Assembly: GCF_013315695.1 (NCBI RefSeq)
Contig: NZ_CP054353.1
Strand: one strand, 5' to 3'
Source of the DNA: Escherichia coli
Lineage (GTDB): Bacteria; Pseudomonadota; Gammaproteobacteria; Enterobacterales; Enterobacteriaceae
Length of the DNA stretch: 64,000 bases
In this document: one piece after another, positions 1 to 64,000 of the stretch
How the letters are laid out: each line of letters opens with the position of its first letter
How positions within the stretch are numbered: position 1 is the first letter of the stretch
The notes under the pieces: model-generated
Databases searched by the model: none
Told to the model about the DNA's origin: nothing
The model's input: the letters and a program-made list of their open reading frames with translations, nothing else
Program-made: the position numbers and the translations under genes

Positions 1-100
1 TGAGCGTGAAGTTAACGTTATCCAACGCAACGACGCCGGGATAACGCTTATTTCCTGCCACCACTTTTGCTACCGGGACTGCTTCTGTTGCCGTGAACAT
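1..100 (-). CDS. yphE: ABC transporter ATP-binding protein, 5' end only (gene continues beyond window start)
   Basis: Minus-strand ATG at 100..98 preceded by a GAGG Shine-Dalgarno; translation MFTATEAVPVAKVVAGNKRYPGVVALDNVNFTL resembles the N-terminus of sugar ABC ATPases; position downstream of yphF fits the yph cluster. Confidence 0.55.
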   Translation of the reverse strand, partial: MFTATEAVPVAKVVAGNKRYPGVVALDNVNFTL

Positions 101-122
101 AGGGACCTCTGCGAATCAGCGA

Positions 123-1106
123 TTAGGGCAGACCATCAACGTGCGTTGCCAGCCACTGTTTACCGTCTTCCGTTTTGGTATAGAGATCGATAGGCACCTG
201 AATCACTTTTTCACCGTCGGCTTGTTTATTGATAACCTTCAAAGTTTGCGCGAAAACAGCATTGCCCATTTTCTTACCGGAAATATCCACCACCGCTTTC
301 AACACCTGATTGTTTTCCAGCTCCTGAGCAATTTCAGTGGTCATATCCGAACCGAAAACAGCAATTTTTCCGGCCTGATTTTGATTACGTACCGCTTTTA
401 CCGCGCCGAGTGTCGCTCCGCCCGATTCCCCCATAATGGCGTTGAGATCCGGCGTGGAGATAATCAGTTTTTCACCAACGGAAATCGCTTTATCTAAAAC
501 AGTCCCTTCCTGATTAGCGACTATTTGCGCGCCGGGAACGCGGGATTTTAATACTTCTTCAAATCCTTTACGTCGCTGCACACAAACTTCAAAGGCTTCG
601 CAATTGATGACGGCAATTTTCGGCTGGTCAATTTTGTTGGCAATAAAATAATCGGCGGCAGCATTACCCAGTTTTTTACCAAATTCCAGCGGATCGCCGA
701 CCAGATACGCCGAGACATATTTATCGACGCCTTTTTGATTAATACAGGTGTTGTAGCAAATCACCGGAATACCCGCTTCACTGGCGCGACGAACGGTACG
801 GCTACTGCCATTTTCAGACACTGCCGATAAAATAATGGCATCGACATTACGCGCCACGAGGGTATCAACAAAGGTACTTTCTTTCGAAATATCACCCTGG
901 GCGTTAGTTTCAATTAACTGTACCTGTACTGAAGAATCTTTTGCCGCATCCTGAACGCCCTGACGCACGCCAGCGTAATATCCCTGGGTATCAAGGTATA
1001 TTGCGCCAATGGTCATTTCTTTATCCGCAGCCCTGGCAAATAGTGCGCTACCTAATAGCGTAGCCATTAATAATAGATTACGGGTTGTTCTCATTTTTTT
1101 AGGCAT
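123..1106 (-). CDS. yphF: periplasmic sugar-binding protein of an ABC transporter
   Basis: 327-aa ORF with N-terminal signal peptide (MRTTRNLLLMATLLGSALFARA) and periplasmic binding protein fold features. Confidence 0.85.
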   Translation of the reverse strand: MPKKMRTTRNLLLMATLLGSALFARAADKEMTIGAIYLDTQGYYAGVRQGVQDAAKDSSVQVQLIETNAQGDISKESTFVDTLVARNVDAIILSAVSENGSSRTVRRASEAGIPVICYNTCINQKGVDKYVSAYLVGDPLEFGKKLGNAAADYFIANKIDQPKIAVINCEAFEVCVQRRKGFEEVLKSRVPGAQIVANQEGTVLDKAISVGEKLIISTPDLNAIMGESGGATLGAVKAVRNQNQAGKIAVFGSDMTTEIAQELENNQVLKAVVDISGKKMGNAVFAQTLKVINKQADGEKVIQVPIDLYTKTEDGKQWLATHVDGLP

Positions 1107-1202
1107 AGTGCCTCCTGTAGGGTTTTTATTTACAACGGCTTATTTTAATTATTTGAGCGTGAGCGGCAGCGCGTGCCGCTCAAATATTACAGTTAATAAG
1201 GT

Positions 1203-4200
1203 TTAGTGAACGCGGTTAAAAATAAAAGGCATCACGGTGGTGAATAATGCTGCTTTCGGCCAGGCCGGATTAATCGCCGTCAATTCAGCGCGAGCAGATT
1301 CATAGTGCGCAACCTCCCCGAGTCCCGCGGACGCCAGCATCGCCACCATCAGGCATTTTTCTTTATGCTGCTGTTGTAAATCGCCATACAGCGACAACAG
1401 GTCAGGTTGTGAAACAGCAAAGAAATCCGCCTCAATACTGGTTTTCGCCATCTCTTGCGCCCACTGTTTCATTTCACTAAACAGTTGCTGTGCGGTTTGC
1501 TGTTCACCCAGCAGTCGCAGCGCCATTCCTTGCCAGAAGAGATAATCAACCGGCTGATCGTTGTAATAACTGTGAATGTTAATGGTGCGATCGCCAGTCG
1601 CCGCCAGACGTAAACAACGCATCGCTTCAGTTTCATCACCCTGCGCGTTGGCGCATATCGCCTGCCAGAACCAGATGTCGTTATCAGTTTGCCCCGGTAA
1701 ACGGCCTTCGCTTAAATTCTCCGGATAATGCAGCGCGGCATGAAGCAGTTCGCTGGCCTGCTGCGACTCTCTGGCATCAAGATGCTGCCAGGCGCGTAAT
1801 AACTGGTTGAGGATAAACTGACTGGTGATCTTCCCTTCCCCGCCTTCCCACGGGTGGAATTTGCGCGTGGCGAGAATGTCCGCCGCTTTGTCTGCCTGCC
1901 CCGTGAGATGCCACAAATTGAGCAGTTCTGCGGTCATGTCGTCGCGTTTCAGCGCAATTTCCAGATTATTTTCCAGACGCGCCAGTCGTTTCTCCGGTGT
2001 GGCTCCGCTTAACTTATCCAGCAAATCCCGTTCGAAAAGCAGACGTGCATCCTGCGGCGCAAGCTGATAAGCATTATCAAGATAACGCGCGGCCAGCTCA
2101 TAATCGTGCTGCTTATTCCACGCATGGATCGCTAACCCGCGCCAGCCGTCGGCAAACTCCGGCGACATCTCTACGCAACGTTGCCATAAGGCAATGGCTT
2201 TGCCGTAGCTACGCTTGTTGTAGTAGAAGCAGGCCAATAAATGACGGGCAAACCAGCACTCTTCAATACTCTCCAGCGCCGCCACTTCTTCCAGCGTATT
2301 CGGGAAACGGACAAACTGTGGGAAGACATCAATGGCTTTTGCGACCAGTTCGCCGCGTTTAGCTTTCGGCAATAAACTCGCCTGCAGATAAAGCGGCAGC
2401 GTGCGCTGGCAGTCCAGTGCGTTCAGCATCTCTGCCGCCAGGGCGGGCATGCCCCAGTTAATCAGTTGCCCGGCGGTCATCAGGGCGTTAACGTCTCGTC
2501 CCTGACACAGACCGCGCCACTGCGCGAGGGCTGATTCGCTACGACCATCGAACCAGTTCAGCCACCACAGAGTGGCGTTCAGCGGATAATCGCGCAGCAG
2601 TTTCTCGCGCTGCAAACGCGCGTTGTCCTGACGACCACTTAACACCAGCAGCAGATTATGCAGGCAAAGCACTTCCTGATTGGTTGGGCAGGCGCGAAGA
2701 CTTTGTTGGCAAAAATCCAGACCAGCGTCGAAGTGACCATTACGCGCCGCCAGTCGTGCCAGACCATAATAGCCACCGGCTTTGCTGTTGCCGCTCCAGA
2801 CCGCCCGCCAGAAATCCTCTTCGGCTTGTTGATATTGTCCCTGACGTTCGTAAGCACTGGCGCGAATCAAACTGGCCTGTCCGCACTGCGGATTTTTGTT
2901 CAGCGCATGTGCGCGTTTTAGCGCCTGAGTGGCATACGCCACCGCTTGCGGGAAATCGGCGCGGTTATATTCCAGCATCGCCAGCGCCAGGTTACAGCGA
3001 TAATCCAGCGGATCCAGCGCCACGCCGCGCAGGTAGTAATCGAACGGTGAACGGCTGGCGTGATGATATTGCTCCAGATGCTGACCGATAAACCAGGCTT
3101 CATCTGTACTGGTAATGTCTTGTGCTGACAGTGGCGCTTTGGCGACGTCCGGCAACGGCAACGCTTGCGGCTGATGTTCCTGATAACTCAGTATGATATT
3201 GCCGTCGGCATCGGAGAGCTCAATGGTTAGTCTGTCAGGATTGATACCGTGCAACACGCCCTGGATGGCGGTCGCTGGCATCAGTGCCACGGCATCATCA
3301 AGTAACGCGTTGCATTTGCCGATTTCGCGGATCGCCAGGCGGTATCCGTTCAACGGAGAGATGGCATACAGCCCCCACTCAATCCCCCGCTCGCTACGCT
3401 GGAGTTTTATCACCGCATCGCGGGAGGCATTTTGCACCATGCCCAGAGAATGGTAAGGCAGGAAATACTGCTCGAAACGCTTCTCTTCGTACGCATCAAG
3501 CCAGGTAAAATCAGGCTGGTTATCGGCAAAAATACCGGTCATCAGTTCGATATATGGGCCGTTATTGTCGGTCAGGCTCTTATCCCACGCCTGGCCGAAT
3601 TCACTGTGTCCCCAGCTCCACTGTTTTTTACCTGGCGCGATGTGGTGGTTGGCAACGTGTAGCAAACCGCCATCTTCATCGTGACACCATGCGCCAACAA
3701 AATCGTACTGCGATTTTTCGGCCATATACGAAGTCGGCACTGGCACATTTTTATAGCGAGAGATGTCCACTCCGGCGGAGTAGTCCACTTTGTAGTAAGT
3801 GCCGGTGGCGATGGGGAAAGCGGAGACGGCCCGTTTGCCGTGATCAAACACCGCCGTTACATCCGGCGGGAAGACGCTCTGATGCCCTTCACCCCCTTTC
3901 ACTGCCGGGTTGGCCCACCACAAGAAATGACGCGGCGTGGCGTTGCCGTTATAGACGCGGCTGGCGATTTCCAGCGCCGCCCGGTCAGGGCGCAGGGTGA
4001 AACCTGTCATCACCTGTAAACCATGCATCGGCTCCGTTTCGCCTACCCACACCGTCTGTGCGCCGTCTTCATGGGCTTCGAGGGTGAAATCAACGGGCAT
4101 AAAGGTGGTCGGGCGATGGTGTTGCGGCCAGTTAAACTCAATCCCGCCGGAGATCCACGGTCCCAGCAGCCCCACCAGCGCAGGTTTAATGACTTCATTG

Positions 4201-4484
4201 TGATAGACAAAATCGCGCTGTTTCACTTTATCCCATGCGCGATGCACCCGACCGCCCAGTTCCGGCAGGATCATCACTTTGATGTAGTCGTTTTCCAGCC
4301 ACACCGTCTGCCAGGATTTCAGGGTTTTCTGCTCGCTCAGCGTATCGGTCACGCCGTAGGGATAAACCGCGCCGGACGATCCCTGATAAACGCGATTTTC
4401 CAGGAACATGGGATGTATATCCTGCGGCCCGGTTTCATAGGTCGGGATCTCAACGCGCTCTTGCCACACTTTTACTGGAGTCAT
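1203..4484 (-). CDS. yphG: large TPR-repeat protein of unknown function
   Basis: Long ORF (to 4577 in the track); I place the start at the internal ATG at 4484 (MTPVKVWQ...), which has a GAGG Shine-Dalgarno 7 nt upstream and leaves a normal divergent intergenic region with yphH. TPR-like repeats in the C-terminal half. Confidence 0.8.
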   Translation of the reverse strand: MTPVKVWQERVEIPTYETGPQDIHPMFLENRVYQGSSGAVYPYGVTDTLSEQKTLKSWQTVWLENDYIKVMILPELGGRVHRAWDKVKQRDFVYHNEVIKPALVGLLGPWISGGIEFNWPQHHRPTTFMPVDFTLEAHEDGAQTVWVGETEPMHGLQVMTGFTLRPDRAALEIASRVYNGNATPRHFLWWANPAVKGGEGHQSVFPPDVTAVFDHGKRAVSAFPIATGTYYKVDYSAGVDISRYKNVPVPTSYMAEKSQYDFVGAWCHDEDGGLLHVANHHIAPGKKQWSWGHSEFGQAWDKSLTDNNGPYIELMTGIFADNQPDFTWLDAYEEKRFEQYFLPYHSLGMVQNASRDAVIKLQRSERGIEWGLYAISPLNGYRLAIREIGKCNALLDDAVALMPATAIQGVLHGINPDRLTIELSDADGNIILSYQEHQPQALPLPDVAKAPLSAQDITSTDEAWFIGQHLEQYHHASRSPFDYYLRGVALDPLDYRCNLALAMLEYNRADFPQAVAYATQALKRAHALNKNPQCGQASLIRASAYERQGQYQQAEEDFWRAVWSGNSKAGGYYGLARLAARNGHFDAGLDFCQQSLRACPTNQEVLCLHNLLLVLSGRQDNARLQREKLLRDYPLNATLWWLNWFDGRSESALAQWRGLCQGRDVNALMTAGQLINWGMPALAAEMLNALDCQRTLPLYLQASLLPKAKRGELVAKAIDVFPQFVRFPNTLEEVAALESIEECWFARHLLACFYYNKRSYGKAIALWQRCVEMSPEFADGWRGLAIHAWNKQHDYELAARYLDNAYQLAPQDARLLFERDLLDKLSGATPEKRLARLENNLEIALKRDDMTAELLNLWHLTGQADKAADILATRKFHPWEGGEGKITSQFILNQLLRAWQHLDARESQQASELLHAALHYPENLSEGRLPGQTDNDIWFWQAICANAQGDETEAMRCLRLAATGDRTINIHSYYNDQPVDYLFWQGMALRLLGEQQTAQQLFSEMKQWAQEMAKTSIEADFFAVSQPDLLSLYGDLQQQHKEKCLMVAMLASAGLGEVAHYESARAELTAINPAWPKAALFTTVMPFIFNRVH

Positions 4485-4601
4485 GGTGCCCTCAATATTA
4501 ACAAGACATACTGAATTAAAAGATTTGTGGCAGTGTATTGAACAATCTGGCAATGTTTTCGCGGAATAATCACGCAATTAACTAAACAAGGTTTAGTGAA
4601 G

Positions 4602-5795
4602 ATGAGAGCCTGCATTAATAATCAACAGATTCGCCACCATAACAAATGCGTGATTCTGGAACTGCTGTACCGGCAAAAGCGCGCCAATAAATCAACGCTG
4701 GCCCGGCTGGCGCAAATTTCGATTCCGGCGGTCAGTAATATTTTGCAGGAACTGGAAAGCGAAAAACGGGTGGTGAATATCGACGATGAAAGTCAGACGC
4801 GCGGACATAGTAGCGGTACATGGCTGATTGCGCCGGAAGGTGACTGGACGCTGTGTCTGAACGTGACGCCCACCAGCATTGAGTGTCAGGTCGCTAATGC
4901 CTGTTTAAGTCCGAAAGGCGAATTTGAGTATTTACAGATTGATGCACCGACGCCGCAGGCGCTGCTGTCCGAAATCGAAAAATGCTGGCATCGCCACCGT
5001 AAATTGTGGCCGGACCGTACCATCAACCTGGCGCTGGCAATCCACGGTCAGGTTGATCCGGTGACTGGCGTGTCGCAAACCATGCCGCAAGCGCCGTGGA
5101 CAACGCCGGTTGAGGTAAAGTATCTGCTGGAAGAGAAGCTCGGCATTCGGGTGATGGTCGATAATGACTGCGTGATGCTGGCGCTGGCGGAGAAATGGCA
5201 AAATAATTCGCAGGAACGGGATTTCTGCGTGATCAACGTTGATTACGGTATTGGCTCGTCGTTCGTGATTAACGAGCAAATTTATCGCGGCAGTTTGTAT
5301 GGTAGCGGACAGATTGGTCACACCATCGTTAATCCGGATGGTGTCGTCTGCGACTGCGGACGTTACGGCTGCCTGGAAACCGTCGCCTCGTTAAGCGCAT
5401 TAAAAAAACAGGCGCGGGTATGGCTAAAATCACAACCGGTTAATACTCAGCTTGATCCTGAAAAACTGACAACAGCGCAGTTAATCGCTGCCTGGCAGAG
5501 TGGAGAACCGTGGATCACCAGTTGGGTTGATCGCTCTGCCAACGCCATTGGTTTGAGTCTGTATAACTTCCTCAACATCCTCAATATTAATCAGATTTGG
5601 TTGTACGGTCGCAGTTGTGCCTTTGGTGAGAACTGGCTTAATACCATTATTCGCCAGACGGGATTTAACCCGTTCGACCGCGACGAAGGACCGAGCGTGA
5701 AAGCGACGCAAATTGGCTTTGGGCAATTAAGCCGCGCACAGCAGGTGCTGGGAATTGGCTATTTGTATGTTGAGGCGCAGTTACGGCAGATTTAA
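4602..5795 (+). CDS. yphH: ROK-family (NagC/XylR-like) transcriptional regulator
   Basis: ORF with N-terminal HTH and ROK sugar-kinase-like motifs (CDCGRYGCLE); ATG at 4602 preferred over the upstream GTG at 4596. Confidence 0.85.
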   Translation: MRACINNQQIRHHNKCVILELLYRQKRANKSTLARLAQISIPAVSNILQELESEKRVVNIDDESQTRGHSSGTWLIAPEGDWTLCLNVTPTSIECQVANACLSPKGEFEYLQIDAPTPQALLSEIEKCWHRHRKLWPDRTINLALAIHGQVDPVTGVSQTMPQAPWTTPVEVKYLLEEKLGIRVMVDNDCVMLALAEKWQNNSQERDFCVINVDYGIGSSFVINEQIYRGSLYGSGQIGHTIVNPDGVVCDCGRYGCLETVASLSALKKQARVWLKSQPVNTQLDPEKLTTAQLIAAWQSGEPWITSWVDRSANAIGLSLYNFLNILNINQIWLYGRSCAFGENWLNTIIRQTGFNPFDRDEGPSVKATQIGFGQLSRAQQVLGIGYLYVEAQLRQI

Positions 5796-5972
5796 CTGAT
5801 ATAACAATGAGATGACTATTCTACAGAACTGCGATTGGTATATCCGCTGAAACATGATGCTGCAGATGTCACAAAGCAATTATCTGAAAAAATGAAGATT
5901 ATCAATTTTATCTTTAAAAAATCTTAGATGCCCGGTTATTATAAGTGATATTTTAAATACGGAATTATTGTT

Positions 5973-6170
5973 ATGGATAACCCTGGTCCTCTTGCTGCGC
6001 TTATGTTTGGCTTTGTTATGTTGGTGTTACTAATTTTCATGTTCGCCTTTTATTTCATTGGGCGCTCAATTAAAAATAAAATAATATCTACAATATTTAT
6101 TGTTCTCTCTACCATTTCATTAATATTGATAATTACATTTGCTTTTTTTATTATTCATATATTGCAATAA
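5973..6170 (+). CDS. hypothetical small membrane protein (65 aa, two predicted TM helices)
   Basis: ORF in a very AT-rich stretch between yphH and the glyA terminator; strongly hydrophobic translation; weak Shine-Dalgarno; followed by a stem-loop plus T-run at about 6190..6218. Confidence 0.3.
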   Translation: MDNPGPLAALMFGFVMLVLLIFMFAFYFIGRSIKNKIISTIFIVLSTISLILIITFAFFIIHILQ

Positions 6171-6235
6171 ACTTCACCTTTTTAGTCAAAAGGCTTCCCG
6201 AAGGAAGCCTTTTTTCAACAGATTAACCGTTTCGC

Positions 6236-7489
6236 TTATGCGTAAACCGGATAACGTGCGCAGATGTCGAGAACTTTACCTTTGATGCGCTCGATAACAG
6301 CTTCATCATTGATGCTGTCCAGCACGTCACACATCCAGCCAGCCAGTTCTTTCGCTTCGGCTTCTTTAAAGCCACGACGGGTAATCGCCGGAGTACCTAC
6401 ACGAATACCGGAAGTCACAAATGGGCTCTTCGGATCGTTCGGTACGCTGTTTTTGTTGACAGTGATGTTAGCACGGCCCAGAGCGGCGTCTGCTTCTTTA
6501 CCGGTCAGGTTTTTATCAACCAGATCAACCAGGAACAGGTGGTTATCAGTACCGCCGGAAACCACTTTGTAGCCGCGTTCGAGGAACACTTCTACCATCG
6601 CTTTGGCGTTTTTCGCGACCTGCTGCTGGTAAGTTTTGAACTCAGGTTCCATCGCTTCTTTCAGAGCAACCGCTTTACCGGCGATTACGTGCATCAACGG
6701 ACCGCCCTGACCACCAGGGAAAACGGCAGAGTTCAGTTTTTTGTACAGCTCTTCGCTACCACCTTTCGCCAGGATCAGGCCGCCGCGCGGACCCGCCAGG
6801 GTTTTGTGAGTGGTGGTAGTAACAACGTGAGCATGAGGAACCGGGTTCGGGTAGACGCCAGCAGCAACCAGGCCCGCAACGTGCGCCATATCAACGAACA
6901 GGTAAGCACCGATGCTGTCAGCGATTTCACGCATTTTCGCCCAGTCCACCACGCCGGAATATGCAGAGAAGCCACCGATAATCATTTTCGGTTTGTGTTC
7001 TTTGGCTTGTTTTTCCAGATCGGCGTAGTCGATATGACCGGTAGCATCGATACCGTAAGGAACGATGTTGTACAGTTTACCGGAGAAGTTAACCGGAGAA
7101 CCGTGAGTCAGGTGACCGCCATGCGCCAGATTCATACCCAGAACGGTATCGCCTGGTTCCAGCAACGCAGTGTACACCGCAAAGTTAGCCTGGGAGCCGG
7201 AGTGCGGCTGGACGTTAGCGTAGTCAGCGCCGAACAGTTCTTTCGCACGATCGATCGCCAGTTGTTCAACGATATCAACATACTCGCAACCGCCGTAGTA
7301 GCGTTTGCCCGGATAACCTTCAGCATATTTGTTGGTCAGCTGAGAACCCTGAGCCTGCATTACGCGCGGGCTGGTGTAGTTTTCGGAGGCGATCAGTTCG
7401 ATGTGCTCTTCCTGACGTACTTTTTCCTGCTCCATAGCCTGCCACAGTTCGGCATCATAATCGGCAATGTTCATTTCACGCTTTAACAT
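6236..7489 (-). CDS. glyA: serine hydroxymethyltransferase
   Basis: 417 aa from [22 protein letters not shown]; PLP-binding motifs; unmistakable GlyA sequence. Confidence 0.97.
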
Positions 7490-7817
7490 CCGCATCTCCT
7501 GACTCAGCTAACAATAAAATTTTTGGCCTTTATAGGCGGTCCTGTTGGACAACGGCGAACAGTATAACCGAATCATTGTGCGATAACAGGTCTTGACAAA
7601 GGAATTTACGCAAACGATTACCTTCAGGCTACGCAAGGCTTTGGAGAATAAAGAGCTTGCAACCGGAAACGGATTTCTTTTCAGGTTTGTGATGCAAATT
7701 TTTCACTTCATCACATTCTTTCTGAAAAACACCAAAGAACCATTTACATTGCAGGGCTATTTTTTATAAGATGCATTTTAGATACATCAATTAAGATGCA
7801 AAAAAAAGGAAGACCAT

Positions 7818-9008
7818 ATGCTTGACGCTCAAACCATCGCTACAGTAAAAGCCACCATCCCTTTACTGGTGGAAACGGGACCAAAGTTAACCGCCCATTT
7901 CTACGACCGTATGTTTACTCATAACCCAGAACTCAAAGAAATTTTTAACATGAGTAACCAGCGCAATGGCGATCAACGTGAAGCCCTGTTTAACGCTATT
8001 GCCGCCTACGCCAGCAATATTGAAAACCTGCCTGCGCTGCTGCCAGCGGTAGAAAAAATCGCGCAGAAGCACACCAGTTTCCAGATCAAACCGGAACAGT
8101 ACAACATCGTCGGTGAACACCTGTTGGCAACGCTGGACGAAATGTTCAGCCCGGGGCAGGAAGTGCTGGACGCGTGGGGTAAAGCCTATGGCGTCCTGGC
8201 TAATGTATTTATCAATCGCGAGGCGGAAATCTATAACGAAAACGCCAGCAAAGCCGGTGGTTGGGAAGGTACTCGCGATTTCCGCATTGTGGCTAAAACA
8301 CCGCGCAGCGCGCTTATCACCAGCTTCGAACTGGAGCCGGTCGACGGTGGCGCAGTGGCAGAATACCGTCCGGGGCAATATCTCGGCGTCTGGCTGAAGC
8401 CGGAAGGTTTCCCGCATCAGGAAATTCGTCAGTACTCTTTGACTCGCAAACCGGATGGCAAAGGCTATCGTATTGCGGTGAAACGCGAAGATGGCGGGCA
8501 GGTATCCAACTGGCTGCACAATCACGCCAATGTTGGCGATGTCGTGAAACTGGTTGCTCCAGCAGGTGATTTCTTTATGGCTGTCGCAGATGACACACCA
8601 GTGACGTTAATCTCTGCCGGTGTCGGTCAAACGCCAATGCTGGCAATGCTCGACACGCTGGCAAAAGCTGGCCACACAGCACAAGTGAACTGGTTCCATG
8701 CGGCAGAAAATGGCGATGTTCACGCCTTTGCCGATGAAGTTAAGGAACTGGGGCAAGCACTGCCGCGCTTTACCGCGCACACCTGGTATCGTCAGCCAAG
8801 CGAAGCCGATCGCGCTAAAGGTCAGTTTGATAGCGAAGGTCTGATGGATTTGAGCAAACTGGAAGGTGCGTTCAGCGATCCGACAATGCAGTTCTATCTC
8901 TGCGGCCCGGTTGGCTTCATGCAGTTTGCCGCGAAACAGTTAGTGGATCTGGGCGTGAAGCAGGAAAACATTCATTACGAATGCTTTGGCCCGCATAAGG
9001 TGCTGTGA
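7818..9008 (+). CDS. hmp: flavohemoglobin (nitric oxide dioxygenase)
   Basis: 396 aa with N-terminal globin domain and C-terminal FAD/NAD reductase domain; divergent from glyA as in E. coli. Confidence 0.97.
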
Positions 9009-9052
9009 TTTGATGTTGCCGGATGGAAACATCCGGCAACCCTTGACGCGGT

Positions 9053-9427
<375 letters not shown>

Positions 9428-9451
9428 CTAAACGTAACACATAACGCCAAT

Positions 9452-10786
9452 TCATTCCTTGAAATCGTTTGCATCCAGCTCGTGTCGGGAAAGCAGTTTA
9501 TAAAATTCTGTCCGGTTGCGCCCCGCCATTCTCGCCGCGTGGGTGACGTTGCCTTTGGTAATTTGCAGCAGCTTACGCAAATAGTTGAGTTCAAACTGAT
9601 TACGTGCCTCAACAAAGGTTGGCAGCGCCGTATTTTCACCCTCCAGCGCCTGCTCCACCAGCGCATCACTAATCACCGGAGATGAGGTCAGCGCCACGCA
9701 CTGTTCAATCACGTTGACCAACTGGCGCACATTACCCGGCCAGCTAGCGGTCATCAGGCGTTTCATCGCATCGGTGGAGAACGCGCGGACAAACGGTTTA
9801 TGTCGCTCTGCCGCCTGGCGCAACAGGTGATTTGCCAGTAGCGGAATGTCTTCTGTGCGCTCCGCCAGTGCCGGAATTTTCAGGCTGACAACGTTGAGGC
9901 GGTAATAGAGATCTTCGCGGAATTCCCCGCGCGCCATCGCTTTTGGCAGGTCGCGGTGAGTGGCAGAAATAATCCGCACGTCGATATCAATATCGCGGTT
10001 ACTGCCCAGCGGGCGCACTTTACGCTCCTGCAACACGCGCAGCAGTTTGACCTGCAACGGTGCGGGCATATCGCCAATCTCATCGAGAAATAGCGTACCG
10101 CCTTCCGCCGCCTGGAATAAACCTTCGCGATTGCTGACAGCGCCAGTAAACGCGCCACGCGCATGACCAAACAGCTCCGACTCCAGCAATTGCTCGGGCA
10201 ATGCGCCACAGTTAATAGCAATAAATGGTTTGCTGTTGCGCGGGCTGGCGTTGTGGATAGCCTGGGCGAAAATCTCTTTCCCGGTGCCGCTCTGGCCGTT
10301 AATCAAAACGCTAACGTCTGATTGCGCCACCAGCCGCGCCTGTTCCAGCAAACGCAGCATCAGCGGGCTGCGGGTGACAATCGCCTCGCGCCAGCGTTCG
10401 TCGGTGGCTGGCGCGGATTGTTCCAGCGCATCGTCAATTGCCTGATATAGCGCGTCTTTATCGACAGGCTTGGTGAGGAAACTAAAAACGCCCTGCTGTG
10501 TTGCTGCAACGGCATCGGGAATAGAACCATGCGCGGTAAGAATAATTACCGGCATTCCAGGCTGCACTTTCTGGATTTCAGCAAATAGCTGCATACCATC
10601 CATTTCATCCATTCGCAGGTCGCTGATGACTAAATCTACTTTTTCGCGATTCAGTACCCGTAATCCTTCAGCGCCACTTTCCGCTGTGACCACGCTGTAG
10701 CCTTCGCTGGTCAGACGCAGGCCAAGCAGTTTCAGCAATCCCGGATCGTCATCGACCAATAATAAATGCGCAGGTTTATGGCTCAT
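9452..10786 (-). CDS. glrR: sigma54-dependent two-component response regulator
   Basis: Receiver domain, AAA+ sigma54-activation domain (GAFTGA motif) and C-terminal HTH; start trimmed to [14 protein letters not shown] (444 aa). Confidence 0.93.
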
Positions 10787-11489
10787 CAGGAGTGACCTCA
10801 TCGGTGGATGGCGCGGGCTTTTCACTCTCGTGCGGCGTATCCGGCGAGAAATTTCCAGCCGGTTTGCGGGTCGAGAGCTGGCGTTCAATATCAGTCAGGT
10901 TTTCCAGCTTGCGGGTGGTGAGTTCCAGTTGCTGCTGTAGAACGTGATATTGCTGGCGCAAAGTATCCAGCTCGCTGTCGCTGGACTGCTGGAGTTTACT
11001 GTAGCGTTGGCGCTCTTCCGCCAGTTGCAGTTGCAGCGCCTGACCGTCGCGCCAAAGTTGATACAGAGGGCGAACCTGTGCCGGGATCTCGGTACTTAGC
11101 GCATCAATGCGCGCGACCAGCTGGCGGCACTCATACGGCGTAATTTTGGCGTCGGCGAGCAAAATCCCTTGTTTAAAGGTATTTTGCCAGCTGCCGTCGT
11201 CATATTGGCGGGCTTGCTGACGCGACTGCGCAGGCATTAAACGATCAGCACAATCCATCGCCCGCAGCCAGTAAAGCGGATTGGTTTCGGTTGATTTACC
11301 TTGCAGCGCCCAGATGTCGCTACATTCAGTAGAAAGATAGTCAGCCAGTTGATAAACCGGAATTTTTTCTTCTGCTGGCGTATCAATGGCTGGCTTATTG
11401 TGACTCTGCACGCAACCCAGCAATGCCAGACATGGCAGCCCTGCCAGCCACAGCCGTCGGGGCAATAATCGTTGAAAAATGTGTCGCAT
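10776..11489 (-). CDS. qseG: lipoprotein of the glrK-glrR two-component operon
   Basis: 237-aa ORF with lipoprotein signal (LALLGC), between glrK and glrR and overlapping the glrR start. Confidence 0.8.
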   Translation of the reverse strand: MRHIFQRLLPRRLWLAGLPCLALLGCVQSHNKPAIDTPAEEKIPVYQLADYLSTECSDIWALQGKSTETNPLYWLRAMDCADRLMPAQSRQQARQYDDGSWQNTFKQGILLADAKITPYECRQLVARIDALSTEIPAQVRPLYQLWRDGQALQLQLAEERQRYSKLQQSSDSELDTLRQQYHVLQQQLELTTRKLENLTDIERQLSTRKPAGNFSPDTPHESEKPAPSTDEVTPDEP

Positions 11490-11653
11490 ATTCACCAGAC
11501 TTAATGCCTATCCCAGTGGGCGTAATTGTTGCAGGCAGTTTGGACATGGACAGCGCGGAGAAACCGGAGCGTACACGTCGTACGTGAGGATTTCGAGCAC
11601 TGCCCGGGGCCGAACTGGCAAATAAAATAGCCTGATGGGATAGGCTGTTAGCA

Positions 11654-13081
11654 TTATTTCGTGTTTTTCGACGACGGTAATTCAATGCGGAAACAAACAT
11701 CTTGCCCGCTCTCGTCGACCAGATACAGTTCCCCTTGCATACGGCGAATACAATCCCTGGCAATGCTTAATCCCAGACCGCTGCCCTTCACCGCCCCTTT
11801 TCGCTGGTGGCTTCCCTGAAAAAAGGGTTCGAAGATCATGGCGCGTTCCTCTTGCGGAATGGGCGTGCCTGTATTGATGACATCAATATAAACCCGCGCA
11901 CCATGTAAACTGCTGCGAAGGCAAATGTTACCGGATTCAGCCCCGTAGTGCACCGCATTGGAGTAAAGATTATCCAGTACGCTCATCAGCAGCATTGGCT
12001 CCGCCAGGCAAGCTGTTGCTTTGAGATCAACGTCGGTATGCATCATTTTAGCCCGTGCGGGCAGGCTATGAGCAGAAACCACAGTCTCCACCAGCGGTGC
12101 TAACTCAACATTCTCCAGTTCCACCGCACTGTCCGCCTGTTTACGGTTGTAATCAAGCAGTTGTTCGATCAGTTTTTGCAAATTGCGGCTGCTGCTATCA
12201 AGAATGCTCACCACCTCTTTTTGCTCTGGCGTAAGCGGCCCGACAACCTGGTCAGCCAGTAATTCAGTGCCCTCGCGCATACTCGCCAGTGGCGTTTTTA
12301 ATTCATGAGATAAATGTCTTAAAAATTGATGGCGTTGGGATTCCAGCCATGACAGGCGCTCACTTAACCAAAGAATACGTTGCCCAACCGAGCGTAACTC
12401 GCTCGGTCCACTGAACGAAACGCTATTGCCCAGAGAACGCCCTTCCCCCAGCCGGTTGATCATGCGCTCGATATTTTTCACCGGACCGATAATCATCCTC
12501 GTGAAAAGCAGTACCATCACCAGACTCACCAGAAATAGCACCAGCGATTGCCAACCAAAATATTGCCCACGTTCGGCGATTTCACGCTGAAGTTGCTGCC
12601 CACGAGAGAACACCACTGTGCGCGTGGCCTGCACCATTTCGGTATTGGCACTGGCAAAGGCTTCAAGACGTGCGGCGGCAGCAGCATCGGGACCGCTGTT
12701 GTTACACTGAAGTTGAGCCAGATTATTCAAATCCTGACGTAATGCCTGGTAGAGTTTATCGTCCGGCAGCACGCCTGCGTGGGCATCGAGCATTTCGCTG
12801 TAACGCTTGCGCTGGCTTTGATAAACCTTCGCAAGCGTAGGGTCGTCCAGCACGCAATACTGACGGTAGCTACGCTCCATCTCCAGCGCCGCGTTGGTCA
12901 TCGCTTCACTACGCCGGGCATCAATAAGCGTAGTGCGGTTAACCAGCGCCGCCTGATCGCTAAGCGCATTCAGGCTTTGCCAGGCTTGCCATGCCAGCAC
13001 CAACAGGGGTAGCAGAATCAGCAAAAATGCCAGCATTACCAGTTGTCGTAATGAGCGGGGAAAAACGGGCCAGCGTTTCAA
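11654..13081 (-). CDS. glrK: sensor histidine kinase
   Basis: HAMP, HisKA and HATPase motifs; probable TTG start at 13081 (475 aa); the longer track ORF would overlap the glmY terminator. Confidence 0.9.
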   Translation of the reverse strand: MKRWPVFPRSLRQLVMLAFLLILLPLLVLAWQAWQSLNALSDQAALVNRTTLIDARRSEAMTNAALEMERSYRQYCVLDDPTLAKVYQSQRKRYSEMLDAHAGVLPDDKLYQALRQDLNNLAQLQCNNSGPDAAAAARLEAFASANTEMVQATRTVVFSRGQQLQREIAERGQYFGWQSLVLFLVSLVMVLLFTRMIIGPVKNIERMINRLGEGRSLGNSVSFSGPSELRSVGQRILWLSERLSWLESQRHQFLRHLSHELKTPLASMREGTELLADQVVGPLTPEQKEVVSILDSSSRNLQKLIEQLLDYNRKQADSAVELENVELAPLVETVVSAHSLPARAKMMHTDVDLKATACLAEPMLLMSVLDNLYSNAVHYGAESGNICLRSSLHGARVYIDVINTGTPIPQEERAMIFEPFFQGSHQRKGAVKGSGLGLSIARDCIRRMQGELYLVDESGQDVCFRIELPSSKNTK

Positions 13082-13139
13082 GGTGTTACTCTCGTCAGAC
13101 GCGAATAGCCTGATGCTAACCGAGGGGAAGTTCAGATAC

Positions 13140-13323
13140 AACAAAGCCGGGAATTACCCGGCTTTGTTATGGAATAAGGCGGTGCCTAACTCGACGTTTC
13201 GCCCGAGGGTTGATATAGCTACGCTGATATCAGAAGTTGGACGGCAGGCACCTTGTTGTGCGTCATTCGAATTTTATGTAGCACGTCCCGAAGGGGCTGA
13301 CATAAGTCGGTGAATGAGCCACT
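13140..13323 (-). ncRNA. glmY: small RNA GlmY
   Basis: Minus-strand sequence begins AGTGGCTCATTCACCGACTTATGTCAGCCCCTTCGGGACGTGC... and ends in a hairpin AAAGCCGGGTAATTCCCGGCTTTGTT; matches the GlmY sequence as I recall it; position between glrK and purL is as expected. Ends are approximate. Confidence 0.85.
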
Positions 13324-13332
13324 GGTTACTAT

Positions 13333-13350
13333 TATGCAGTAACTGTGCCA
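13333..13350 (-). promoter_or_regulatory. sigma54 (-24/-12) promoter of glmY
   Basis: Minus-strand TGGCAC-N5-CTGCA immediately upstream of the glmY 5' end, matching the sigma54 consensus TGGCAC-N5-TTGCA. Confidence 0.6.
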
Positions 13351-13657
13351 ATAAAGAAAATAGTTTGGTAACGTACTGATTATACGCTGCTTTGAGGGGT
13401 TTATGGCTTCTCCGCTATTTGAATGTAAATCAGCCACTGTGTCGCTAAAAAGAGACAACTTAAGATAATTTTATTAGATAATATTAAAATCAATGAGTTA
13501 AGTGTCGCCAGAAAGCGACATGGCAAACCACCCATTGTCGTGATTTACAGACACAAAAAAGCTCCCGGAGTTGGGAGCTTATGATAGTGGTTGGTGCTTA
13601 ATGCCGGATGCGGCGTGAATGCCTCATCCGGGCTGCAAAACCAATGAGTTTGACGGC

Positions 13658-16600
13658 TTACCCCAACTGCTTACGTGCATTGCGGAAAATGCGCATCCAT
13701 GGGCCATCCTCGCCCCAGTTTTCCGGATGCCAGGAGTTGCTGACAGTACGGAAAACACGTTCCGGGTGCGGCATCATAATAGTGACTCGACCACTTTCAG
13801 TCGTGACCGCCGTAATACCATTCGGAGAACCGTTCGGGTTAGCCGGGTAGGTTTCAGTGACTTTGCCGAAGTTATCGACATAGCGCAGTGCCACCAGCCC
13901 TTTACTTTCCAGCGCCACCAGATGCGCCGCATCACGCACTTCCACGCGCCCTTCACCATGAGAGACAGCAATCGGCATTTGCGAGCCCACCATCCCCTGC
14001 AATAGCAGCGACGAGCTTTGGGTTACTTCAACCAGGCTGAAACGCGCTTCAAAGCGATCGGAGGTATTGCGCACAAAACGTGGCCACAACTCACTACCTG
14101 GGATCAGTTCGCGCAGATTAGACATCATCTGGCAACCGTTACATACCCCCAGCGCCAGCGTTTGCGGACGGTGGAAGAAGGTTGCAAACTCATCGCGTAC
14201 ACGGTCATTGAACAGGATAGACTTCGCCCAGCCTTCACCAGCACCCAGCACGTCACCGTAGGAGAATCCGCCGCACGCTACCAGAGCGTGGAAATCCTCC
14301 AGGCCCGTGCGTCCAGCCAGCAGGTCGCTCATATGCACATCGATTGCATCGAAGCCTGCACGGTGGAAAGCTGCCGCCATTTCAACATGCGAGTTCACCC
14401 CCTGCTCACGCAGCACGGCAACTTTCGGACGCGCACCAGTGGCAATATACGGTGCTGCCACATCTTCGTTGATATCGAACGACAGTTTCACATTCAGGCC
14501 CGGATCGGCGTCGTTTGATTTCGCCTGGTGCTCCTGGTCGGCACACTCCGGGTTGTCACGCAGGCGCTGCATCTGCCAGGTAGTTTCTGCCCACCAGACA
14601 CGCAACGTAGTGCGGCTTTCGCTGAATACAGTCTGCCCGTTGGCGGTAATCACAAAACGGTCACCGGAAACCGCCTGCCCTACATAATGGACGCAATCCG
14701 CAACCCCATGCAGTGCCAGTACGGACTCGACCGCTTCACGGTCAGCGGCACGAACCTGAATCACCGCACCCAGTTCTTCGTTAAACAACGCCGCCAGGCG
14801 ATCGTCACCCAGAGAGGCGATATCTGCGTCAATGCCACAATGACCAGCAAACGCCATTTCCGCCAGCGTTACCAGCAGGCCGCCATCAGAGCGGTCGTGA
14901 TACGCCAGCAGCTTACGCTGTGCTACCAGCGCCTGAACCGCGTCATAGAAACCTTTCAGTTGCGCGACATCGCGTACATCTGCCGGTTTGTCGCCAAGCT
15001 GACGATAAACCTGCGCCAGCGCCGTTGCACCCAACGCGTTATTGCCTTTGCCCAAATCAATCAGCAACAGTGCGTTATCTTCGGTAGAAAGCTGCGGCGT
15101 GATGGTGTGACGCACATCTTCCACACGGGCAAATGCGGAAATCACCAGCGACAGCGGCGACGTCATTTCGCGCTCTTCGTTACCTTCCTGCCAGCGGGTT
15201 TTCATCGACATAGAGTCTTTACCCACCGGGATCGTCAGGCCCAGCGCCGGACAAAGTTCTTCGCCCACAGCTTTAACGGCTTCATACAGGCCCGCATCTT
15301 CACCAGGGTGGCCTGCCGCCGCCATCCAGTTGGCGGAAAGTTTAATGCGTTTGATATCGCCAATCTGTGTTGCGGCAATATTGGTTAACGCTTCACCGAC
15401 CGCCAGACGGGCAGAGGCGGCGAAATCCAGCAGCGCAACCGGCGCACGCTCGCCAATCGCCATCGCTTCGCCGTAGTAGCTATCGAGGCTGGCGGTAGTG
15501 ACCGCGCAGTTAGCGACCGGCACCTGCCACGGACCCACCATCTGATCGCGCGCTACCATGCCGGTTACGCTGCGATCGCCGATGGTCACCAGAAAGGTTT
15601 TCTCCGCCACAGTCGGCAGATGTAACACACGTTTCACCGCGTCAGCGATGGTGATCCCTTCACGGGCCAGCGCGTCGCCTTTCGCTTTCAGCGTTTGTAC
15701 ATCGCGAGTCATCTTCGGCGTTTTGCCGAGTAGCACGTCCAGCGGCAGATCGATGGGTTGATTATCAAAATGACGATCGTGCAGAGAAAGATGTAATTCT
15801 TCGGTGGCCTCGCCAATCACCGCGTAGGGTGCTCGTTCACGCTTACACAGTTCGTCAAACAGCGGTAACTGATCGGCAGCAACCGCCAGCACGTAGCGTT
15901 CCTGGGATTCGTTACACCAGATCTCCAGCGGGCTCATGCCCGGTTCGTCGCTCAGGATATCGCGCAGTTCAAATTTACCGCCGCGCCCGCCGTCGCTCAC
16001 CAGTTCCGGCATGGCGTTAGAAAGACCGCCTGCGCCAACGTCGTGGATAAACAGGATTGGGTTGGCATCACCAAGCTGCCAGCAACGGTCGATCACTTCC
16101 TGGCAGCGACGCTCCATCTCCGGGTTGTCGCGCTGTACGGAAGCAAAGTCGAGGTCCGCATCAGACTGACCAGATGCCATAGAAGACGCCGCGCCGCCGC
16201 CAAGACCGATGTTCATTGCCGGGCCGCCGAGAACGACCAGCTTCGCACCAACGTTGATCTCGCCTTTTTGTACGTGATCGGCGCGAATGTTGCCGATCCC
16301 ACCCGCCAGCATGATCGGTTTGTGATAACCGCGCAGCTCTTCGCCATTGTGGCTGTTCACTTTTTCTTCATAGGTACGGAAGTAGCCGTTCAGTGCCGGA
16401 CGACCAAATTCGTTGTTAAATGCCGCGCCGCCCAGCGGACCTTCTGTCATGATGTCCAGCGCGGTGACAATGCGCTCAGGCTTACCGAAATCTTCTTCCC
16501 ACGGTTGTTCAAAGCCAGGAATACGCAGGTTGGATACGGAGAAACCGACCAGGCCAGCTTTCGGCTTCGCGCCGCGGCCGGTGGCACCTTCATCGCGGAT

Positions 16601-17545
16601 TTCACCGCCGGAACCGGTCGCCGCGCCCGGCCACGGAGAAATCGCCGTCGGGTGGTTGTGGGTTTCAACTTTCATCAGAATATGCGCCGGTTCCTGATGG
16701 AAATCGTAGCGGCCCGTTTCGTGGTCGGCAAAGTAGCGACCCACTTCAGAACCTTCCATTACGGCGGCGTTATCTTTATAAGCAGAGAGAACGTGGTCTG
16801 GCGTGGTTTCGAAGGTGTTTTTGATCATCTTGAACAGCGATTTCGGCTGCTGTTCACCGTCGATAATCCAGTCGGCGTTAAAAATTTTGTGACGGCAGTG
16901 CTCGGAGTTCGCCTGCGCGAACATATACAGCTCGATGTCGTTCGGGTTACGACCAAGCTTTGTGAACGCATCCTGCAGATAGTCAATCTCATCTTCCGCC
17001 AGCGCCAGACCAAGACGCAGGTTAGCGTCGATTAGCGCCTGACGGCCCTGCCCCAGCAAATCAATGCTGGTGACCGGGGTTGGCTGATGATGAGCAAACA
17101 ACTGCTCTGCATCATCTAAAGCAAAAAAGACCGTTTCCATCATGCGGTCGTGCAGTTCAGCGGTCACCTGCTGCCATTGTTCATTGGTCAGCGTACCGGC
17201 TTCTATATAGTAAGCCACGCCGCGCTCAAGGCGGTTAACCTGTTGCAGCCCGCAGTTATGGGCAATATCGGTCGCTTTCGAAGACCAGGGAGAGATGGTG
17301 CCAGGACGCGGGGTCACCAGCAGGAGTTTGCCTTGCGGGGCGTGGCTGGCGAGTGCCGGGCCATATTTCAGCAGGCGTTCAAGTTGTGCGTGCTCATCAT
17401 CGTTTAACGGCGCATTGAGGTCAGCAAAATGGACATACTCGGCGTAAATAGTGTGAACCGGGAGCCTGGCAGCCTGAAAACGTGCCAGCAGTTTGTTGAT
17501 TCGGAATGCCGACAATGCAGGCGAACCACGCAGAATTTCCATCAT
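13658..17545 (-). CDS. purL: phosphoribosylformylglycinamidine synthase
   Basis: 1295-aa ORF with C-terminal glutamine amidotransferase domain; full length. Confidence 0.98.
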
Positions 17546-17621
17546 AAGTCTCTCGTCTTCTAAGCTTTCGGTGTACCCAAGGGGGGGAAACGGGCGTCAT
17601 TATAAAGAATCTGATGCGCTG

Positions 17622-17637
17622 ACGAAACCGTTTGCGT
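17622..17637. promoter_or_regulatory. PurR operator (PUR box) in the purL control region
   Basis: ACGAAACCGTTTGCGT, whose reverse complement ACGCAAACGGTTTCGT matches the PurR box consensus ACGCAAAC-GTTTGCGT. Confidence 0.6.
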
Positions 17638-17802
17638 GGAAATAAAATCACCATCGTGAATTAGCAACGCGTGCCGCCAATGGCTGTAATAAGTTGCCAA
17701 CTGGCGCAGGTTTACGCAAAATGCCGCTCATTTATGAGTAAACCTTTCACTATTATTACGTTTTTTCAAGCTGGGACGCGCACGACACAGAGAATTAACT
17801 AA

Positions 17803-19904
<2,102 letters not shown>

Positions 19905-19916
19905 CTATGCTTTACT

Positions 19917-20552
19917 CTATTCCAGTTGCTGGAGTTCACCGCGCGGGGTTACTCGCCAACGATGCTGACAGAAATAAAGCAGCGGGTTGTCCTGATTACT
20001 GTCGCTATAGCCACTGTACAGCCGCAGCGGCGTGCCGATTTTGCGCTCCAGTTGCGCGACCTTCTCATGCCCGAGGCAACGCATCGTCAATACCCAACCA
20101 CCATAGCCACGCTGAATCTGACTGGCGATAAGATTAACCCGCGGCAGCCAGGGCGTATCGAAATAAACCGCTTCAACCAGCGGCTGCGGAGAGCCGGTAA
20201 TCAACCAGATATCAGCATCGGAACTTAACAGGTAGGTGGTTAATCGCTCCTGAACCAGCGGAAAGGCGGTAACATTGTCACGAAACCAGCGTACGAAATC
20301 GGCCTGCAACGCCTGCAAACGCGCTTCATTGTGACCAAAAGTGCATCCCCACAGAAGCAGACTCATCGGCCAGCGTGCCGCACGGCCTTTTATCAATAAC
20401 GCAATGGCTATGATCGGCAACAACGGCAGGACAAGCAACGCATTCAGCGGTTGGCGACGCAGTAAATAACGCAAAAAACTGCCGAACATATCCTGCTGAT
20501 GCAATGTTCCATCTAAGTCAAAAAACACCACACGACGCTCGTGAGTTGCCAA
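19917..20552 (-). CDS. pgpC: phosphatidylglycerophosphatase C (HAD-like phosphatase)
   Basis: 211-aa ORF with DxDGT HAD motif (FFDLDGTL) and N-terminal membrane segment. Confidence 0.85.
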   Translation of the reverse strand: MATHERRVVFFDLDGTLHQQDMFGSFLRYLLRRQPLNALLVLPLLPIIAIALLIKGRAARWPMSLLLWGCTFGHNEARLQALQADFVRWFRDNVTAFPLVQERLTTYLLSSDADIWLITGSPQPLVEAVYFDTPWLPRVNLIASQIQRGYGGWVLTMRCLGHEKVAQLERKIGTPLRLYSGYSDSNQDNPLLYFCQHRWRVTPRGELQQLE

Positions 20553-20760
20553 ACCATACTCCTCTGGACTGAAACATCCTGATTAATTTTCGCTACTACA
20601 TAGCCTAACAGATAGATCATCACTTTTCCGGCAACAATCGACCGCATCATGGCTAACTGGAATTTTTAATTCATGGCAATTAGCGGCAATGGAATATAAA
20701 ATTCACTCGCGTGTGTCTCATATTGCCTGTTGTCGCCATTATTTCATCGCGAGGAAAGAT

Positions 20761-21609
20761 ATGAACGGCTTACTTCGTATCCGTCAACGTTACCAGGGGC
20801 TTGCCCAGAGTGATAAAAAACTGGCGGATTATCTGCTGCTACAACCTGATACGGCGCGCCATTTAAGCTCTCAGCAACTGGCCAACGAAGCCGGAGTCAG
20901 TCAGTCCAGCGTCGTGAAGTTCGCGCAAAAACTCGGCTATAAAGGTTTTCCGGCGCTTAAGTTGGCGTTGAGTGAAGCGCTGGCAAGCCAGCCGGAATCT
21001 CCCTCCGTGCCCATTCATAACCAAATCCGCGGTGATGATCCGTTACGGCTGGTCGGCGAAAAACTGATTAAAGAAAATACTGCCGCTATGTATGCAACGT
21101 TAAACGTTAATAGTGAAGAGAAACTGCATGAATGCGTAACAATGTTGCGCTCTGCGCGGCGGATAATTCTGACCGGTATTGGCGCTTCGGGTCTGGTGGC
21201 GCAAAACTTTGCCTGGAAGCTGATGAAGATTGGCTTCAATGCTGCCGCAGTGCGCGATATGCATGCGCTACTCGCTACAGTACAGGCGTCGTCCCCTGAC
21301 GATCTGTTATTAGCCATTTCCTACACCGGTGTACGGCGCGAGTTAAACCTGGCGGCAGATGAGATGCTGCGAGTGGGCGGAAAAGTGCTGGCGATTACCG
21401 GCTTTACTCCCAATGCCCTGCAACAGCGTGCTTCTCATTGCCTGTATACCATTGCCGAAGAACAAGCGACAAACAGTGCTTCAATCTCTGCTTGTCACGC
21501 GCAGGGAATGTTAACGGATTTGCTGTTCATTGCGCTGATTCAGCAGGATCTGGAACTGGCACCAGAACGTATTCGTCATAGCGAAGCGCTGGTGAAAAAA
21601 CTGGTCTGA
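20761..21609 (+). CDS. yfhH: RpiR-family transcriptional regulator (HTH plus SIS domain)
   Basis: 282 aa from MNGLLRIRQRYQGLAQSDKKLADYLL; HTH_6 and SIS domain features. Confidence 0.8.
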   Translation: MNGLLRIRQRYQGLAQSDKKLADYLLLQPDTARHLSSQQLANEAGVSQSSVVKFAQKLGYKGFPALKLALSEALASQPESPSVPIHNQIRGDDPLRLVGEKLIKENTAAMYATLNVNSEEKLHECVTMLRSARRIILTGIGASGLVAQNFAWKLMKIGFNAAAVRDMHALLATVQASSPDDLLLAISYTGVRRELNLAADEMLRVGGKVLAITGFTPNALQQRASHCLYTIAEEQATNSASISACHAQGMLTDLLFIALIQQDLELAPERIRHSEALVKKLV

Positions 21610-21628
21610 GTAAAGAATGCGCGTATAA

Positions 21629-21925
<297 letters not shown>

Positions 21926-22118
21926 TATTCTGCTCTGGAAGTAGAGTGTTAATTATCTTATAGAGAAACCTTAACGCTATTATATTTATTTGATTGATGA
22001 AATTAGCATAATCATTCACTAAGTAAATTTATATAGTATCTGCCCAGACACTTATTTATAGTTATTAAAGGCGCGTCCGATTGGTTCACCGAACGCACCT
22101 TAAGTACGTTTCCTTGTG

Positions 22119-22199
22119 TTATAAGAACAGAAGGATCAGCTGTAAAACAGCAATGATGATTTTGATAACCCGTTTAATCAGGTATCGGCAATCAGTCAT
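22119..22199 (-). CDS. shoB: type I toxin-antitoxin small toxic membrane peptide ShoB (26 aa)
   Basis: Minus-strand ORF translating exactly to MTDCRYLIKRVIKIIIAVLQLILLFL followed by TAA; missing from the six-frame track because it is under 60 aa. The antisense sRNA ohsC should lie divergently upstream; I did not map it. Confidence 0.85.
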   Translation of the reverse strand: MTDCRYLIKRVIKIIIAVLQLILLFL

Positions 22200-22619
22200 T
22201 CGTTTTTCCTTAAACAAGGAATGCAGCCGTTCAGATTAGCCCTTAATCACCCCAAAACTGAACGTGCGAGTTATTGGAATCGAGTGCTGCACTCCACACC
22301 AGAGCTTTGACGACACCACTCGTTTCAATGGGGGAATTCAGTGGCATGGTGTAAAGCACAGCAATATTGCCAATAACGAAACCGATTTTAATGTACTTAT
22401 CAAAAAGCGGTCACGTTAATCTTTTCATCAATGTCGATTTCTTCGTAAAGGCTCGCGTTTTTTATGTCAGAGATTGCAAGTTGCTTGTACAGGATAACGA
22501 AATTGATCCATAATCATTTCTGTTGGAATCGTGTGCTGCACAAAATTAAAGTTGTAAAGTGAACCCCCCCGTTCCTTACCAGTTCGGGGGTTTTACTTTA
22601 TAAAGAGAACGGTATTTTT

Positions 22620-23000
22620 TTAACTTTCAATAATTACCGTGGCACAAGCATAGTGGCGTTCATCTGCCAGCGTTACATGCATATTTACAACGCCGAGCTT
22701 TTCCGCCAGTTTTAATGCCTCACCCCATAGCCGTAGCCGTGGTTTGCCGAGCTCATCATTGAATACTTCAAACTGATTAAACGCCAAACCATTGCGGATC
22801 CCGGTGCCAAACGCTTTTGCCGCCGCTTCTTTCACAGCAAAACGCTTTGCCAGAAAACGCACCGGCTGGTGGTGCGTTTTCCAAATTTCCCATTCGTTAT
22901 CGCTTAATACGCGGCGTGCCAGGCGCTCACCGGATCGGGCGATCACCGATTCAATGCGAGCGATCTCCACAATATCCGTACCTAAACCTAATATTGCCAT
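22620..23000 (-). CDS. acpS: holo-[acyl-carrier-protein] synthase
   Basis: 126-aa [20 protein letters not shown]..., canonical AcpS. Confidence 0.95.
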
Positions 23001-23731
23001 TAGCCACGCGCTTCCAGCATCAAACGCTTCATTTCTGCCACCGCATCTTTCAGTCCAGTCATCACTGCACGACCAATAATGGCATGACCGATATTCAGTT
23101 CATGCATCTCAGGGATGGCGGCAATGGCTTTCACGTTGTGATAGGTCAGACCGTGACCAGCGTTAACTTTCAGACCGAGACTAGCGGCAAAGGTCGCGGC
23201 TTTGGCGATACGCGCCAGCTCTTGCGCCTGTTCGGCGTCAGTTTTGGCATCAGCATAGCAACCGGTGTGGATCTCGATAAACGGTGCGCCAACCTCTGCC
23301 GCAGCTTTGATCTGCTCTTCATCGGCGTCGATAAACAGAGAAACCTGGATCCCGGCCTCCGCCAGACGTTTGCAGGCATCGCGCATTTTTTCACGCTGTC
23401 CAGCGACGTCCAGGCCGCCTTCGGTTGTTACTTCCTGACGCTTTTCCGGTACCAGACAGCAAAAATGTGGCTTCGTCTCAACGGCGATCGCCAGCATCTC
23501 TTCGGTCACCGCCATCTCCAGATTCATGCGGGTATCCAGCGTCTGACGCAGGATGCGCACATCGCGGTCGGTAATGTGGCGGCGATCTTCACGTAAATGC
23601 ACGGTAATGCCGTCTGCTCCCGCCTGCTCGGCAATAAACGCCGCCTGCACCGGATCCGGGTAAGCAGTACCGCGTGCGTTACGCAGCGTTGCAATATGGT
23701 CAATGTTGACGCCTAACAGTAATTCAGCCAT
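23000..23731 (-). CDS. pdxJ: pyridoxine 5'-phosphate synthase
   Basis: 243 aa from [21 protein letters not shown]; overlaps the acpS start. Confidence 0.95.
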
Positions 23732-23742
23732 GACAATCCTCA

Positions 23743-24471
23743 TCATTCATAATGTGTTTTCACCGTTCGCTTAGGCATAAACTGCCGGAACAGTTCCCTG
23801 CTCTTTAATGGTTTACCGCCAAGATACGGCTTAAGCGCCATGCGGGTAAAGCGTTTCGCGGCGCGCAGTGTGTCTGCGTCAGGAAATTCCCGCACGTTTA
23901 ACGCTTTTAACTGCCTTCCGGTGAATGTTTTATTGTCGATAACGACGCTTGCGATAAACCCTTTTTCTTCGCGATAACGATACGTCATGGTGTCATCTAC
24001 CGGCTCGCCGCTACCCGCACAATGAGTAAAATTGACGCCATAGCCCAGATGCCCGAGCAGTGCCAGTTCAAAGCGGCGCAGCGCGGGTTCTGGCGTACCA
24101 GTGGCACCTGCAAGTGACTGAATGCAGTGCAAGTAATCGAAAAAGAGTTCAGAGAAGCGCGTCTCGTATTCCAGTACGCGGGAGAGAAGTTCGTTGATGT
24201 ACAGACCGCTGTAAAGCGTGATACCGCTTAATGGCAGCGCCAGCGAGACAGCTTCAGCACTGCGCAGCGTTTTGACTTCGCCACGCCCGCCAAAACGTAG
24301 CAAGAGAGGGGTGAAAGGCTGTAATGCACCTTTCAGAGTAGAGCGTTTAGAGCGTGCGCCTTTGGCAACCAGACGCACGCGACCCGATTCCTCCGTGAAG
24401 ACGTCCAGCATCAGGCTGGTTTCGCTCCACGGGCGACTATGCAGGACAAATGCGCGCTGCCAGCCTTCCAT
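23743..24471 (-). CDS. recO: DNA repair protein RecO
   Basis: 242-aa [36 protein letters not shown]... Confidence 0.95.
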
Positions 24472-24482
24472 CGGAGTTACTC

Positions 24483-26095
<1,613 letters not shown>

Positions 26096-26337
26096 TCAGC
26101 ACACGAAACAGACCTGATATACATGGCTCTGCTAACTGCTTCGCTGCAGTTTCAGTTTACCGGTATATGGGGACCAACGCTGTTTCGTGTGCCGTGGCAA
26201 CCTGGAGGTGCCAACCTTAAACTTCGGGGGAATATTCTATACACAACGACGGGGGATGTCGTTAGCCACGGGAGATTTATCTCATAAATAATTCACGTTG
26301 TCGCCATAACGGCGACAACGTGAACGAAGATGGGCTA

Positions 26338-27312
26338 TTAATGGATGCCGCCAATGCGGCTTAAGCGCACACCTGTCGGCCATTCGCCTTCTTGCTTATC
26401 GAAGCTCATCCAGATAGCCGTTGCCCGACCGACCAGATTCGCTTCCGGCACTAAGCCCCAGTAACGGCTGTCCGCGCTGTTGTCGCGGTTGTCACCCATC
26501 ATGAAGTATTGTCCCGGCGGAACAATCCAGGTTGCCAGTTGTTGCCCTGGCTGCTGGTAATACATCCCCACCTGGTCCTGCGCAATCGGCACTGTCAGAA
26601 TACGATGCGTCACATCACCCAGTGTCTCTTTACGCTCGGAAAGACGAATTCCATTTTCTTTGGTTTCGTTTTTCGGCACTTCAAAGAATCCGCTGGTCGC
26701 TTCCCCACCATTACGGCGTGAGAAGGTCTGAACGAAATCGCTCGGTTCCACGTTGGAGTAGGTGACCGGCAGCGCGTTTTCACATGCCTGGCCGGAACTG
26801 CATCCCGGTTGAATCGTCAGCTCTTTCGAGACCGGATCATAAGTGACTTTATCGCCCGGTAAACCCACCGCGCGCTTGATGTAATCAAGCTTTGGATCTT
26901 CCGGATATTTAAAGACCACGATATCGCCGCGTTTCGGATGACCGGTTTCGATCAGCGTTTTCTGGTAGATAGGATCTTTAATGCCATAAGCAAACTTCTC
27001 TACCAGAATAAAATCACCGATTAACAGAGTCGGCATCATCGAACCTGACGGGATCTGGAACGGTTCATAAATAAACGAACGCACAATCAATACGATAGCC
27101 AGTACCGGAAAAACAGAAGCACCGGTTTCCAGCCAGCCAGGCTTCGGCGCAACCTTTTTCAGTGTTGCTTTATCCAGTGAATCCCCGGCAGCAGCTTGCG
27201 CCGCTGCCTGACGTTCCCGTCGTTTAGGTGCGAAAAAGAATTTATCCACGCACCATAAAATGCCCGTCACCAGTGTGGCAATCACCAGAATCAGGGCAAA
27301 CATATTCGCCAT
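26338..27312 (-). CDS. lepB: signal peptidase I
   Basis: 324 aa with catalytic Ser motif (SGSMMPTL) and conserved Lys region. Confidence 0.97.
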   Translation of the reverse strand: MANMFALILVIATLVTGILWCVDKFFFAPKRRERQAAAQAAAGDSLDKATLKKVAPKPGWLETGASVFPVLAIVLIVRSFIYEPFQIPSGSMMPTLLIGDFILVEKFAYGIKDPIYQKTLIETGHPKRGDIVVFKYPEDPKLDYIKRAVGLPGDKVTYDPVSKELTIQPGCSSGQACENALPVTYSNVEPSDFVQTFSRRNGGEATSGFFEVPKNETKENGIRLSERKETLGDVTHRILTVPIAQDQVGMYYQQPGQQLATWIVPPGQYFMMGDNRDNSADSRYWGLVPEANLVGRATAIWMSFDKQEGEWPTGVRLSRIGGIH

Positions 27313-27327
27313 GCCAACTCCTAAGGG

Positions 27328-29127
<1,800 letters not shown>

Positions 29128-29324
29128 AAAGTATGATTATTGTGCCTTAATGCCCGGTTAACCAGGCTTTTAGAAGTCGCTGTTCTGAGCTTAACGTCTG
29201 TATTAATAGAAACGCCGCATTCTACACTACAACATTGAGGCGAGGAAATGTTCATACCGTATGGATTGTGGTATCTGGAAACGTCCTCGCATTTGTTATG
29301 CAAAATGCAACAAAGCCAGTGAAA

Positions 29325-29804
29325 TCACTGGCTCGCGTCTTCCGAAGATGTTTCAAATCGCACAAGGCCAGGCGGCAAGGCCACGCTTAAGATGATCGGT
29401 TGCCATTCTGCCCGGGCAGCAAACTTACGCGAGTAGCCACGTGCAATCAGGAATCCACCAACGCCACCGAGAATCGCACCGCATAATGCTGCAATATCTG
29501 AAGCAAAGAGTAGCTGAAATAGTGAAGCGATGAGGAATAGTCCCACCAACGGCGACATATAAACCAGTAATGCGGAGCTAAGCAGGCTGCCTTCGGCGAT
29601 TCCTAATTCTACTTTTTGCCCCGGCACTAACGGTTCATCACAGGGTACGACAATGGTATGCGTAGTTTGCGGGCCAAGTTTATTCAACACGCGGCTACCG
29701 CAACCGGCGCGTGAAGCGCAGCTGCTGCATGAGGCTTTAACATCACAACTAACCAGCGCCTGCCCGTTTTCCCAGGAGACGACGGTAGCCCACTCTTTGA
29801 TCAT
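29325..29804 (-). CDS. rseC: sigma-E regulatory protein RseC
   Basis: 159-aa ORF in the rpoE-rseABC operon; membrane protein. Confidence 0.9.
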   Translation of the reverse strand: MIKEWATVVSWENGQALVSCDVKASCSSCASRAGCGSRVLNKLGPQTTHTIVVPCDEPLVPGQKVELGIAEGSLLSSALLVYMSPLVGLFLIASLFQLLFASDIAALCGAILGGVGGFLIARGYSRKFAARAEWQPIILSVALPPGLVRFETSSEDASQ

Positions 29805-30757
29805 TGCGCTGCCCCGAACTTAATATTCTCGGCAATGCGTTTCGCCGTTTGCGGCGGCAGTTCACCGACAATGGTGATTTCGGCGTTATCACGTACGCTT
29901 GTACTGACGGTTCTGCGTCCGGTGCGCAACATCTGATCGGTGCTCGATGGCGTAGCGCGGTTAACGTTTACCGAAAAGCTGAATAATCCGTCGGAATAGA
30001 GACGTGATTCGATAGGCATGTTGTCCATCGTCGGTAGCGGACGTCGACTACTGGAAACTTCGCTAAAACCCTGTGGCAACCAGGTTGGCGTCCAGCTGAA
30101 TTTAGCTTTTTCACCTACAGGAACAGAAAGCAACGGCGGCAAATTTGCCTTCGCCAGCGTCTGCATACTGCTGCTGATATCCTGATTGACATTAAAAGCA
30201 ATCACGCGAAATTGTTCCAGCGTTTCACCATCGCGATCAAGGAGATCAACCCTCATCGGTAATTTCGATTCGGTGTCCATCCACACGATGTAGCTGTAGC
30301 GTGTACCATCTCGGGCAACCACGCGAATAACTTCGCAAAGACGATCAGCAATACGCGTGCGCCCGACGGAGATAAAGTCGTAGTAAGGAGAAAGGCGTTT
30401 GAAATCGGTATAGATGAGCGATGGCAGAGAATCAACAATGTAATCGCCATTAAGCGTGAACGGTTCAAGTCCCGGTTCAAAATAGCTGATCTCATTGCCG
30501 CGCTGTACCACTTCCCGGCGCGGGCCATCCATTTGCAACAATTGTGCAAGAGGACGGTTATCGAGGCGTGCATGTCGATAACGCAGAGACTCAACACCCT
30601 GTTTATTGATGCTGATGAATGACAGCTCGTAATTCAGTGACTGACTGGCCAGGTTCATCTGCTGTAATAACGCCCCGGACGCGGGAGTGGCCGAGGCGTT
30701 AGCAGAGAATAACAGGCTACCTGTCACTAATGACATGGCAAACCAAAGTTGCTTCAT
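29801..30757 (-). CDS. rseB: sigma-E regulatory protein RseB
   Basis: 318 aa with signal peptide, operon context. Confidence 0.93.
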   Translation of the reverse strand: MKQLWFAMSLVTGSLLFSANASATPASGALLQQMNLASQSLNYELSFISINKQGVESLRYRHARLDNRPLAQLLQMDGPRREVVQRGNEISYFEPGLEPFTLNGDYIVDSLPSLIYTDFKRLSPYYDFISVGRTRIADRLCEVIRVVARDGTRYSYIVWMDTESKLPMRVDLLDRDGETLEQFRVIAFNVNQDISSSMQTLAKANLPPLLSVPVGEKAKFSWTPTWLPQGFSEVSSSRRPLPTMDNMPIESRLYSDGLFSFSVNVNRATPSSTDQMLRTGRRTVSTSVRDNAEITIVGELPPQTAKRIAENIKFGAAQ

Positions 30758-31407
30758 TACTGCGATTGCGTTCCTAAAGTTTGAATTCCTGGCACCTGTA
30801 CAGCGGCTTGCTGAGTTTGCGCCTGCTCAAACTGAAGCTGTTCAGAGTGGAGTCGGCGTTGCAGTTCGTAATCCTGCAACATTGCATTAATGCGACGACG
30901 CTGCTCCTGTACCTGCTGCTGTTGACCATTGTTTGCGGTCGCTTCAGAAGGTACTCCCAGGCTTACCGGGCTGGCTTTACCCATCATCGGCAGTGTATTA
31001 AATACCGGCGTTTCGGGCTGCTGGGACGTTTCAGATTGTCCATTATAGTGCTGGACGCCAACGATAACTGCAAGCGATACGCATGCGGCTACGCCCATTT
31101 GGGTAAGCTGTGCCGCCCACGGACGTACTTTCTGCCAGAATGGCATTTTCTGCCATTGATGCGGCGCAGGCTGGGCTTCCGGGATCAATGTCGCCGGTTG
31201 ACGTACTGGCTCTTCTTCAATGGCGGCCATCACGCGTGAAGAGATATCGAAATGGAGCACCTCGGGAGTATCACCCCGCATTGAGTCACGGATTAAGTGA
31301 TAGTTTTCCCAGGTTTTCTGCATTTCTGGGTTATGAGCCAGTTCGTTAAGCAGCTCACTATCCAGCGTTTCGCCATCCATTAAAGCGGAAAGTTGTTCTT
31401 TCTGCAT
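30757..31407 (-). CDS. rseA: anti-sigma-E factor RseA
   Basis: 216 aa from MQKEQLSALMDGE; single TM segment; start overlaps the rseB stop. Confidence 0.93.
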   Translation of the reverse strand: MQKEQLSALMDGETLDSELLNELAHNPEMQKTWENYHLIRDSMRGDTPEVLHFDISSRVMAAIEEEPVRQPATLIPEAQPAPHQWQKMPFWQKVRPWAAQLTQMGVAACVSLAVIVGVQHYNGQSETSQQPETPVFNTLPMMGKASPVSLGVPSEATANNGQQQQVQEQRRRINAMLQDYELQRRLHSEQLQFEQAQTQQAAVQVPGIQTLGTQSQ

Positions 31408-31439
31408 GCCTAATACCCTTATCCAGTATCCCGCTATCG

Positions 31440-32015
31440 TCAACGCCTGATAAGCGGTTGAACTTTGTTATCAATAGCTTCCCTCGCTCGGAAGATACGT
31501 GAACGCACCGTACCTACCGGACAATCCATGATAGCGGCTATCTCTTCATAGCTCAGGCCATCCAGCTCCCGCAAGGTTATTGCCATGCGTAAATCTTCCG
31601 GGAGGGACTCAATAGTTCGGAAAACTATCTGTCTCAGTTCTTCTGACAACATTAAGTTCTCAGGGTTCGAAATTTCTTTCAACGCGCCGCCACTTTCGAA
31701 GTTTTCAGCTTCAATGGCATCCACATCACTGGAAGGTGGACGACGCCCCTGAGCAACCAGGTAATTTTTCGCTGTATTTACAGCAATCCGATACAGCCAT
31801 GTATAAAAAGCGCTATCTCCCCGGAACGAATCCAGCGCACGATAGGCTTTAATAAAAGCTTCTTGTACCACATCGGGAACATCACCCGACGGCACATAGC
31901 GGGAAACCAGACTCGCCACTTTATGCTGATAGCGCACTACCAGTAAGTTAAAGGCTTTCTGATCTCCCTTCTGGACCCGTTCAACCAGGACCTGGTCCGT
32001 TAACTGCTCGCTCAT
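31440..32015 (-). CDS. rpoE: RNA polymerase sigma-E factor
   Basis: 191 aa from MSEQLTDQVLVERVQKGDQKAFNLLV; ECF sigma regions 2 and 4. Confidence 0.97.
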   Translation of the reverse strand: MSEQLTDQVLVERVQKGDQKAFNLLVVRYQHKVASLVSRYVPSGDVPDVVQEAFIKAYRALDSFRGDSAFYTWLYRIAVNTAKNYLVAQGRRPPSSDVDAIEAENFESGGALKEISNPENLMLSEELRQIVFRTIESLPEDLRMAITLRELDGLSYEEIAAIMDCPVGTVRSRIFRAREAIDNKVQPLIRR

Positions 32016-32097
32016 CCGAGGTAAAGTCTCCCCAAACCAAATTTCCACGCGCTATCGAAACGCCACTCCATTAGCTGCAATTTGAGCAAGCAAAGGG

Positions 32098-32125
32098 TTA
32101 GAGTGTCTCGTTTTTGTAAAGTTCC
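32098..32125 (-). promoter_or_regulatory. sigma-E-dependent promoter of rpoE (autoregulated)
   Basis: Minus-strand GGAACTT-N16-TCTAA matching the sigma-E consensus (GGAACTT -35, TCnAA -10) upstream of rpoE. Confidence 0.55.
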
Positions 32126-32413
32126 GTAACGCATCTGTTTTTGTTTGTCATGCTGTAGACGGATCATTATCTATCATTATAAGTCTACAGAATCTGAACA
32201 TCGCATTATCTGTGTAGAAATGCCCATTTAACTGCCTGAAGAGTAACCCAACGGCCTTTTTATTTCACCACCTAATCCTCCACCAGCCAGTAACTTCTCT
32301 TTTTCTCGCCGCCCTGCGTCAGCGTGTTTAGCAACTGTAACAAATATTAAAATAGCAGGTGTTTATCCGCACAACATGATGCTATGCTGACCAAACCATG
32401 TTTAGTAAATTAA

Positions 32414-34767
<2,354 letters not shown>

Positions 34768-34898
34768 GAAAATAAAACCTTGCAGGAAAAACAGCGATAG
34801 CACCGGGTGAGAACAATACCCGAGAAGCGATATCCATACAAACAGATGAAGATTGCAGCCGTAACGTCTATAATCAGCGCCCCACACAGAGGTAGAAC

Positions 34899-36233
34899 AT
34901 GACTGTAACGACTTTTTCCGAACTTGAACTCGACGAAAGCCTGCTGGAAGCCCTCCAGGATAAAGGTTTCACTCGCCCGACCGCCATTCAGGCTGCCGCC
35001 ATTCCGCCTGCGCTCGATGGCCGTGATGTACTCGGTTCTGCGCCGACAGGCACCGGTAAAACGGCGGCGTATCTGCTGCCAGCGTTGCAGCACCTGCTCG
35101 ATTTCCCACGTAAGAAATCCGGTCCGCCGCGTATTTTGATCCTCACCCCAACTCGCGAGCTGGCGATGCAGGTGGCCGATCATGCCCGCGAACTGGCGAA
35201 ACATACGCATCTGGATATCGCCACCATCACAGGCGGCGTAGCCTATATGAACCACGCGGAAGTGTTCAGCGAAAATCAGGACATCGTGGTCGCCACGACC
35301 GGACGTCTGCTGCAATACATAAAAGAAGAGAACTTCGATTGCCGCGCGGTTGAAACGCTGATCCTCGACGAAGCAGACCGTATGCTGGATATGGGCTTCG
35401 CTCAGGATATCGAACATATTGCTGGCGAAACGCGCTGGCGTAAACAGACCCTGCTCTTTTCGGCAACGCTGGAAGGCGATGCGATTCAGGACTTTGCCGA
35501 GCGTCTGCTGGAAGATCCGGTGGAGGTTTCTGCCAATCCGTCCACCCGTGAGCGCAAAAAAATTCATCAGTGGTATTACCGCGCCGATGACCTGGAACAT
35601 AAAACCGCATTGCTGGTGCACCTGTTAAAACAGCCGGAAGCGACCCGCTCAATTGTGTTTGTGCGTAAGCGTGAGCGTGTGCATGAGCTGGCAAACTGGC
35701 TGCGCGAAGCGGGCATCAACAACTGCTATCTCGAAGGTGAGATGGTACAGGGCAAGCGTAACGAAGCGATCAAGCGTTTGACCGAAGGTCGCGTAAACGT
35801 ACTGGTTGCAACCGATGTTGCCGCGCGCGGTATCGACATTCCTGACGTCAGCCACGTCTTTAACTTCGATATGCCGCGCAGTGGTGATACTTATTTGCAC
35901 CGTATCGGACGTACCGCGCGCGCCGGTCGTAAGGGAACAGCGATTTCGCTGGTTGAAGCTCATGACCATCTGCTGCTGGGCAAAGTAGGCCGCTATATTG
36001 AAGAGCCAATTAAAGCTCGCGTTATTGATGAGTTACGCCCGAAAACGCGTGCGCCAAGCGAAAAGCAGACCGGCAAGCCATCGAAGAAAGTACTGGCTAA
36101 ACGTGCCGAGAAGAAAAAAGCTAAAGAGAAAGAGAAGCCGCGGGTGAAAAAACGCCATCGCGACACCAAAAATATTGGTAAGCGCCGTAAACCAAGCGGA
36201 ACGGGCGTGCCACCGCAAACGACAGAAGAGTGA
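34899..36233 (+). CDS. srmB: ATP-dependent DEAD-box RNA helicase SrmB
   Basis: 444 aa with Walker A (APTGTGKT), DEAD and SAT motifs and a basic C-terminal tail. Confidence 0.95.
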
Positions 36234-36239
36234 TCTTAA

Positions 36240-36440
36240 TTCCGGGTTTAAGCCCGGAATTAAAAGTGCTGGCAAACGCAAAACTGCCTGATGCGCTACG
36301 CTTATCAGGCCTACATGGCTCATGCAATATATTGAATTTGCACGATCTTGTAGGCCGGATAAGGCGTTCACGCCGCATCCGGCATGAACAAAACGCACTT
36401 CGTCGACAAGTTGGGTGCCGGGTTTAAGCCCGGCATTATT
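36240..36440. repeat. REP/BIME-type extragenic palindrome cluster flanked by two identical palindromes
   Basis: REP-like units (GCCTGATGCGCTACGCTTATCAGGCCTAC; GTAGGCCGGATAAGGCGTTCACGCCGCATCCGGCA) bracketed by two copies of CCGGGTTTAAGCCCGG at about 36242 and 36419. Confidence 0.6.
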
Positions 36441-36441
36441 T

Positions 36442-37323
36442 TTATCCCGGCAAAAAACACTCTTCAACACACTGAATAAAAATGTGCATCGCCGGGCTAA
36501 CCGCTTTTCCGGCATGGTGAGCGCACATTGCCGTAATGGTCTGCGACTGTTCGCCAAAAGGCAATTCGATTAATTCGCCACTCGCAAGTTCATTTGCCAC
36601 TGTAAAGCGCGGCAGGTAACTGACCCCGATATTTGCCGCGACACAACGCTTGATGCTTTCGATACTTATAAGCTCAATGGTGTTTTCCACCGTGATCCGT
36701 CGCTGGCGCAGCGTGCTCTCAAATATCTGGCGGAAGACACATTGCGGTTCATTGATAATAAAACTACAGGCGTTATGTCTTCCCTGCTCAGTAAAATCGA
36801 CATCTGCAATTTGCGGTGAAGCCACCAGCACCAGCGATTGTTCACCCAACTCTCGCCGGTTCAGAGCATTATCATTCCCTACGCGATAAAAAACCCCGAC
36901 ATCGGCCTCATCATTCAGTAGCGCATCACGGATCACGTAACAGTTCAGAGACTGCAACGATAAACGCACTTTTGGTGCGCGTTGCCGAAAACGCTGCAAC
37001 ACCTGCGGCATTCGGTAAGAGAGCAACGTTTCGCCTGAAACAACGCGTAGTTCCCCGTCCGGATCCGACTCTTTTTTGGCAGCCTCACGAAGGGTATCCA
37101 TCACTCTGGTGAGTTCATAAATGTGCGGCAGCAGCTTTTTTCCTTCGCGGGTAAGGCACATTCGTCGACCAATTTTCTCAAATAACTGGACTGAGAACTC
37201 CTGCTCAAGCTGCTGAATATGAAAAGTCACCGTCGATTGTGTGCAGCACAATTTTTGCGAAGCTCGCAAGAAGGAACCCTCTTCCACCACGGTTTTAAGC
37301 GTAATAAAACGGCGCAGATCCAT
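36442..37323 (-). CDS. yfiE: LysR-family transcriptional regulator
   Basis: 293 aa from MDLRRFITLKTVVEEGSF; N-terminal LysR HTH. Confidence 0.8.
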   Translation of the reverse strand: MDLRRFITLKTVVEEGSFLRASQKLCCTQSTVTFHIQQLEQEFSVQLFEKIGRRMCLTREGKKLLPHIYELTRVMDTLREAAKKESDPDGELRVVSGETLLSYRMPQVLQRFRQRAPKVRLSLQSLNCYVIRDALLNDEADVGVFYRVGNDNALNRRELGEQSLVLVASPQIADVDFTEQGRHNACSFIINEPQCVFRQIFESTLRQRRITVENTIELISIESIKRCVAANIGVSYLPRFTVANELASGELIELPFGEQSQTITAMCAHHAGKAVSPAMHIFIQCVEECFLPG

Positions 37324-37425
37324 AACCCCAAACCTATCGAAAATATCGAATTTAGAATGTAAAAACATTCATTTTTTTTAATGTTCCGTGTCGGGTACTG
37401 TCTACCAAAACAGAGGAGATAACAA

Positions 37426-38013
37426 GTGACACCGACCCTTTTAAGTGCTTTTTGGACTTACACCCTGATTACCGCCATGACGCCAGGACCGAACAATATT
37501 CTCGCCCTTAGCTCAGCTACAACGCACGGATTTCGTCAGAGTACTCGCGTGCTGGCAGGGATGAGTCTGGGATTTTTAATCGTCATGTTGCTATGCGCGG
37601 GAATTTCGTTTTCACTGGCTGTTATCGACCCGGCAGCAGTGCATCTGTTGAGTTGGGCAGGGGCGGCATATATTGTCTGGCTGGCGTGGAAAATCGCTAC
37701 CAGTCCAACAAAGGAAGATGGGCTTCAGACAAAACCAATCAGTTTTTGGGCCAGCTTTGCTTTGCAGTTTGTGAACGTCAAAATCATTTTGTATGGCATT
37801 ACAGCACTGTCGACGTTTGTCCTGCCGCAAACGCAGGCGCTAAGCTGGATAATTGGCGTCAGCGTTTTGCTGGCGATGATTGGGACGTTTGGCAATGTGT
37901 GCTGGGCGCTGGCGGGGCACCTGTTTCAGCGATTGTTTCGCCAGTATGGTCGCCAGTTAAATATCGTGCTCGCGCTGCTGCTGGTCTATTGCGCGGTACG
38001 CATTTTCTATTAA
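37426..38013 (+). CDS. eamB: cysteine/O-acetylserine exporter (LysE/RhtB family)
   Basis: 195-aa multi-TM ORF with GTG start; LysE-type translocator. Confidence 0.85.
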   Translation: MTPTLLSAFWTYTLITAMTPGPNNILALSSATTHGFRQSTRVLAGMSLGFLIVMLLCAGISFSLAVIDPAAVHLLSWAGAAYIVWLAWKIATSPTKEDGLQTKPISFWASFALQFVNVKIILYGITALSTFVLPQTQALSWIIGVSVLLAMIGTFGNVCWALAGHLFQRLFRQYGRQLNIVLALLLVYCAVRIFY

Positions 38014-38067
38014 TGAAAAAAGCGGAAGAGGTCGCCCTCTTCCGCTTAGTAACTTGCTACTTAAGCC

Positions 38068-38451
38068 TTACAGGCTTTCAGTAAAGGTACGAGCGATAAC
38101 GTCGCGCTGCTGTTCCGGAGTCAGAGAGTTAAAGCGAACTGCATAACCGGATACACGGATGGTCAGCTGCGGATATTTTTCCGGATGCTTAACTGCATCT
38201 TCCAGAGTTTCACGACGCAGAACGTTTACGTTCAGGTGTTGACCACCTTCAACGCGAACTTCTGGTTTCACTTCTACTGGAACTTCACGGTACTCAATGT
38301 CACCCAGTTTGCTTACTGCAACCACTTCGTCTTCTGCAAAACCTGCTTTCGCAACGATGCAACGCGCTTCGCCTTTTTCGCTGTCCAGCAGCCAGAAAGA
38401 GTTCAGCAGATCGTCGTTAGCGGCTTTAGTAATCTGGATACCTGTAATCAT
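38068..38451 (-). CDS. grcA: autonomous glycyl radical cofactor
   Basis: 127 aa from [16 protein letters not shown]; glycyl radical motif RVSGYAV near the C-terminus. Confidence 0.93.
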
Positions 38452-38558
38452 GTGATGCCTCCCCGGCAAAATTATTTGATTTGTTCAGCCTGTCGCGGCC
38501 AATTGGTAAAACCATTGTTGCTTGAGTGTATATATACTCCTCAAACACCCTTGATTCT

Positions 38559-38625
38559 TTGATTTAAATCAATAAAAACCACATATCGAATGTGGTCACA
38601 AATGGATTTTATTGTTTTACATCAA
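38559..38625. promoter_or_regulatory. two FNR boxes in the grcA promoter region
   Basis: TTGATTTAAATCAA (38559..38572, perfect TTGAT-N4-ATCAA) and TTGTTTTACATCAA (38612..38625), centres about 53 bp apart, upstream of grcA. Confidence 0.6.
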
Positions 38626-38755
38626 CTTATGCAGGTGTGAAATTTTACCAATTTACATTTTTTTGCATGTCTTTTTGTCTATAAAATGAGCATGATTTTG
38701 TTCTGTAGAAAGAAGCAGTTAAGCTAGGCGGATTGAAGATTCGCAGGAGAGCGAG

Positions 38756-39445
38756 ATGGCTAACGAATTAACCTGGCATGATGTGCTGGCTGAAGAGAAG
38801 CAGCAACCCTATTTTCTTAATACCCTACAGACCGTCGCCAGCGAGCGGCAGTCCGGCGTCACTATCTATCCGCCACAAAAAGATGTCTTTAACGCGTTCC
38901 GCTTTACAGAGTTGGGTGACGTTAAAGTGGTGATTCTCGGCCAGGATCCTTATCACGGACCGGGACAGGCGCATGGTCTGGCATTTTCCGTTCGCCCCGG
39001 CATTGCGACACCGCCGTCACTGCTGAATATGTATAAAGAGCTGGAAAATACTATTCCCGGTTTCACCCGCCCTAATCATGGTTATCTTGAAAGCTGGGCG
39101 CGTCAGGGCGTTCTGCTACTCAATACTGTGTTGACGGTACGCGCAGGTCAGGCGCATTCCCACGCCAGCCTCGGCTGGGAAACCTTCACCGATAAAGTGA
39201 TCAGCCTGATTAACCAGCATCGCGAAGGCGTGGTGTTTTTGTTGTGGGGATCGCATGCGCAAAAGAAAGGGGCGATTATAGATAAGCAACGCCATCATGT
39301 ACTGAAAGCACCGCATCCGTCGCCGCTTTCGGCGCATCGTGGATTCTTTGGCTGCAACCATTTTGTGCTGGCAAATCAGTGGCTGGAACAACGTGGCGAG
39401 ACGCCGATTGACTGGATGCCAGTATTACCGGCAGAGAGTGAGTAA
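38756..39445 (+). CDS. ung: uracil-DNA glycosylase
   Basis: 229 aa with UDG motifs ([18 protein letters not shown]; HPSPLS). Confidence 0.97.
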
Positions 39446-39492
39446 ATTTGCGGGAAAATGCCGGATGGCAGAGTTGCCACCCGGCTGATTTA

Positions 39493-40530
39493 TCAGGCTT
39501 TATTCTGACGCCACCATTCGCCAAGAAGAACGCCGGTTGCAACAGAGATATTTAGCCCGGCAACGTTGCCAGTACCATCAATCTTCACGCGCAAATCGTT
39601 CGGATCGCGTGCGGCATCCGGTAACCCTTCATATTCCTGACCCAGCACCAGTACCATTTTCGCTGGCAGACTGGTTTTGAACAGCGGTTTCCCCTGCTCG
39701 CTGGAAGTGGTCACTACGGTGTAACCTGCCTGACGGAAATCATCCAGCACGTTAACAATGTTGTCGCCAGTAATCGGCTGAACGTGCTCTGCGCCGCCTT
39801 CTGCGGTACGGATAGCCGCACCCGACTCCAGCAGTGCCGCATCCTGCACCACAACGCCTTTCACGCCGAAGTGCGCGCAGCTGCGCATCATGCCACCCAG
39901 GTTATGCGGGTTAGATTCGTTTTCCAGCGCCAGTACACAATCCTGCGCGCCTGCCTGGCTTACCCACTGCTGCACGGTTGTACCGTTACGCTTTTTGATC
40001 AGGAAGCAAACGCCGCCGTGATGTTCCGTGCCTGACGCTTTTGTCAGTTCCGCTTCATCTACCACATGGTACGCTTTGCGATTTGCTGCCATCCAGCGCA
40101 AGGCTTCTTTAAAACGCGGCGTTACACTCTGGATAAACCAGGCGCGAACAATCGCTTCCGGACGGCTCTGGAACAGTGCCTGACAGGCGTTTTCTCCGTA
40201 GACGCGGGTTTCTTCCGCACGCTGACGACGCAAAACTTCCGGATCAATAAAACTTTTACCACTGATACCACCGTGATCGGCCTTTTCCGGCGTCTCATCA
40301 CCCGGCGCGCGGGAAACCGTGCGCCACGGCGAATCTTCCCACTTGCGGTCACGGTGCTGACTCTGTTTGTCATCGCGGGCGGGGCGACGGCCACCGTCAG
40401 CACGAGATTTTCCTGGACGCCCGCCCCCTTTCCCGGTACGCGGGTTGTGGGTACGTTTATCAGAATCATCATCACTGCGGACATACATCACTTTGACCTT
40501 GCCGCTTTTACCTTTCATTTCATCGTTCAT
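39493..40530 (-). CDS. yfiF: SpoU-family RNA 2'-O-methyltransferase
   Basis: 345 aa from [14 protein letters not shown]; basic N-terminal region and C-terminal SpoU methylase domain. Confidence 0.85.
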
Positions 40531-40736
40531 GCTTTTCTCCACCAGCGCTGCGCGAAGCGCGCAGATTACCCGAAGTCCGCGCGGTTCGCCATGATTTCGT
40601 TCCAAAGCCTGTGTCTATCATACCCATTGAATAAAACAGATTGTTGTCTGGAACAATGTCCCCGATAATATGTAACATATTAGAAACATACCGGCGTCGT
40701 TGCCGATAAGTCTCCTTACTCATCCCGAGGTTAGTT

Positions 40737-41156
40737 ATGAATACCGTTTGTACCCATTGTCAGGCCATCAATCGCATTCCCGACGATCGGATCGAAGATG
40801 CGGCAAAATGCGGACGCTGCGGTCACGACTTGTTTGACGGAGAGGTGATTAATGCGACCGGTGAAACGCTCGACAAATTGCTGAAAGATGATCTACCTGT
40901 GGTGATCGACTTCTGGGCACCGTGGTGCGGCCCCTGCCGTAATTTCGCACCAATTTTTGAAGATGTCGCGCAAGAGCGTAGCGGTAAAGTGCGCTTTGTG
41001 AAAGTGAATACCGAAGCTGAACGTGAATTAAGCAGTCGCTTTGGAATTCGTAGTATACCGACGATCATGATTTTCAAAAACGGTCAGGTTGTCGACATGC
41101 TTAATGGCGCAGTACCGAAAGCGCCGTTTGATAGCTGGCTGAACGAATCTCTTTAA
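40737..41156 (+). CDS. trxC: thioredoxin 2
   Basis: 139 aa with N-terminal zinc-finger cysteines (CTHCQ...CGRCGH) and WCGPC active site. Confidence 0.95.
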
Positions 41157-41224
41157 TCTTACCGGGGCGCATCTTGTGCCCCGTTTTCTCCTCTGCGACA
41201 ATGGCGTTTTTTCGACGCTCTCTT

Positions 41225-41923
41225 ATGACCGAAAACGCTGTTCTCCAGTTACGCGCCGAGCGTATTGCGCGCGCAACACGTCCTTTTCTTGCCCGCGGTA
41301 ATCGCGTTCGTCGCTGCCAACGCTGTCTTTTGCCAGAGAAATTATGTCTCTGTTCGACAATTACCCCAGCACAAGCAAAAAGTCGCTTCTGTTTGCTGAT
41401 GTTCGACACCGAGCCAATGAAGCCCAGTAATACCGGGCGTCTGATTGCTGATATTTTGCCTGATACCGTTGCGTTTCAATGGTCGCGTACCGAACCCTCG
41501 CTAGATTTGCTGGATCTGGTACAAAACCCGGACTATCAGCCAATGGTGGTCTTTCCCGCCTCGTATGCTGATGAGCAACGGGAAGTGATCTTCACACCAC
41601 CTGCCGGTAAGCCTCCGCTATTTATCATGCTCGATGGTACCTGGCCGGAAGCTCGCAAGATGTTTCGTAAAAGTCCGTATCTGGATAATCTTCCCGTCAT
41701 TTCCGTCGATCTTTCCCGGCTTTCTGCCTATCGCCTGCGTGAAGCCCAGGCTGAAGGCCAATATTGTACTGCCGAGGTAGCCATCGCACTGTTAGATATG
41801 GTCGGCGATACCGGGGCGGCGGCAGGGTTAGGCGAGCATTTTACCCGCTTTAAAACACGCTATCTGGCAGGAAAAACGCAACATCTGGGTAGCATCACAG
41901 CAGAACAGTTAGAAAGCGTTTAA
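41225..41923 (+). CDS. yfiP: DTW-domain protein (tRNA aminocarboxypropyltransferase-like)
   Basis: 232 aa from MTENAVLQLRAERIA; DTW motif (LDGTWPEA) and CxxC pair. Confidence 0.8.
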   Translation: MTENAVLQLRAERIARATRPFLARGNRVRRCQRCLLPEKLCLCSTITPAQAKSRFCLLMFDTEPMKPSNTGRLIADILPDTVAFQWSRTEPSLDLLDLVQNPDYQPMVVFPASYADEQREVIFTPPAGKPPLFIMLDGTWPEARKMFRKSPYLDNLPVISVDLSRLSAYRLREAQAEGQYCTAEVAIALLDMVGDTGAAAGLGEHFTRFKTRYLAGKTQHLGSITAEQLESV

Positions 41924-41954
41924 AATCATTCGGTCACTTCTGCGGGAGACCGGT

Positions 41955-44615
41955 ATGAGTCAGCGAGGACTGGAAGCACTACTGCGACCAAAATCGATTG
42001 CGGTAATTGGCGCATCGATGAAACCCAATCGCGCAGGTTACCTGATGATGCGTAACCTGCTGGCGGGAGGCTTTAACGGACCGGTACTCCCGGTGACGCC
42101 TGCCTGGAAAGCAGTGTTGGGTGTGTTGGCCTGGCCGGATATTGCCAGCTTGCCCTTTACACCAGACCTTGCGGTTTTATGTACCAATGCCAGCCGTAAT
42201 CTTGCTCTTCTGGAAGAGCTCGGCGAGAAAGGCTGTAAAACCTGCATTATTCTTTCCGCCCCGTCATCGCAACACGAAGATCTCCGCGCCTGCGCCCTGC
42301 GCCATAACATGCGCCTGCTTGGACCAAACAGTCTGGGTTTACTGGCTCCCTGGCAAGGTCTGAATGCCAGCTTTTCGCCTGTGCCGATTAAACGCGGCAA
42401 GCTGGCGTTTATTTCGCAATCGGCTGCTGTCTCCAACACCATCCTCGACTGGGCGCAACAGCGTGAGATGGGCTTTTCCTACTTTATTGCGCTCGGCGAC
42501 AGCCTGGATATCGACGTTGATGAATTGCTCGACTATCTGGCACGCGACAGTAAAACCAGCGCCATCCTGCTCTATCTCGAACAGTTAAGCGACGCGCGAC
42601 GCTTTGTTTCGGCGGCCCGTAGTGCCTCGCGCAATAAACCGATTCTGGTGATTAAAAGCGGACGTAGCCCGGCGGCTCAACGTCTGTTGAACACCACGGC
42701 AGGAATGGATCCGGCGTGGGATGCGGCTATTCAGCGTGCCGGTTTGTTGCGGGTACAGGATACCCACGAACTGTTTTCGGCGGTGGAAACCCTTAGCCAT
42801 ATGCGCCCGCTGCGTGGTGACCGGTTGATGATTATCAGCAACGGTGCTGCGCCTGCCGCGCTGGCGCTGGATGCCTTATGGTCACGCAATGGCAAGCTGG
42901 CAACGCTAAGCGAAGAAACCTGCCAGAAACTGCGCGATGCACTGCCAGGACATGTGGCAATCTCTAACCCTCTCGATCTGCGCGATGACGCCAGCAGCGA
43001 GCATTATGTCAAAACGCTGGACATTCTGCTCCACAGCCAGGATTTTGATGCGCTGATGGTTATTCATTCGCCCAGCGCCGCTGCTCCCGCAACAGAAAGC
43101 GCGCAAGCATTAATTGAAGCGGTAAAGCATCATCCCCGCAGCAAGTATGTTTCTCTGCTGACGAACTGGTGTGGCGAGTACTCCTCGCAAGAGGCACGAC
43201 GATTATTCAGTGAAGCCGGGCTGCCGACCTATCGCACACCGGAAGGAACCATCACTGCTTTTATGCATATGGTGGAGTACCGGCGTAATCAGAAGCAACT
43301 ACGCGAAACGCCGGCGTTGCCCAGCAATCTGACCTCCAATACCGCAGAAGCGCATCTTCTGTTGCAACAGGCGATTGCCGAAGGGGCTACGTCGCTCGAT
43401 ACCCATGAAGTTCAGCCCATCCTGCAAGCGTATGGTATGAATACTCTCCCTACCTGGATTGCCAGTGATAGCACCGAAGCGGTACATATTGCCGAACAGA
43501 TTGGCTATCCGGTGGCACTGAAATTGCGCTCGCCGGATATTCCACATAAATCGGAAGTTCAGGGCGTCATGCTGTACCTGCGTACAGCCAATGAAGTCCA
43601 GCAAGCGGCAAACGCTATTTTCGATCGCGTAAAAATGGCCTGGCCGCAGGCGCGGGTCCACGGCCTGTTGGTGCAAAGTATGGCTAACCGTGCTGGCGCT
43701 CAGGAGTTGCGGGTTGTGGTTGAGTACGATCCGGTTTTCGGGCCGTTGATCATGCTGGGCGAAGGCGGTGTGGAGTGGCGTCCTGAAGATCAAGCCGTCG
43801 TCGCGTTACCACCGCTGAACATGAACCTGGCCCGCTATCTGGTTATTCAGGGGATCAAAAGTAAAAAGATTCGTGCGCGCAGTGCGCTACGCCCCTTGGA
43901 TGTTGCAGGCTTGAGCCAGCTTCTGGTACAGGTTTCCAACTTGATTGTCGATTGTCCGGAAATTCAACGGCTGGATATTCATCCTTTGCTGGCTTCTGGC
44001 AGTGAATTTACCGCGCTGGATGTCACGCTGGATATCGCGCCGTTTGAAGGTGATAACGAGAGCCGGCTGGCTGTGCGCCCTTATCCGCATCAGCTGGAAG
44101 AGTGGGTAGAATTGAAAAACGGTGAACGCTGCTTGTTCCGCCCGATTTTGCCAGAAGATGAGCCACAACTTCAGCAGTTCATTTCGCGAGTCACCAAAGA
44201 AGATCTTTATTACCGCTACTTTAGCGAGATCAACGAATTTACCCATGAAGATTTAGCCAACATGACGCAGATCGACTACGATCGGGAAATGGCTTTTGTG
44301 GCGGTACGACGTATTGATCAAACAGAAGAGATCCTTGGCGTCACGCGTGCGATCTCCGACCCTGATAACATCGATGCCGAATTTGCCGTGCTGGTTCGCT
44401 CGGATCTCAAAGGGTTAGGCTTAGGTCGACGCTTAATGGAAAAATTGATTACCTATACGCGAGATCACGGACTGCAACGTCTGAATGGTATTACGATGCC
44501 AAACAATCGTGGCATGGTGGCGCTGGCCCGCAAGCTCGGGTTTAACGTTGATATCCAGCTCGAAGAGGGGATCGTTGGGCTTACGCTAAATCTTGCCCAG
44601 CGCGAGGAATCATGA
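41955..44615 (+). CDS. patZ: protein lysine acetyltransferase (CoA-binding, ATP-grasp and GNAT domains)
   Basis: 886-aa ORF with N-terminal CoA-binding/succinyl-CoA-synthetase-like domains and C-terminal GNAT domain. Confidence 0.92.
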   Translation: MSQRGLEALLRPKSIAVIGASMKPNRAGYLMMRNLLAGGFNGPVLPVTPAWKAVLGVLAWPDIASLPFTPDLAVLCTNASRNLALLEELGEKGCKTCIILSAPSSQHEDLRACALRHNMRLLGPNSLGLLAPWQGLNASFSPVPIKRGKLAFISQSAAVSNTILDWAQQREMGFSYFIALGDSLDIDVDELLDYLARDSKTSAILLYLEQLSDARRFVSAARSASRNKPILVIKSGRSPAAQRLLNTTAGMDPAWDAAIQRAGLLRVQDTHELFSAVETLSHMRPLRGDRLMIISNGAAPAALALDALWSRNGKLATLSEETCQKLRDALPGHVAISNPLDLRDDASSEHYVKTLDILLHSQDFDALMVIHSPSAAAPATESAQALIEAVKHHPRSKYVSLLTNWCGEYSSQEARRLFSEAGLPTYRTPEGTITAFMHMVEYRRNQKQLRETPALPSNLTSNTAEAHLLLQQAIAEGATSLDTHEVQPILQAYGMNTLPTWIASDSTEAVHIAEQIGYPVALKLRSPDIPHKSEVQGVMLYLRTANEVQQAANAIFDRVKMAWPQARVHGLLVQSMANRAGAQELRVVVEYDPVFGPLIMLGEGGVEWRPEDQAVVALPPLNMNLARYLVIQGIKSKKIRARSALRPLDVAGLSQLLVQVSNLIVDCPEIQRLDIHPLLASGSEFTALDVTLDIAPFEGDNESRLAVRPYPHQLEEWVELKNGERCLFRPILPEDEPQLQQFISRVTKEDLYYRYFSEINEFTHEDLANMTQIDYDREMAFVAVRRIDQTEEILGVTRAISDPDNIDAEFAVLVRSDLKGLGLGRRLMEKLITYTRDHGLQRLNGITMPNNRGMVALARKLGFNVDIQLEEGIVGLTLNLAQREES

Positions 44616-44728
44616 GTAAGGTACTGGAAATGTTGACCACTTAATCGGGACTGGTGTTATTATTGCCCGCTTATGTCGTCTGCATTGCACAGAGGACCCT
44701 TCAATGAACAGAGAAGAAATGCACTGTG

Positions 44729-46084
44729 ATGTTGTCAAAATTTAAGCGTAATAAACATCAACAACACCTTGCCCAACTACCCAAGATTTCTCAATCAGTT
44801 GATGATGTCGATTTCTTTTACGCTCCCGCCGACTTCCGGGAGACGCTGCTGGAAAAAATAGCCAGCGCGAAGCAGCGCATTTGCATTGTCGCCCTGTATC
44901 TCGAACAGGATGACGGTGGCAAAGGCATTCTGAACGCGTTGTATGAGGCTAAAAGGCAGCGTCCGGAACTGGATGTACGGGTGCTGGTCGACTGGCATCG
45001 TGCACAACGTGGACGCATTGGCGCTGCGGCATCTAACACTAACGCTGACTGGTACTGCCGCATGGCGCAGGAAAATCCGGGCGTAGATGTTCCGGTTTAT
45101 GGCGTTCCAATCAATACCCGTGAAGCCCTTGGTGTTCTGCACTTTAAAGGCTTTATCATCGACGATAGCGTACTTTATAGCGGTGCCAGCCTGAACGATG
45201 TTTACCTGCATCAGCACGATAAATATCGCTACGACCGTTATCATCTGATCCGTAACCGTAAGATGTCAGACATTATGTTTGAATGGGTTACACAGAATAT
45301 TATGAATGGCCGCGGCGTTAATCGTCTGGATGATGTTAATCGGCCAAAAAGCCCGGAAATCAAGAACGACATTCGCCTGTTCCGCCAGGAGCTGCGTGAT
45401 GCCGCTTATCATTTCCAGGGCGATGCCGACAACGATCAGCTTTCCGTAACGCCGCTAGTGGGGCTGGGGAAATCGAGTCTGTTGAACAAGACCATTTTCC
45501 ATCTTATGCCTTGTGCCGAGCAGAAACTAACCATCTGTACGCCATACTTCAACCTGCCAGCAATCCTTGTGCGCAATATTATCCAGTTGCTGCGCGAAGG
45601 GAAAAAGGTCGAAATTATTGTTGGTGATAAAACCGCGAATGACTTCTACATTCCGGAAGATGAACCTTTCAAGATAATTGGCGCATTGCCTTATCTCTAT
45701 GAGATCAATCTGCGTCGTTTCCTGAGCCGTTTGCAGTATTACGTCAATACTGACCAGTTAGTGGTTCGGTTATGGAAAGACGACGACAACACCTATCACC
45801 TGAAAGGGATGTGGGTTGATGATAAGTGGATGCTGGTAACCGGCAATAACCTGAACCCGCGCGCCTGGCGTCTGGATCTGGAAAACGCCATTTTGATCCA
45901 CGATCCACAACTGGAGCTTGCGCCGCAGCGAGAGAAAGAACTGGAGCTGATCCGCGAGCATACCACCATCGTTAAGCACTATCGCGATCTGCAAAGTATT
46001 GCCGATTATCCGGTGAAGGTTCGTAAACTCATCCGCCGTTTGCGCCGTATCCGCATCGACCGATTAATTAGCCGCATCCTGTAA
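44729..46084 (+). CDS. pssA: CDP-diacylglycerol--serine O-phosphatidyltransferase
   Basis: 451 aa from MLSKFKRNKHQQHLAQLPKISQ; PLD-like HKD motifs. Confidence 0.95.
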   Translation: MLSKFKRNKHQQHLAQLPKISQSVDDVDFFYAPADFRETLLEKIASAKQRICIVALYLEQDDGGKGILNALYEAKRQRPELDVRVLVDWHRAQRGRIGAAASNTNADWYCRMAQENPGVDVPVYGVPINTREALGVLHFKGFIIDDSVLYSGASLNDVYLHQHDKYRYDRYHLIRNRKMSDIMFEWVTQNIMNGRGVNRLDDVNRPKSPEIKNDIRLFRQELRDAAYHFQGDADNDQLSVTPLVGLGKSSLLNKTIFHLMPCAEQKLTICTPYFNLPAILVRNIIQLLREGKKVEIIVGDKTANDFYIPEDEPFKIIGALPYLYEINLRRFLSRLQYYVNTDQLVVRLWKDDDNTYHLKGMWVDDKWMLVTGNNLNPRAWRLDLENAILIHDPQLELAPQREKELELIREHTTIVKHYRDLQSIADYPVKVRKLIRRLRRIRIDRLISRIL

Positions 46085-46129
46085 TCACAACCCCGTCCTG
46101 TACGGGGTTTGTTTTTTGGAGGCCACGTT

Positions 46130-46453
46130 TTGCGTATTCTTTTTGTCTGTTCGCTATTGTTACTTTCTGGATGCAGCCATATGGCTAACGATAGCTGGAG
46201 CGGGCAGGATAAAGCTCAACACTTTATCGCCTCGGCGATGCTTTCCGCCGCCGGAAATGAATATTCACAGCATCAGGGGATGAGCCGGGATCGCAGTGCC
46301 ATGTTTGGATTGATGTTCTCTGTCAGTTTGGGGGCGTCAAAAGAGCTTTGGGATAGCCGCCCCGAAGGGAGCGGCTGGAGCTGGAAGGATTTGGCCTGGG
46401 ATGTCGCAGGTGCAAGCACCGGCTATACCGTCTGGCAACTGACCCGTCACTAA
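46130..46453 (+). CDS. yfiM: lipoprotein YfiM
   Basis: Probable TTG start at 46130 with GGAGG 8 nt upstream (107 aa); lipobox LLLSGC. The track ORF (from 46109) begins inside the pssA terminator hairpin. Confidence 0.7.
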
Positions 46454-47748
46454 AGACGCATCCCCTTCCCTTTGCGATGTAGCATCAAAGAAACCAGAAA
46501 CGCCACCACGGCCATCAAGGTCACATACCAGAAGAAGGCTGTTTCCATTCCTATTGATTTCAGCGACAACGCTACGTACTCCGCCGAACCACCAAATATA
46601 GCATTAGCGACCGCATATGACAGACCAACGCCTAATGCGCGAACCTGTGCCGGGAACATCTCAGCCTTCAGTATTCCACTGATTGATGTATAAAAACTCA
46701 CTATCAGCAGGGCACACATCACCAGACCAAAAGCGGCATAAGGCGAGGAAACGTTTTGCAATGCTGAGAGAATAGGAACGGTAAAAATGGCTGCCAGCGA
46801 ACCGAAACATAACATTGAGGTACGGCGACCAATCTTATCCGACAGCGCGCCAATGAGTGGTTGAATAAGCATGAATACAAACAATGCGGCAGTCATAATG
46901 CCACTCGCCACGTTGGCATGCATTCCCGCAGTATTTACCAGATACTTCTGCATATAAGTGGTGAAGGTATAGAAACAAAGGGAGCCCGCAGCGGTAAAAC
47001 CGAGAACCATGATGAATGCACGGCGATTGCGCCATAATCCTTTCAGAGATCCAGCTTCTTTTAAAGCGCGCGTTTCTTGTTGTGAAGTTTCATCTAACTG
47101 ACGACGTAACCACAACGCCACAACAGCTAACACAGCTCCTAACGCGAAAGGAATACGCCATCCCCACTCTCTGAGTGCAGCGTCTTCCATGGTGTGTTGT
47201 AAAACCACGACAACCAGTAGAGCTAGCAGTTGCCCGCCGATCAACGTCACATACTGAAATGATGCGTAAAAACCTTTGCGCCCTTCAACGGCAACTTCAC
47301 TCATATAGGTGGCGCTGGTGCCATATTCTCCGCCAACGGATAATCCCTGGAATAAACGAGCAAGAAGCAATAATGCCGGAGCCCAGGTACCGATTGTTTC
47401 GTAGCCTGGCAAACAGGCGATAACCAGTGAGCCGAAACACATCATACACACCGATAATAGCATCGATTTTTTGCGACCATGTTTATCGGCTATGCGGCCA
47501 AATAGCCAACCGCCTATTGGGCGCATCAGAAATCCCGCAGCAAAAACACCTGCTGTTTGTAGTAGTTGAGTCGTCGTGTTCCCGGAAGGGAAGAAGATGT
47601 GGGCAAAGTAGAGTGAACAGAACGAGTAGACATAGAAATCGAACCACTCGACCAGATTACCTGAAGAGGCCCCCACAATCGCCCAAATGCGGCGACGAGT
47701 ATCACTACTTGTCAGTTTTCTGTCTGCCGTTACAGTACTTTCAGCCAT
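46450..47748 (-). CDS. kgtP: alpha-ketoglutarate:proton symporter (MFS)
   Basis: 432 aa, 12-TM MFS transporter. Confidence 0.95.
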
Positions 47749-47927
47749 GCCATTATGTCTCCTGCCGTAATCCGATGCTTTTGTCGGTCACTTTTGTTTA
47801 TTTCTTTTGGTAAAGAAAATGTTATGCATTTGTTGCGTATCATTATGCAACCTTAACCATGAATTTAGTTAGCAGGAAAATGGTTATTGAGGAGCTTAAG
47901 GATAAATTTCTGGTAAGGAGGACACGT

Positions 47928-47990
47928 ATGGAAGTAGGCAAGTTGGGGAAACCGTATCCGTTGCTGAATCTGGCATATGTGGGAGTATAA
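47928..47990 (+). CDS. candidate small ORF (20 aa: MEVGKLGKPYPLLNLAYVGV)
   Basis: ATG at 47928 preceded by a near-perfect Shine-Dalgarno AAGGAGG (47915..47921) with 6-nt spacing; TAA stop at 47988; lies between kgtP and the rRNA operon terminator. Not a gene I recognise. Confidence 0.25.
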   Translation: MEVGKLGKPYPLLNLAYVGV

Positions 47991-48030
47991 GACGCGCAGC
48001 ATCGCATCAGGCATTTTTTTCTGCACCAAT

Positions 48031-48062
48031 GCAAAAAGGCCATCCTGACGGATGGCCTTCTG
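48031..48062 (-). terminator. rRNA operon terminator
   Basis: Minus-strand hairpin AAGGCCATCCGTCAGGATGGCCTT followed by a T-run, immediately downstream of the 5S gene. Confidence 0.65.
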
Positions 48063-48071
48063 CTTAATTTG

Positions 48072-48191
48072 ATGCCTGGCAGTTCCCTACTCTCGCATGG
48101 GGAGACCCCACACTACCATCGGCGCTACGGCGTTTCACTTCTGAGTTCGGCATGGGGTCAGGTGGGACCACCGCGCTAAGGCCGCCAGGCA
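48072..48191 (-). rRNA. rrf: 5S ribosomal RNA
   Basis: 120 nt whose reverse complement is TGCCTGGCGGC...GGAACTGCCAGGCAT, the canonical E. coli 5S sequence. Confidence 0.97.
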
Positions 48192-48285
48192 AATTCTGTT
48201 TATCAGACCACTTCTGCGTTCTGATTTAATCTGTTATCAAGCTTACTTATCGATGTCTCTTCCGCCAAAACATCTTCGGCGTTGT

Positions 48286-51190
<2,905 letters not shown>

Positions 51191-51383
51191 CACAACCCGA
51201 AGATGTTTCTTTCGACTCATCATCGTGTTGCGAAAATTTGAGAGACTCACGAACAACTTTCGTTGTTCAGTGTTTCAATTTTCAGCTTGATCCAGATTTT
51301 TAAAGAGCAAATATCTTAAACATGACTCGTAAGTCATCTTTAACGATATTAAGGTCGGTGACTTTCACTCACAAACCAGCAAG

Positions 51384-51459
51384 TGGCGTCCCCTAGGGGA
51401 TTCGAACCCCTGTTACCGCCGTGAAAGGGCGGTGTCCTGGGCCTCTAGACGAAGGGGAC
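51384..51459 (-). tRNA. tRNA-Glu in the 16S-23S spacer
   Basis: Reverse complement is GTCCCCTTCGTCTAGAGGCCCAGGACACCGCCCTTTCACGGCGGTAACAGGGGTTCGAATCCCCTAGGGGACGCCA (76 nt). Confidence 0.97.
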
Positions 51460-51545
51460 GTATCAGTCTGCTTCGCAAGACGCCTTGCTTTTCACTTTCT
51501 ATCAGACAATCTGTGTGAGCACTTCAAAGTACGCTTCTTTAAGGT

Positions 51546-53086
<1,541 letters not shown>

Positions 53087-53267
53087 AAAAGTTTGATGCT
53101 CAAAGAATTAAACTTCGTAATGAATTACGTGTTCACTCTTGAGACTTGGTATTCATTTTTCGTCTTGCGACGTTAAGAATCCGTATCTTCGAGTGCCCAC
53201 ACAGATTGTCTGATAAATTGTTAAAGAGCAGTGCCGCTTCGCTTTTTCTCAGCGGCGCGGGGTGTGC

Positions 53268-53414
53268 ATAATACGCTTTCCCGCTACAGAGTCAAGCATT
53301 TATTTTTGCTTTCTCTGCCGGAATTCTCAGGAGAACCCCGCTGACCCGGCGGCGTGTTTGCCGTTGTTCCGTGTCAGTGGTGGCGCATTATAGGGAGTTA
53401 TTCCGGCCTGACAA
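53268..53414 (-). promoter_or_regulatory. rRNA operon tandem promoters P1 and P2
   Basis: Minus strand: P1 TTGTCA-N16-TATAAT (53387..53414) followed by the GCGC discriminator; P2 TTGACT-N16-TATTAT (53268..53295); AT-rich UP region upstream of P1. Confidence 0.7.
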
Positions 53415-53498
53415 GAGGAAAATATAAAAACTTTATCGTTCGCTCATTTTTCAGGCAAAACATCTTAAATATAGTCTTTCCCGTCTAACTTATAGACA

Positions 53499-53525
53499 AA
53501 AACGAGCCCCGAAGGGCTCGTTTTA
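53499..53525 (-). terminator. clpB terminator
   Basis: Hairpin AAAACGAGCCCCGAAGGGCTCGTTTT directly after the clpB stop; palindromic, so potentially bidirectional. Confidence 0.6.
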
Positions 53526-53529
53526 TCAT

Positions 53530-56103
53530 TTACTGGACGGCGACAATCCGGTCTTCATTAACTTCCAGGCGAATCACTTTACCCGGAACCAATTCACCAG
53601 ACAGTATTTGCTGTGCCAGCGGGTTTTCGATCTGCTGCTGAATTGCACGTTTCAGAGGACGTGCACCATAGACCGGATCGTAACCGTTCTCGCTCAGCAG
53701 TTTCAGCGCCTCGTCAGAAATGTGGATTTCATAACCACGTTCTTCCAGACGTTTATACAGACGTTTCAACTGAATCTGCGCAATCGACGCAATGTGCTGT
53801 TCACCCAGCGGATGGAAGACCACCACTTCATCGATACGGTTAATGAATTCCGGACGGAAGTTATGGCTTACCACACCGAGCACCAGCTCTTTCATGTGCG
53901 CATAATCCAGTTCACCGAAGCGTTCCTGAATCAAATCGGAACCGAGGTTAGAGGTCATAATGACAACCGTATTACGGAAGTCGACCGTTCTCCCCTGCCC
54001 GTCAGTCAGACGCCCATCATCCAATACCTGCAACAGAATGTTGAAGACATCCGGATGCGCTTTTTCCACTTCATCCAGCAGGATGACGGAATACGGACGA
54101 CGACGCACCGCTTCGGTCAGGTAGCCACCTTCTTCATAACCGACATATCCCGGAGGCGCACCAACCAGACGAGACACCGAGTGTTTCTCCATAAACTCGG
54201 ACATATCGATACGGACCATCGCCTCGTCGCTATCAAACATAAAGTTCGCCAGCGCCTTACAAAGCTCAGTTTTCCCCACACCCGTTGGGCCGAGGAACAG
54301 GAATGAACCAATCGGGCGATTTGGATCCGCCAGCCCCGCACGGCTACGACGAATAGCGTTAGATACCGCATCAACCGCTTCGTTCTGACCAATAACGCGA
54401 TGGTGCAGTTCTTGCTCCATACGCAGCAGTTTTTCGCGCTCGCTTTCCATCATGCGAGAAACCGGAATCCCCGTCCAACGCGCCAGCACTTCAGCAATTT
54501 CGGCATCGGTCACTTTATTACGCAACAGACGCATAGTTTTGCCTTCGAGCTGCGTTGCGGCTTCCAGTTGCTTTTCCAGTTCCGGGATTTTGCCGTATTG
54601 CAGTTCAGACATCCGCGCCAGGTCACCCACACGGCGAGCCTGTTCAATAGCGATTTTCGCCTGTTCCAGTTCCGCTTTAATGGTCTGCGTACCAGAAAGC
54701 GATGCTTTCTCTGCTTTCCACTCTTCTTCTAACTCGGAGTACTGACGTTCTTTGTCGCTCAGTTCTTCGTTGAGCATATCCAGGCGTTTTTTACTGGCTT
54801 CATCAGACTCTTTCATTAACGCCTGTTGTTCCAGTTTGAGCTGGATGATACGGCGATCGAGTCGGTCGAGTTCTTCTGGTTTTGAGTCAATCTGCATACG
54901 AATGCTGGATGCTGCTTCATCGATCAGGTCGATGGCTTTATCTGGCAGCTGACGGTCAGCAATGTAGCGATGAGACAACGTCGCCGCTGCAACAATTGCC
55001 GGGTCAGTAATTTGCACATGGTGGTGCAATTCGTAACGTTCTTTCAGGCCACGCAGAATCGCAATGGTATCTTCAACAGAAGGCTCGGCAACAAACACTT
55101 TTTGGAAACGACGTTCCAGCGCAGCATCTTTTTCGATGTACTGGCGATATTCGTCAAGCGTCGTGGCACCTACGCAGTGCAATTCACCACGCGCCAGCGC
55201 CGGTTTCAGCATGTTTCCGGCGTCCATTGCGCCATCGGCTTTACCCGCGCCGACCATGGTATGTAATTCGTCGATAAACAGGATGACGTTGCCTTCCTGT
55301 TTGGCAAGATCGTTAAGTACGCCTTTTAAACGTTCTTCAAACTCACCGCGATATTTCGCCCCAGCCACCAGCGCGCCCATATCCAGCGCCAGTACGCGGC
55401 GGCCTTTCAACCCTTCGGGCACTTCGCCGTTGATAATACGCTGCGCCAGACCTTCAACGATGGCAGTCTTACCGACGCCGGGTTCACCAATCAGTACCGG
55501 GTTATTTTTAGTACGACGTTGCAGCACCTGAATGGTACGGCGAATTTCTTCATCACGACCAATCACCGGATCGAGTTTACCCTGTTCGGCTCGTTCGGTA
55601 AGGTCGATGGTATATTTTTTCAAAGCCTGACGTTGGTCTTCAGCACCTTGATCGTTCACGCTTTCACCTCCACGCATTTGTTCAATCGCTTGAGTAATGT
55701 TGGCGGTGGTCGCCCCTGCTGCTTTCAGGATGTCGGCCAGCGTGCCGCGAGACTCAAGTGCCGCCAGAACGAACAGTTCTGACGAGATAAAGTTATCACC
55801 ACGTTTTTGCGCCAGCTTGTCGCAAAGATTAAGAACGCGCACCAGATCCTGTGATGGCTGGACATCACCACCAGTACCTTCAACCTGCGGTAAACGATTT
55901 AATGCCTGATTGATATCTGTGCGCAACTGGCCAGCATTTATGCCAGCGGATGTTAATAAAGGACTAACCGAACCCCCTTCCTGATTCAGCAGGGCGCTCA
56001 TTAAATGAAGTGGTTCGATGAATTGGTTGTCGTGCCCGAGTGCAAGTGATTGGGCATCGGCAAGAGCAAGCTGGAATTTATTAGTAAGACGATCCAGACG
56101 CAT
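53530..56103 (-). CDS. clpB: ClpB disaggregase chaperone (AAA+)
   Basis: 857 aa from [18 protein letters not shown]; two AAA+ modules with Walker A/B and a coiled-coil middle domain. Confidence 0.97.
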
Positions 56104-56141
56104 AACTCCTCCCATAACGGATCAAAGTTGCTACTGGAGAT

Positions 56142-56171
56142 TAAATGAGGTCATCCCTCAATTATTCAAGG
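56142..56171 (-). promoter_or_regulatory. sigma32 heat-shock promoter of clpB
   Basis: Minus-strand CTTGAA-N14-CCTCATTTA, matching the sigma32 consensus (CTTGAA / CCCCATnT) upstream of clpB. Confidence 0.55.
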
Positions 56172-56232
56172 TTATTGACCAGATTAATGTGAAAAGAAAA
56201 TCACGCGTACCGGATCGTCTTGATTCTTTAGG

Positions 56233-56964
56233 TTATATCAGCCAAATGAAACTTGCCATACGACCGGTGGTCTTGTCGCGACGATAAGAGAAGAAAGTCT
56301 CATTTTCCGTATATGTACAACGGCCGCCGCCGAAAATTTGTTCAACGCCAACGCTCGCCAGACGCTGTCGGGCAAGGAGATAAATATCCGCCAGATACTT
56401 ATCACCATGCTGAATGAAAGCTGTACTCGCTTTGGCGTCTACTGCCATAAACGCCTCGCGAACCTCCGCCCCCACTTCAAACGCGCGTGGACCAATTGCC
56501 GGCCCTAACCAGGCGAGAATATTTTCCGGATTATCAGCAAAACAAGAAACCGTCTCTTCCAGCACGCCAGAACACAGCCCGCGCCAGCCTGCATGAGCGG
56601 CGGCAACTTCCGTTCCCGTACGATTGCAAAACAGCACAGGGAGGCAGTCAGCCGTCATCACTGCGCAAACCGTGCCGGGCGTATTGCTATAAGAGGCATC
56701 AGCTCGTTTTGAGGCATAAGGTTCGCCAGTAAGCTTAAGCACATCTTTGCCGTGTACCTGCTCAAGCCAGACCGGTTTTGAAGGCAAATTGCCCGCAGCA
56801 AAAAGTCGCTTGCGATTCTCTTCAACGTGATCCGGGTTATCGCCACAATGGGCACCGAGGTTGAGCGAGTCATACGGGGGCAAGCTCACGCCGCCGATAC
56901 GAGTAGAGCTACAAGCCGCAACACCTTTTGGCAGCGGCCACTGCGGGACAATCAGCTTACTCAT
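56233..56964 (-). CDS. yfiH: polyphenol oxidase-like / purine nucleoside phosphorylase-like protein (DUF152)
   Basis: 243-aa ORF; conserved partner of rluD. Also known as pgeF. Confidence 0.9.
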   Translation of the reverse strand: MSKLIVPQWPLPKGVAACSSTRIGGVSLPPYDSLNLGAHCGDNPDHVEENRKRLFAAGNLPSKPVWLEQVHGKDVLKLTGEPYASKRADASYSNTPGTVCAVMTADCLPVLFCNRTGTEVAAAHAGWRGLCSGVLEETVSCFADNPENILAWLGPAIGPRAFEVGAEVREAFMAVDAKASTAFIQHGDKYLADIYLLARQRLASVGVEQIFGGGRCTYTENETFFSYRRDKTTGRMASFIWLI

Positions 56965-57941
56965 AACCAGTCCACTTCATCTTTATGCTCTTCGAAATCG
57001 GCGCGCATCACCTCAATCAGCTCCACCATATCTTGTGGAATAGGCGCATGCCATTCCATTTCGATACCGGAGATCGGGTGATAAAGACGCAGCATGGTTG
57101 CATGAAGCGCCTGGCGGTCAAATTTACGCAGCGTGGAGATAAACGCTTCCGAAGCACCTTTTGGCGGACGCGGACGGCCACCATAAACCGGATCGCCCAC
57201 CAGCGGATGAGTGATATGGGCCATATGCACGCGGATCTGGTGCGTACGTCCAGTTTCCAGACGCAACCGCAGACGCGTGTGCACACGGAAGTGTTCCATG
57301 ATGCGATAGTGAGTCACCGCTGGTTTGCCCATCGGATGCACCGCCATGTGAGTACGTTTGGTCGGGTGGCGACTGATTGGCTCATCCACCGTACCACCAG
57401 CGGTCATATGACCAATTGCGACAGCTTCATACTCACGAGTAATTTCACGCCGTTGCAAAGATTCGACTAAACGCGTCTGAGCCGGAACGGTTTTTGCCAC
57501 AACCATCAGGCCAGTGGTGTCTTTATCCAGACGATGGACGATGCCCGCACGCGGTACATCGGCAATGGGCGGATAATAATGAAGCAATGCATTCAGTACC
57601 GTGCCATCCGGGTTACCCGCGCCAGGATGTACCACCAGGTCGCGTGGTTTATTAATGACGATGATATCTTCATCTTCATAGACGATATCCAGCGGGATAT
57701 CCTGCGGTTCAAAACGCGCTTCTTCTTCAATCTCAGCGTTGATGGCCACCTGCTCGCCACCCAATACTTTTTCTTTCGGCTTATCACAAACTTTGCCGTT
57801 AACCAGCACGCGCTGGTCGAGGATCCATTCTTTTATCCGCGAACGTGAATAATCCGGGAACATTTCGGCCAAAGCCTGATCTAAGCGTTGACCGAGTTGG
57901 TTTTCGGACACCGTTGCAGTGAGCTGTACTCGTTGTGCCAT
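56961..57941 (-). CDS. rluD: 23S rRNA pseudouridine synthase D
   Basis: 326 aa with S4 domain and RluA-family catalytic motif (HRLDKDTTGL); stop overlaps the yfiH start. Confidence 0.95.
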   Translation of the reverse strand: MAQRVQLTATVSENQLGQRLDQALAEMFPDYSRSRIKEWILDQRVLVNGKVCDKPKEKVLGGEQVAINAEIEEEARFEPQDIPLDIVYEDEDIIVINKPRDLVVHPGAGNPDGTVLNALLHYYPPIADVPRAGIVHRLDKDTTGLMVVAKTVPAQTRLVESLQRREITREYEAVAIGHMTAGGTVDEPISRHPTKRTHMAVHPMGKPAVTHYRIMEHFRVHTRLRLRLETGRTHQIRVHMAHITHPLVGDPVYGGRPRPPKGASEAFISTLRKFDRQALHATMLRLYHPISGIEMEWHAPIPQDMVELIEVMRADFEEHKDEVDWL

Positions 57942-58075
57942 ATATACTGCTTCTTCGTTTATCGTTGGGGTTTTACGGCTTTGCCGTTTAATATAGTGTG
58001 CTATTGTAGCTGGTCTTAACCGGGAGCAGGAACAGAGAATCTCCCGTATTACATTTTGAGGAAAGTCAAAACGTC

Positions 58076-58813
58076 ATGACGCGCATGAAATATCTGGTGG
58101 CAGCCGCCACACTAAGCCTGTTTTTGGCGGGTTGCTCGGGGTCAAAGGAAGAAGTACCTGATAATCCGCCAAATGAAATTTACGCGACTGCACAACAAAA
58201 GCTGCAGGACGGTAACTGGAGACAGGCAATAACGCAACTGGAAGCGTTAGATAATCGCTATCCGTTTGGTCCGTATTCGCAGCAGGTGCAGCTGGATCTC
58301 ATCTACGCCTACTATAAAAACGCCGATTTGCCGTTAGCACAGGCTGCCATCGATCGTTTTATTCGCCTTAACCCGACCCATCCGAATATCGATTATGTCA
58401 TGTACATGCGTGGCCTGACCAATATGGCGCTGGATGACAGTGCGCTGCAAGGGTTCTTTGGCGTTGACCGTAGCGATCGCGATCCTCAACATGCACGAGC
58501 TGCGTTTAGTGACTTTTCCAAACTGGTGCGCGGCTATCCGAACAGTCAGTACACCACCGATGCCACCAAACGTCTGGTATTCCTGAAAGATCGTCTGGCG
58601 AAATATGAATACTCCGTTGCCGAGTACTATACAGAACGTGGTGCATGGGTTGCCGTCGTTAACCGCGTAGAAGGCATGTTGCGCGACTACCCGGATACCC
58701 AGGCTACGCGTGATGCGCTGCCGCTGATGGAAAATGCATACCGTCAGATGCAGATGAATGCGCAAGCTGAAAAAGTAGCGAAAATCATCGCTGCAAACAG
58801 CAGCAATACATAA
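58076..58813 (+). CDS. bamD: outer membrane protein assembly factor BamD
   Basis: 245-aa lipoprotein (LFLAGCSG) with TPR-like repeats; divergent from rluD. Confidence 0.95.
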
Positions 58814-58850
58814 CAAAAACCTGAAACACAAAACGGCAGCCCTTGAGCTG

Positions 58851-60276
58851 TAATGCCGATCAGTTAAGGATCAGTTGACCGATCCAGTGGCTGTGTAAGA
58901 ATCCGGAAACGCTCACTTGTTTCCGGATTTTTTTATGCACATTGGACAGGCTCTTGATCTGGTATCCCGTTACGATTCTCTGCGTAACCCACTGACTTCT
59001 CTGGGGGATTACCTCGACCCCGAACTCATCTCTCGTTGCCTTGCCGAATCAGGTACTGTAACGCTACGCAAGCGCCGTCTTCCCCTCGAAATGATGGTCT
59101 GGTGTATTGTTGGCATGGCGCTTGAGCGTAAAGAACCTCTTCACCAGATTGTGAATCGCCTGGACATCATGCTGCCGGGCAATCGCCCCTTCGTTGCCCC
59201 CAGTGCCGTTATTCAGGCCCGCCAGCGCCTGGGAAGTGAGGCTGTCCGCCGCGTGTTCACGAAAACAGCGCAGCTCTGGCATAACGCCACGCCGCATCCG
59301 CACTGGTGCGGCCTGACCCTGCTGGCCATCGATGGTGTGTTCTGGCGCACACCGGATACACCAGAGAACGATGCAGCCTTCCCCCGCCAGACACATGCCG
59401 GGAACCCGGCGCTCTACCCGCAGGTCAAAATGGTCTGCCAGATGGAACTGACCAGCCATCTGCTGACGGCTGCAGCCTTCGGCACGATGAAGAACAGCGA
59501 AAATGAGCTTGCTGAGCAACTTATAGAACAAACCGGCGATAACACTCTGACGTTAATGGATAAAGGTTATTACTCACTGGGACTGTTAAATGCCTGGAGC
59601 CTGGCGGGAGAACACCGCCACTGGATGATACCTCTCAGAAAGGGAGCGCAATATGAAGAGATCAGAAAACTGGGTAAAGGCGATCATCTGGTGAAGCTGA
59701 AAACCAGCCCGCAGGCACGAAAAAAGTGGCCGGGACTGGGAAATGAAGTGACAGCCCGCCTGCTGACCGTGACGCGCAAAGGAAAAGTCTGCCATCTGCT
59801 GACGTCGATGACGGACGCCATGCGCTTCCCCGGAGGAGAAATGGCGGATCTGTACAGTCATCGCTGGGAAATCGAACTGGGATACAGGGAGATAAAACAG
59901 ACGATGCAACTGAGCAGGCTGACGCTGAGAAGTAAAAAACCGGAGCTTGTGGAGCAAGAGCTGTGGGGTGTCTTACTGGCTTATAATCTGGTGAGATATC
60001 AGATGATTAAAATGGCGGAACATCTGAAAGGTTACTGGCCGAATCAACTGAGTTTCTCAGAATCATGCGGAATGGTGATGAGAATGCTGATGACATTGCA
60101 GGGCGCTTCACCGGGACGTATACCGGAGCTGATGCGCGATCTTGCAAGTATGGGACAACTTGTGAAATTACCGACAAGAAGGGAAAGGGCCTTCCCGAGA
60201 GTGGTAAAGGAGAGGCCCTGGAAATACCCCACAGCCCCGAAAAAGAGCCAGTCAGTTGCTTAACTGACTGGCATTA
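58851..60276 (+). mobile_element. insertion sequence IS4 (complete, 1426 bp)
   Basis: 18-bp terminal inverted repeats TAATGCCGATCAGTTAAG (58851..58868) and CTTAACTGACTGGCATTA (60259..60276), 16/18 complementary; length 1426 bp; encodes the IS4 transposase. The 11-13 bp flanks do not match (CCCTTGAGCTG vs CAGCCTTCGGG), so there is no target-site duplication. Confidence 0.95.
58938..60263 (+). CDS. insG: IS4 transposase (DDE family)
   Basis: Translation [35 protein letters not shown]...[17 protein letters not shown] matches the IS4 transposase as I recall it; the track ORF starts 7 codons earlier (58917). Confidence 0.9.
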
Positions 60277-60308
60277 CAGCCTTCGGGCTGGCATTTTTTA
60301 TGGTTGAG

Positions 60309-61181
60309 TTACCAGCGACCGGACGCGCCGCCACCGCCAGAAGAACCGCCCCCGCCGCTAAATCCGCCGCCACTTGAGCCGCCACCGGAACCGCTGTTGT
60401 CTGAATGATAACTTCTACCAGATGCTTTTTTCTGAAGTACACATAAACAGGTAAAGACCATAATGGTGGTGAAAGTAAAAAAGAAGAAAAATACAGCAAT
60501 GGAAAAAGTTTTATCGGAGAACAGGAATAAATCTAAAAGATAGATTGCTGAAATACAGACACTGCTTTTACATGCGCGACAAAAATTACTGCCTTGATGA
60601 AAAAACCAGAAAGGGAAGAACATCACTGCAAATACCCAAAAAATAGCAAAGTAATAATGATCACTGGAAGACGCTGATTCAATTTCTGAAGGATTAGCCG
60701 GATATTGGTGTTGTGAAGTGAGTTGGTTATTCAAAGCGTTTATAGCTAGCTCTAATCCCTGAGCTAATTTTTGTTGTTTAAATGCGGGTATCATGTTGCT
60801 ACGGATGATATCTCCAGCCAGAGCATCGGTTACCTTTTCTTCCAGCCCATAACCTACCTGGATGCGGACAGTGCGATCCGACCAGGCAACAATGATCAGT
60901 ATCCCATCATTGCGTTTGGCATCTCCTAAACGCCAATTGTTAAAAACCCTTGTAGCATATTGTTCAATTGTCTCGTCTTTGGTTGTGGGAATAATTAATA
61001 CAGCAATTTGTACTTGGGTATTATTGAAAATAGATTCTAACTTCCGCGTCAGTTCTTTCTTTTCTTGTGAGTTTAAGCTACTCGTAAGATCCGTAACTTG
61101 TTGCTGTAATTGTGGGACAATAGTTGGTTGGGCTGCAACAAAGGAACACACGAATGTGAATATTAGTATGAAATAGCGCAT
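60309..61181 (-). CDS. ygcG: TPM-domain membrane protein
   Basis: 290 aa from [19 protein letters not shown] (signal peptide), TPM domain, TM segment and a Gly/Ser-rich low-complexity C-terminal tail. Confidence 0.85.
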
Positions 61182-61474
61182 TATAAATGTCCCATTAAAG
61201 CTGGATAAATAAATTGACGGCGGCATCGGTAATTTGAGATTCGTTATAATTAAAAACGAACACAGAAAAAATAAGTATAATTTCGGTGAATGTTTTTGAC
61301 ATGATTAAATCCCTTTACTTTATTTATTTCTGACATAATACGTTACTTCCTTTTATTATTAACGATCTGTTTCTCATTTTTCTTTAAACCTGCCTGTAAC
61401 AGAATGTTAATAAGACATGATTGTTGTGGCAGGATCTGCAATAATTAACAATTATCCACTTCACAGAGAATGCT

Positions 61475-62146
61475 ATGCAGTACCCGATTAACGAGATGTT
61501 CCAGACCCTGCAAGGTGAGGGTTACTTTACCGGCGTCCCCGCCATTTTTATTCGTTTACAGGGATGTCCGGTCGGCTGTGCCTGGTGCGACACCAAACAC
61601 ACCTGGGAAAAGCTTGAGGATCGGGAAGTCTCCCTTTTCAGCATTCTGGCGAAGACCAAAGAGAGTGATAAGTGGGGGGCGGCGAGCAGTGAAGATTTGC
61701 TGGCTGTCATTGGTCGTCAGGGATACACCGCGCGGCATGTGGTGATTACGGGTGGTGAGCCTTGCATTCATGATTTGCTGCCACTGACTGACCTGCTCGA
61801 AAAGAACGGTTTTAGCTGCCAGATAGAAACCAGCGGCACTCACGAAGTACGTTGCACACCGAATACCTGGGTTACTGTTTCGCCAAAACTGAACATGCGC
61901 GGCGGCTATGAAGTGTTGTCACAGGCACTGGAGCGCGCTAACGAAATTAAACATCCTGTTGGGCGTGTTCGTGACATCGAAGCGCTGGATGAGCTATTAG
62001 CAACGCTGACCGATGATAAACCACGAGTCATTGCACTGCAGCCGATTAGCCAAAAGGATGATGCCACTCGTTTGTGCATTGAAACCTGCATTGCGCGTAA
62101 CTGGCGTTTGTCGATGCAAACACATAAATATCTAAATATTGCCTGA
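61475..62146 (+). CDS. queE: 7-carboxy-7-deazaguanine synthase (radical SAM)
   Basis: 223 aa with radical-SAM cysteine motif (CPVGCAWCDTKHTW); divergent from ygcG. Confidence 0.95.
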   Translation: MQYPINEMFQTLQGEGYFTGVPAIFIRLQGCPVGCAWCDTKHTWEKLEDREVSLFSILAKTKESDKWGAASSEDLLAVIGRQGYTARHVVITGGEPCIHDLLPLTDLLEKNGFSCQIETSGTHEVRCTPNTWVTVSPKLNMRGGYEVLSQALERANEIKHPVGRVRDIEALDELLATLTDDKPRVIALQPISQKDDATRLCIETCIARNWRLSMQTHKYLNIA

Positions 62147-62485
62147 TTAAACATTTATAAGCGTTATAAATGGGTGGAACCTGTAAAGACTTCTACTCAT
62201 TTATATTGTTTGTCGCCTCTGAAAACTCATCCATCTTGCCCATCCTGAACTAATCATTATCATTCTCTACAAATTCTGTGGCGTTAATTTTTCGCTGGAG
62301 TGAAAATTATTGCGGTAAAGTTTGGTAGATTTTAGTTTGTATAGAGTTATTTTAAATATTTACCTTTTTAATCAATGGATTAAGTGCTCTTTAACATAAT
62401 GGATGTGTTGTTTGTGTGATACTGTAAAGTTGGTAGATTGTGACTGGCTTAAAAAATCATTAATTAATAATAGGTTATGTTTAGA
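62147..62485 (+). promoter_or_regulatory. CRISPR leader (AT-rich) of the main array
   Basis: AT-rich non-coding stretch directly upstream of the first repeat, in the orientation where repeats read GTGTTCCCCGCGCCAGCGGGGATAAACCG; the crRNA promoter is expected inside it. Confidence 0.5.
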
Positions 62486-63307
62486 GTGTTCCCCGCGCCA
62501 GCGGGGATAAACCAAATACAGGACCAATATTTTGATATATATAATCGTGTTCCCCGCGCCAGCGGGGATAAACCGGTGATTCTGGCAATACTGGCACTTC
62601 CGTTTTGGTGTTCCCCGCGCCAGCGGGGATAAACCGGGCGGTTAACTGGTCCTGTGCGGATATGCGCTGTGTTCCCCGCGCCAGCGGGGATAAACCGATG
62701 TGGAAAGGCGAGCTGAGGGTGGCCTACGCGTGTTCCCCGCGCCAGCGGGGATAAACCGGCTGAGGAAATTGCTAAACCCTCGCAGGATCCGTGTTCCCCG
62801 CGCCAGCGGGGATAAACCGTTGCCGGTACAGCTCCAGCATTAATCCCCACCGTGTTCCCCGCGCCAGCGGGGATAAACCGTTGCGACGTGGTGCGCGCTC
62901 GAGCACAACGTTGTGTTCCCCGCGCCAGCGGGGATAAACCGATGTAAACCCCTCGCGCATCGAGTCAAATGTCGTGTTCCCCGCGCCAGCGGGGATAAAC
63001 CGCCACCTCAGCCTGCGCGCCCGCTGAATATTCCGTGTTCCCCGCTCCAGCGGGGATAAACCGGGACGCGTTCCATCAGGGCGGGTCCAGGGAATGTGTT
63101 CCCCGCGCCAGCGGGGATAAACCGCAGGCGGCGCAGTGGCGCATGAATCCGTTCGCGTGTTCCCCGCGCCAGCGGGGATAAACCGGAGTTTGTGAATTTA
63201 ACAGAATTCCGCGCCCGGTGTTCCCCGCGCCAGCGGGGATAAACCAGCCAATTGCCATATATGCCATCGCCAGCAGCCGTGTTCCCCGCGCCAGCGGGGA
63301 TAAACCA
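62486..63307 (+). CRISPR. CRISPR array with type I-E repeats: 14 repeats, 13 spacers of 32 bp
   Basis: 29-bp repeat GTGTTCCCCGCGCCAGCGGGGATAAACCG at a perfect 61-bp period starting 62486, 62547, 62608 ... 63279. Variants: repeat 10 has CGCTCCAG; repeats 1, 13 and 14 end in A. Spacer 1 is AATACAGGACCAATATTTTGATATATATAATC, spacer 2 is GTGATTCTGGCAATACTGGCACTTCCGTTTTG. No cas genes in the window. Confidence 0.95.
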
Positions 63308-63775
63308 CCATATAACCCGTTATCTCTTTCTCAAGTTTTTATATTAGCTGTACTTGTAATAAGCAACATATCCACATAACACCTCATGTTCAAAATAGTT
63401 CCCCATGCCAGATAAGTTCACAATTATCGATACAAAAAATCAAATTTAATCAAAGTGTTATTTGTATAATCCTTAAACCGTTAAGAAATTTTAATATATT
63501 ATTTTTTTAATATTAATTAATGCCTGTTAATTTTTTCTTTAGAATAACAGTGTATTTTTTAAGCTTGTTATTCATTGATTAAGTAATAAATCTGGAAGTT
63601 TGTCTTTGTTTTGAGGCTAATGAGTGGTTTTACATAACCGCCTCTATACGCTGTTGATGAATAGTTCTTATGAATAAAGATATCCAGTTCATACTTTAAG
63701 TGAAAATTGATAAAGTGCGATTCGTATTGTCTTTTATTCTAAAGACATCGAGTGTAGTTAATATTCCTTGTAAAA

Positions 63776-63897
63776 ACAGGGATAAACCGAACTAGTTAAA
63801 GTTTTTATTATGTTCCCTGCATCAGCGGGGATAAACCGGACTTGTTATCATTTTTTAAGTTGTCGAACTTATGTTCCCCGCGTCAGCGGGGATAACC
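63776..63897 (+). CRISPR. vestigial second CRISPR array (two degenerate repeats plus one truncated repeat)
   Basis: Truncated repeat (..CAGGGATAAACCG, 63776..63789), a 20-bp spacer, ATGTTCCCTGCATCAGCGGGGATAAACCG (63810..63838), a 32-bp spacer, then ATGTTCCCCGCGTCAGCGGGGATAACC (63871..63897); preceded by its own AT-rich leader-like region (63308..63775). Confidence 0.6.
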
Positions 63898-64000
63898 ATT
63901 CAGGTATGTTCAGGCCGGGCAGTTTCCCGCCCGGCCTTCCTCACTTACGCATTCGACCAGCTCTGGATCGAATCCGCATTCCCCAATTCCCCATGCATCA

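What the first reader, a model, noticed from the sequence alone, without database searches (positions are those of the whole stretch)
47915..47990. 20-codon ORF with a near-perfect Shine-Dalgarno between kgtP and the rRNA operon terminator
AAGGAGG sits 6 nt upstream of an ATG and is followed by a 20-codon ORF (MEVGKLGKPYPLLNLAYVGV) ending a few dozen bases before the rRNA terminator, transcribed divergently from kgtP. A translation signal of this quality is rarely accidental. It may be a small protein, or a leader or regulatory uORF tied to the kgtP promoter region.
Basis: seen in the sequence. Interest (0 to 1): 0.4.

Follow-up and report, generated by a model that had tools for sequence, protein, structure and literature searches.

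The report
Known small gene yfiS, a yjaB relic
The 20-codon reading frame is real and is the already catalogued E. coli small-protein gene yfiS, shown by others to be translated; most of it is a leftover copy of the tail end of the acetyltransferase gene yjaB, and it cannot be a leader for kgtP.

Summary
AAGGAGG (47915-47921) lies 6 nt before an ATG (47928) that opens a 20-codon ORF, MEVGKLGKPYPLLNLAYVGV, ending at 47990. It runs divergently from kgtP and ends 45 nt before the rrnG terminator hairpin.

It is not new. E. coli K-12 RefSeq annotates the identical protein at the same place as yfiS (b4783), and UniProt lists it as YFIS_ECOLI. A benchmarking paper lists yfiS among the small ORFs that Weaver et al. 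(mBio 2019) found by initiation-site ribosome profiling and confirmed by epitope tag and western blot.

New detail found here:
- Codons 6-19 are 40/41 nt identical to the 3' end of yjaB, a GNAT lysine acetyltransferase gene beside rrnE. YfiS matches the last 21 YjaB residues at 17/21.
- Diverged copies of the same fragment sit at this locus in E. albertii, a cryptic Escherichia lineage and Citrobacter amalonaticus, with different or missing start and stop signals.
- E. coli carries three allele classes: 3819, 1209 and 338 of 5426 genomes. At least seven residues vary and one class has a 3-codon deletion.
- The stop codon lies in a truncated REP element.

No gene follows on the same strand, so it is not a leader or uORF. 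Best reading: a translated, weakly constrained gene relic. Verdict: already known, low interest.

The parts
47915..47921 (+). Shine-Dalgarno sequence AAGGAGG, 6 nt before the start codon
   Evidence: Read directly. Predicted unpaired in a local RNA fold. Retained as AAGGAGG or GAGGAG in all 13 E. coli genomes sampled. Degenerate in E. albertii.
47928..47990 (+). yfiS ORF: 20 codons plus TAA, encoding MEVGKLGKPYPLLNLAYVGV
   Evidence: The protein is identical to K-12 yfiS b4783 at NC_000913.3 2725925-2725987. The exact sequence is held in UniRef as YFIS_ECOLI.
47943..47983 (+). Core homologous to the 3' end of yjaB (yfiS codons 6-19, LGKPYPLLNLAYVG)
   Evidence: 40/41 nt identical to yjaB, and 41/41 to yjaB of some strains. 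BLASTP against YjaB residues 127-147 gives 17/21 identities, E = 1e-10.
47987..48012 (-). Truncated REP-like element that supplies the TAA stop codon
   Evidence: GCCTGATGCGATGC at 47999-48012 on the minus strand matches the REP-type motif. The motif occurs 5 times in the window against 0.43 expected. Other alleles and E. albertii carry a full-length REP further downstream. The REP consensus used is from established knowledge.
48031..48062 (-). rrnG intrinsic terminator hairpin (GGCCATCC-loop-GGATGGCC followed by a U-run on the minus strand)
   Evidence: RNA folds of both strands (z = -3.3 and -5.0). It lies immediately 3' of the 5S rRNA. It probably also ends the yfiS transcript, which is an inference.
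48074..48189 (-). 5S rRNA gene (rrfG), convergent with yfiS
   Evidence: Rfam RF00001, 93.2 bits. K-12 annotation names it rrfG.
46450..47748 (-). kgtP (alpha-ketoglutarate permease), divergent neighbour

Best explanation
The feature is yfiS, a small gene already annotated in E. coli K-12. A strong, unstructured Shine-Dalgarno sequence and an ATG drive translation of a 20-residue peptide from a transcript that runs away from kgtP. That transcript most likely ends at the bidirectional rrnG terminator hairpin. The ORF is built on a short relic of the 3' end of a yjaB-type GNAT acetyltransferase gene lodged between kgtP and rrnG. YfiS residues 6-19 are the last residues of YjaB. The start signals lie in sequence that no longer shows detectable homology to yjaB. 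In most E. coli the stop codon is supplied by a truncated REP element. I commit to the reading that this is a young, Escherichia-restricted and weakly constrained translated relic (a proto-gene). Its similarity to yjaB has probably been refreshed by ectopic gene conversion in the K-12-like lineages. It is not a leader or uORF for kgtP. Shown: identity with yfiS, homology to yjaB, allele variability, and absence of a downstream gene. From the literature: translation in K-12. Inferred: weak constraint or no sequence-specific function, gene conversion, and the terminator used.
For: Identity. K-12 annotates the identical ORF as yfiS in the same kgtP-rrfG gap. UniRef holds it as YFIS_ECOLI. yfiS appears in the table of western-blot-validated small ORFs of Weaver et al. 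2019, with a TIS read count of 33 and DeepRibo rank 61. The method is described.

Relic origin. A 41-nt core is 97.6-100% identical to the yjaB 3' end. BLASTP gives 17/21 identities, E = 1e-10. Some automated annotations already name the 43-aa in-frame extension 'Acetyltransferase, GNAT family' or 'hypothetical acetyltransferase YjaB'. At the same locus C. amalonaticus carries RVTGRAEVDDPGRPYPLLHLRYQGA, 72% identical to YjaB residues 123-147 and without a Shine-Dalgarno sequence or ATG. Its homology extends 33 nt further upstream (p < 0.0005). Both yjaB and the relic are convergent with the 3' end of an rrn operon.

Weak constraint. Three allele classes exist in E. coli: 3819, 1209 and 338 of 5426 genomes. 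Replacements occur at residues 4, 5, 9, 10, 11, 19 and 20, and one class has a 3-codon deletion. A sister Escherichia lineage has a frameshift giving MEVGKSRRRIHC. E. albertii has lost the stop codon and has a weak Shine-Dalgarno sequence. ORF divergence between the window and B2 strains is 12.7-17.5%, against 1.8-2.5% for adjacent kgtP.

Gene conversion. At three of the six core sites where the window allele and the B2 allele differ, the outgroups carry the B2 state, and the K-12-type state at all six matches yjaB.

Not a leader. Only minus-strand rRNA genes lie downstream.
Against: Variable sites in the sampled 20-codon alleles are 7 synonymous and 6 nonsynonymous, a crude pN/pS near 0.3. 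This could mean some purifying selection on the peptide. It is confounded because conversion from the selected gene yjaB would import synonymous differences. A Shine-Dalgarno sequence, ATG and an open frame of 17-20 codons are kept in all three allele classes, which cover about 99% of complete E. coli genomes. That would also fit a maintained function. The strain sample was chosen by divergence in this very segment, so the diversity comparison is biased upward. DNA homology to yjaB upstream of codon 6 is not significant in E. coli (p about 0.6), so the origin of the start signals is unresolved. No promoter was identified directly upstream. Translation was shown in K-12 and not in the strain of this window, although Shine-Dalgarno sequence, spacer and protein are identical.
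Confidence: 0.7

Rival explanations
1. YfiS is a functional small protein under selection. For example, the peptide reproduces the last strands of YjaB and could bind YjaB or another GNAT enzyme, or some other partner, and modulate it.
For: The product was detected as a tagged protein in K-12. Shine-Dalgarno sequence, ATG and an open frame are retained in about 99% of complete E. coli genomes across three allele classes. Crude pN/pS is about 0.3. The sequence is nearly identical to the YjaB C-terminus.
Against: Seven of 20 residues are polymorphic within one species, and 6% of genomes carry a 3-codon deletion. There is a frameshift in a sister lineage and stop-codon loss in E. albertii. No Pfam domain is found. 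The excess of synonymous changes can be explained by conversion from yjaB. The held literature reports no phenotype or partner.
Confidence: 0.15
2. The act of transcribing or translating yfiS matters, not the peptide. For example, divergent transcription could influence the kgtP promoter, or convergent transcription and translation could shield against read-through from rrnG.
For: The ORF sits about 180 nt from the kgtP start in a well-conserved intergenic region. It ends 45 nt before a hairpin that folds on both strands. The start signals are better conserved than the peptide.
Against: No plus-strand promoter was found between kgtP and the ORF. Most other Enterobacteriaceae keep the kgtP-rrn arrangement without any such ORF, so it is not needed for kgtP or rrn expression. 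There is no experimental support.
Confidence: 0.1
3. It is a leader peptide or uORF controlling kgtP or another downstream gene.
For: Only its proximity to the kgtP promoter region.
Against: The ORF is on the opposite strand to kgtP and points away from it. Downstream on its own strand there are only antisense rRNA genes. A cis-acting leader needs a downstream gene on the same transcript.
Confidence: 0.02

Closest known systems
yfiS (b4783, YP_010051193.1, UniProt YFIS_ECOLI) of E. coli K-12
   Same: The 20-residue protein, the Shine-Dalgarno sequence, the 6-nt spacer and the position between kgtP and rrfG are all identical.
   Different: Two synonymous differences from K-12 (GTA vs GTG at codon 3, AAA vs AAG at codon 8). 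NCBI's automatic PGAP annotation of other strains does not call the gene.
YjaB, peptidyl-lysine N-acetyltransferase (GNAT family, PDB 2kcw)
   Same: YfiS residues 2-20 align with the last residues of YjaB, 17/21 identities when the preceding Arg codon is included. The DNA core is 40/41 identical. Both genes are convergent with the 3' end of an rrn operon.
   Different: YfiS covers only the final 20 of 147 residues. It has no GNAT domain and no acetyl-CoA-binding motif, so it cannot be an acetyltransferase.
Other small ORFs found by initiation-site ribosome profiling in E. coli (Weaver et al. 2019; Meydan et al. 2019)
   Same: Intergenic, under 50 codons, detected by stalled initiation complexes and epitope tagging, function unknown.
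   Different: The Weaver et al. preprint reported an identifiable motif only for YnfU. For YfiS an origin can be named: a fragment of yjaB.
Leader peptides and uORFs of attenuation-type control
   Same: Short ORF with a strong ribosome-binding site in an intergenic region.
   Different: There is no downstream gene on the same strand and no alternative terminator/antiterminator pairing tied to it.

Membership tests
yfiS (E. coli K-12 b4783) | Same protein sequence | tested here: met
   The translations of window 47928-47990 and of K-12 2725925-2725987 are both MEVGKLGKPYPLLNLAYVGV.
yfiS (E. coli K-12 b4783) | Same genomic position and orientation: between kgtP and rrfG, divergent from kgtP | tested here: met
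   K-12 annotation table and window ORF and Rfam maps.
yfiS (E. coli K-12 b4783) | Translated in vivo | not testable with these tools
   Literature only. yfiS is listed among the western-blot-validated small ORFs of Weaver et al. 2019. The original tables and figures were not available.
GNAT acetyltransferase (YjaB family) | GNAT domain recognised by Pfam (Acetyltransf_1/7/10) | tested here: not met
   YjaB hits PF13673, PF13508 and PF00583. The 20-aa and 43-aa products hit nothing at E <= 1.
GNAT acetyltransferase (YjaB family) | Sequence homology to a family member | tested here: met
   BLASTP gives 17/21 identities to YjaB 127-147, E = 1e-10. The DNA core is 40/41 identical. The homology covers the C-terminal tail only, so this is a fragment and not a member.
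Leader peptide / regulatory uORF | A regulated gene downstream on the same strand and transcript | tested here: not met
   The next features downstream on the plus strand are the antisense of 5S, 23S and 16S rRNA. kgtP is upstream on the other strand.
REP (repetitive extragenic palindrome) element | Match to the REP consensus with both palindrome arms | tested here: inconclusive
   The 5' arm and centre match (GCCTGATGCGATGCTGCGCGTCTTAT). The 3' arm is replaced by the end of the ORF. Other alleles show a complete REP. The consensus was taken from established knowledge, not from a curated model.

The most novel reading that the evidence does not exclude
yfiS is a proto-gene caught in the act. 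A roughly 80-nt relic of a yjaB-type acetyltransferase gene acquired its own ribosome-binding site and start codon in Escherichia. It borrowed a stop codon from a REP element and is kept similar to yjaB by ectopic gene conversion. Its peptide, a copy of the C-terminal strands of YjaB, acts on YjaB or a related GNAT enzyme, for example by strand mimicry.
Probability: 0.05. Interest if true: 0.5.

Novelty: already known. Interest (0 to 1): 0.15.

Why it matters
As a finding it only rediscovers an annotated and experimentally validated small gene, so it adds nothing to the catalogue. It does show that a reader without tools can pick out real small ORFs. The modest added value is the evolutionary account. 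YfiS is one of the few profiling-derived small proteins for which a concrete origin can be named: the tail of yjaB. Its start and stop signals came from other sequence, and it varies strongly within the species. That makes it a tractable example for asking whether translated small ORFs are functional genes or translated relics.

Tried and rejected
- The Weaver et al. preprint text never names yfiS, kgtP or the peptide, and no supplements are held. The mBio version and the EcoSal small-proteome review are not held. The literature link therefore rests on the RiboReport table.
- A literature search with substring matching was useless because it matched 'crayfish' and 'jellyfish'. A search for yjaB together with kgtP found nothing relevant.
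- The consensus promoter scan found no sigma-70 promoter on the plus strand between kgtP and the ORF. The only hit is a 9/12 match inside the kgtP 5' end. It also failed to flag the obvious rrn terminator, which was then shown by folding.
- Rfam found no RNA family in the intergenic region, only sub-threshold chance hits.
- My first REP pattern, with an extra N, matched nothing.
- I tested whether homology to yjaB extends upstream through the Shine-Dalgarno sequence and ATG. It is not significant in E. coli or E. albertii (p = 0.59 and 0.80). I therefore dropped the claim that the Shine-Dalgarno sequence evolved from yjaB codons 123-126.
- The 43-codon in-frame extension from ATG 47859 was rejected as the real gene. 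It has no Shine-Dalgarno sequence, its ATG is ACG or GTG in some lineages, and B2 strains have an in-frame stop before the 20-codon start.
- The single-sequence AlphaFold model of YjaB was too poor to use (pLDDT 42).
- No full-length GNAT gene lies next to kgtP in any of the 80 species sampled.

Full report
**1. Observation**

The sequence is as described.
- AAGGAGG occupies 47915-47921, followed by the spacer ACACGT.
- ATG at 47928 opens 20 sense codons, MEVGKLGKPYPLLNLAYVGV, ending with TAA at 47988-47990.
- kgtP is on the minus strand at 46450-47748, so the ORF is divergent from it.
- The 5S, 23S and 16S rRNA genes of an rrn operon lie on the minus strand from 48074 onward.
- The rrn terminator hairpin (48036-48059) folds strongly on both strands.

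AAGGAGG-N4-9-ATG is expected 0.61 times per shuffled window, and 46% of shuffles contain one. The motif alone therefore proves nothing.

**2. What it is**

RefSeq for E. coli K-12 MG1655 annotates a CDS named yfiS (b4783, YP_010051193.1) at 2725925-2725987, between kgtP and rrfG. Its translation is identical to the window ORF. Shine-Dalgarno sequence and spacer are also identical, and the coding DNA differs at only two synonymous positions. The exact sequence is held in UniRef as YFIS_ECOLI. Genomes annotated automatically by PGAP do not call the gene, which is probably why it looked unannotated.

RiboReport (PMC8921622) lists yfiS among the western-blot-validated small ORFs of its reference 20. 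That reference is Weaver, Mohammad, Buskirk and Storz, mBio 2019. The preprint of that paper describes the method: Onc112 and retapamulin initiation-site profiling, followed by chromosomal SPA tagging and immunoblotting. I could not see the original tables or blots.

**3. Origin: a relic of yjaB**

The E. coli-wide search showed a second hit in each genome, inside yjaB.
- yjaB encodes a GNAT peptidyl-lysine acetyltransferase. It lies two genes from rrfE and is convergent with rrnE.
- Its product ends ...TGRSEVDDLGKPYPLLNLAYVGA.
- YfiS aligns to YjaB 127-147 with 17/21 identities, E = 1e-10.
- Window 47943-47983 is 40/41 identical to yjaB at the DNA level, and 41/41 to the yjaB of some strains.
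- Some automated annotations have labelled the 43-codon in-frame extension 'Acetyltransferase, GNAT family' or 'hypothetical acetyltransferase YjaB'. The Weaver preprint states that only YnfU had an identifiable motif. I found no paper discussing the link.
- The 20-aa and 43-aa products have no Pfam domain. The fragment cannot be an enzyme.

**4. Other species**

A scan of one genome per species with KgtP returned 80 loci. Most contigs end a few hundred bases upstream of kgtP, at the rrn operon, so the arrangement is widespread. Only four kinds of locus carry the fragment.
- E. coli carries the ORF described here.
- E. albertii has MKVEKLWKSYSLLNLACTDF..., with a degenerate Shine-Dalgarno sequence and no stop before the contig end.
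- A cryptic Escherichia lineage (L007) has an intact Shine-Dalgarno sequence and ATG, but a frameshift gives MEVGKSRRRIHC.
- Citrobacter amalonaticus has RVTGRAEVDDPGRPYPLLHLRYQGA, with no Shine-Dalgarno sequence or ATG.

In C. amalonaticus the homology to yjaB extends 33 nt further upstream (p < 0.0005). In E. coli and E. albertii the sequence upstream of codon 6, including Shine-Dalgarno sequence and ATG, shows no significant DNA similarity to yjaB (p = 0.59 and 0.80). The other Citrobacter, Enterobacter, Klebsiella and related species sampled have only REP elements and terminators there. None has a full-length GNAT gene beside kgtP. The start signals therefore appear to be an Escherichia novelty placed on an older gene fragment.

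**5. Stop codon and 3' flank**

In K-12-like alleles the TAA lies inside a truncated REP-like element, GCCTGATGCGATGCTGCGCGTCTTAT on the minus strand. The motif is enriched in the window, 5 matches against 0.43 expected. Other alleles differ at this end.
- LF82 ends VGA-TAG, like yjaB, and is followed by an IS110-family element.
- The 17-codon alleles end in different sequence before a full REP.
- E. albertii reads through a full REP.

**6. Variation within E. coli**

Allele-specific searches of 5426 complete genomes gave three classes.

| Allele class | Peptide | Genomes |
|---|---|---|
| K-12-like, 20 codons | MEVGKLGKPYPLLNLAYVGV and close variants | 3819 |
| B2-type | MEVGNLGKTYSLLNLAYVG(V/A), with a 2-nt shorter spacer | 1209 |
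| 17 codons | MEV(G/S)KLGKPYSLAYVEE | 338 |

- Sampled sequences show replacements at residues 4, 5, 9, 10, 11, 19 and 20.
- The ORF differs by 12.7-17.5% between the window and B2 strains. The first 399 nt of kgtP differ by 1.8-2.5%, or 4.5-7.5% at third codon positions.
- Nucleotide diversity is 0.093 in the ORF and 0.034 in the upstream intergenic region. The strains were chosen by divergence in this segment, so that comparison is biased.
- Variable sites in the 20-codon alleles are 7 synonymous and 6 nonsynonymous. This would suggest some constraint. It is confounded because the K-12-type state at all six core sites that distinguish it from the B2 type equals the yjaB state, and the outgroups share the B2 state at three of those sites.
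- That pattern fits ectopic gene conversion from yjaB into the relic in the non-B2 lineages. It would also explain the high divergence. This is an inference and has not been formally tested.

**7. Mechanism and function**

The Shine-Dalgarno sequence is predicted to be unpaired, and the region has no significant structure (z = -1.0). No sigma-70 consensus promoter lies between kgtP and the ORF. The only match is TTGTCA-16-TACAGT at 47709-47736, inside the kgtP 5' end. No Rfam family is present. Because nothing lies downstream on the plus strand, a leader or uORF role is excluded by the gene arrangement.

My best reading (confidence 0.7) is a translated, young and weakly constrained relic with no demonstrated function. 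The rivals are:
- a functional peptide, possibly acting on YjaB-like enzymes (0.15);
- a role for the act of transcription or translation near the kgtP promoter or the rrnG terminator (0.1);
- a leader or uORF (0.02).

**8. Verdict**

The relic origin and the allele spectrum are modest additions. Interest is low.

Noticed in passing
window 47833-47852 and 47810-47832; L001 2331-2350: The kgtP-yfiS intergenic region holds a conserved palindrome, GTTGCATATCATTATGCAAC, which is perfect in K-12 and has one mismatch in the window. Its minus-strand half reads as a TTGCAT -35 box, 18 nt from a -10 box that is TATAAT in K-12 but CATAAC in this window. This is probably the kgtP promoter or operator, with a strain polymorphism in the -10 box.
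   Followed up: partly
L004 752-1042 (LF82); L089 and L090 from 358 (RIVM_C037794, strain 4069): Some E. coli strains carry insertion sequences between yfiS and rrfG. LF82 has a frameshifted IS110-family element. The two 17-codon-allele strains have IS1397/IS3-family elements. All sit at or next to the REP element.
   Followed up: no
window 47427-47990 (plus strand); proteins P0006-P0010, P0014-P0017: In O157:H7 and other genomes, 187- and 205-aa 'hypothetical proteins' are annotated. They fuse an ORF antisense to the 5' end of kgtP with the yfiS frame, probably through an indel in the T-run near 47800. These look like annotation artefacts.
   Followed up: partly
window 47709-47736 (plus strand): This is the only sigma-70-like match on the plus strand, TTGTCA-16-TACAGT, 9 of 12. 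It lies antisense within the first codons of kgtP. It could be the source of the yfiS transcript but is no better than chance (0.9 expected).
   Followed up: no
L094 151-198 (ST131 yjaB) compared with L095 (K-12 yjaB): yjaB of ST131 ends GCA TAT GTG GGG GTG TAG (AYVGV), like YfiS. K-12 yjaB ends GCG TAT GTG GGG GCG TAG (AYVGA). This may be a trace of sequence exchange in the opposite direction, from yfiS to yjaB.
   Followed up: no
L007, L011, L012, L015 upstream flanks compared with window 48031-48073: The rrn operon next to kgtP ends differently in different lineages. The window and K-12 have a single hairpin directly after the 5S gene. A cryptic Escherichia lineage and several Citrobacter and Enterobacter species have a longer two-hairpin terminator region that, from memory, resembles rrnB T1-T2.
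   Followed up: no
window 51197-51305 (minus strand): Rfam StyR-44 match (123.9 bits) just upstream of the 23S rRNA within the rrn operon. This is an ordinary feature of enterobacterial rrn operons.
   Followed up: no

Follow-up and report, generated by a model that had tools for sequence, protein, structure and literature searches.

The classical target of IS4, as described in the IS4 literature of the 1980s, is a pseudo-palindrome of the form AAA-N20-TTT, a consensus that reportedly also appears in the review by Mahillon and Chandler, and insertion of the element usually generates a target duplication of 11 to 13 bp (ISfinder). The IS4 family was founded on the K-12 copy, insG. Transposition in this family, as exemplified by IS10 and IS50, is of the cut-and-paste and not the replicative type, and the inversion of chromosomal segments bounded by IS copies, through homologous recombination between those copies, is a textbook phenomenon that is especially familiar from Shigella and IS-rich E. 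coli. In Shigella sonnei, a 2026 resource paper described inversions extending from raiA, characterized as "IS4 family transposase flanked," and ascribed them to IS-mediated homologous recombination (PMC12795559). Here, we describe a 64-kb stretch of E. coli DNA, referred to throughout as the window, in which a complete IS4 joins bamD to ygcG. We consider it highly probable (approximately 0.88) that this IS4 forms one end of an inversion of about 170 to 190 kb that arose when two older IS4 copies, each sited in a transcription terminator, recombined.

The IS4 joint between bamD and ygcG

The element occupies positions 58851 to 60276 (plus strand) and is the sole IS4 copy within the window. It is 1,426 bp long, ends in imperfect terminal inverted repeats of 18 bp (TAATGCCGATCAGTTAAG at 58851 to 58868 and CTTAACTGACTGGCATTA at 60259 to 60276, both on the plus strand; compared as TAATGCCGATCAGTTAAG and TAATGCCAGTCAGTTAAG, they agree at 16 of 18 positions), and contains a single uninterrupted DDE transposase open reading frame (58935 to 60263, plus strand) of 442 amino acids from an ATG or 448 amino acids from a TTG at 58917. 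The window transposase scored 304.5 bits against the model NF033592, "IS4 family transposase" (cut-off, 115), and the Pfam domains Nterm_IS4 and DDE_Tnp_1 were identified on the transposase gene of two sequence-identical IS4 copies from related genomes (loci L011 and L014). Over its length the element is 100% identical to the IS4 of plasmid NZ_KX356458.1 and 99.4 to 100% identical to annotated IS4 copies of E. coli chromosomes and plasmids. In length, inverted repeats and transposase it conforms to IS4; a flanking target-site duplication is absent, as the two flanks differ, and this points to recombination after insertion and does not argue against the identity of the element. Two terminator-like hairpins are situated within its ends, one just upstream of the transposase ATG (58897 to 58937, plus strand), with a 14-bp stem followed by T7 and a folding energy of −19.8 kcal/mol (z = −6.5), and one overlapping the right inverted repeat (60247 to 60272, minus strand), with an 11-bp stem followed by TCTTTTTC.

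The last gene before the joint is an intact bamD (58076 to 58813, plus strand), recognized from the list of open reading frames; its positional counterparts in TW10690, K-12 and MSB1_4I are annotated as bamD. Between this gene and the element lies the 5′ half of the bamD intrinsic terminator, AAAACGG followed by CAGCCCTTGAGCTG (58830 to 58850, plus strand), which matches the K-12 site; its final 14 bp (58837 to 58850) correspond to one copy of the target duplication of an IS4 insertion between bamD and raiA. To the right, CAGCCTTCGGGCTG followed by GCATTTTTT (60277 to 60299, plus strand) is half of the convergent terminator of ygcG and eno, again matching the K-12 site, and its first 14 bp (60277 to 60290) correspond to one copy of the target duplication of an IS4 insertion between eno and ygcG. 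Read across the joint, the flanks are AAAACGG CAGCCCTTGAGCTG on the left and CAGCCTTCGGGCTG GCATTTTTT on the right, with no direct repeat. The uninterrupted sites in K-12 are aaaacggCAGCCCTTGAGCTGccgttttttt for bamD, a terminator with the structure CGGCAGC-CCTTGA-GCTGCCG-T7, and, in the orientation of the window, aaaaatgcCAGCCTCCGGGCTGgcatttttt for ygcG and eno, from which the window lineage differs by one base. Insertion has a pronounced effect on the predicted folding of both: the bamD terminator falls from −17.3 kcal/mol when intact (z = −5.6) to −6.8 kcal/mol as cut in the window, no better than shuffled sequence, and the ygcG/eno terminator falls from −20.3 (z = −6.3) to −7.3 kcal/mol. 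An Rfam scan of the interval from 54 to 64 kb of the window returned the RyfD small RNA alone and no match at the joint.

The two interrupted sites resemble each other. The 14-mers abutting the element share 11 of their 14 bases, and the IS4 inverted repeat seems to run 21 nt into the flanks, producing an extended inverted repeat of 39 nt; both features arise because the half-sites come from similar palindromes. Each site follows AAA-N20-TTT with a 20-nt core (AAA-A CGGCAGCCCTTGAGCTGCCG T-TTT at bamD and AAA TGCCAGCCTTCGGGCTGGCA TTT at eno/ygcG), a consensus supported here by the sites described. A run of A residues, a palindrome and a run of T residues also characterize other IS4 sites, namely, that between bamE and yfjF in TW10690, where the duplication measures 11 bp, and the left flank of an IS4 in OZ039894.1. 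In some strains (two loci), the same 14 bp at the eno/ygcG site hold an IS4 in the opposite orientation.

Beyond the joint, an intact ygcG (60309 to 61181, minus strand), encoding a TPM-domain protein (Pfam TPM_phosphatase), has its 3′ end facing the element and constitutes the first gene of what we interpret as the inverted segment, which continues in reversed K-12 order through queE (61475 to 62146, plus strand) and a type I-E CRISPR array of 14 repeats and 13 spacers (62486 to 63307, plus strand). In K-12, bamD is followed by raiA, pheL, pheA and tyrA, and ygcG adjoins eno and pyrG; the corresponding ends of bamD and ygcG are at 2,736,883 and 2,906,583, with 169.7 kb between them. The arrangement bamD(+)-IS4-ygcG(−)-queE(+)-CRISPR in the window, against queE(−)-ygcG(+)-eno(−) in K-12, is the reversal of order and orientation that an inversion produces.

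A preliminary description of the window had anticipated much of this. Its account of an intact 1,426-bp IS4 with both 18-bp repeats and a full transposase is upheld, as are its observations that the flanks form no direct repeat and that the element cuts the bamD terminator hairpin; the two flanks prove to be exact halves of two distinct K-12 terminators. The different hairpin that it placed on the other side can now be recognized as what is left of the ygcG/eno terminator. The K-12 gene order and the distance of roughly 170 kb that it gave agree with the measured values, and the synteny breakpoint that it proposed between bamD and ygcG is real in that the flanks map to two K-12 loci. Its figure of 11 to 13 bp for the target duplication requires amendment: the duplication is 14 bp at these sites and 13 bp in one lineage.

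Parental insertions and reciprocal junctions in other genomes

Close relatives that retain the K-12 gene order carry IS4 at both sites. MSB1_4I is 99.95% identical to the window over positions 9084 to 59087 and 99.90% identical over positions 58830 to 64000, and its CRISPR array contains 13 spacers identical to those of the window. Its two insertions, bamD-CAGCCCTTGAGCTG-IS4-CAGCCCTTGAGCTG-raiA and eno-CAGCCTTCGGGCTG-IS4-CAGCCTTCGGGCTG-ygcG, each display a perfect 14-bp duplication, and a distance of 187 kb separates the two elements, which are on opposite strands. Neither copy differs from the window IS4 at any position over 1,426 bp; thus, the MSB1_4I pair offers host recombination an adequate substrate in the form of 1.4 kb of perfectly matching inverted sequence, and the same identity means that the crossover point cannot be mapped. 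GCA_964055605.1, like MSB1_4I, retains both parental insertions in inverted orientation.

The joint itself was encountered in two other genomes. GCA_964052565.1, a 5.19-Mb contig, contains the same bamD-IS4-ygcG joint with 0 mismatches to window positions 54309 to 62576, and on the same contig the order mazEFG-pyrG-eno-CAGCCTTCGGGCTG-IS4-CAGCCCTTGAGCTG-raiA-pheA, in which the duplication halves are swapped; the two IS4 copies bound 166 kb. Both junctions were located through exact-protein look-ups, initially with the YgcG of the window and then with the PheA of the lineage. The CRISPR array of this genome shares only spacers 1, 12 and 13 with that of the window. Among 5,426 complete RefSeq E. 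coli genomes, bamD adjoins ygcG across an IS4 in a single case, TW10690, which has the bamD-IS4-ygcG joint and an eno-IS4-raiA junction 236 kb apart; the stretch of its record from 1.415 to 1.465 Mb holds prophage and island DNA only, and the reciprocal junction is found in the next 50 kb. A second inverted IS4 with exchanged duplication halves was therefore present in both GCA_964052565.1 and TW10690, and the check for a reciprocal eno-IS4-raiA junction that had been proposed in the preliminary description, when run on related genomes, gave a positive result in each. The TW10690 backbone is approximately 2% divergent from the window, its IS4 allele differs by 9 single-nucleotide polymorphisms and its eno/ygcG duplication is 13 bp (CAGCCTCCGGGCT); un-inverted strains with the TW10690 IS4 allele and the 13-bp duplication also exist. 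These sequences indicate that the inversion in TW10690 was probably an independent event and that the same inversion arose at least twice.

Occupation of the two sites is not unusual. The bamD-IS4 junction was present in 335 and the IS4-raiA junction in 336 of the 5,426 complete genomes (about 6%), and the eno-IS4 and IS4-ygcG junctions were present in 83 and 74, respectively (about 1.5%); substrates for this type of recombination are thus common. Related genomes contain approximately 18 IS4 matches each, and other hybrid joints were found at the same two sites: in IAI39, an unrelated left flank is combined with the IS4-ygcG junction, and in OZ039894.1, a gene encoding a MASE1/EAL-domain protein is combined with the IS4-raiA junction.

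Proposed recombination between two IS4 copies and its alternatives

We suggest that an ancestor of the window lineage would have had simple IS4 insertions at two places, the intrinsic terminator that separates bamD from raiA and the convergent terminator that ygcG and eno share, with the copies in opposite orientations and 166 to 187 kb apart, as judged from the relatives examined. A crossover within the two identical 1,426-bp copies, brought about by host homologous recombination and presumably RecA dependent, would flip the segment between them and would leave two hybrid IS4 copies, in each of which the two parental sites are represented by one duplication half apiece. The window IS4 would be one such hybrid, with its left end derived from the bamD/raiA insertion and its right end derived from the eno/ygcG insertion, and the reciprocal junction predicted by this model would read TTTAAAAATGC CAGCCTTCGGGCTG-IS4-CAGCCCTTGAGCTG CCGTTTTTTT-raiA. 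The combination of an inverted IS4 pair, swapped duplication halves and a reversed block is characteristic of one reciprocal crossover. The genome from which the window was taken presumably possesses the reciprocal eno-IS4-raiA junction, beyond the 64 kb, and the crossover is best attributed to host recombination rather than to transposase action. Weighing somewhat against this reading are the identity of the parental copies, which hides any recombination within the element from direct view, and the different spacer set of GCA_964052565.1, which shares the joint. The preliminary description had left the choice between an inversion and a deletion: the former is borne out by the reversed ygcG block, the inverted parental copies and the reciprocal junctions in two genomes, and the latter can be ruled out, as the 3′ end of ygcG faces the element, the parental copies are inverted and the segment carries the essential genes ffh, rpsP and grpE.

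A more complicated history, in which several recombination steps among the many IS4 copies of the lineage left the window's genome without a simple reciprocal eno-IS4-raiA junction, would draw on the large number of IS4 matches per related genome and on the hybrid joints at the same two sites in IAI39 and OZ039894.1. We nevertheless regard it as improbable, since one crossover accounts for everything seen and both of the other joint-bearing genomes that were found carry the simple reciprocal junction. An assembly artefact, with the bamD and ygcG sides mis-joined across a repeated 1.4-kb element, seems marginally less credible still: a multicopy IS with parental copies that are 100% identical is the classic setting for such an error and the window itself provides sequence and no reads, but the joint occurs together with matching reciprocals in two independent chromosome-scale assemblies, and 64 kb of contiguous sequence across a multicopy IS suggests that long-read data were used.

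Inversion in one step by the transposase is very improbable. In that event, the bamD/raiA IS4 would have transposed intramolecularly into the ygcG/eno terminator and made a second copy in the process, leaving one half of the new target duplication at each junction in inverted form, a product whose sequence would be indistinguishable from that of recombination. The nearest un-inverted relatives, however, already have simple insertions at the two sites, flanked in either case by perfect duplications, and dozens to hundreds of further genomes carry simple insertions, so that an eno/ygcG insertion predating the inversion in this lineage is strongly suggested; the cut-and-paste mode of transposition of the family also counts against such a step. 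The probability that bamD and ygcG were ancestral neighbors and that IS4 simply inserted between them, with subsequent decay of the duplication, is close to negligible. The likeness of CAGCCCTTGAGCTG and CAGCCTTCGGGCTG might be taken to favor it, but this likeness follows from the shared palindromic target type, the flanks are exact halves of different K-12 terminators, and MSB1_4I exhibits a perfect and separate duplication at each site. The preliminary description had named ancestral adjacency of the two genes and a misread direct repeat as grounds on which its interpretation would fall; adjacency is confined to 1 of the 5,426 complete genomes and no matching repeat flanks the window IS4. 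Recombination between two preexisting, terminator-sited IS4 copies is therefore the reading that we prefer.

Consequences and relation to known systems

No gene is disrupted at the joint. The terminators of bamD and ygcG themselves are lost, as they also are wherever the simple insertions occur, and the hairpins internal to the ends of IS4 probably take over termination for both genes, that at 58897 to 58937 probably stopping read-through from bamD and that at 60247 to 60272, on the minus strand, probably stopping read-through from ygcG. On the K-12 map, both endpoints of the inversion presumably fall within one replichore, so that about 150 genes would be flipped relative to the direction of replication. 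In the TW10690 segment, these include rpsP-rimM-trmD-rplS, ffh and ssrA; recA, mutS and rpoS, to judge by the K-12 map, presumably also belong to the flipped block. The rrnG operon is situated just outside the inversion. A fitness cost of the inversion is possible on the basis of this gene content. The IS4 pair could conceivably constitute a recurrent and perhaps reversible flip site for a block of 166 to 236 kb in unrelated lineages, perhaps even maintained or selected as a structural polymorphism and not a neutral accident; the independent occurrence of the same inversion in two lineages, together with the differing CRISPR arrays of two inversion-bearing genomes of one lineage, allows for repeated flipping, and we hold this proposal to be doubtful.

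For structural annotation, the break in gene order after bamD relative to K-12 is to be read as a true IS4-bounded inversion, and not as gene loss or the acquisition of a new junction element. The intrinsic terminators at bamD/raiA and eno/ygcG are two IS4 hot spots, filled in about 6% and about 1.5%, respectively, of the complete E. coli genomes and able to recombine with each other, and the reversal of many highly expressed genes with respect to replication may be exploited for studying how costly head-on orientation is to natural isolates.

The window IS4 resembles insG of K-12 in its length of 1,426 bp, inverted repeats matching at 16 of 18 positions, single DDE transposase and preference for palindromic AAA-N20-TTT sites, but, being a recombinant of two copies, it has no direct repeat at its flanks. 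The simple insertions at bamD/raiA and eno/ygcG in hundreds of E. coli genomes share with the window the insertion points, the orientation and the junctions on the retained sides; in contrast to the window, each IS4 in those genomes has its own perfect duplication and the K-12 order is kept. With the IS-mediated inversions of Shigella and IS-rich E. coli, the locus has in common inverted IS copies that bound the segment and target duplications that have been exchanged. One endpoint, the bamD/raiA locus, is the same as in the S. sonnei inversions (PMC12795559), which measure approximately 20 to 45 kb and for which an IS4 between bamE and yfjF is among the contents listed; unlike those cases, inversions of the window type have the eno/ygcG IS4 as a partner and span 166 to 236 kb. 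Thus, the phenomenon is already known and no new mechanism is involved, the sole additional detail being the length of the parental target duplications, which, at 14 and 13 bp, slightly exceed the 11 to 13 bp usual for IS4.

Rearrangement partners and insertion targets of the IS4 copies

The two IS4 copies involved in the inversion, at bamD/raiA and eno/ygcG, were also found as hybrid joints with other partners in two further genomes. The IS4-ygcG side is connected in IAI39 to an unrelated left flank close to uvrD (L006, 5980-6005), and the IS4-raiA side in OZ039894.1 to a MASE1/EAL-domain gene (L026, 4707-4737). Rearrangement breakpoints fall repeatedly at these two IS4 sites. Across the loci compared, strains differ in which way IS4 lies in the same 14-bp eno/ygcG target, and the duplication is perfect for either orientation: L015 and L018 carry the element in one orientation (6906-8331 in both), in contrast to L011, L013, L016 and L017. 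This points to a symmetric hot spot hit by independent insertions or to a flip of the element in place.

A third IS4 is present within the inverted segment of TW10690, a strain of another lineage with the same inversion, where it lies between bamE and yfjF (L008, 25188-26619) and is flanked by an 11-bp duplication, GCTCATTGAGC, its target being another terminator-like palindrome. The gene list for a published IS4-flanked inversion of S. sonnei also places an IS4 between bamE and yfjF (PMC12795559).

The CRISPR array and small features near the joint

A type I-E CRISPR array of 14 repeats (GTGTTCCCCGCGCCAGCGGGGATAAACCG) and 13 spacers occupies window positions 62486-63307, with an additional degenerate repeat at 63810. 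Spacer comparison established that the array of MSB1_4I, the un-inverted near-identical strain, is identical to that of the window, and that only spacers 1, 12 and 13 are common to the window and GCA_964052565.1, an assembly that has the inversion in common with the window and is otherwise identical to it in sequence around the joint. The differences between arrays reflect either remodelling of the CRISPR locus after the inversion or more than one origin, or a reversion, of the inversion within the lineage.

The small gene yqcG adjoins ygcG on the minus strand (61195-61336). MSB1_4I and the window are 99.9% identical around this gene, and the equivalent position is annotated as frameshifted ("hypothetical protein") in MSB1_4I. 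The RyfD sRNA, which scores 125 bits against Rfam RF02768, is encoded on the minus strand at 56084-56222 between clpB and yfiH, an ordinary placement that matches K-12.

Hairpins within the IS4 ends and length of the target duplication

Just within each IS4 end is a strong terminator-like hairpin oriented inward from the flanks, at 58897-58937 on the plus strand (-19.8 kcal/mol, z = -6.5) and at 60247-60272 on the minus strand. The element inserts into terminators, and these predicted hairpins may therefore substitute for the terminators destroyed by insertion and may also shield the transposase gene against outside transcription.

In the window's lineage, the duplication at both bamD/raiA and eno/ygcG is 14 bp long (window 58837-58850 and 60277-60290); that at eno/ygcG is 13 bp in the TW10690 lineage, and the bamE/yfjF duplication is shorter still. 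IS4 usually duplicates 11 to 13 bp of its target, a range that the 14-bp duplications described here exceed.

What the first reader, a model, noticed from the sequence alone, without database searches (positions are those of the whole stretch)
62147..63307. Cas-less type I-E CRISPR array with 13 spacers next to queE
A perfectly periodic 14-repeat array with the E. coli type I-E repeat sits after queE and no cas gene occurs anywhere in the 64 kb. The spacers are a record of past encounters with foreign DNA and their targets are unknown from sequence alone. Repeat polymorphisms (G to T in repeat 10, terminal A in repeats 1, 13 and 14) and an unusually AT-rich first spacer are visible. Whether the array is expressed and functional depends on a cas operon elsewhere in the genome.
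Basis: seen in the sequence. Interest (0 to 1): 0.5.

Follow-up and report, generated by a model that had tools for sequence, protein, structure and literature searches.

The report
E. coli CRISPR-II array, not orphan
This is the well-known second CRISPR array of Escherichia coli (CRISPR2.3, between queE/ygcF and ygcE); it looks cas-less only because the 64-kb window stops about 16 kb short of the type I-E cas operon that serves it.

Summary
The array is real: 14 repeats of 29 nt and 13 spacers of 32 nt, strict 61-nt period, at 62486-63307. The finding's start, 62147, is the start of the AT-rich leader.

The "cas-less/orphan" reading is a window-edge effect. Window 58900-64000 is 100% identical to E. 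coli MSB1_4I. In that genome a complete cas3-casABCDE-cas1-cas2 operon and a small CRISPR2.1 array begin 16.35 kb past the window end.

This is the published CRISPR-II locus (ygcE-ygcF).

Spacer targets found:
- Spacer 1: phage neck gene, 33/33.
- Spacer 3: P2-like prophage portal gene, 32/32, PAM ATG.
- Spacer 7: prophage tail fibre gene, 31/32, PAM ATG.
- Spacer 11: phage RecT gene, 30/32, PAM ATG.
- Spacer 13 (oldest): the E. coli core gene abrB, PAM CCA.

The terminal A of repeats 1 and 13 is the base that came in with each spacer from its protospacer. The terminal A of repeat 14 is ancestral.

The kind of locus is already known and the interest is low. The spacer set itself is rare: only 2 of 5426 complete genomes carry it.

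The parts
61475..62146 (+). queE (ygcF), 7-carboxy-7-deazaguanine synthase; the conserved gene flanking CRISPR-II on the leader side
   Evidence: ORF of 223 aa. RefSeq annotation of the identical sequence in MSB1_4I.
62147..62485 (+). Leader of CRISPR2.3: AT-rich (GC 0.30) and directly upstream of repeat 1. It carries the motif AGTTGGTAGATTGT, shared with the CRISPR2.1 leader, at 62426-62439 and a second copy at about 62316-62331. A perfect IHF-consensus match lies at 62370-62382.
   Evidence: The literature places the array promoter and the sequences needed for integration in this leader (PMC3903273, PMC3737337). The promoter was not mapped here. The only sigma-70-like hit on the + strand is 62236-62263, and the scan found no more sites than shuffled sequence does.
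62486..63307 (+). CRISPR2.3 array: 14 repeats of 29 nt ('CRISPR-A' variant, GTGTT...) and 13 spacers of 32 nt. It is read from the leader towards ygcE, so spacer 1 is the newest.
   Evidence: Each repeat folds into a 7-bp hairpin with a 4-nt loop (-15.2 kcal/mol, z = -3.2). The G to T change in repeat 10 falls in the loop and keeps the stem. Annotated as CRISPR in RefSeq.
62515..62546 (+). Spacer 1 (newest, GC 0.22). It targets a phage neck/tail-completion gene.
   Evidence: 33/33 identity, including the preceding A, to IMG/VR contig UViG_2529293142_000021. The flank at -3..-1 is ATA. The gene matches phrog_27 and sits in a head-neck module.
62637..62668 (+). Spacer 3. It targets the portal gene of P2-like prophages.
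   Evidence: 33/33 in at least 7 E. coli genomes, with PAM ATG. Not found within 3 mismatches in the one P2-like prophage region of MSB1_4I that was checked.
62881..62912 (+). Spacer 7. It targets a prophage tail-fibre gene.
   Evidence: 31/32 (mismatch at position 8), PAM ATG.
63125..63156 (+). Spacer 11. It targets a phage/prophage RecT recombinase gene.
   Evidence: 30/32 with PAM ATG on E. coli plasmid pE16EC1016-8, whose neighbouring genes are phage-like. 29/32 with PAM ATG in Salmonella phage SPN1S, and a similar match in a Klebsiella Uetakevirus.
63247..63278 (+). Spacer 13 (oldest). It is derived from the E. coli core chromosomal gene abrB (antisense strand).
   Evidence: The spacer plus the preceding A matches abrB 33/33 in 1196 complete genomes, and matches in 5420 of 5426 genomes. 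At most 7 genomes have a second copy, meaning one in an array. The flank is CCA. The abrB of MSB1_4I differs at position 19.
63308..63760 (+). AT-rich stretch (GC about 0.27) of roughly 0.45-0.5 kb between CRISPR2.3 and CRISPR2.2. The junction CCATATAACCCG... is conserved.
   Evidence: The same terminal repeat ending in A and the same trailer occur in TW10690, whose spacers are unrelated. The published spacing is 0.5 kb (PMC3903273).
63761..63899 (+). CRISPR2.2 fossil mini-array: three degenerate repeats (63761-63789, 63810-63838, 63871-63899) with a 20-nt and a 32-nt AT-rich spacer.
   Evidence: The hairpin is retained in the two full repeats. At least 99% identical in 3793 complete genomes and present in 4090 of 5426. 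Unannotated in the eight records listed.
63945..64000 (-). 3' end of ygcE (FGGY-family kinase), the conserved gene flanking CRISPR-II on the far side
   Evidence: RefSeq annotation of the identical sequence (record 1150620-1152098, which is window 63945 onward).

Best explanation
The feature is the CRISPR-II locus of the Escherichia coli type I-E CRISPR-Cas system. It consists of the leader, the CRISPR2.3 array (13 spacers) and the fossil CRISPR2.2 remnant, between queE (ygcF) and ygcE.

It is not an orphan. In the source lineage it is served in trans by a complete non-K-12-variant type I-E cas operon. That operon lies about 16 kb beyond the window end, at the CRISPR-I locus (cysH-iap), and has its own 3-spacer CRISPR2.1 array.

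Mechanism, from established knowledge of E. coli I-E and not tested here:
- The leader drives transcription of a pre-crRNA.
- Cas6e cuts at the base of each repeat hairpin.
- Cascade carrying a 61-nt crRNA finds protospacers flanked by an AWG motif and recruits Cas3.
- Cas1-Cas2 adds new spacers at the leader-proximal repeat. Each spacer brings in the last base of the 29-nt repeat.

Content shown here: four spacers match temperate-phage or prophage genes (neck, portal, tail fibre, RecT). The oldest spacer was taken from the E. coli gene abrB. Its flank is CCA, which is not an interference motif, so it is most likely tolerated.
For: Shown here:
- Array anatomy.
- Repeat hairpin.
- Window 58900-64000 is 100% identical to MSB1_4I.
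- That genome has eight intact cas ORFs at record 1167027-1175580, 16,352 bp past the window end. It also has a CRISPR2.1 array with the identical 29-nt repeat.
- Its Cas6e is highly diverged from K-12 CasE (45 bits). Cas1, by contrast, aligns along almost its whole length (584 bits). This fits the non-K-12 cas-E variant.
- The three foreign protospacers that carry a G at -1 all carry ATG. ATG is the motif reported as commonest for that variant (PMC3737337).
- Spacer targets are phage genes, in line with PMC10910852.
- The locus layout matches the published description of CRISPR-II, including the 0.5-kb gap and the leader position (PMC3903273).
- The window differs from MSB1_4I only by an inversion between two IS4 copies, which carries CRISPR-II and cas together.
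- A second genome with the same junction (TW10690) keeps the synteny from the array to the cas locus.
Against: - The window's own genome is not in the collections searched, so the cas operon beyond position 64000 is inferred from a near-identical relative.
- cas-E operons are often degraded in E. coli. TW10690 itself has lost casABCD and part of cas3.
- Expression was not tested. In K-12 the system is silenced by H-NS (my own knowledge), so the array may be largely inactive in practice.
- No convincing promoter was found in the leader by the consensus scan.
- Eight of the 13 spacers (2, 4, 5, 6, 8, 9, 10, 12) have no identified target.
Confidence: 0.93

Rival explanations
1. True orphan array: the source strain has lost its I-E cas genes, so the array is an inert fossil kept only by linkage.
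For: No cas gene lies in the window. Many E. coli lineages keep CRISPR-II without cas-E genes (PMC3903273). TW10690, which shares the IS4 junction, has a partly deleted cas operon.
Against: The 5.1 kb around the array, with all 13 spacers, is 100% identical to MSB1_4I, and a further 16 kb is 99.86% identical. MSB1_4I has eight uninterrupted cas ORFs 16 kb away. The repeats are almost unmutated: 10 of the 14 repeats are identical to the consensus over all 29 nt. The protospacers found carry the motif expected for that cas variant.
Confidence: 0.05
2. The array is intact and cas genes are present, but the system is transcriptionally silent and plays no defensive role. The spacers are then only a historical record.
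For: Established for K-12, where H-NS silences the system (my own knowledge). E. coli arrays are reported to be stable over long times (PMC10910852). A self-derived spacer against abrB is tolerated.
Against: This is a statement about activity, not about identity, and it is compatible with the best explanation. MSB1_4I contains no target for spacers 1-12 (one place per genome), although it carries at least two P2-like prophages. That fits exclusion of targeted phages, as argued in PMC10910852. The abrB protospacer has a non-permissive flank (CCA), so its tolerance does not require silence.
Confidence: 0.4
3. The periodic repeats are not a CRISPR array but some other tandem repeat, or an assembly artefact.
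For: None found.
Against: The period is an exact 61 nt and the intervening sequences are unique. The repeat is identical to the one next to cas2e. Four spacers match phage genes. The same locus is annotated as CRISPR in thousands of finished genomes.
Confidence: 0.005

Closest known systems
E. coli CRISPR-II locus (CRISPR2.2 + CRISPR2.3, ygcE-ygcF), as described by Diez-Villasenor et al. 2010 and Almendros et al. 2014 (PMC3903273)
   Same: Same flanking genes (queE = ygcF, and ygcE). The leader is on the ygcF side. The repeat is a 29-nt type-2 repeat. The CRISPR2.2 remnant lies about 0.5 kb downstream. The cas-E genes are at the separate iap-cysH locus.
   Different: Only the spacer content differs. 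The full 13-spacer set occurs in 2 of 5426 complete genomes, and any of spacers 1-12 occurs in only 56.
E. coli K-12 MG1655 type I-E system (CRISPR-I/CRISPR-II, Cascade-Cas3)
   Same: Same architecture and, by inference, the same mechanism. Cas1 aligns to K-12 Cas1 along almost its whole length (584 bits).
   Different: The repeat starts GTG ('CRISPR-A') instead of GAG ('CRISPR-T'). The associated Cascade genes belong to the other variant: Cas6e scores only 45 bits against K-12 CasE. The natural protospacer flanks found are ATG rather than the AAG of K-12 (PMC3737337).
E. coli O157:H7-type (cas-EO / E1) I-E variant
   Same: CRISPR-A repeats, an AWG (CWT) acquisition motif with CAT/ATG the commonest natural PAM, and a hok/gef gene upstream of cas3.
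   Different: Assignment to this variant rests on divergence from K-12 and on the motif. No direct comparison with an O157:H7 cas sequence was made.

Membership tests
CRISPR array (general) | Short direct repeats of constant length, regularly interspaced by unique spacers of similar length | tested here: met
   14 repeats of 29 nt, 13 unique 32-nt spacers, period 61 nt.
CRISPR array (general) | AT-rich leader on one side that sets the polarity | tested here: met
   62147-62485 has GC 0.30, against 0.51 for the window. It shares a motif with the leader next to cas2e.
Type I-E (E. coli type-2 repeat) array | Repeat sequence identical to the repeat adjacent to a type I-E cas1e-cas2e pair | tested here: met
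   The identical 29-mer follows cas2e in MSB1_4I (L001 32678-32828).
Type I-E (E. coli type-2 repeat) array | Repeat RNA forms the stem-loop recognised by Cas6e, with an 8-nt 5' handle ending ...AUAAACCG | tested here: met
   A 7-bp stem and 4-nt loop followed by AUAAACCG, -15.2 kcal/mol. Cleavage itself was not tested.
Type I-E (E. coli type-2 repeat) array | Protospacers flanked by an AWG motif on the spacer-sense strand, with the G matching the last repeat base | tested here: met
   ATG for spacers 3, 7 and 11. Spacers 1 and 13 have ATA and CCA, and their -1 A matches the A at the end of repeats 1 and 13.
Type I-E (E. coli type-2 repeat) array | A cognate cas3 + Cascade + cas1-cas2 operon in the same genome | tested here: inconclusive
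   Not in the window. Present and intact 16.35 kb past the window end in the genome with identical sequence. The source genome itself could not be read.
E. coli CRISPR-II locus (CRISPR2.2/2.3) | Located between ygcF (queE) and ygcE, with the leader on the ygcF side | tested here: met
   queE at 61475-62146, ygcE from 63945; PMC3903273.
E. coli CRISPR-II locus (CRISPR2.2/2.3) | A second small array (CRISPR2.2) about 0.5 kb from CRISPR2.3 | tested here: met
   Degenerate repeats at 63761-63899, starting 454 nt after the end of the main array. Conserved in 4090 genomes.
Orphan (cas-less) CRISPR array | No cognate cas genes anywhere in the genome | tested here: not met
   Tested on the closest available genome only: MSB1_4I has the full operon. 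True only at the scale of the 64-kb window.

The most novel reading that the evidence does not exclude
The oldest spacer (13) is a copy of the E. coli core gene abrB. Its flank CCA resembles the array's own repeat end. The abrB of the closest genome differs from the spacer by one base. The most novel reading still open has two forms. In the first, the spacer records a self-acquisition or autoimmunity episode, with target mutation as escape, or Cascade binding to abrB with a regulatory effect. In the second, it records uptake of a spacer from incoming foreign E. coli DNA during conjugation or transduction. Either would be a small natural example of type I-E acting on chromosomal DNA of its own species.
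Probability: 0.07. Interest if true: 0.35.

Novelty: already known. Interest (0 to 1): 0.12.

Why it matters
It matters little beyond bookkeeping. The locus is a textbook component of the E. coli type I-E system, and RefSeq already annotates the identical sequence as CRISPR.

Three practical points follow:
- 'No cas gene in the window' is not evidence for an orphan array in E. coli, because the species splits its I-E system over two loci about 17-25 kb apart.
- The spacer set is rare enough (2 of 5426 finished genomes) to serve as a clone marker for the MSB1_4I lineage.
- The spacer targets add one more case to the picture that E. coli arrays mainly record temperate phages, with occasional self-derived spacers that persist next to a non-permissive flank.

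Tried and rejected
- Rfam at gathering thresholds on the whole window gave no CRISPR repeat family hit, so identification rests on comparison with the cas-adjacent repeat.
- The whole array used as a BLAST query against plasmids was swamped by other arrays' repeats. I replaced it with a concatenate of the spacers only.
- No spacer matches elsewhere in the window at up to 8 mismatches.
- Spacers 1-12 have no second place in MSB1_4I.
- Exact 22-mer scans of IMG/VR for spacers 2, 4, 5, 6, 8, 10 and 12 found nothing. These scans miss targets with any mismatch in the first 22 nt.
- The consensus promoter scan found no convincing leader promoter and no terminator, at a rate no better than shuffles.
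- The IHF consensus hit at 62370-62382 lies 104 nt from repeat 1. That is not where I recall the K-12 site being mapped, so I make no claim from it.
- A 37-aa tblastn hit of Cas2 inside the ORF at 41955-44615, which I take to be patZ from gene order (E = 0.002, 27.7 bits), was dismissed as noise.
- The 128-aa ORF at 62464-62850 (-) is an artefact of the repeats.
- A literature search for an abrB-matching E. coli spacer found nothing relevant.

Full report

Yes. Reading 61000-64000, the repeat finder and a fuzzy-pattern scan agree. There are fourteen copies of GTGTTCCCCGCGCCAGCGGGGATAAACCG, starting at 62486 and recurring exactly every 61 nt up to 63279-63307. Thirteen unique 32-nt spacers lie between them.

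- G to T at position 12 of repeat 10.
- A instead of G as the last base of repeats 1, 13 and 14.

Spacer 1 has GC 0.22, against 0.47-0.69 for the other spacers.

The stated start, 62147, is the base after the queE stop codon, not the first repeat. Positions 62147-62485 are an AT-rich leader (GC 0.30, against 0.51 for the window).

It has three decayed repeats, one 20-nt spacer and one 32-nt spacer.

**2. What is it?**

A megablast of 61400-64000 against 5426 complete E. coli genomes hit 5425 of them. The features under the match are queE, 'CRISPR' and ygcE.

One genome, E. coli MSB1_4I (NZ_LR898874.1), is 100% identical over the query. A direct comparison shows zero mismatches over window 58900-64000.

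This is the locus the literature calls CRISPR-II. [quoted passage not shown] CRISPR-II carries CRISPR2.2 and CRISPR2.3 "separated by 0.5 kb", with a leader next to CRISPR2.3 (PMC3903273). ygcF is the old name of queE.

The mini-array at 63761-63899 is therefore CRISPR2.2. It is at least 99% identical in 3793 genomes and is unannotated in the eight records listed, which makes it a fixed fossil.

**3. Is it cas-less?**

Only at the scale of the window. tblastn with eight Cas proteins found nothing in the 64 kb.

In MSB1_4I, the region after ygcE runs through yqcE, ygcW-ygcN, queD and cysJIH to a hok/gef gene. Then come cas3, casA, casB, cas7e, cas5e, cas6e, cas1e and cas2e, at record 1167027-1175580. 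That start is 16,352 bp beyond window position 64000. All eight ORFs are uninterrupted.

Directly after cas2e lies a CRISPR2.1 array of four repeats, the first three identical to the window's repeat. The 13-spacer array in the window is thus the larger of two arrays served by one operon.

Cas6e of this operon scores only 45 bits against K-12 CasE, while Cas1 aligns to K-12 Cas1 along almost its whole length (584 bits). This fits the two known cas-E variants. The repeat (GTG..., 'CRISPR-A') also goes with the non-K-12 variant (PMC3737337).

**4. Can MSB1_4I stand in for the source?**

The window is not colinear with MSB1_4I to the left of 58847.
- The window reads bamD | IS4 (58851-60276) | ygcG-queE.
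- MSB1_4I reads eno | IS4 | ygcG-queE.

MSB1_4I has a second IS4, in inverted orientation, between raiA and bamD. Each of its two copies has matching target duplications: CAGCCTTCGGGCTG at eno/ygcG and CAGCCCTTGAGCTG at raiA/bamD. The window's IS4 has one of each.

Window 44084-60276 is 99.86% identical to the reverse complement of MSB1_4I 1333811-1349999. The source is therefore an MSB1_4I-like strain in which the segment of about 188 kb between the two IS4 copies is inverted.

That segment contains both CRISPR-II and the cas locus, so their 16-kb linkage is unaffected. TW10690, the only complete genome with the same junction, keeps the synteny from the array to the cas locus, although its own operon has lost casABCD.

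The presence of cas in the true source is therefore a strong inference, not an observation.

**5. Spacer targets**

Searches used INPHARED phages, PLSDB plasmids, complete E. coli genomes and IMG/VR.

| Spacer | Target | Match | Flank (-3..-1) |
|---|---|---|---|
| 1 | Neck/tail-completion gene (phrog_27) on a 41-kb viral contig | 33/33 incl. the preceding A | ATA |
| 3 | Portal gene of P2-like prophages | 32/32 | ATG |
| 7 | Prophage tail-fibre gene | 31/32 | ATG |
| 11 | RecT gene on an E. coli plasmid with phage-like genes | 30/32 | ATG |
| 11 | RecT gene in Salmonella phage SPN1S | 29/32 | ATG |
| 13 | E. coli core gene abrB | 33/33 in 1196 genomes | CCA |

ATG (written CAT on the other strand) is reported as the most frequent natural motif for arrays of the non-K-12 variant, and as competent for interference (PMC3737337).

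Spacers 2, 6, 8, 9 and 10 were seen only in other strains' arrays. Spacers 4, 5 and 12 matched nothing outside the arrays that share most of this spacer set.

Only 56 of 5426 genomes contain any of spacers 1-12. Only MSB1_4I and OZ547117 contain the full set.

MSB1_4I has no second copy of spacers 1-12, although it carries at least two P2-like prophages. The prophage region tested lacks the spacer 3 target.

**6. The self-derived spacer**

Spacer 13, the oldest, matches the antisense strand of abrB. With its preceding A it matches in 5420 of 5426 genomes, and 33/33 in 1196. At most 7 genomes hold a second copy, meaning one in an array.

The flank is CCA. To my knowledge this is not an interference-proficient motif, and it resembles the repeat's own end (CCG). 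In MSB1_4I the abrB protospacer differs at position 19.

The simplest reading is a rare acquisition from E. coli chromosomal DNA that persists because the flank is non-permissive. Self-matching spacers are reported in about 10% of E. coli genomes (PMC10910852).

**7. The 'repeat polymorphisms'**

The last base of the 29-nt repeat is not copied from the repeat. It enters with the spacer from the protospacer's -1 position (PMC3737337).
- Repeats 1 and 13: the A matches the A that precedes the protospacers of spacers 1 and 13.
- Repeat 14: the A is ancestral. TW10690, whose spacers are unrelated, has the same ...ACCA terminal repeat and the same trailer CCATATAACCCG.
- Repeat 10: the G to T change lies in the hairpin loop. 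It leaves the 7-bp stem intact and costs 1.3 kcal/mol.

**8. Mechanism**

The mechanism is taken from established knowledge of E. coli type I-E and was not tested here.
- The leader promotes transcription of a pre-crRNA.
- Cas6e cleaves after the hairpin, leaving the 8-nt handle AUAAACCG.
- Cascade scans for AWG-flanked targets and recruits Cas3.
- Cas1-Cas2, with IHF, inserts new spacers at repeat 1.

Both leaders, 2.1 and 2.3, share AGTTGGTAGATTGT about 50-60 nt upstream of repeat 1. This may be the integrase-anchoring element described for K-12 (recalled from memory, not tested). The consensus promoter scan was uninformative.

**9. Verdict**

- Observation: confirmed.
- Interpretation: partly supported. 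The I-E array next to queE is correct; 'orphan' is a window-edge artefact.
- Kind of feature: already known and already annotated in RefSeq.
- Interest: low.

What is specific to this case is a rare spacer set, phage and prophage targets with ATG flanks, one abrB-derived spacer, and an adjacent IS4-mediated inversion.

Noticed in passing
window 58851-60276 (IS4), with junctions at 58837-58850 and 60277-60290: An IS4 copy joins bamD to ygcG, two genes about 170 kb apart on the K-12 map (from memory). Its flanking target duplications do not match: CAGCCCTTGAGCTG on the left and CAGCCTTCGGGCTG on the right. MSB1_4I has two inverted IS4 copies, each with one of these duplications on both sides. 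The window therefore records an inversion of about 188 kb by IS4-IS4 recombination. Only 1 of 5426 complete genomes (TW10690) shares the junction.
   Followed up: yes
window 63761-63899: The CRISPR2.2 fossil mini-array has three degenerate repeats and two AT-rich spacers, one truncated to 20 nt. It is at least 99% identical in 3793 complete E. coli genomes and is unannotated in the eight records listed.
   Followed up: yes
window 63247-63278; L010 21052-21083 (-): The oldest spacer is a copy of the core gene abrB (antisense strand) with a CCA flank. It matches 33/33 in 1196 genomes, but the nearest relative's own abrB differs at position 19. At most 7 complete genomes carry it in an array.
   Followed up: partly
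window 61195-61336 (-): The small gene between ygcG and queE is annotated as a frameshifted pseudogene in the identical MSB1_4I sequence. In TW10690 the equivalent gene is yqcG, a cell envelope stress response protein.
   Followed up: no
L001 23681-23833 (MSB1_4I, about 16 kb beyond the window end): A hok/gef toxin gene sits between cysH and cas3, as described for some CRISPR-I arrangements. The same gene is present in TW10690, next to a truncated cas3.
   Followed up: no
L011 12643-16631 (TW10690): In the other genome with the bamD-IS4-ygcG junction, the cas operon has lost casA, casB, cas7e and cas5e, and cas3 is partial. cas6e, cas1e, cas2e and a CRISPR2.1 array of about 880 bp remain.
   Followed up: no
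window 62316-62331 and 62424-62439: The CRISPR2.3 leader contains two copies of GTAAAGTT(T)GGTAGATT, 108 nt apart. The repeat-proximal copy is shared with the CRISPR2.1 leader of MSB1_4I. A perfect IHF consensus (AATCAATGGATTA) lies between them at 62370-62382.
   Followed up: partly
window 48074-53086 and other Rfam hits: The window holds a complete rrn operon on the - strand (16S, a tRNA, 23S, 5S). It also holds GlmY (13176-13323), rncO, AsrC, RyfD, ohsC and ES036. This is ordinary content for this part of the E. coli chromosome.
   Followed up: no

What the first reader, a model, noticed from the sequence alone, without database searches (positions are those of the whole stretch)
62313..62440. 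Direct repeat inside the CRISPR leader
The leader contains two copies of a 16-17 bp motif, GTAAAGTTTGGTAGATT (about 62315) and GTAAAGTTGGTAGATTG (about 62424), roughly 110 bp apart. Repeated leader motifs could be binding sites for architectural proteins needed for spacer integration, or promoter elements.
Basis: seen in the sequence. Interest (0 to 1): 0.2.

Follow-up and report, generated by a model that had tools for sequence, protein, structure and literature searches.

The report
CRISPR leader motif and its look-alike
The downstream copy is the known leader motif that the E. coli spacer-integrating enzyme Cas1-Cas2 needs, and the upstream copy is a look-alike inside a decayed cas2 gene fragment that published deletions show is not needed, so the repeat is real but ordinary.

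Summary
The repeat is real. GTAAAGTTTGGTAGATT lies at 62315-62331 and GTAAAGTTGGTAGATT at 62424-62439, 109 bp apart, identical except for one extra T. It is only modestly beyond chance: 11 of 400 shuffles of the leader score as well.

The locus is the queE-side type I-E array of E. coli (CRISPR-II/2.3). Copy B sits at -62..-47 from the first repeat. It covers the published Cas1-Cas2 anchoring box (essential block -46..-57, core -50..-53) and abuts the mapped -10 box at -66..-61. Its GGT is at the same position in 14 leaders from about ten genera.

Copy A (-171..-155) lies in a decayed cas2 3' fragment at about 62270-62378, probably across a 10-nt tandem duplication of the cas2 P-V-D-L codons GGTAGATTT. 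It is imperfect in E. albertii and in a divergent E. coli. It is absent from 12 of 14 other leaders. All acquisition-proficient leader truncations made on this same locus remove it. In E. whittamii the A-to-B interval has been deleted.

Verdict: one known functional site plus a lineage-specific look-alike. Low interest.

The parts
61475..62146 (+). queE (ygcF), the gene flanking the CRISPR-II leader
   Evidence: 223-aa ORF. It is 100% identical to the QueE annotated in E. coli strain 104 and BL21.
62270..62378 (+). Decayed 3' fragment of a cas2 gene (codons about 60 to stop), colinear with the true leader
   Evidence: Local alignment of the 74-nt segment holding copy A against cas2 tails scores 19.5 vs 8.6+/-1.5 for Salmonella (0/200 shuffles) and 17 vs 8.7+/-1.5 for E. 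coli E1. The alignment extends to ACAAATTCTG and is about 67% identical. A cas2-CDS-only nhmmer profile found nothing, so support rests on the pairwise tests and on colinearity.
62314..62332 (+). Probable 10-nt tandem duplication GGTAAAGTTT|GGTAGATTT of the cas2 P-V-D-L codons (CC GGTAGATTT GG)
   Evidence: Removing 62314-62323 raises the alignment score against all four cas2 tails tested. GGTAGATTT is the native sequence in cas2 of Salmonella, K. pneumoniae, E. kobei and K-12.
62315..62331 (+). Copy A, GTAAAGTTTGGTAGATT (-171..-155): look-alike of the leader box, no evidence of function
   Evidence: It differs at 2 of 17 positions in E. albertii and 5 of 17 in the divergent E. coli WP8-S17. 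It has no counterpart in 12 of 14 leaders. It is outside every functional truncation in PMC3384332.
62370..62382 (+). Perfect IHF-consensus match AATCAATGGATTA (-116..-104), homologous to the cas2 stop-codon region AATCAATAAGTTR
   Evidence: the only match in the leader. It is conserved in 14 leaders whether or not it is coding. The last 8 cas2 codons show 0.73 codon identity, against 0.29-0.59 elsewhere. Binding was not tested.
62387..62394 (+). Conserved CTCTTTAA box of I-E leaders
   Evidence: nhmmer alignment and 14-leader alignment.
62420..62425 (+). -10 box of the pre-crRNA promoter as placed in the literature (-66..-61): TACTGT here, TACTAT in BL21 and K-12
   Evidence: PMC3384332, citing Pul 2010. 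Sequences. Not verified here; a review gives a different likely start, about -95, for this array.
62424..62439 (+). Copy B, GTAAAGTTGGTAGATT (-62..-47): conserved upstream leader box and Cas1-Cas2 integrase anchoring site; core GTAG at 62433-62436
   Evidence: Published conserved box at -44..-59 and IAS at -50..-53. CBS2 (-46..-57) is essential and CBS3 (-58..-69) is dispensable. GGT is at the same position in 14 leaders. nhmmer E=5e-12 for 62363-62484.
62451..62477 (+). Proximal IHF binding region (-35..-9)
   Evidence: Position taken from PMC5224486 and PMC10011333. Sequence AAAAAATCATTAATTAATAATAGGTTA.
62486..63307 (+). CRISPR-II (2.3) array: 14 repeats of 29 nt, 61-nt period
   Evidence: family D1.

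Best explanation
This is the leader of the E. coli queE-side type I-E array (CRISPR-II/2.3). Copy B is the conserved upstream leader box. IHF, bound at -9..-35, bends the leader, and that brings this box (core GTAG at -53..-50) into contact with Cas1-Cas2 docked at the leader-repeat junction, so that new spacers go in at the first repeat. The 5' end of B also abuts the -10 hexamer of the array promoter. Copy A is not a second working site. About 110 nt of the 'leader' upstream of the true leader is a decayed cas2 3' end that was carried along when the leader and array became separated from cas genes. The cas2 codons for P-V-D-L read CC-GGTAGATTT-GG, which already share GGTAGATT with the leader box. 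A 10-nt tandem duplication of that stretch created TTTGGTAGATT. Two G-to-A transitions in the main E. coli lineage then completed the 16-nt match. The only consequence seen for the repeat is that it can serve as a substrate for deletion. Shown here: the coordinates, the homology to cas2 plus the cas2-linked leader, the conservation pattern, and the E. whittamii deletion. Taken from the literature: the function of B and the dispensability of everything upstream of -60. Inferred: the duplication-plus-drift history and the absence of function for A.
For: B matches a known functional site.
- It overlaps the conserved -44..-59 box and the IAS at -50..-53.
- It overlaps the essential CBS2 block at -46..-57.
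- Its GGT is at a fixed distance from the repeat in 14 leaders of about ten genera.
- The cas2-tail-plus-leader profile hits 62363-62484 with E=5e-12, and B falls on the consensus taaagttggtaggttgt.

A lies in a cas2 relic.
- The leader aligns with cas2 3' end plus CRISPR-I leader at score 29 vs 13.3+/-2.2.
- The A-containing segment alone scores 19.5 vs 8.6+/-1.5 against the Salmonella cas2 tail, with 0 of 200 shuffles as high.
- The alignment shows CTGGAGTGAAAA and TATTxCGGTAxA in order.
- Removing 62314-62323 improves all four alignments.

A is not constrained.
- E. albertii has GTAGAGTTTGGTGGATT and the divergent E. coli WP8-S17 has TCGGAGTTTGGTGGATT, while B is identical or differs at 1 nt in the same genomes.
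- The E. albertii version is closer to cas2 than the E. coli one (22.5 vs 19.5).
- The homologous cas2 codons show baseline synonymous variation (0.49).
- 12 of 14 leaders have no upstream duplicate of their own box.

A is dispensable.
- BL21-AI 'array I' is this locus, with copy A identical.
- Leaders cut to 150, 100, 80 or 60 nt still acquire spacers.
- A 69-bp leader suffices in vitro and in vivo.

Deletion.
- The E. whittamii leader lacks exactly the A-to-B period and keeps one hybrid copy.
Against: - The repeat is somewhat better than chance (11/400).
- Both lineage-specific substitutions in A go toward B.
- A second E. coli leader, K-12 E2 CRISPR-I, independently has a 12-nt exact duplicate of its own box in the cas2 tail at -135 and -62 (P<=0.001). 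Pure drift does not easily explain two such cases.
- The acquisition assays used over-expressed Cas1-Cas2 and scored bands on gels, so a modest quantitative or regulatory contribution from A would have been missed.
- A cas2-CDS-only HMM did not detect the relic.
- Two alignment registers 10 nt apart are both defensible, so the exact history is uncertain.
- A preprint states that some I-E leaders carry several IHF sites and motifs 100-200 bp upstream. A perfect IHF-consensus site lies between A and B.
Confidence: 0.72

Rival explanations
1. Copy A is a working second site. Together with the IHF-consensus site at 62370-62382 it would form a distal module, as in two-IHF leaders of type I-F. This module would offer a second Cas1-Cas2 contact, a decoy or loading site, or a binding site for a transcription regulator about 60-75 nt upstream of a start site near -95.
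For: - The order is motif, IHF-like site, motif, IHF site, repeat.
- The distal IHF-consensus is conserved in 14 leaders and at synonymous sites of cas2.
- The spacing between the distal boxes and the B box changes in steps of about 11 nt.
- Some I-E leaders are reported to have several IHF sites and motifs up to 100-200 bp upstream.
- K-12 E2 CRISPR-I also has an upstream duplicate of its box.
- A review places a likely CRISPR-2 start site about 95 nt upstream.
Against: - Leaders of 60-150 nt that lack A still acquire spacers at this locus.
- A differs at 2-5 of 17 positions in E. albertii and a divergent E. coli, while B is kept.
- 12 of 14 leaders, including all other genera, have no such duplicate.
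- The distance from motif to IHF-like core is 38 nt for A and 15 nt for B, so the two modules are not congruent.
- cas2 codons at the homologous place show no extra constraint.
- The consensus scan finds no promoter-like site at either copy.
Confidence: 0.1
2. A has no function, but its perfection is not drift. It was corrected against B by template switching or short-patch gene conversion between nearby imperfect direct repeats. The same process would have produced the 12-nt duplicate in the K-12 E2 leader.
For: - Both changes that separate E. coli A from the E. albertii and WP8-S17 versions make it identical to B.
- Two independent E. coli leaders have an upstream exact duplicate of their own box, and each copy carries that leader's own variant bases (P=0.005 and <=0.001).
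- The same repeats recombined in E. whittamii, so they do interact.
Against: - The extra T between the two corrected positions was not corrected. A single conversion tract is therefore excluded and two separate events would be needed.
- Both changes are G-to-A transitions, the commonest spontaneous change in AT-rich non-coding DNA.
- The B polymorphisms (G/A at -62; T in WP8-S17) are not mirrored in A.
Confidence: 0.15
3. The repeat is a pure coincidence of AT-rich, low-complexity leader DNA, with no shared history between the copies.
For: About 3% of dinucleotide shuffles of the leader contain an equally good direct repeat. The finding was picked by eye from 64 kb, so some post hoc selection applies.
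Against: Half of the match (GGTAGATT) is explained by descent from cas2 codons that share this 8-mer with the leader box in several genera. The 10-mer TTGGTAGATT occurs nowhere else in 64 kb.
Confidence: 0.1

Closest known systems
Type I-E leader upstream motif, also called the integrase anchoring site (IAS; Yoganand et al. 2017, PMC5224486; upstream motif in the Wright et al. 2017 integration-complex structure, as cited)
   Same: Copy B is at the same distance from the first repeat. It has the same conserved GGTAG core and sits upstream of the IHF site at -9..-35. The published mutagenesis and pull-down used this very leader or one like it (BL21-AI / leader 2.3).
   Different: Copy A shares the sequence but not the position, the conservation, the flanking repeat or the experimental requirement. 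It is a look-alike, not a member.
Multi-motif CRISPR leaders with two IHF sites (type I-F of P. aeruginosa and 'some I-E'; bioRxiv 10.1101/2023.05.26.542337, citing Santiago-Frangos et al. 2021)
   Same: The order motif, IHF-like site, motif, IHF site, repeat over about 170 bp resembles those leaders. The distal IHF-consensus site is conserved.
   Different: No evidence that E. coli I-E uses a second IHF site. The E. coli system is described as relying on one IHF and one motif about 50 bp upstream. The distal motif (A) is not conserved and is dispensable in the assays done so far.
Orphan (cas-less) CRISPR arrays that keep fragments of cas genes
   Same: The queE-side array has no adjacent cas genes, and its upstream flank keeps about 110 nt of a cas2 3' end. 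The same is seen at the queE-side arrays of Phytobacter, Pseudocitrobacter and an unnamed Enterobacteriaceae genome.
   Different: I did not find this relic described for E. coli leader 2.3 in the papers I could read. Touchon & Rocha called the CRISPR1 and CRISPR2 leaders of Escherichia 'very different'.
Deletion between short direct repeats (replication slippage or RecA-independent recombination)
   Same: E. whittamii lacks exactly one repeat period. It keeps A's left flank, one hybrid motif and B's right flank.
   Different: Seen in one genome only. The mechanism is inferred from the junction structure.

Membership tests
I-E leader integrase anchoring box (IAS / conserved box -44..-59) | [quoted passage not shown] | tested here: met
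   Copy B is at -62..-47, with GTAG at -53..-50. Copy A, at -171..-155, does not meet this.
I-E leader integrase anchoring box (IAS / conserved box -44..-59) | Sequence conserved across I-E leaders of IHF-containing enterobacteria | tested here: met
   For B, GGT is at the same position in 14 leaders and the consensus is aaagtTGGTAGaTtgt. For A this is not met: it differs in E. albertii and WP8-S17 and is absent in 12 of 14 leaders.
I-E leader integrase anchoring box (IAS / conserved box -44..-59) | An IHF site lies between the motif and the leader-repeat junction, so that bending brings the two together | tested here: inconclusive
   B is followed by the published IHF region at -35..-9 and then the repeat. 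That region is not a perfect consensus match in my scan. A is followed after 38 nt by a perfect consensus site, but no repeat follows at the required distance.
I-E leader integrase anchoring box (IAS / conserved box -44..-59) | Required for spacer acquisition and for the Cas1-Cas2/IHF/DNA complex | not testable with these tools
   From the literature: CBS2 and CBS2(C) mutations abolish both, which covers B. Truncations that remove A keep acquisition at this locus.
cas2 pseudogene fragment | Significant nucleotide similarity to cas2, colinear with the neighbouring leader | tested here: met
   Pairwise local alignments have z of about 5-8 and 0 of 200 shuffles reach the observed score against Salmonella and E1 cas2 tails. 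The order cas2 tail, stop region, leader boxes is preserved. Caveat: the cas2-CDS-only nhmmer profile gave no hit.
Sigma-70 promoter element of the pre-crRNA | -10 or -35 hexamer at the mapped distance from the transcription start | not testable with these tools
   The literature places the -10 box at -66..-61. It overlaps only the first 2 nt of B. The consensus scan found no promoter-like site at A or B. Pul et al. 2010 is not held.
IHF binding site (for 62370-62382) | Match to WATCARNNNNTTR | tested here: met
   AATCAATGGATTA is a perfect match. There are 10 matches in 64 kb against 4.4 expected. Binding itself was not tested.

The most novel reading that the evidence does not exclude
The functional type I-E leader of enterobacteria may extend about 170 bp, into the 3' end of cas2. 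The distal IHF-consensus site at the cas2 stop codon would make a second bend. That bend would present a second GGTAG-type box to the Cas1-Cas2 integrase or to a regulator. This second box would be copy A here and the TTAAGGTTGGTG copy inside cas2 in K-12. On this reading cas-less arrays keep a cas2 tail because it is part of the leader, and E. coli has twice evolved an exact second box.
Probability: 0.08. Interest if true: 0.5.

Novelty: already known. Interest (0 to 1): 0.2.

Why it matters
It matters little for CRISPR mechanism. The working element (copy B) is already mapped genetically, biochemically and structurally, and the extra copy appears to be evolutionary debris.

Three small points may be useful.
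- The 'leader' of the much-used E. coli CRISPR-II/BL21 array is partly a cas2 relic, which bears on how this cas-less array arose.
- A conserved IHF-consensus site overlaps the cas2 stop codon and is kept in cas-less leaders. It is a better candidate for an unrecognised distal leader element than copy A.
- Leader look-alikes can drive deletions that shorten the leader, as seen in E. whittamii.

Tried and rejected
- The repeat finder did not report the pair, because the indel leaves pieces shorter than 12 nt.
- The promoter/terminator scan found nothing at either copy.
- Rfam had no family match in 61400-64000.
- An nhmmer profile of the cas2 CDS alone gave no hit in 62148-62375. The relic claim therefore rests on pairwise alignments with shuffles and on colinearity.
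- A synthetic A/B deletion-junction query, meant to count E. coli genomes with the E. whittamii-type deletion, was uninformative. The tool joins the two half-matches into one place.
- Tile searches over 5,426 E. coli genomes gave exact matches of 3166/4188 for the A tile, 2262/3661 for the middle tile and 1206/4079 for the B tile. These numbers reflect a few common haplotypes, such as the -62 G/A polymorphism, not site-specific constraint.
- Pul et al. 2010, Wright et al. 2017 and Santiago-Frangos et al. 2021 are not held. Promoter mapping and the multi-motif statement are therefore second-hand.
- I considered that A marks a second, decayed leader-repeat junction. I rejected this because no repeat-like sequence follows A and the leader profile hits only once in 60000-64000.
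- I considered that the E. whittamii single-copy state is ancestral. I rejected this because the missing interval is homologous to the cas2-stop and leader boxes of cas2-linked leaders.

Full report
**The locus.** The end of the window holds queE (ygcF) at 61475-62146 on the + strand, then a 338-nt intergenic 'leader' at 62148-62485. A type I-E array of 14 repeats follows at 62486-63307, then a 0.5-kb AT-rich stretch and degenerate repeats. This is the E. coli CRISPR-II (CRISPR2.3) locus. The leader is found in 4574 of 5426 complete E. coli genomes at 91-100% identity. It is 97% identical to the K-12 locus between ygcE and queE.

**The observation.** GTAAAGTTTGGTAGATT lies at 62315-62331 (copy A) and GTAAAGTTGGTAGATT at 62424-62439 (copy B). 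They are 109 bp apart and identical except for one extra T in A. The full motif and the shared 10-mer TTGGTAGATT occur nowhere else in the 64 kb. As a direct repeat within an AT-rich 338-nt leader it is only moderately unusual. The score is 27, against 19.5 +/- 2.7 in 400 dinucleotide shuffles, and 11 of 400 reach it. Relative to the first repeat (62486), A is at -171..-155 and B at -62..-47.

**Copy B is a known element.**
- Yoganand et al. reported that I-E leaders conserve the IHF site (-9..-35) and a second box (-44..-59). Replacing -46..-57 (CBS2) or only -50..-53 (CBS2(C), their 'integrase anchoring site') abolishes spacer acquisition in vivo. It also abolishes the IHF-dependent Cas1-Cas2 complex and integration in vitro. 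Replacing -58..-69 has no effect.
- In the window, -57..-46 reads GTTGGTAGATTG and -53..-50 reads GTAG. So the 3' two-thirds of B is that essential box.
- A review and a preprint summarise the structural picture. IHF bends the leader so that a motif about 50 bp upstream touches Cas1.
- Yosef et al. place the -10 box of the array promoter at -66..-61. That is TACTAT in BL21 and K-12 and TACTGT here, and it overlaps the first two bases of B.
- My own comparison agrees. A profile of cas2 tail plus leader from seven cas2-linked I-E loci hits 62363-62484 with E=5e-12, with B on the consensus. In an alignment of 14 leaders from about ten genera the GGT of the box is at the same distance from the repeat in every one.

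**Copy A lies in a cas2 relic.**
- The CRISPR-II leader aligns with the 3' end of cas2 plus the CRISPR-I leader of both E. coli cas variants. Scores are 29 and 28, against about 13 +/- 2 for shuffles.
- The profile search firmly supports homology from the last cas2 codons (CCT GTT GAA AAT CAA TAA) onward.
- Upstream of that, a cas2-CDS-only profile finds nothing.
- Pairwise tests on the 74-nt segment that contains A are clear, however. The score is 19.5 vs 8.6 +/- 1.5 against the Salmonella cas2 tail and 17 vs 8.7 +/- 1.5 against E. coli E1 cas2, with 0 of 200 shuffles as high.
- The alignment runs from ACAAATTCTG (about 62270) through CTGGAGTGAAAA and TATTGCGGTA to the stop region, at about 67% identity.
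- Copy A falls on the codons R-I-P-V-D-L-D-G.
- Two registers 10 nt apart both align, because A is internally repetitive (GGTAAAGTTT GGTAGATTT). Deleting the first unit improves the alignment to all four cas2 tails tested.
- The simplest history is a 10-nt tandem duplication of the cas2 sequence GGTAGATTT. That 9-mer is the native P-V-D-L coding sequence in Salmonella, K. pneumoniae, E. kobei and K-12 cas2. It shares GGTAGATT with the leader box, so the duplication automatically yields TTTGGTAGATT.

**Copy A is lineage-specific and unconstrained.**
- E. albertii has GTAGAGTTTGGTGGATT (2 of 17 different).
- The divergent E. coli WP8-S17 has TCGGAGTTTGGTGGATT (5 of 17 different).
- In the same genomes B is identical or differs at one base.
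- The E. albertii version is closer to cas2 than the E. coli one. The perfect match is therefore derived, through G-to-A changes in the main E. coli lineage.
- In intact cas2 genes the homologous codons show ordinary synonymous variation (0.49 codon identity; other windows range 0.29-0.59). The last eight codons are unusually fixed (0.73).
- I tested each of 14 leaders for an upstream duplicate of its own box. Only this leader (P=0.005) and the K-12 E2 CRISPR-I leader stand out. K-12 E2 has TTAAGGTTGGTG at -135 inside cas2 and at -62 (P<=0.001). The other 12 show nothing.

**Direct experimental evidence exists for this very locus.**
- Yosef et al. built leader truncations in BL21-AI 'array I'. 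They state that its leader is identical to K-12 array II. Díez-Villaseñor et al. call it leader 2.3.
- I fetched the cited coordinates. They are the queE-side array. Copy A is identical there, and the leader differs from the window at ten positions.
- Leaders cut to 150, 100, 80 and 60 nt all supported acquisition, while 40 and 20 nt did not. All of these constructs lack copy A.
- Constructs with 69 bp of leader are also functional.
- These assays used over-expressed Cas1-Cas2 and gel read-outs, so a subtle role for A is not excluded.

**One visible consequence of the repeat.** In E. whittamii the intergenic region is about 109 nt shorter. It has A's left flank, one hybrid motif (GTTGGAGTTTGGTTGATT) and B's right flank. 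The missing interval contains the cas2-stop and leader boxes shared with cas2-linked leaders. This is therefore a deletion between the two copies, not an ancestral state.

**What remains open.**
- Both E. coli-specific changes in A go toward B.
- A second E. coli leader has its own exact upstream duplicate.
- A perfect IHF-consensus site (62370-62382) lies between A and B. It is conserved in all 14 leaders, coding or not.
- A preprint notes that some I-E leaders carry several IHF sites and motifs up to 100-200 bp upstream.
- These points keep alive two minority readings: a functional distal module, or correction of A against B by template switching.
- Against them stand the uncorrected extra T, the different motif-to-IHF spacing (38 vs 15 nt), the lack of conservation of A, and the truncation experiments.

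**Comparison with the literature and verdict.** B is a member of the known I-E leader anchoring box. A resembles it in sequence only and fails the tests of position, conservation and requirement. I did not find the cas2 relic or the A/B repeat described in the papers I could read. Touchon & Rocha regarded the two Escherichia leaders as very different. Pul 2010, Wright 2017 and Santiago-Frangos 2021 were not available. The finding is real and explained, and of low interest. The functional part is already known, and the repeated part is most likely a by-product of how this cas-less array arose.

Noticed in passing
window 62370-62382; L088, L090, L091, L093, L095 and L003 at the cas2 stop codon: A perfect IHF-consensus sequence (AATCAATAAGTTR) overlaps the last two codons and the stop codon of cas2 in most enterobacterial I-E loci. 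It is kept in cas-less queE-side leaders, and the last 8 cas2 codons are unusually fixed at synonymous sites (0.73 vs 0.29-0.59). This is a candidate distal leader element.
   Followed up: partly
14-leader alignment (window 62387-62432 and homologues): The distance between the conserved CTCTTTAA box and the GGTAG box falls into three classes that differ by about 11 nt, roughly one helical turn each. E. coli CRISPR-II and Pseudocitrobacter are in the longest class.
   Followed up: partly
L001 (K-12 CRISPR-I), -135 and -62 from the first repeat: The K-12 (E2) leader has its own exact 12-nt direct repeat, TTAAGGTTGGTG. One copy lies in the cas2 codons L-R-L-V and the other at the leader box (P<=0.001 against shuffled boxes). 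It is not seen in the E1 variant or in other genera.
   Followed up: partly
L006 3674-3902 (E. whittamii): The leader lacks exactly the interval between the two motif copies, and the array is reduced to one degenerate repeat.
   Followed up: yes
window 62424 (-62): There is a G/A polymorphism in the published -10 box: TACTGT in the window, E. albertii and some E. coli; TACTAT in K-12 and BL21. Most E. coli genomes differ from the window in this tile (2873 of 4079), but the tile search does not show at which position. It could change array transcription.
   Followed up: partly
L059, L074, L077, L057 (queE-side arrays of Phytobacter, an unnamed Enterobacteriaceae genome and Pseudocitrobacter): Other genera also have a cas-less I-E array directly downstream of queE. 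Their leaders also keep a recognisable cas2 3' tail (for example CCGGTGAAATTGG...TTAATCAATAAGTTAG in L059).
   Followed up: partly
window 62514, 63246, 63307 and 63046: The first, 13th and 14th repeats end in A instead of the usual G. That base is reported to come from the PAM of the acquired spacer. The 10th repeat has a G-to-T change in its stem (CCCCGCTCCAGCGGGG).
   Followed up: no
window 63308-63899: A 0.5-kb AT-rich stretch follows the array, then two or three degenerate repeats (CRISPR2.2). The cas2-tail/leader profile finds no second leader there.
   Followed up: partly
L003 18945-23305 (E. coli strain 104, leader 100% identical to the window): In this closest genome, cas3 is annotated as frameshifted and casA as carrying an internal stop, so the I-E interference genes appear to be decaying. 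The window itself does not reach the cas operon.
   Followed up: no
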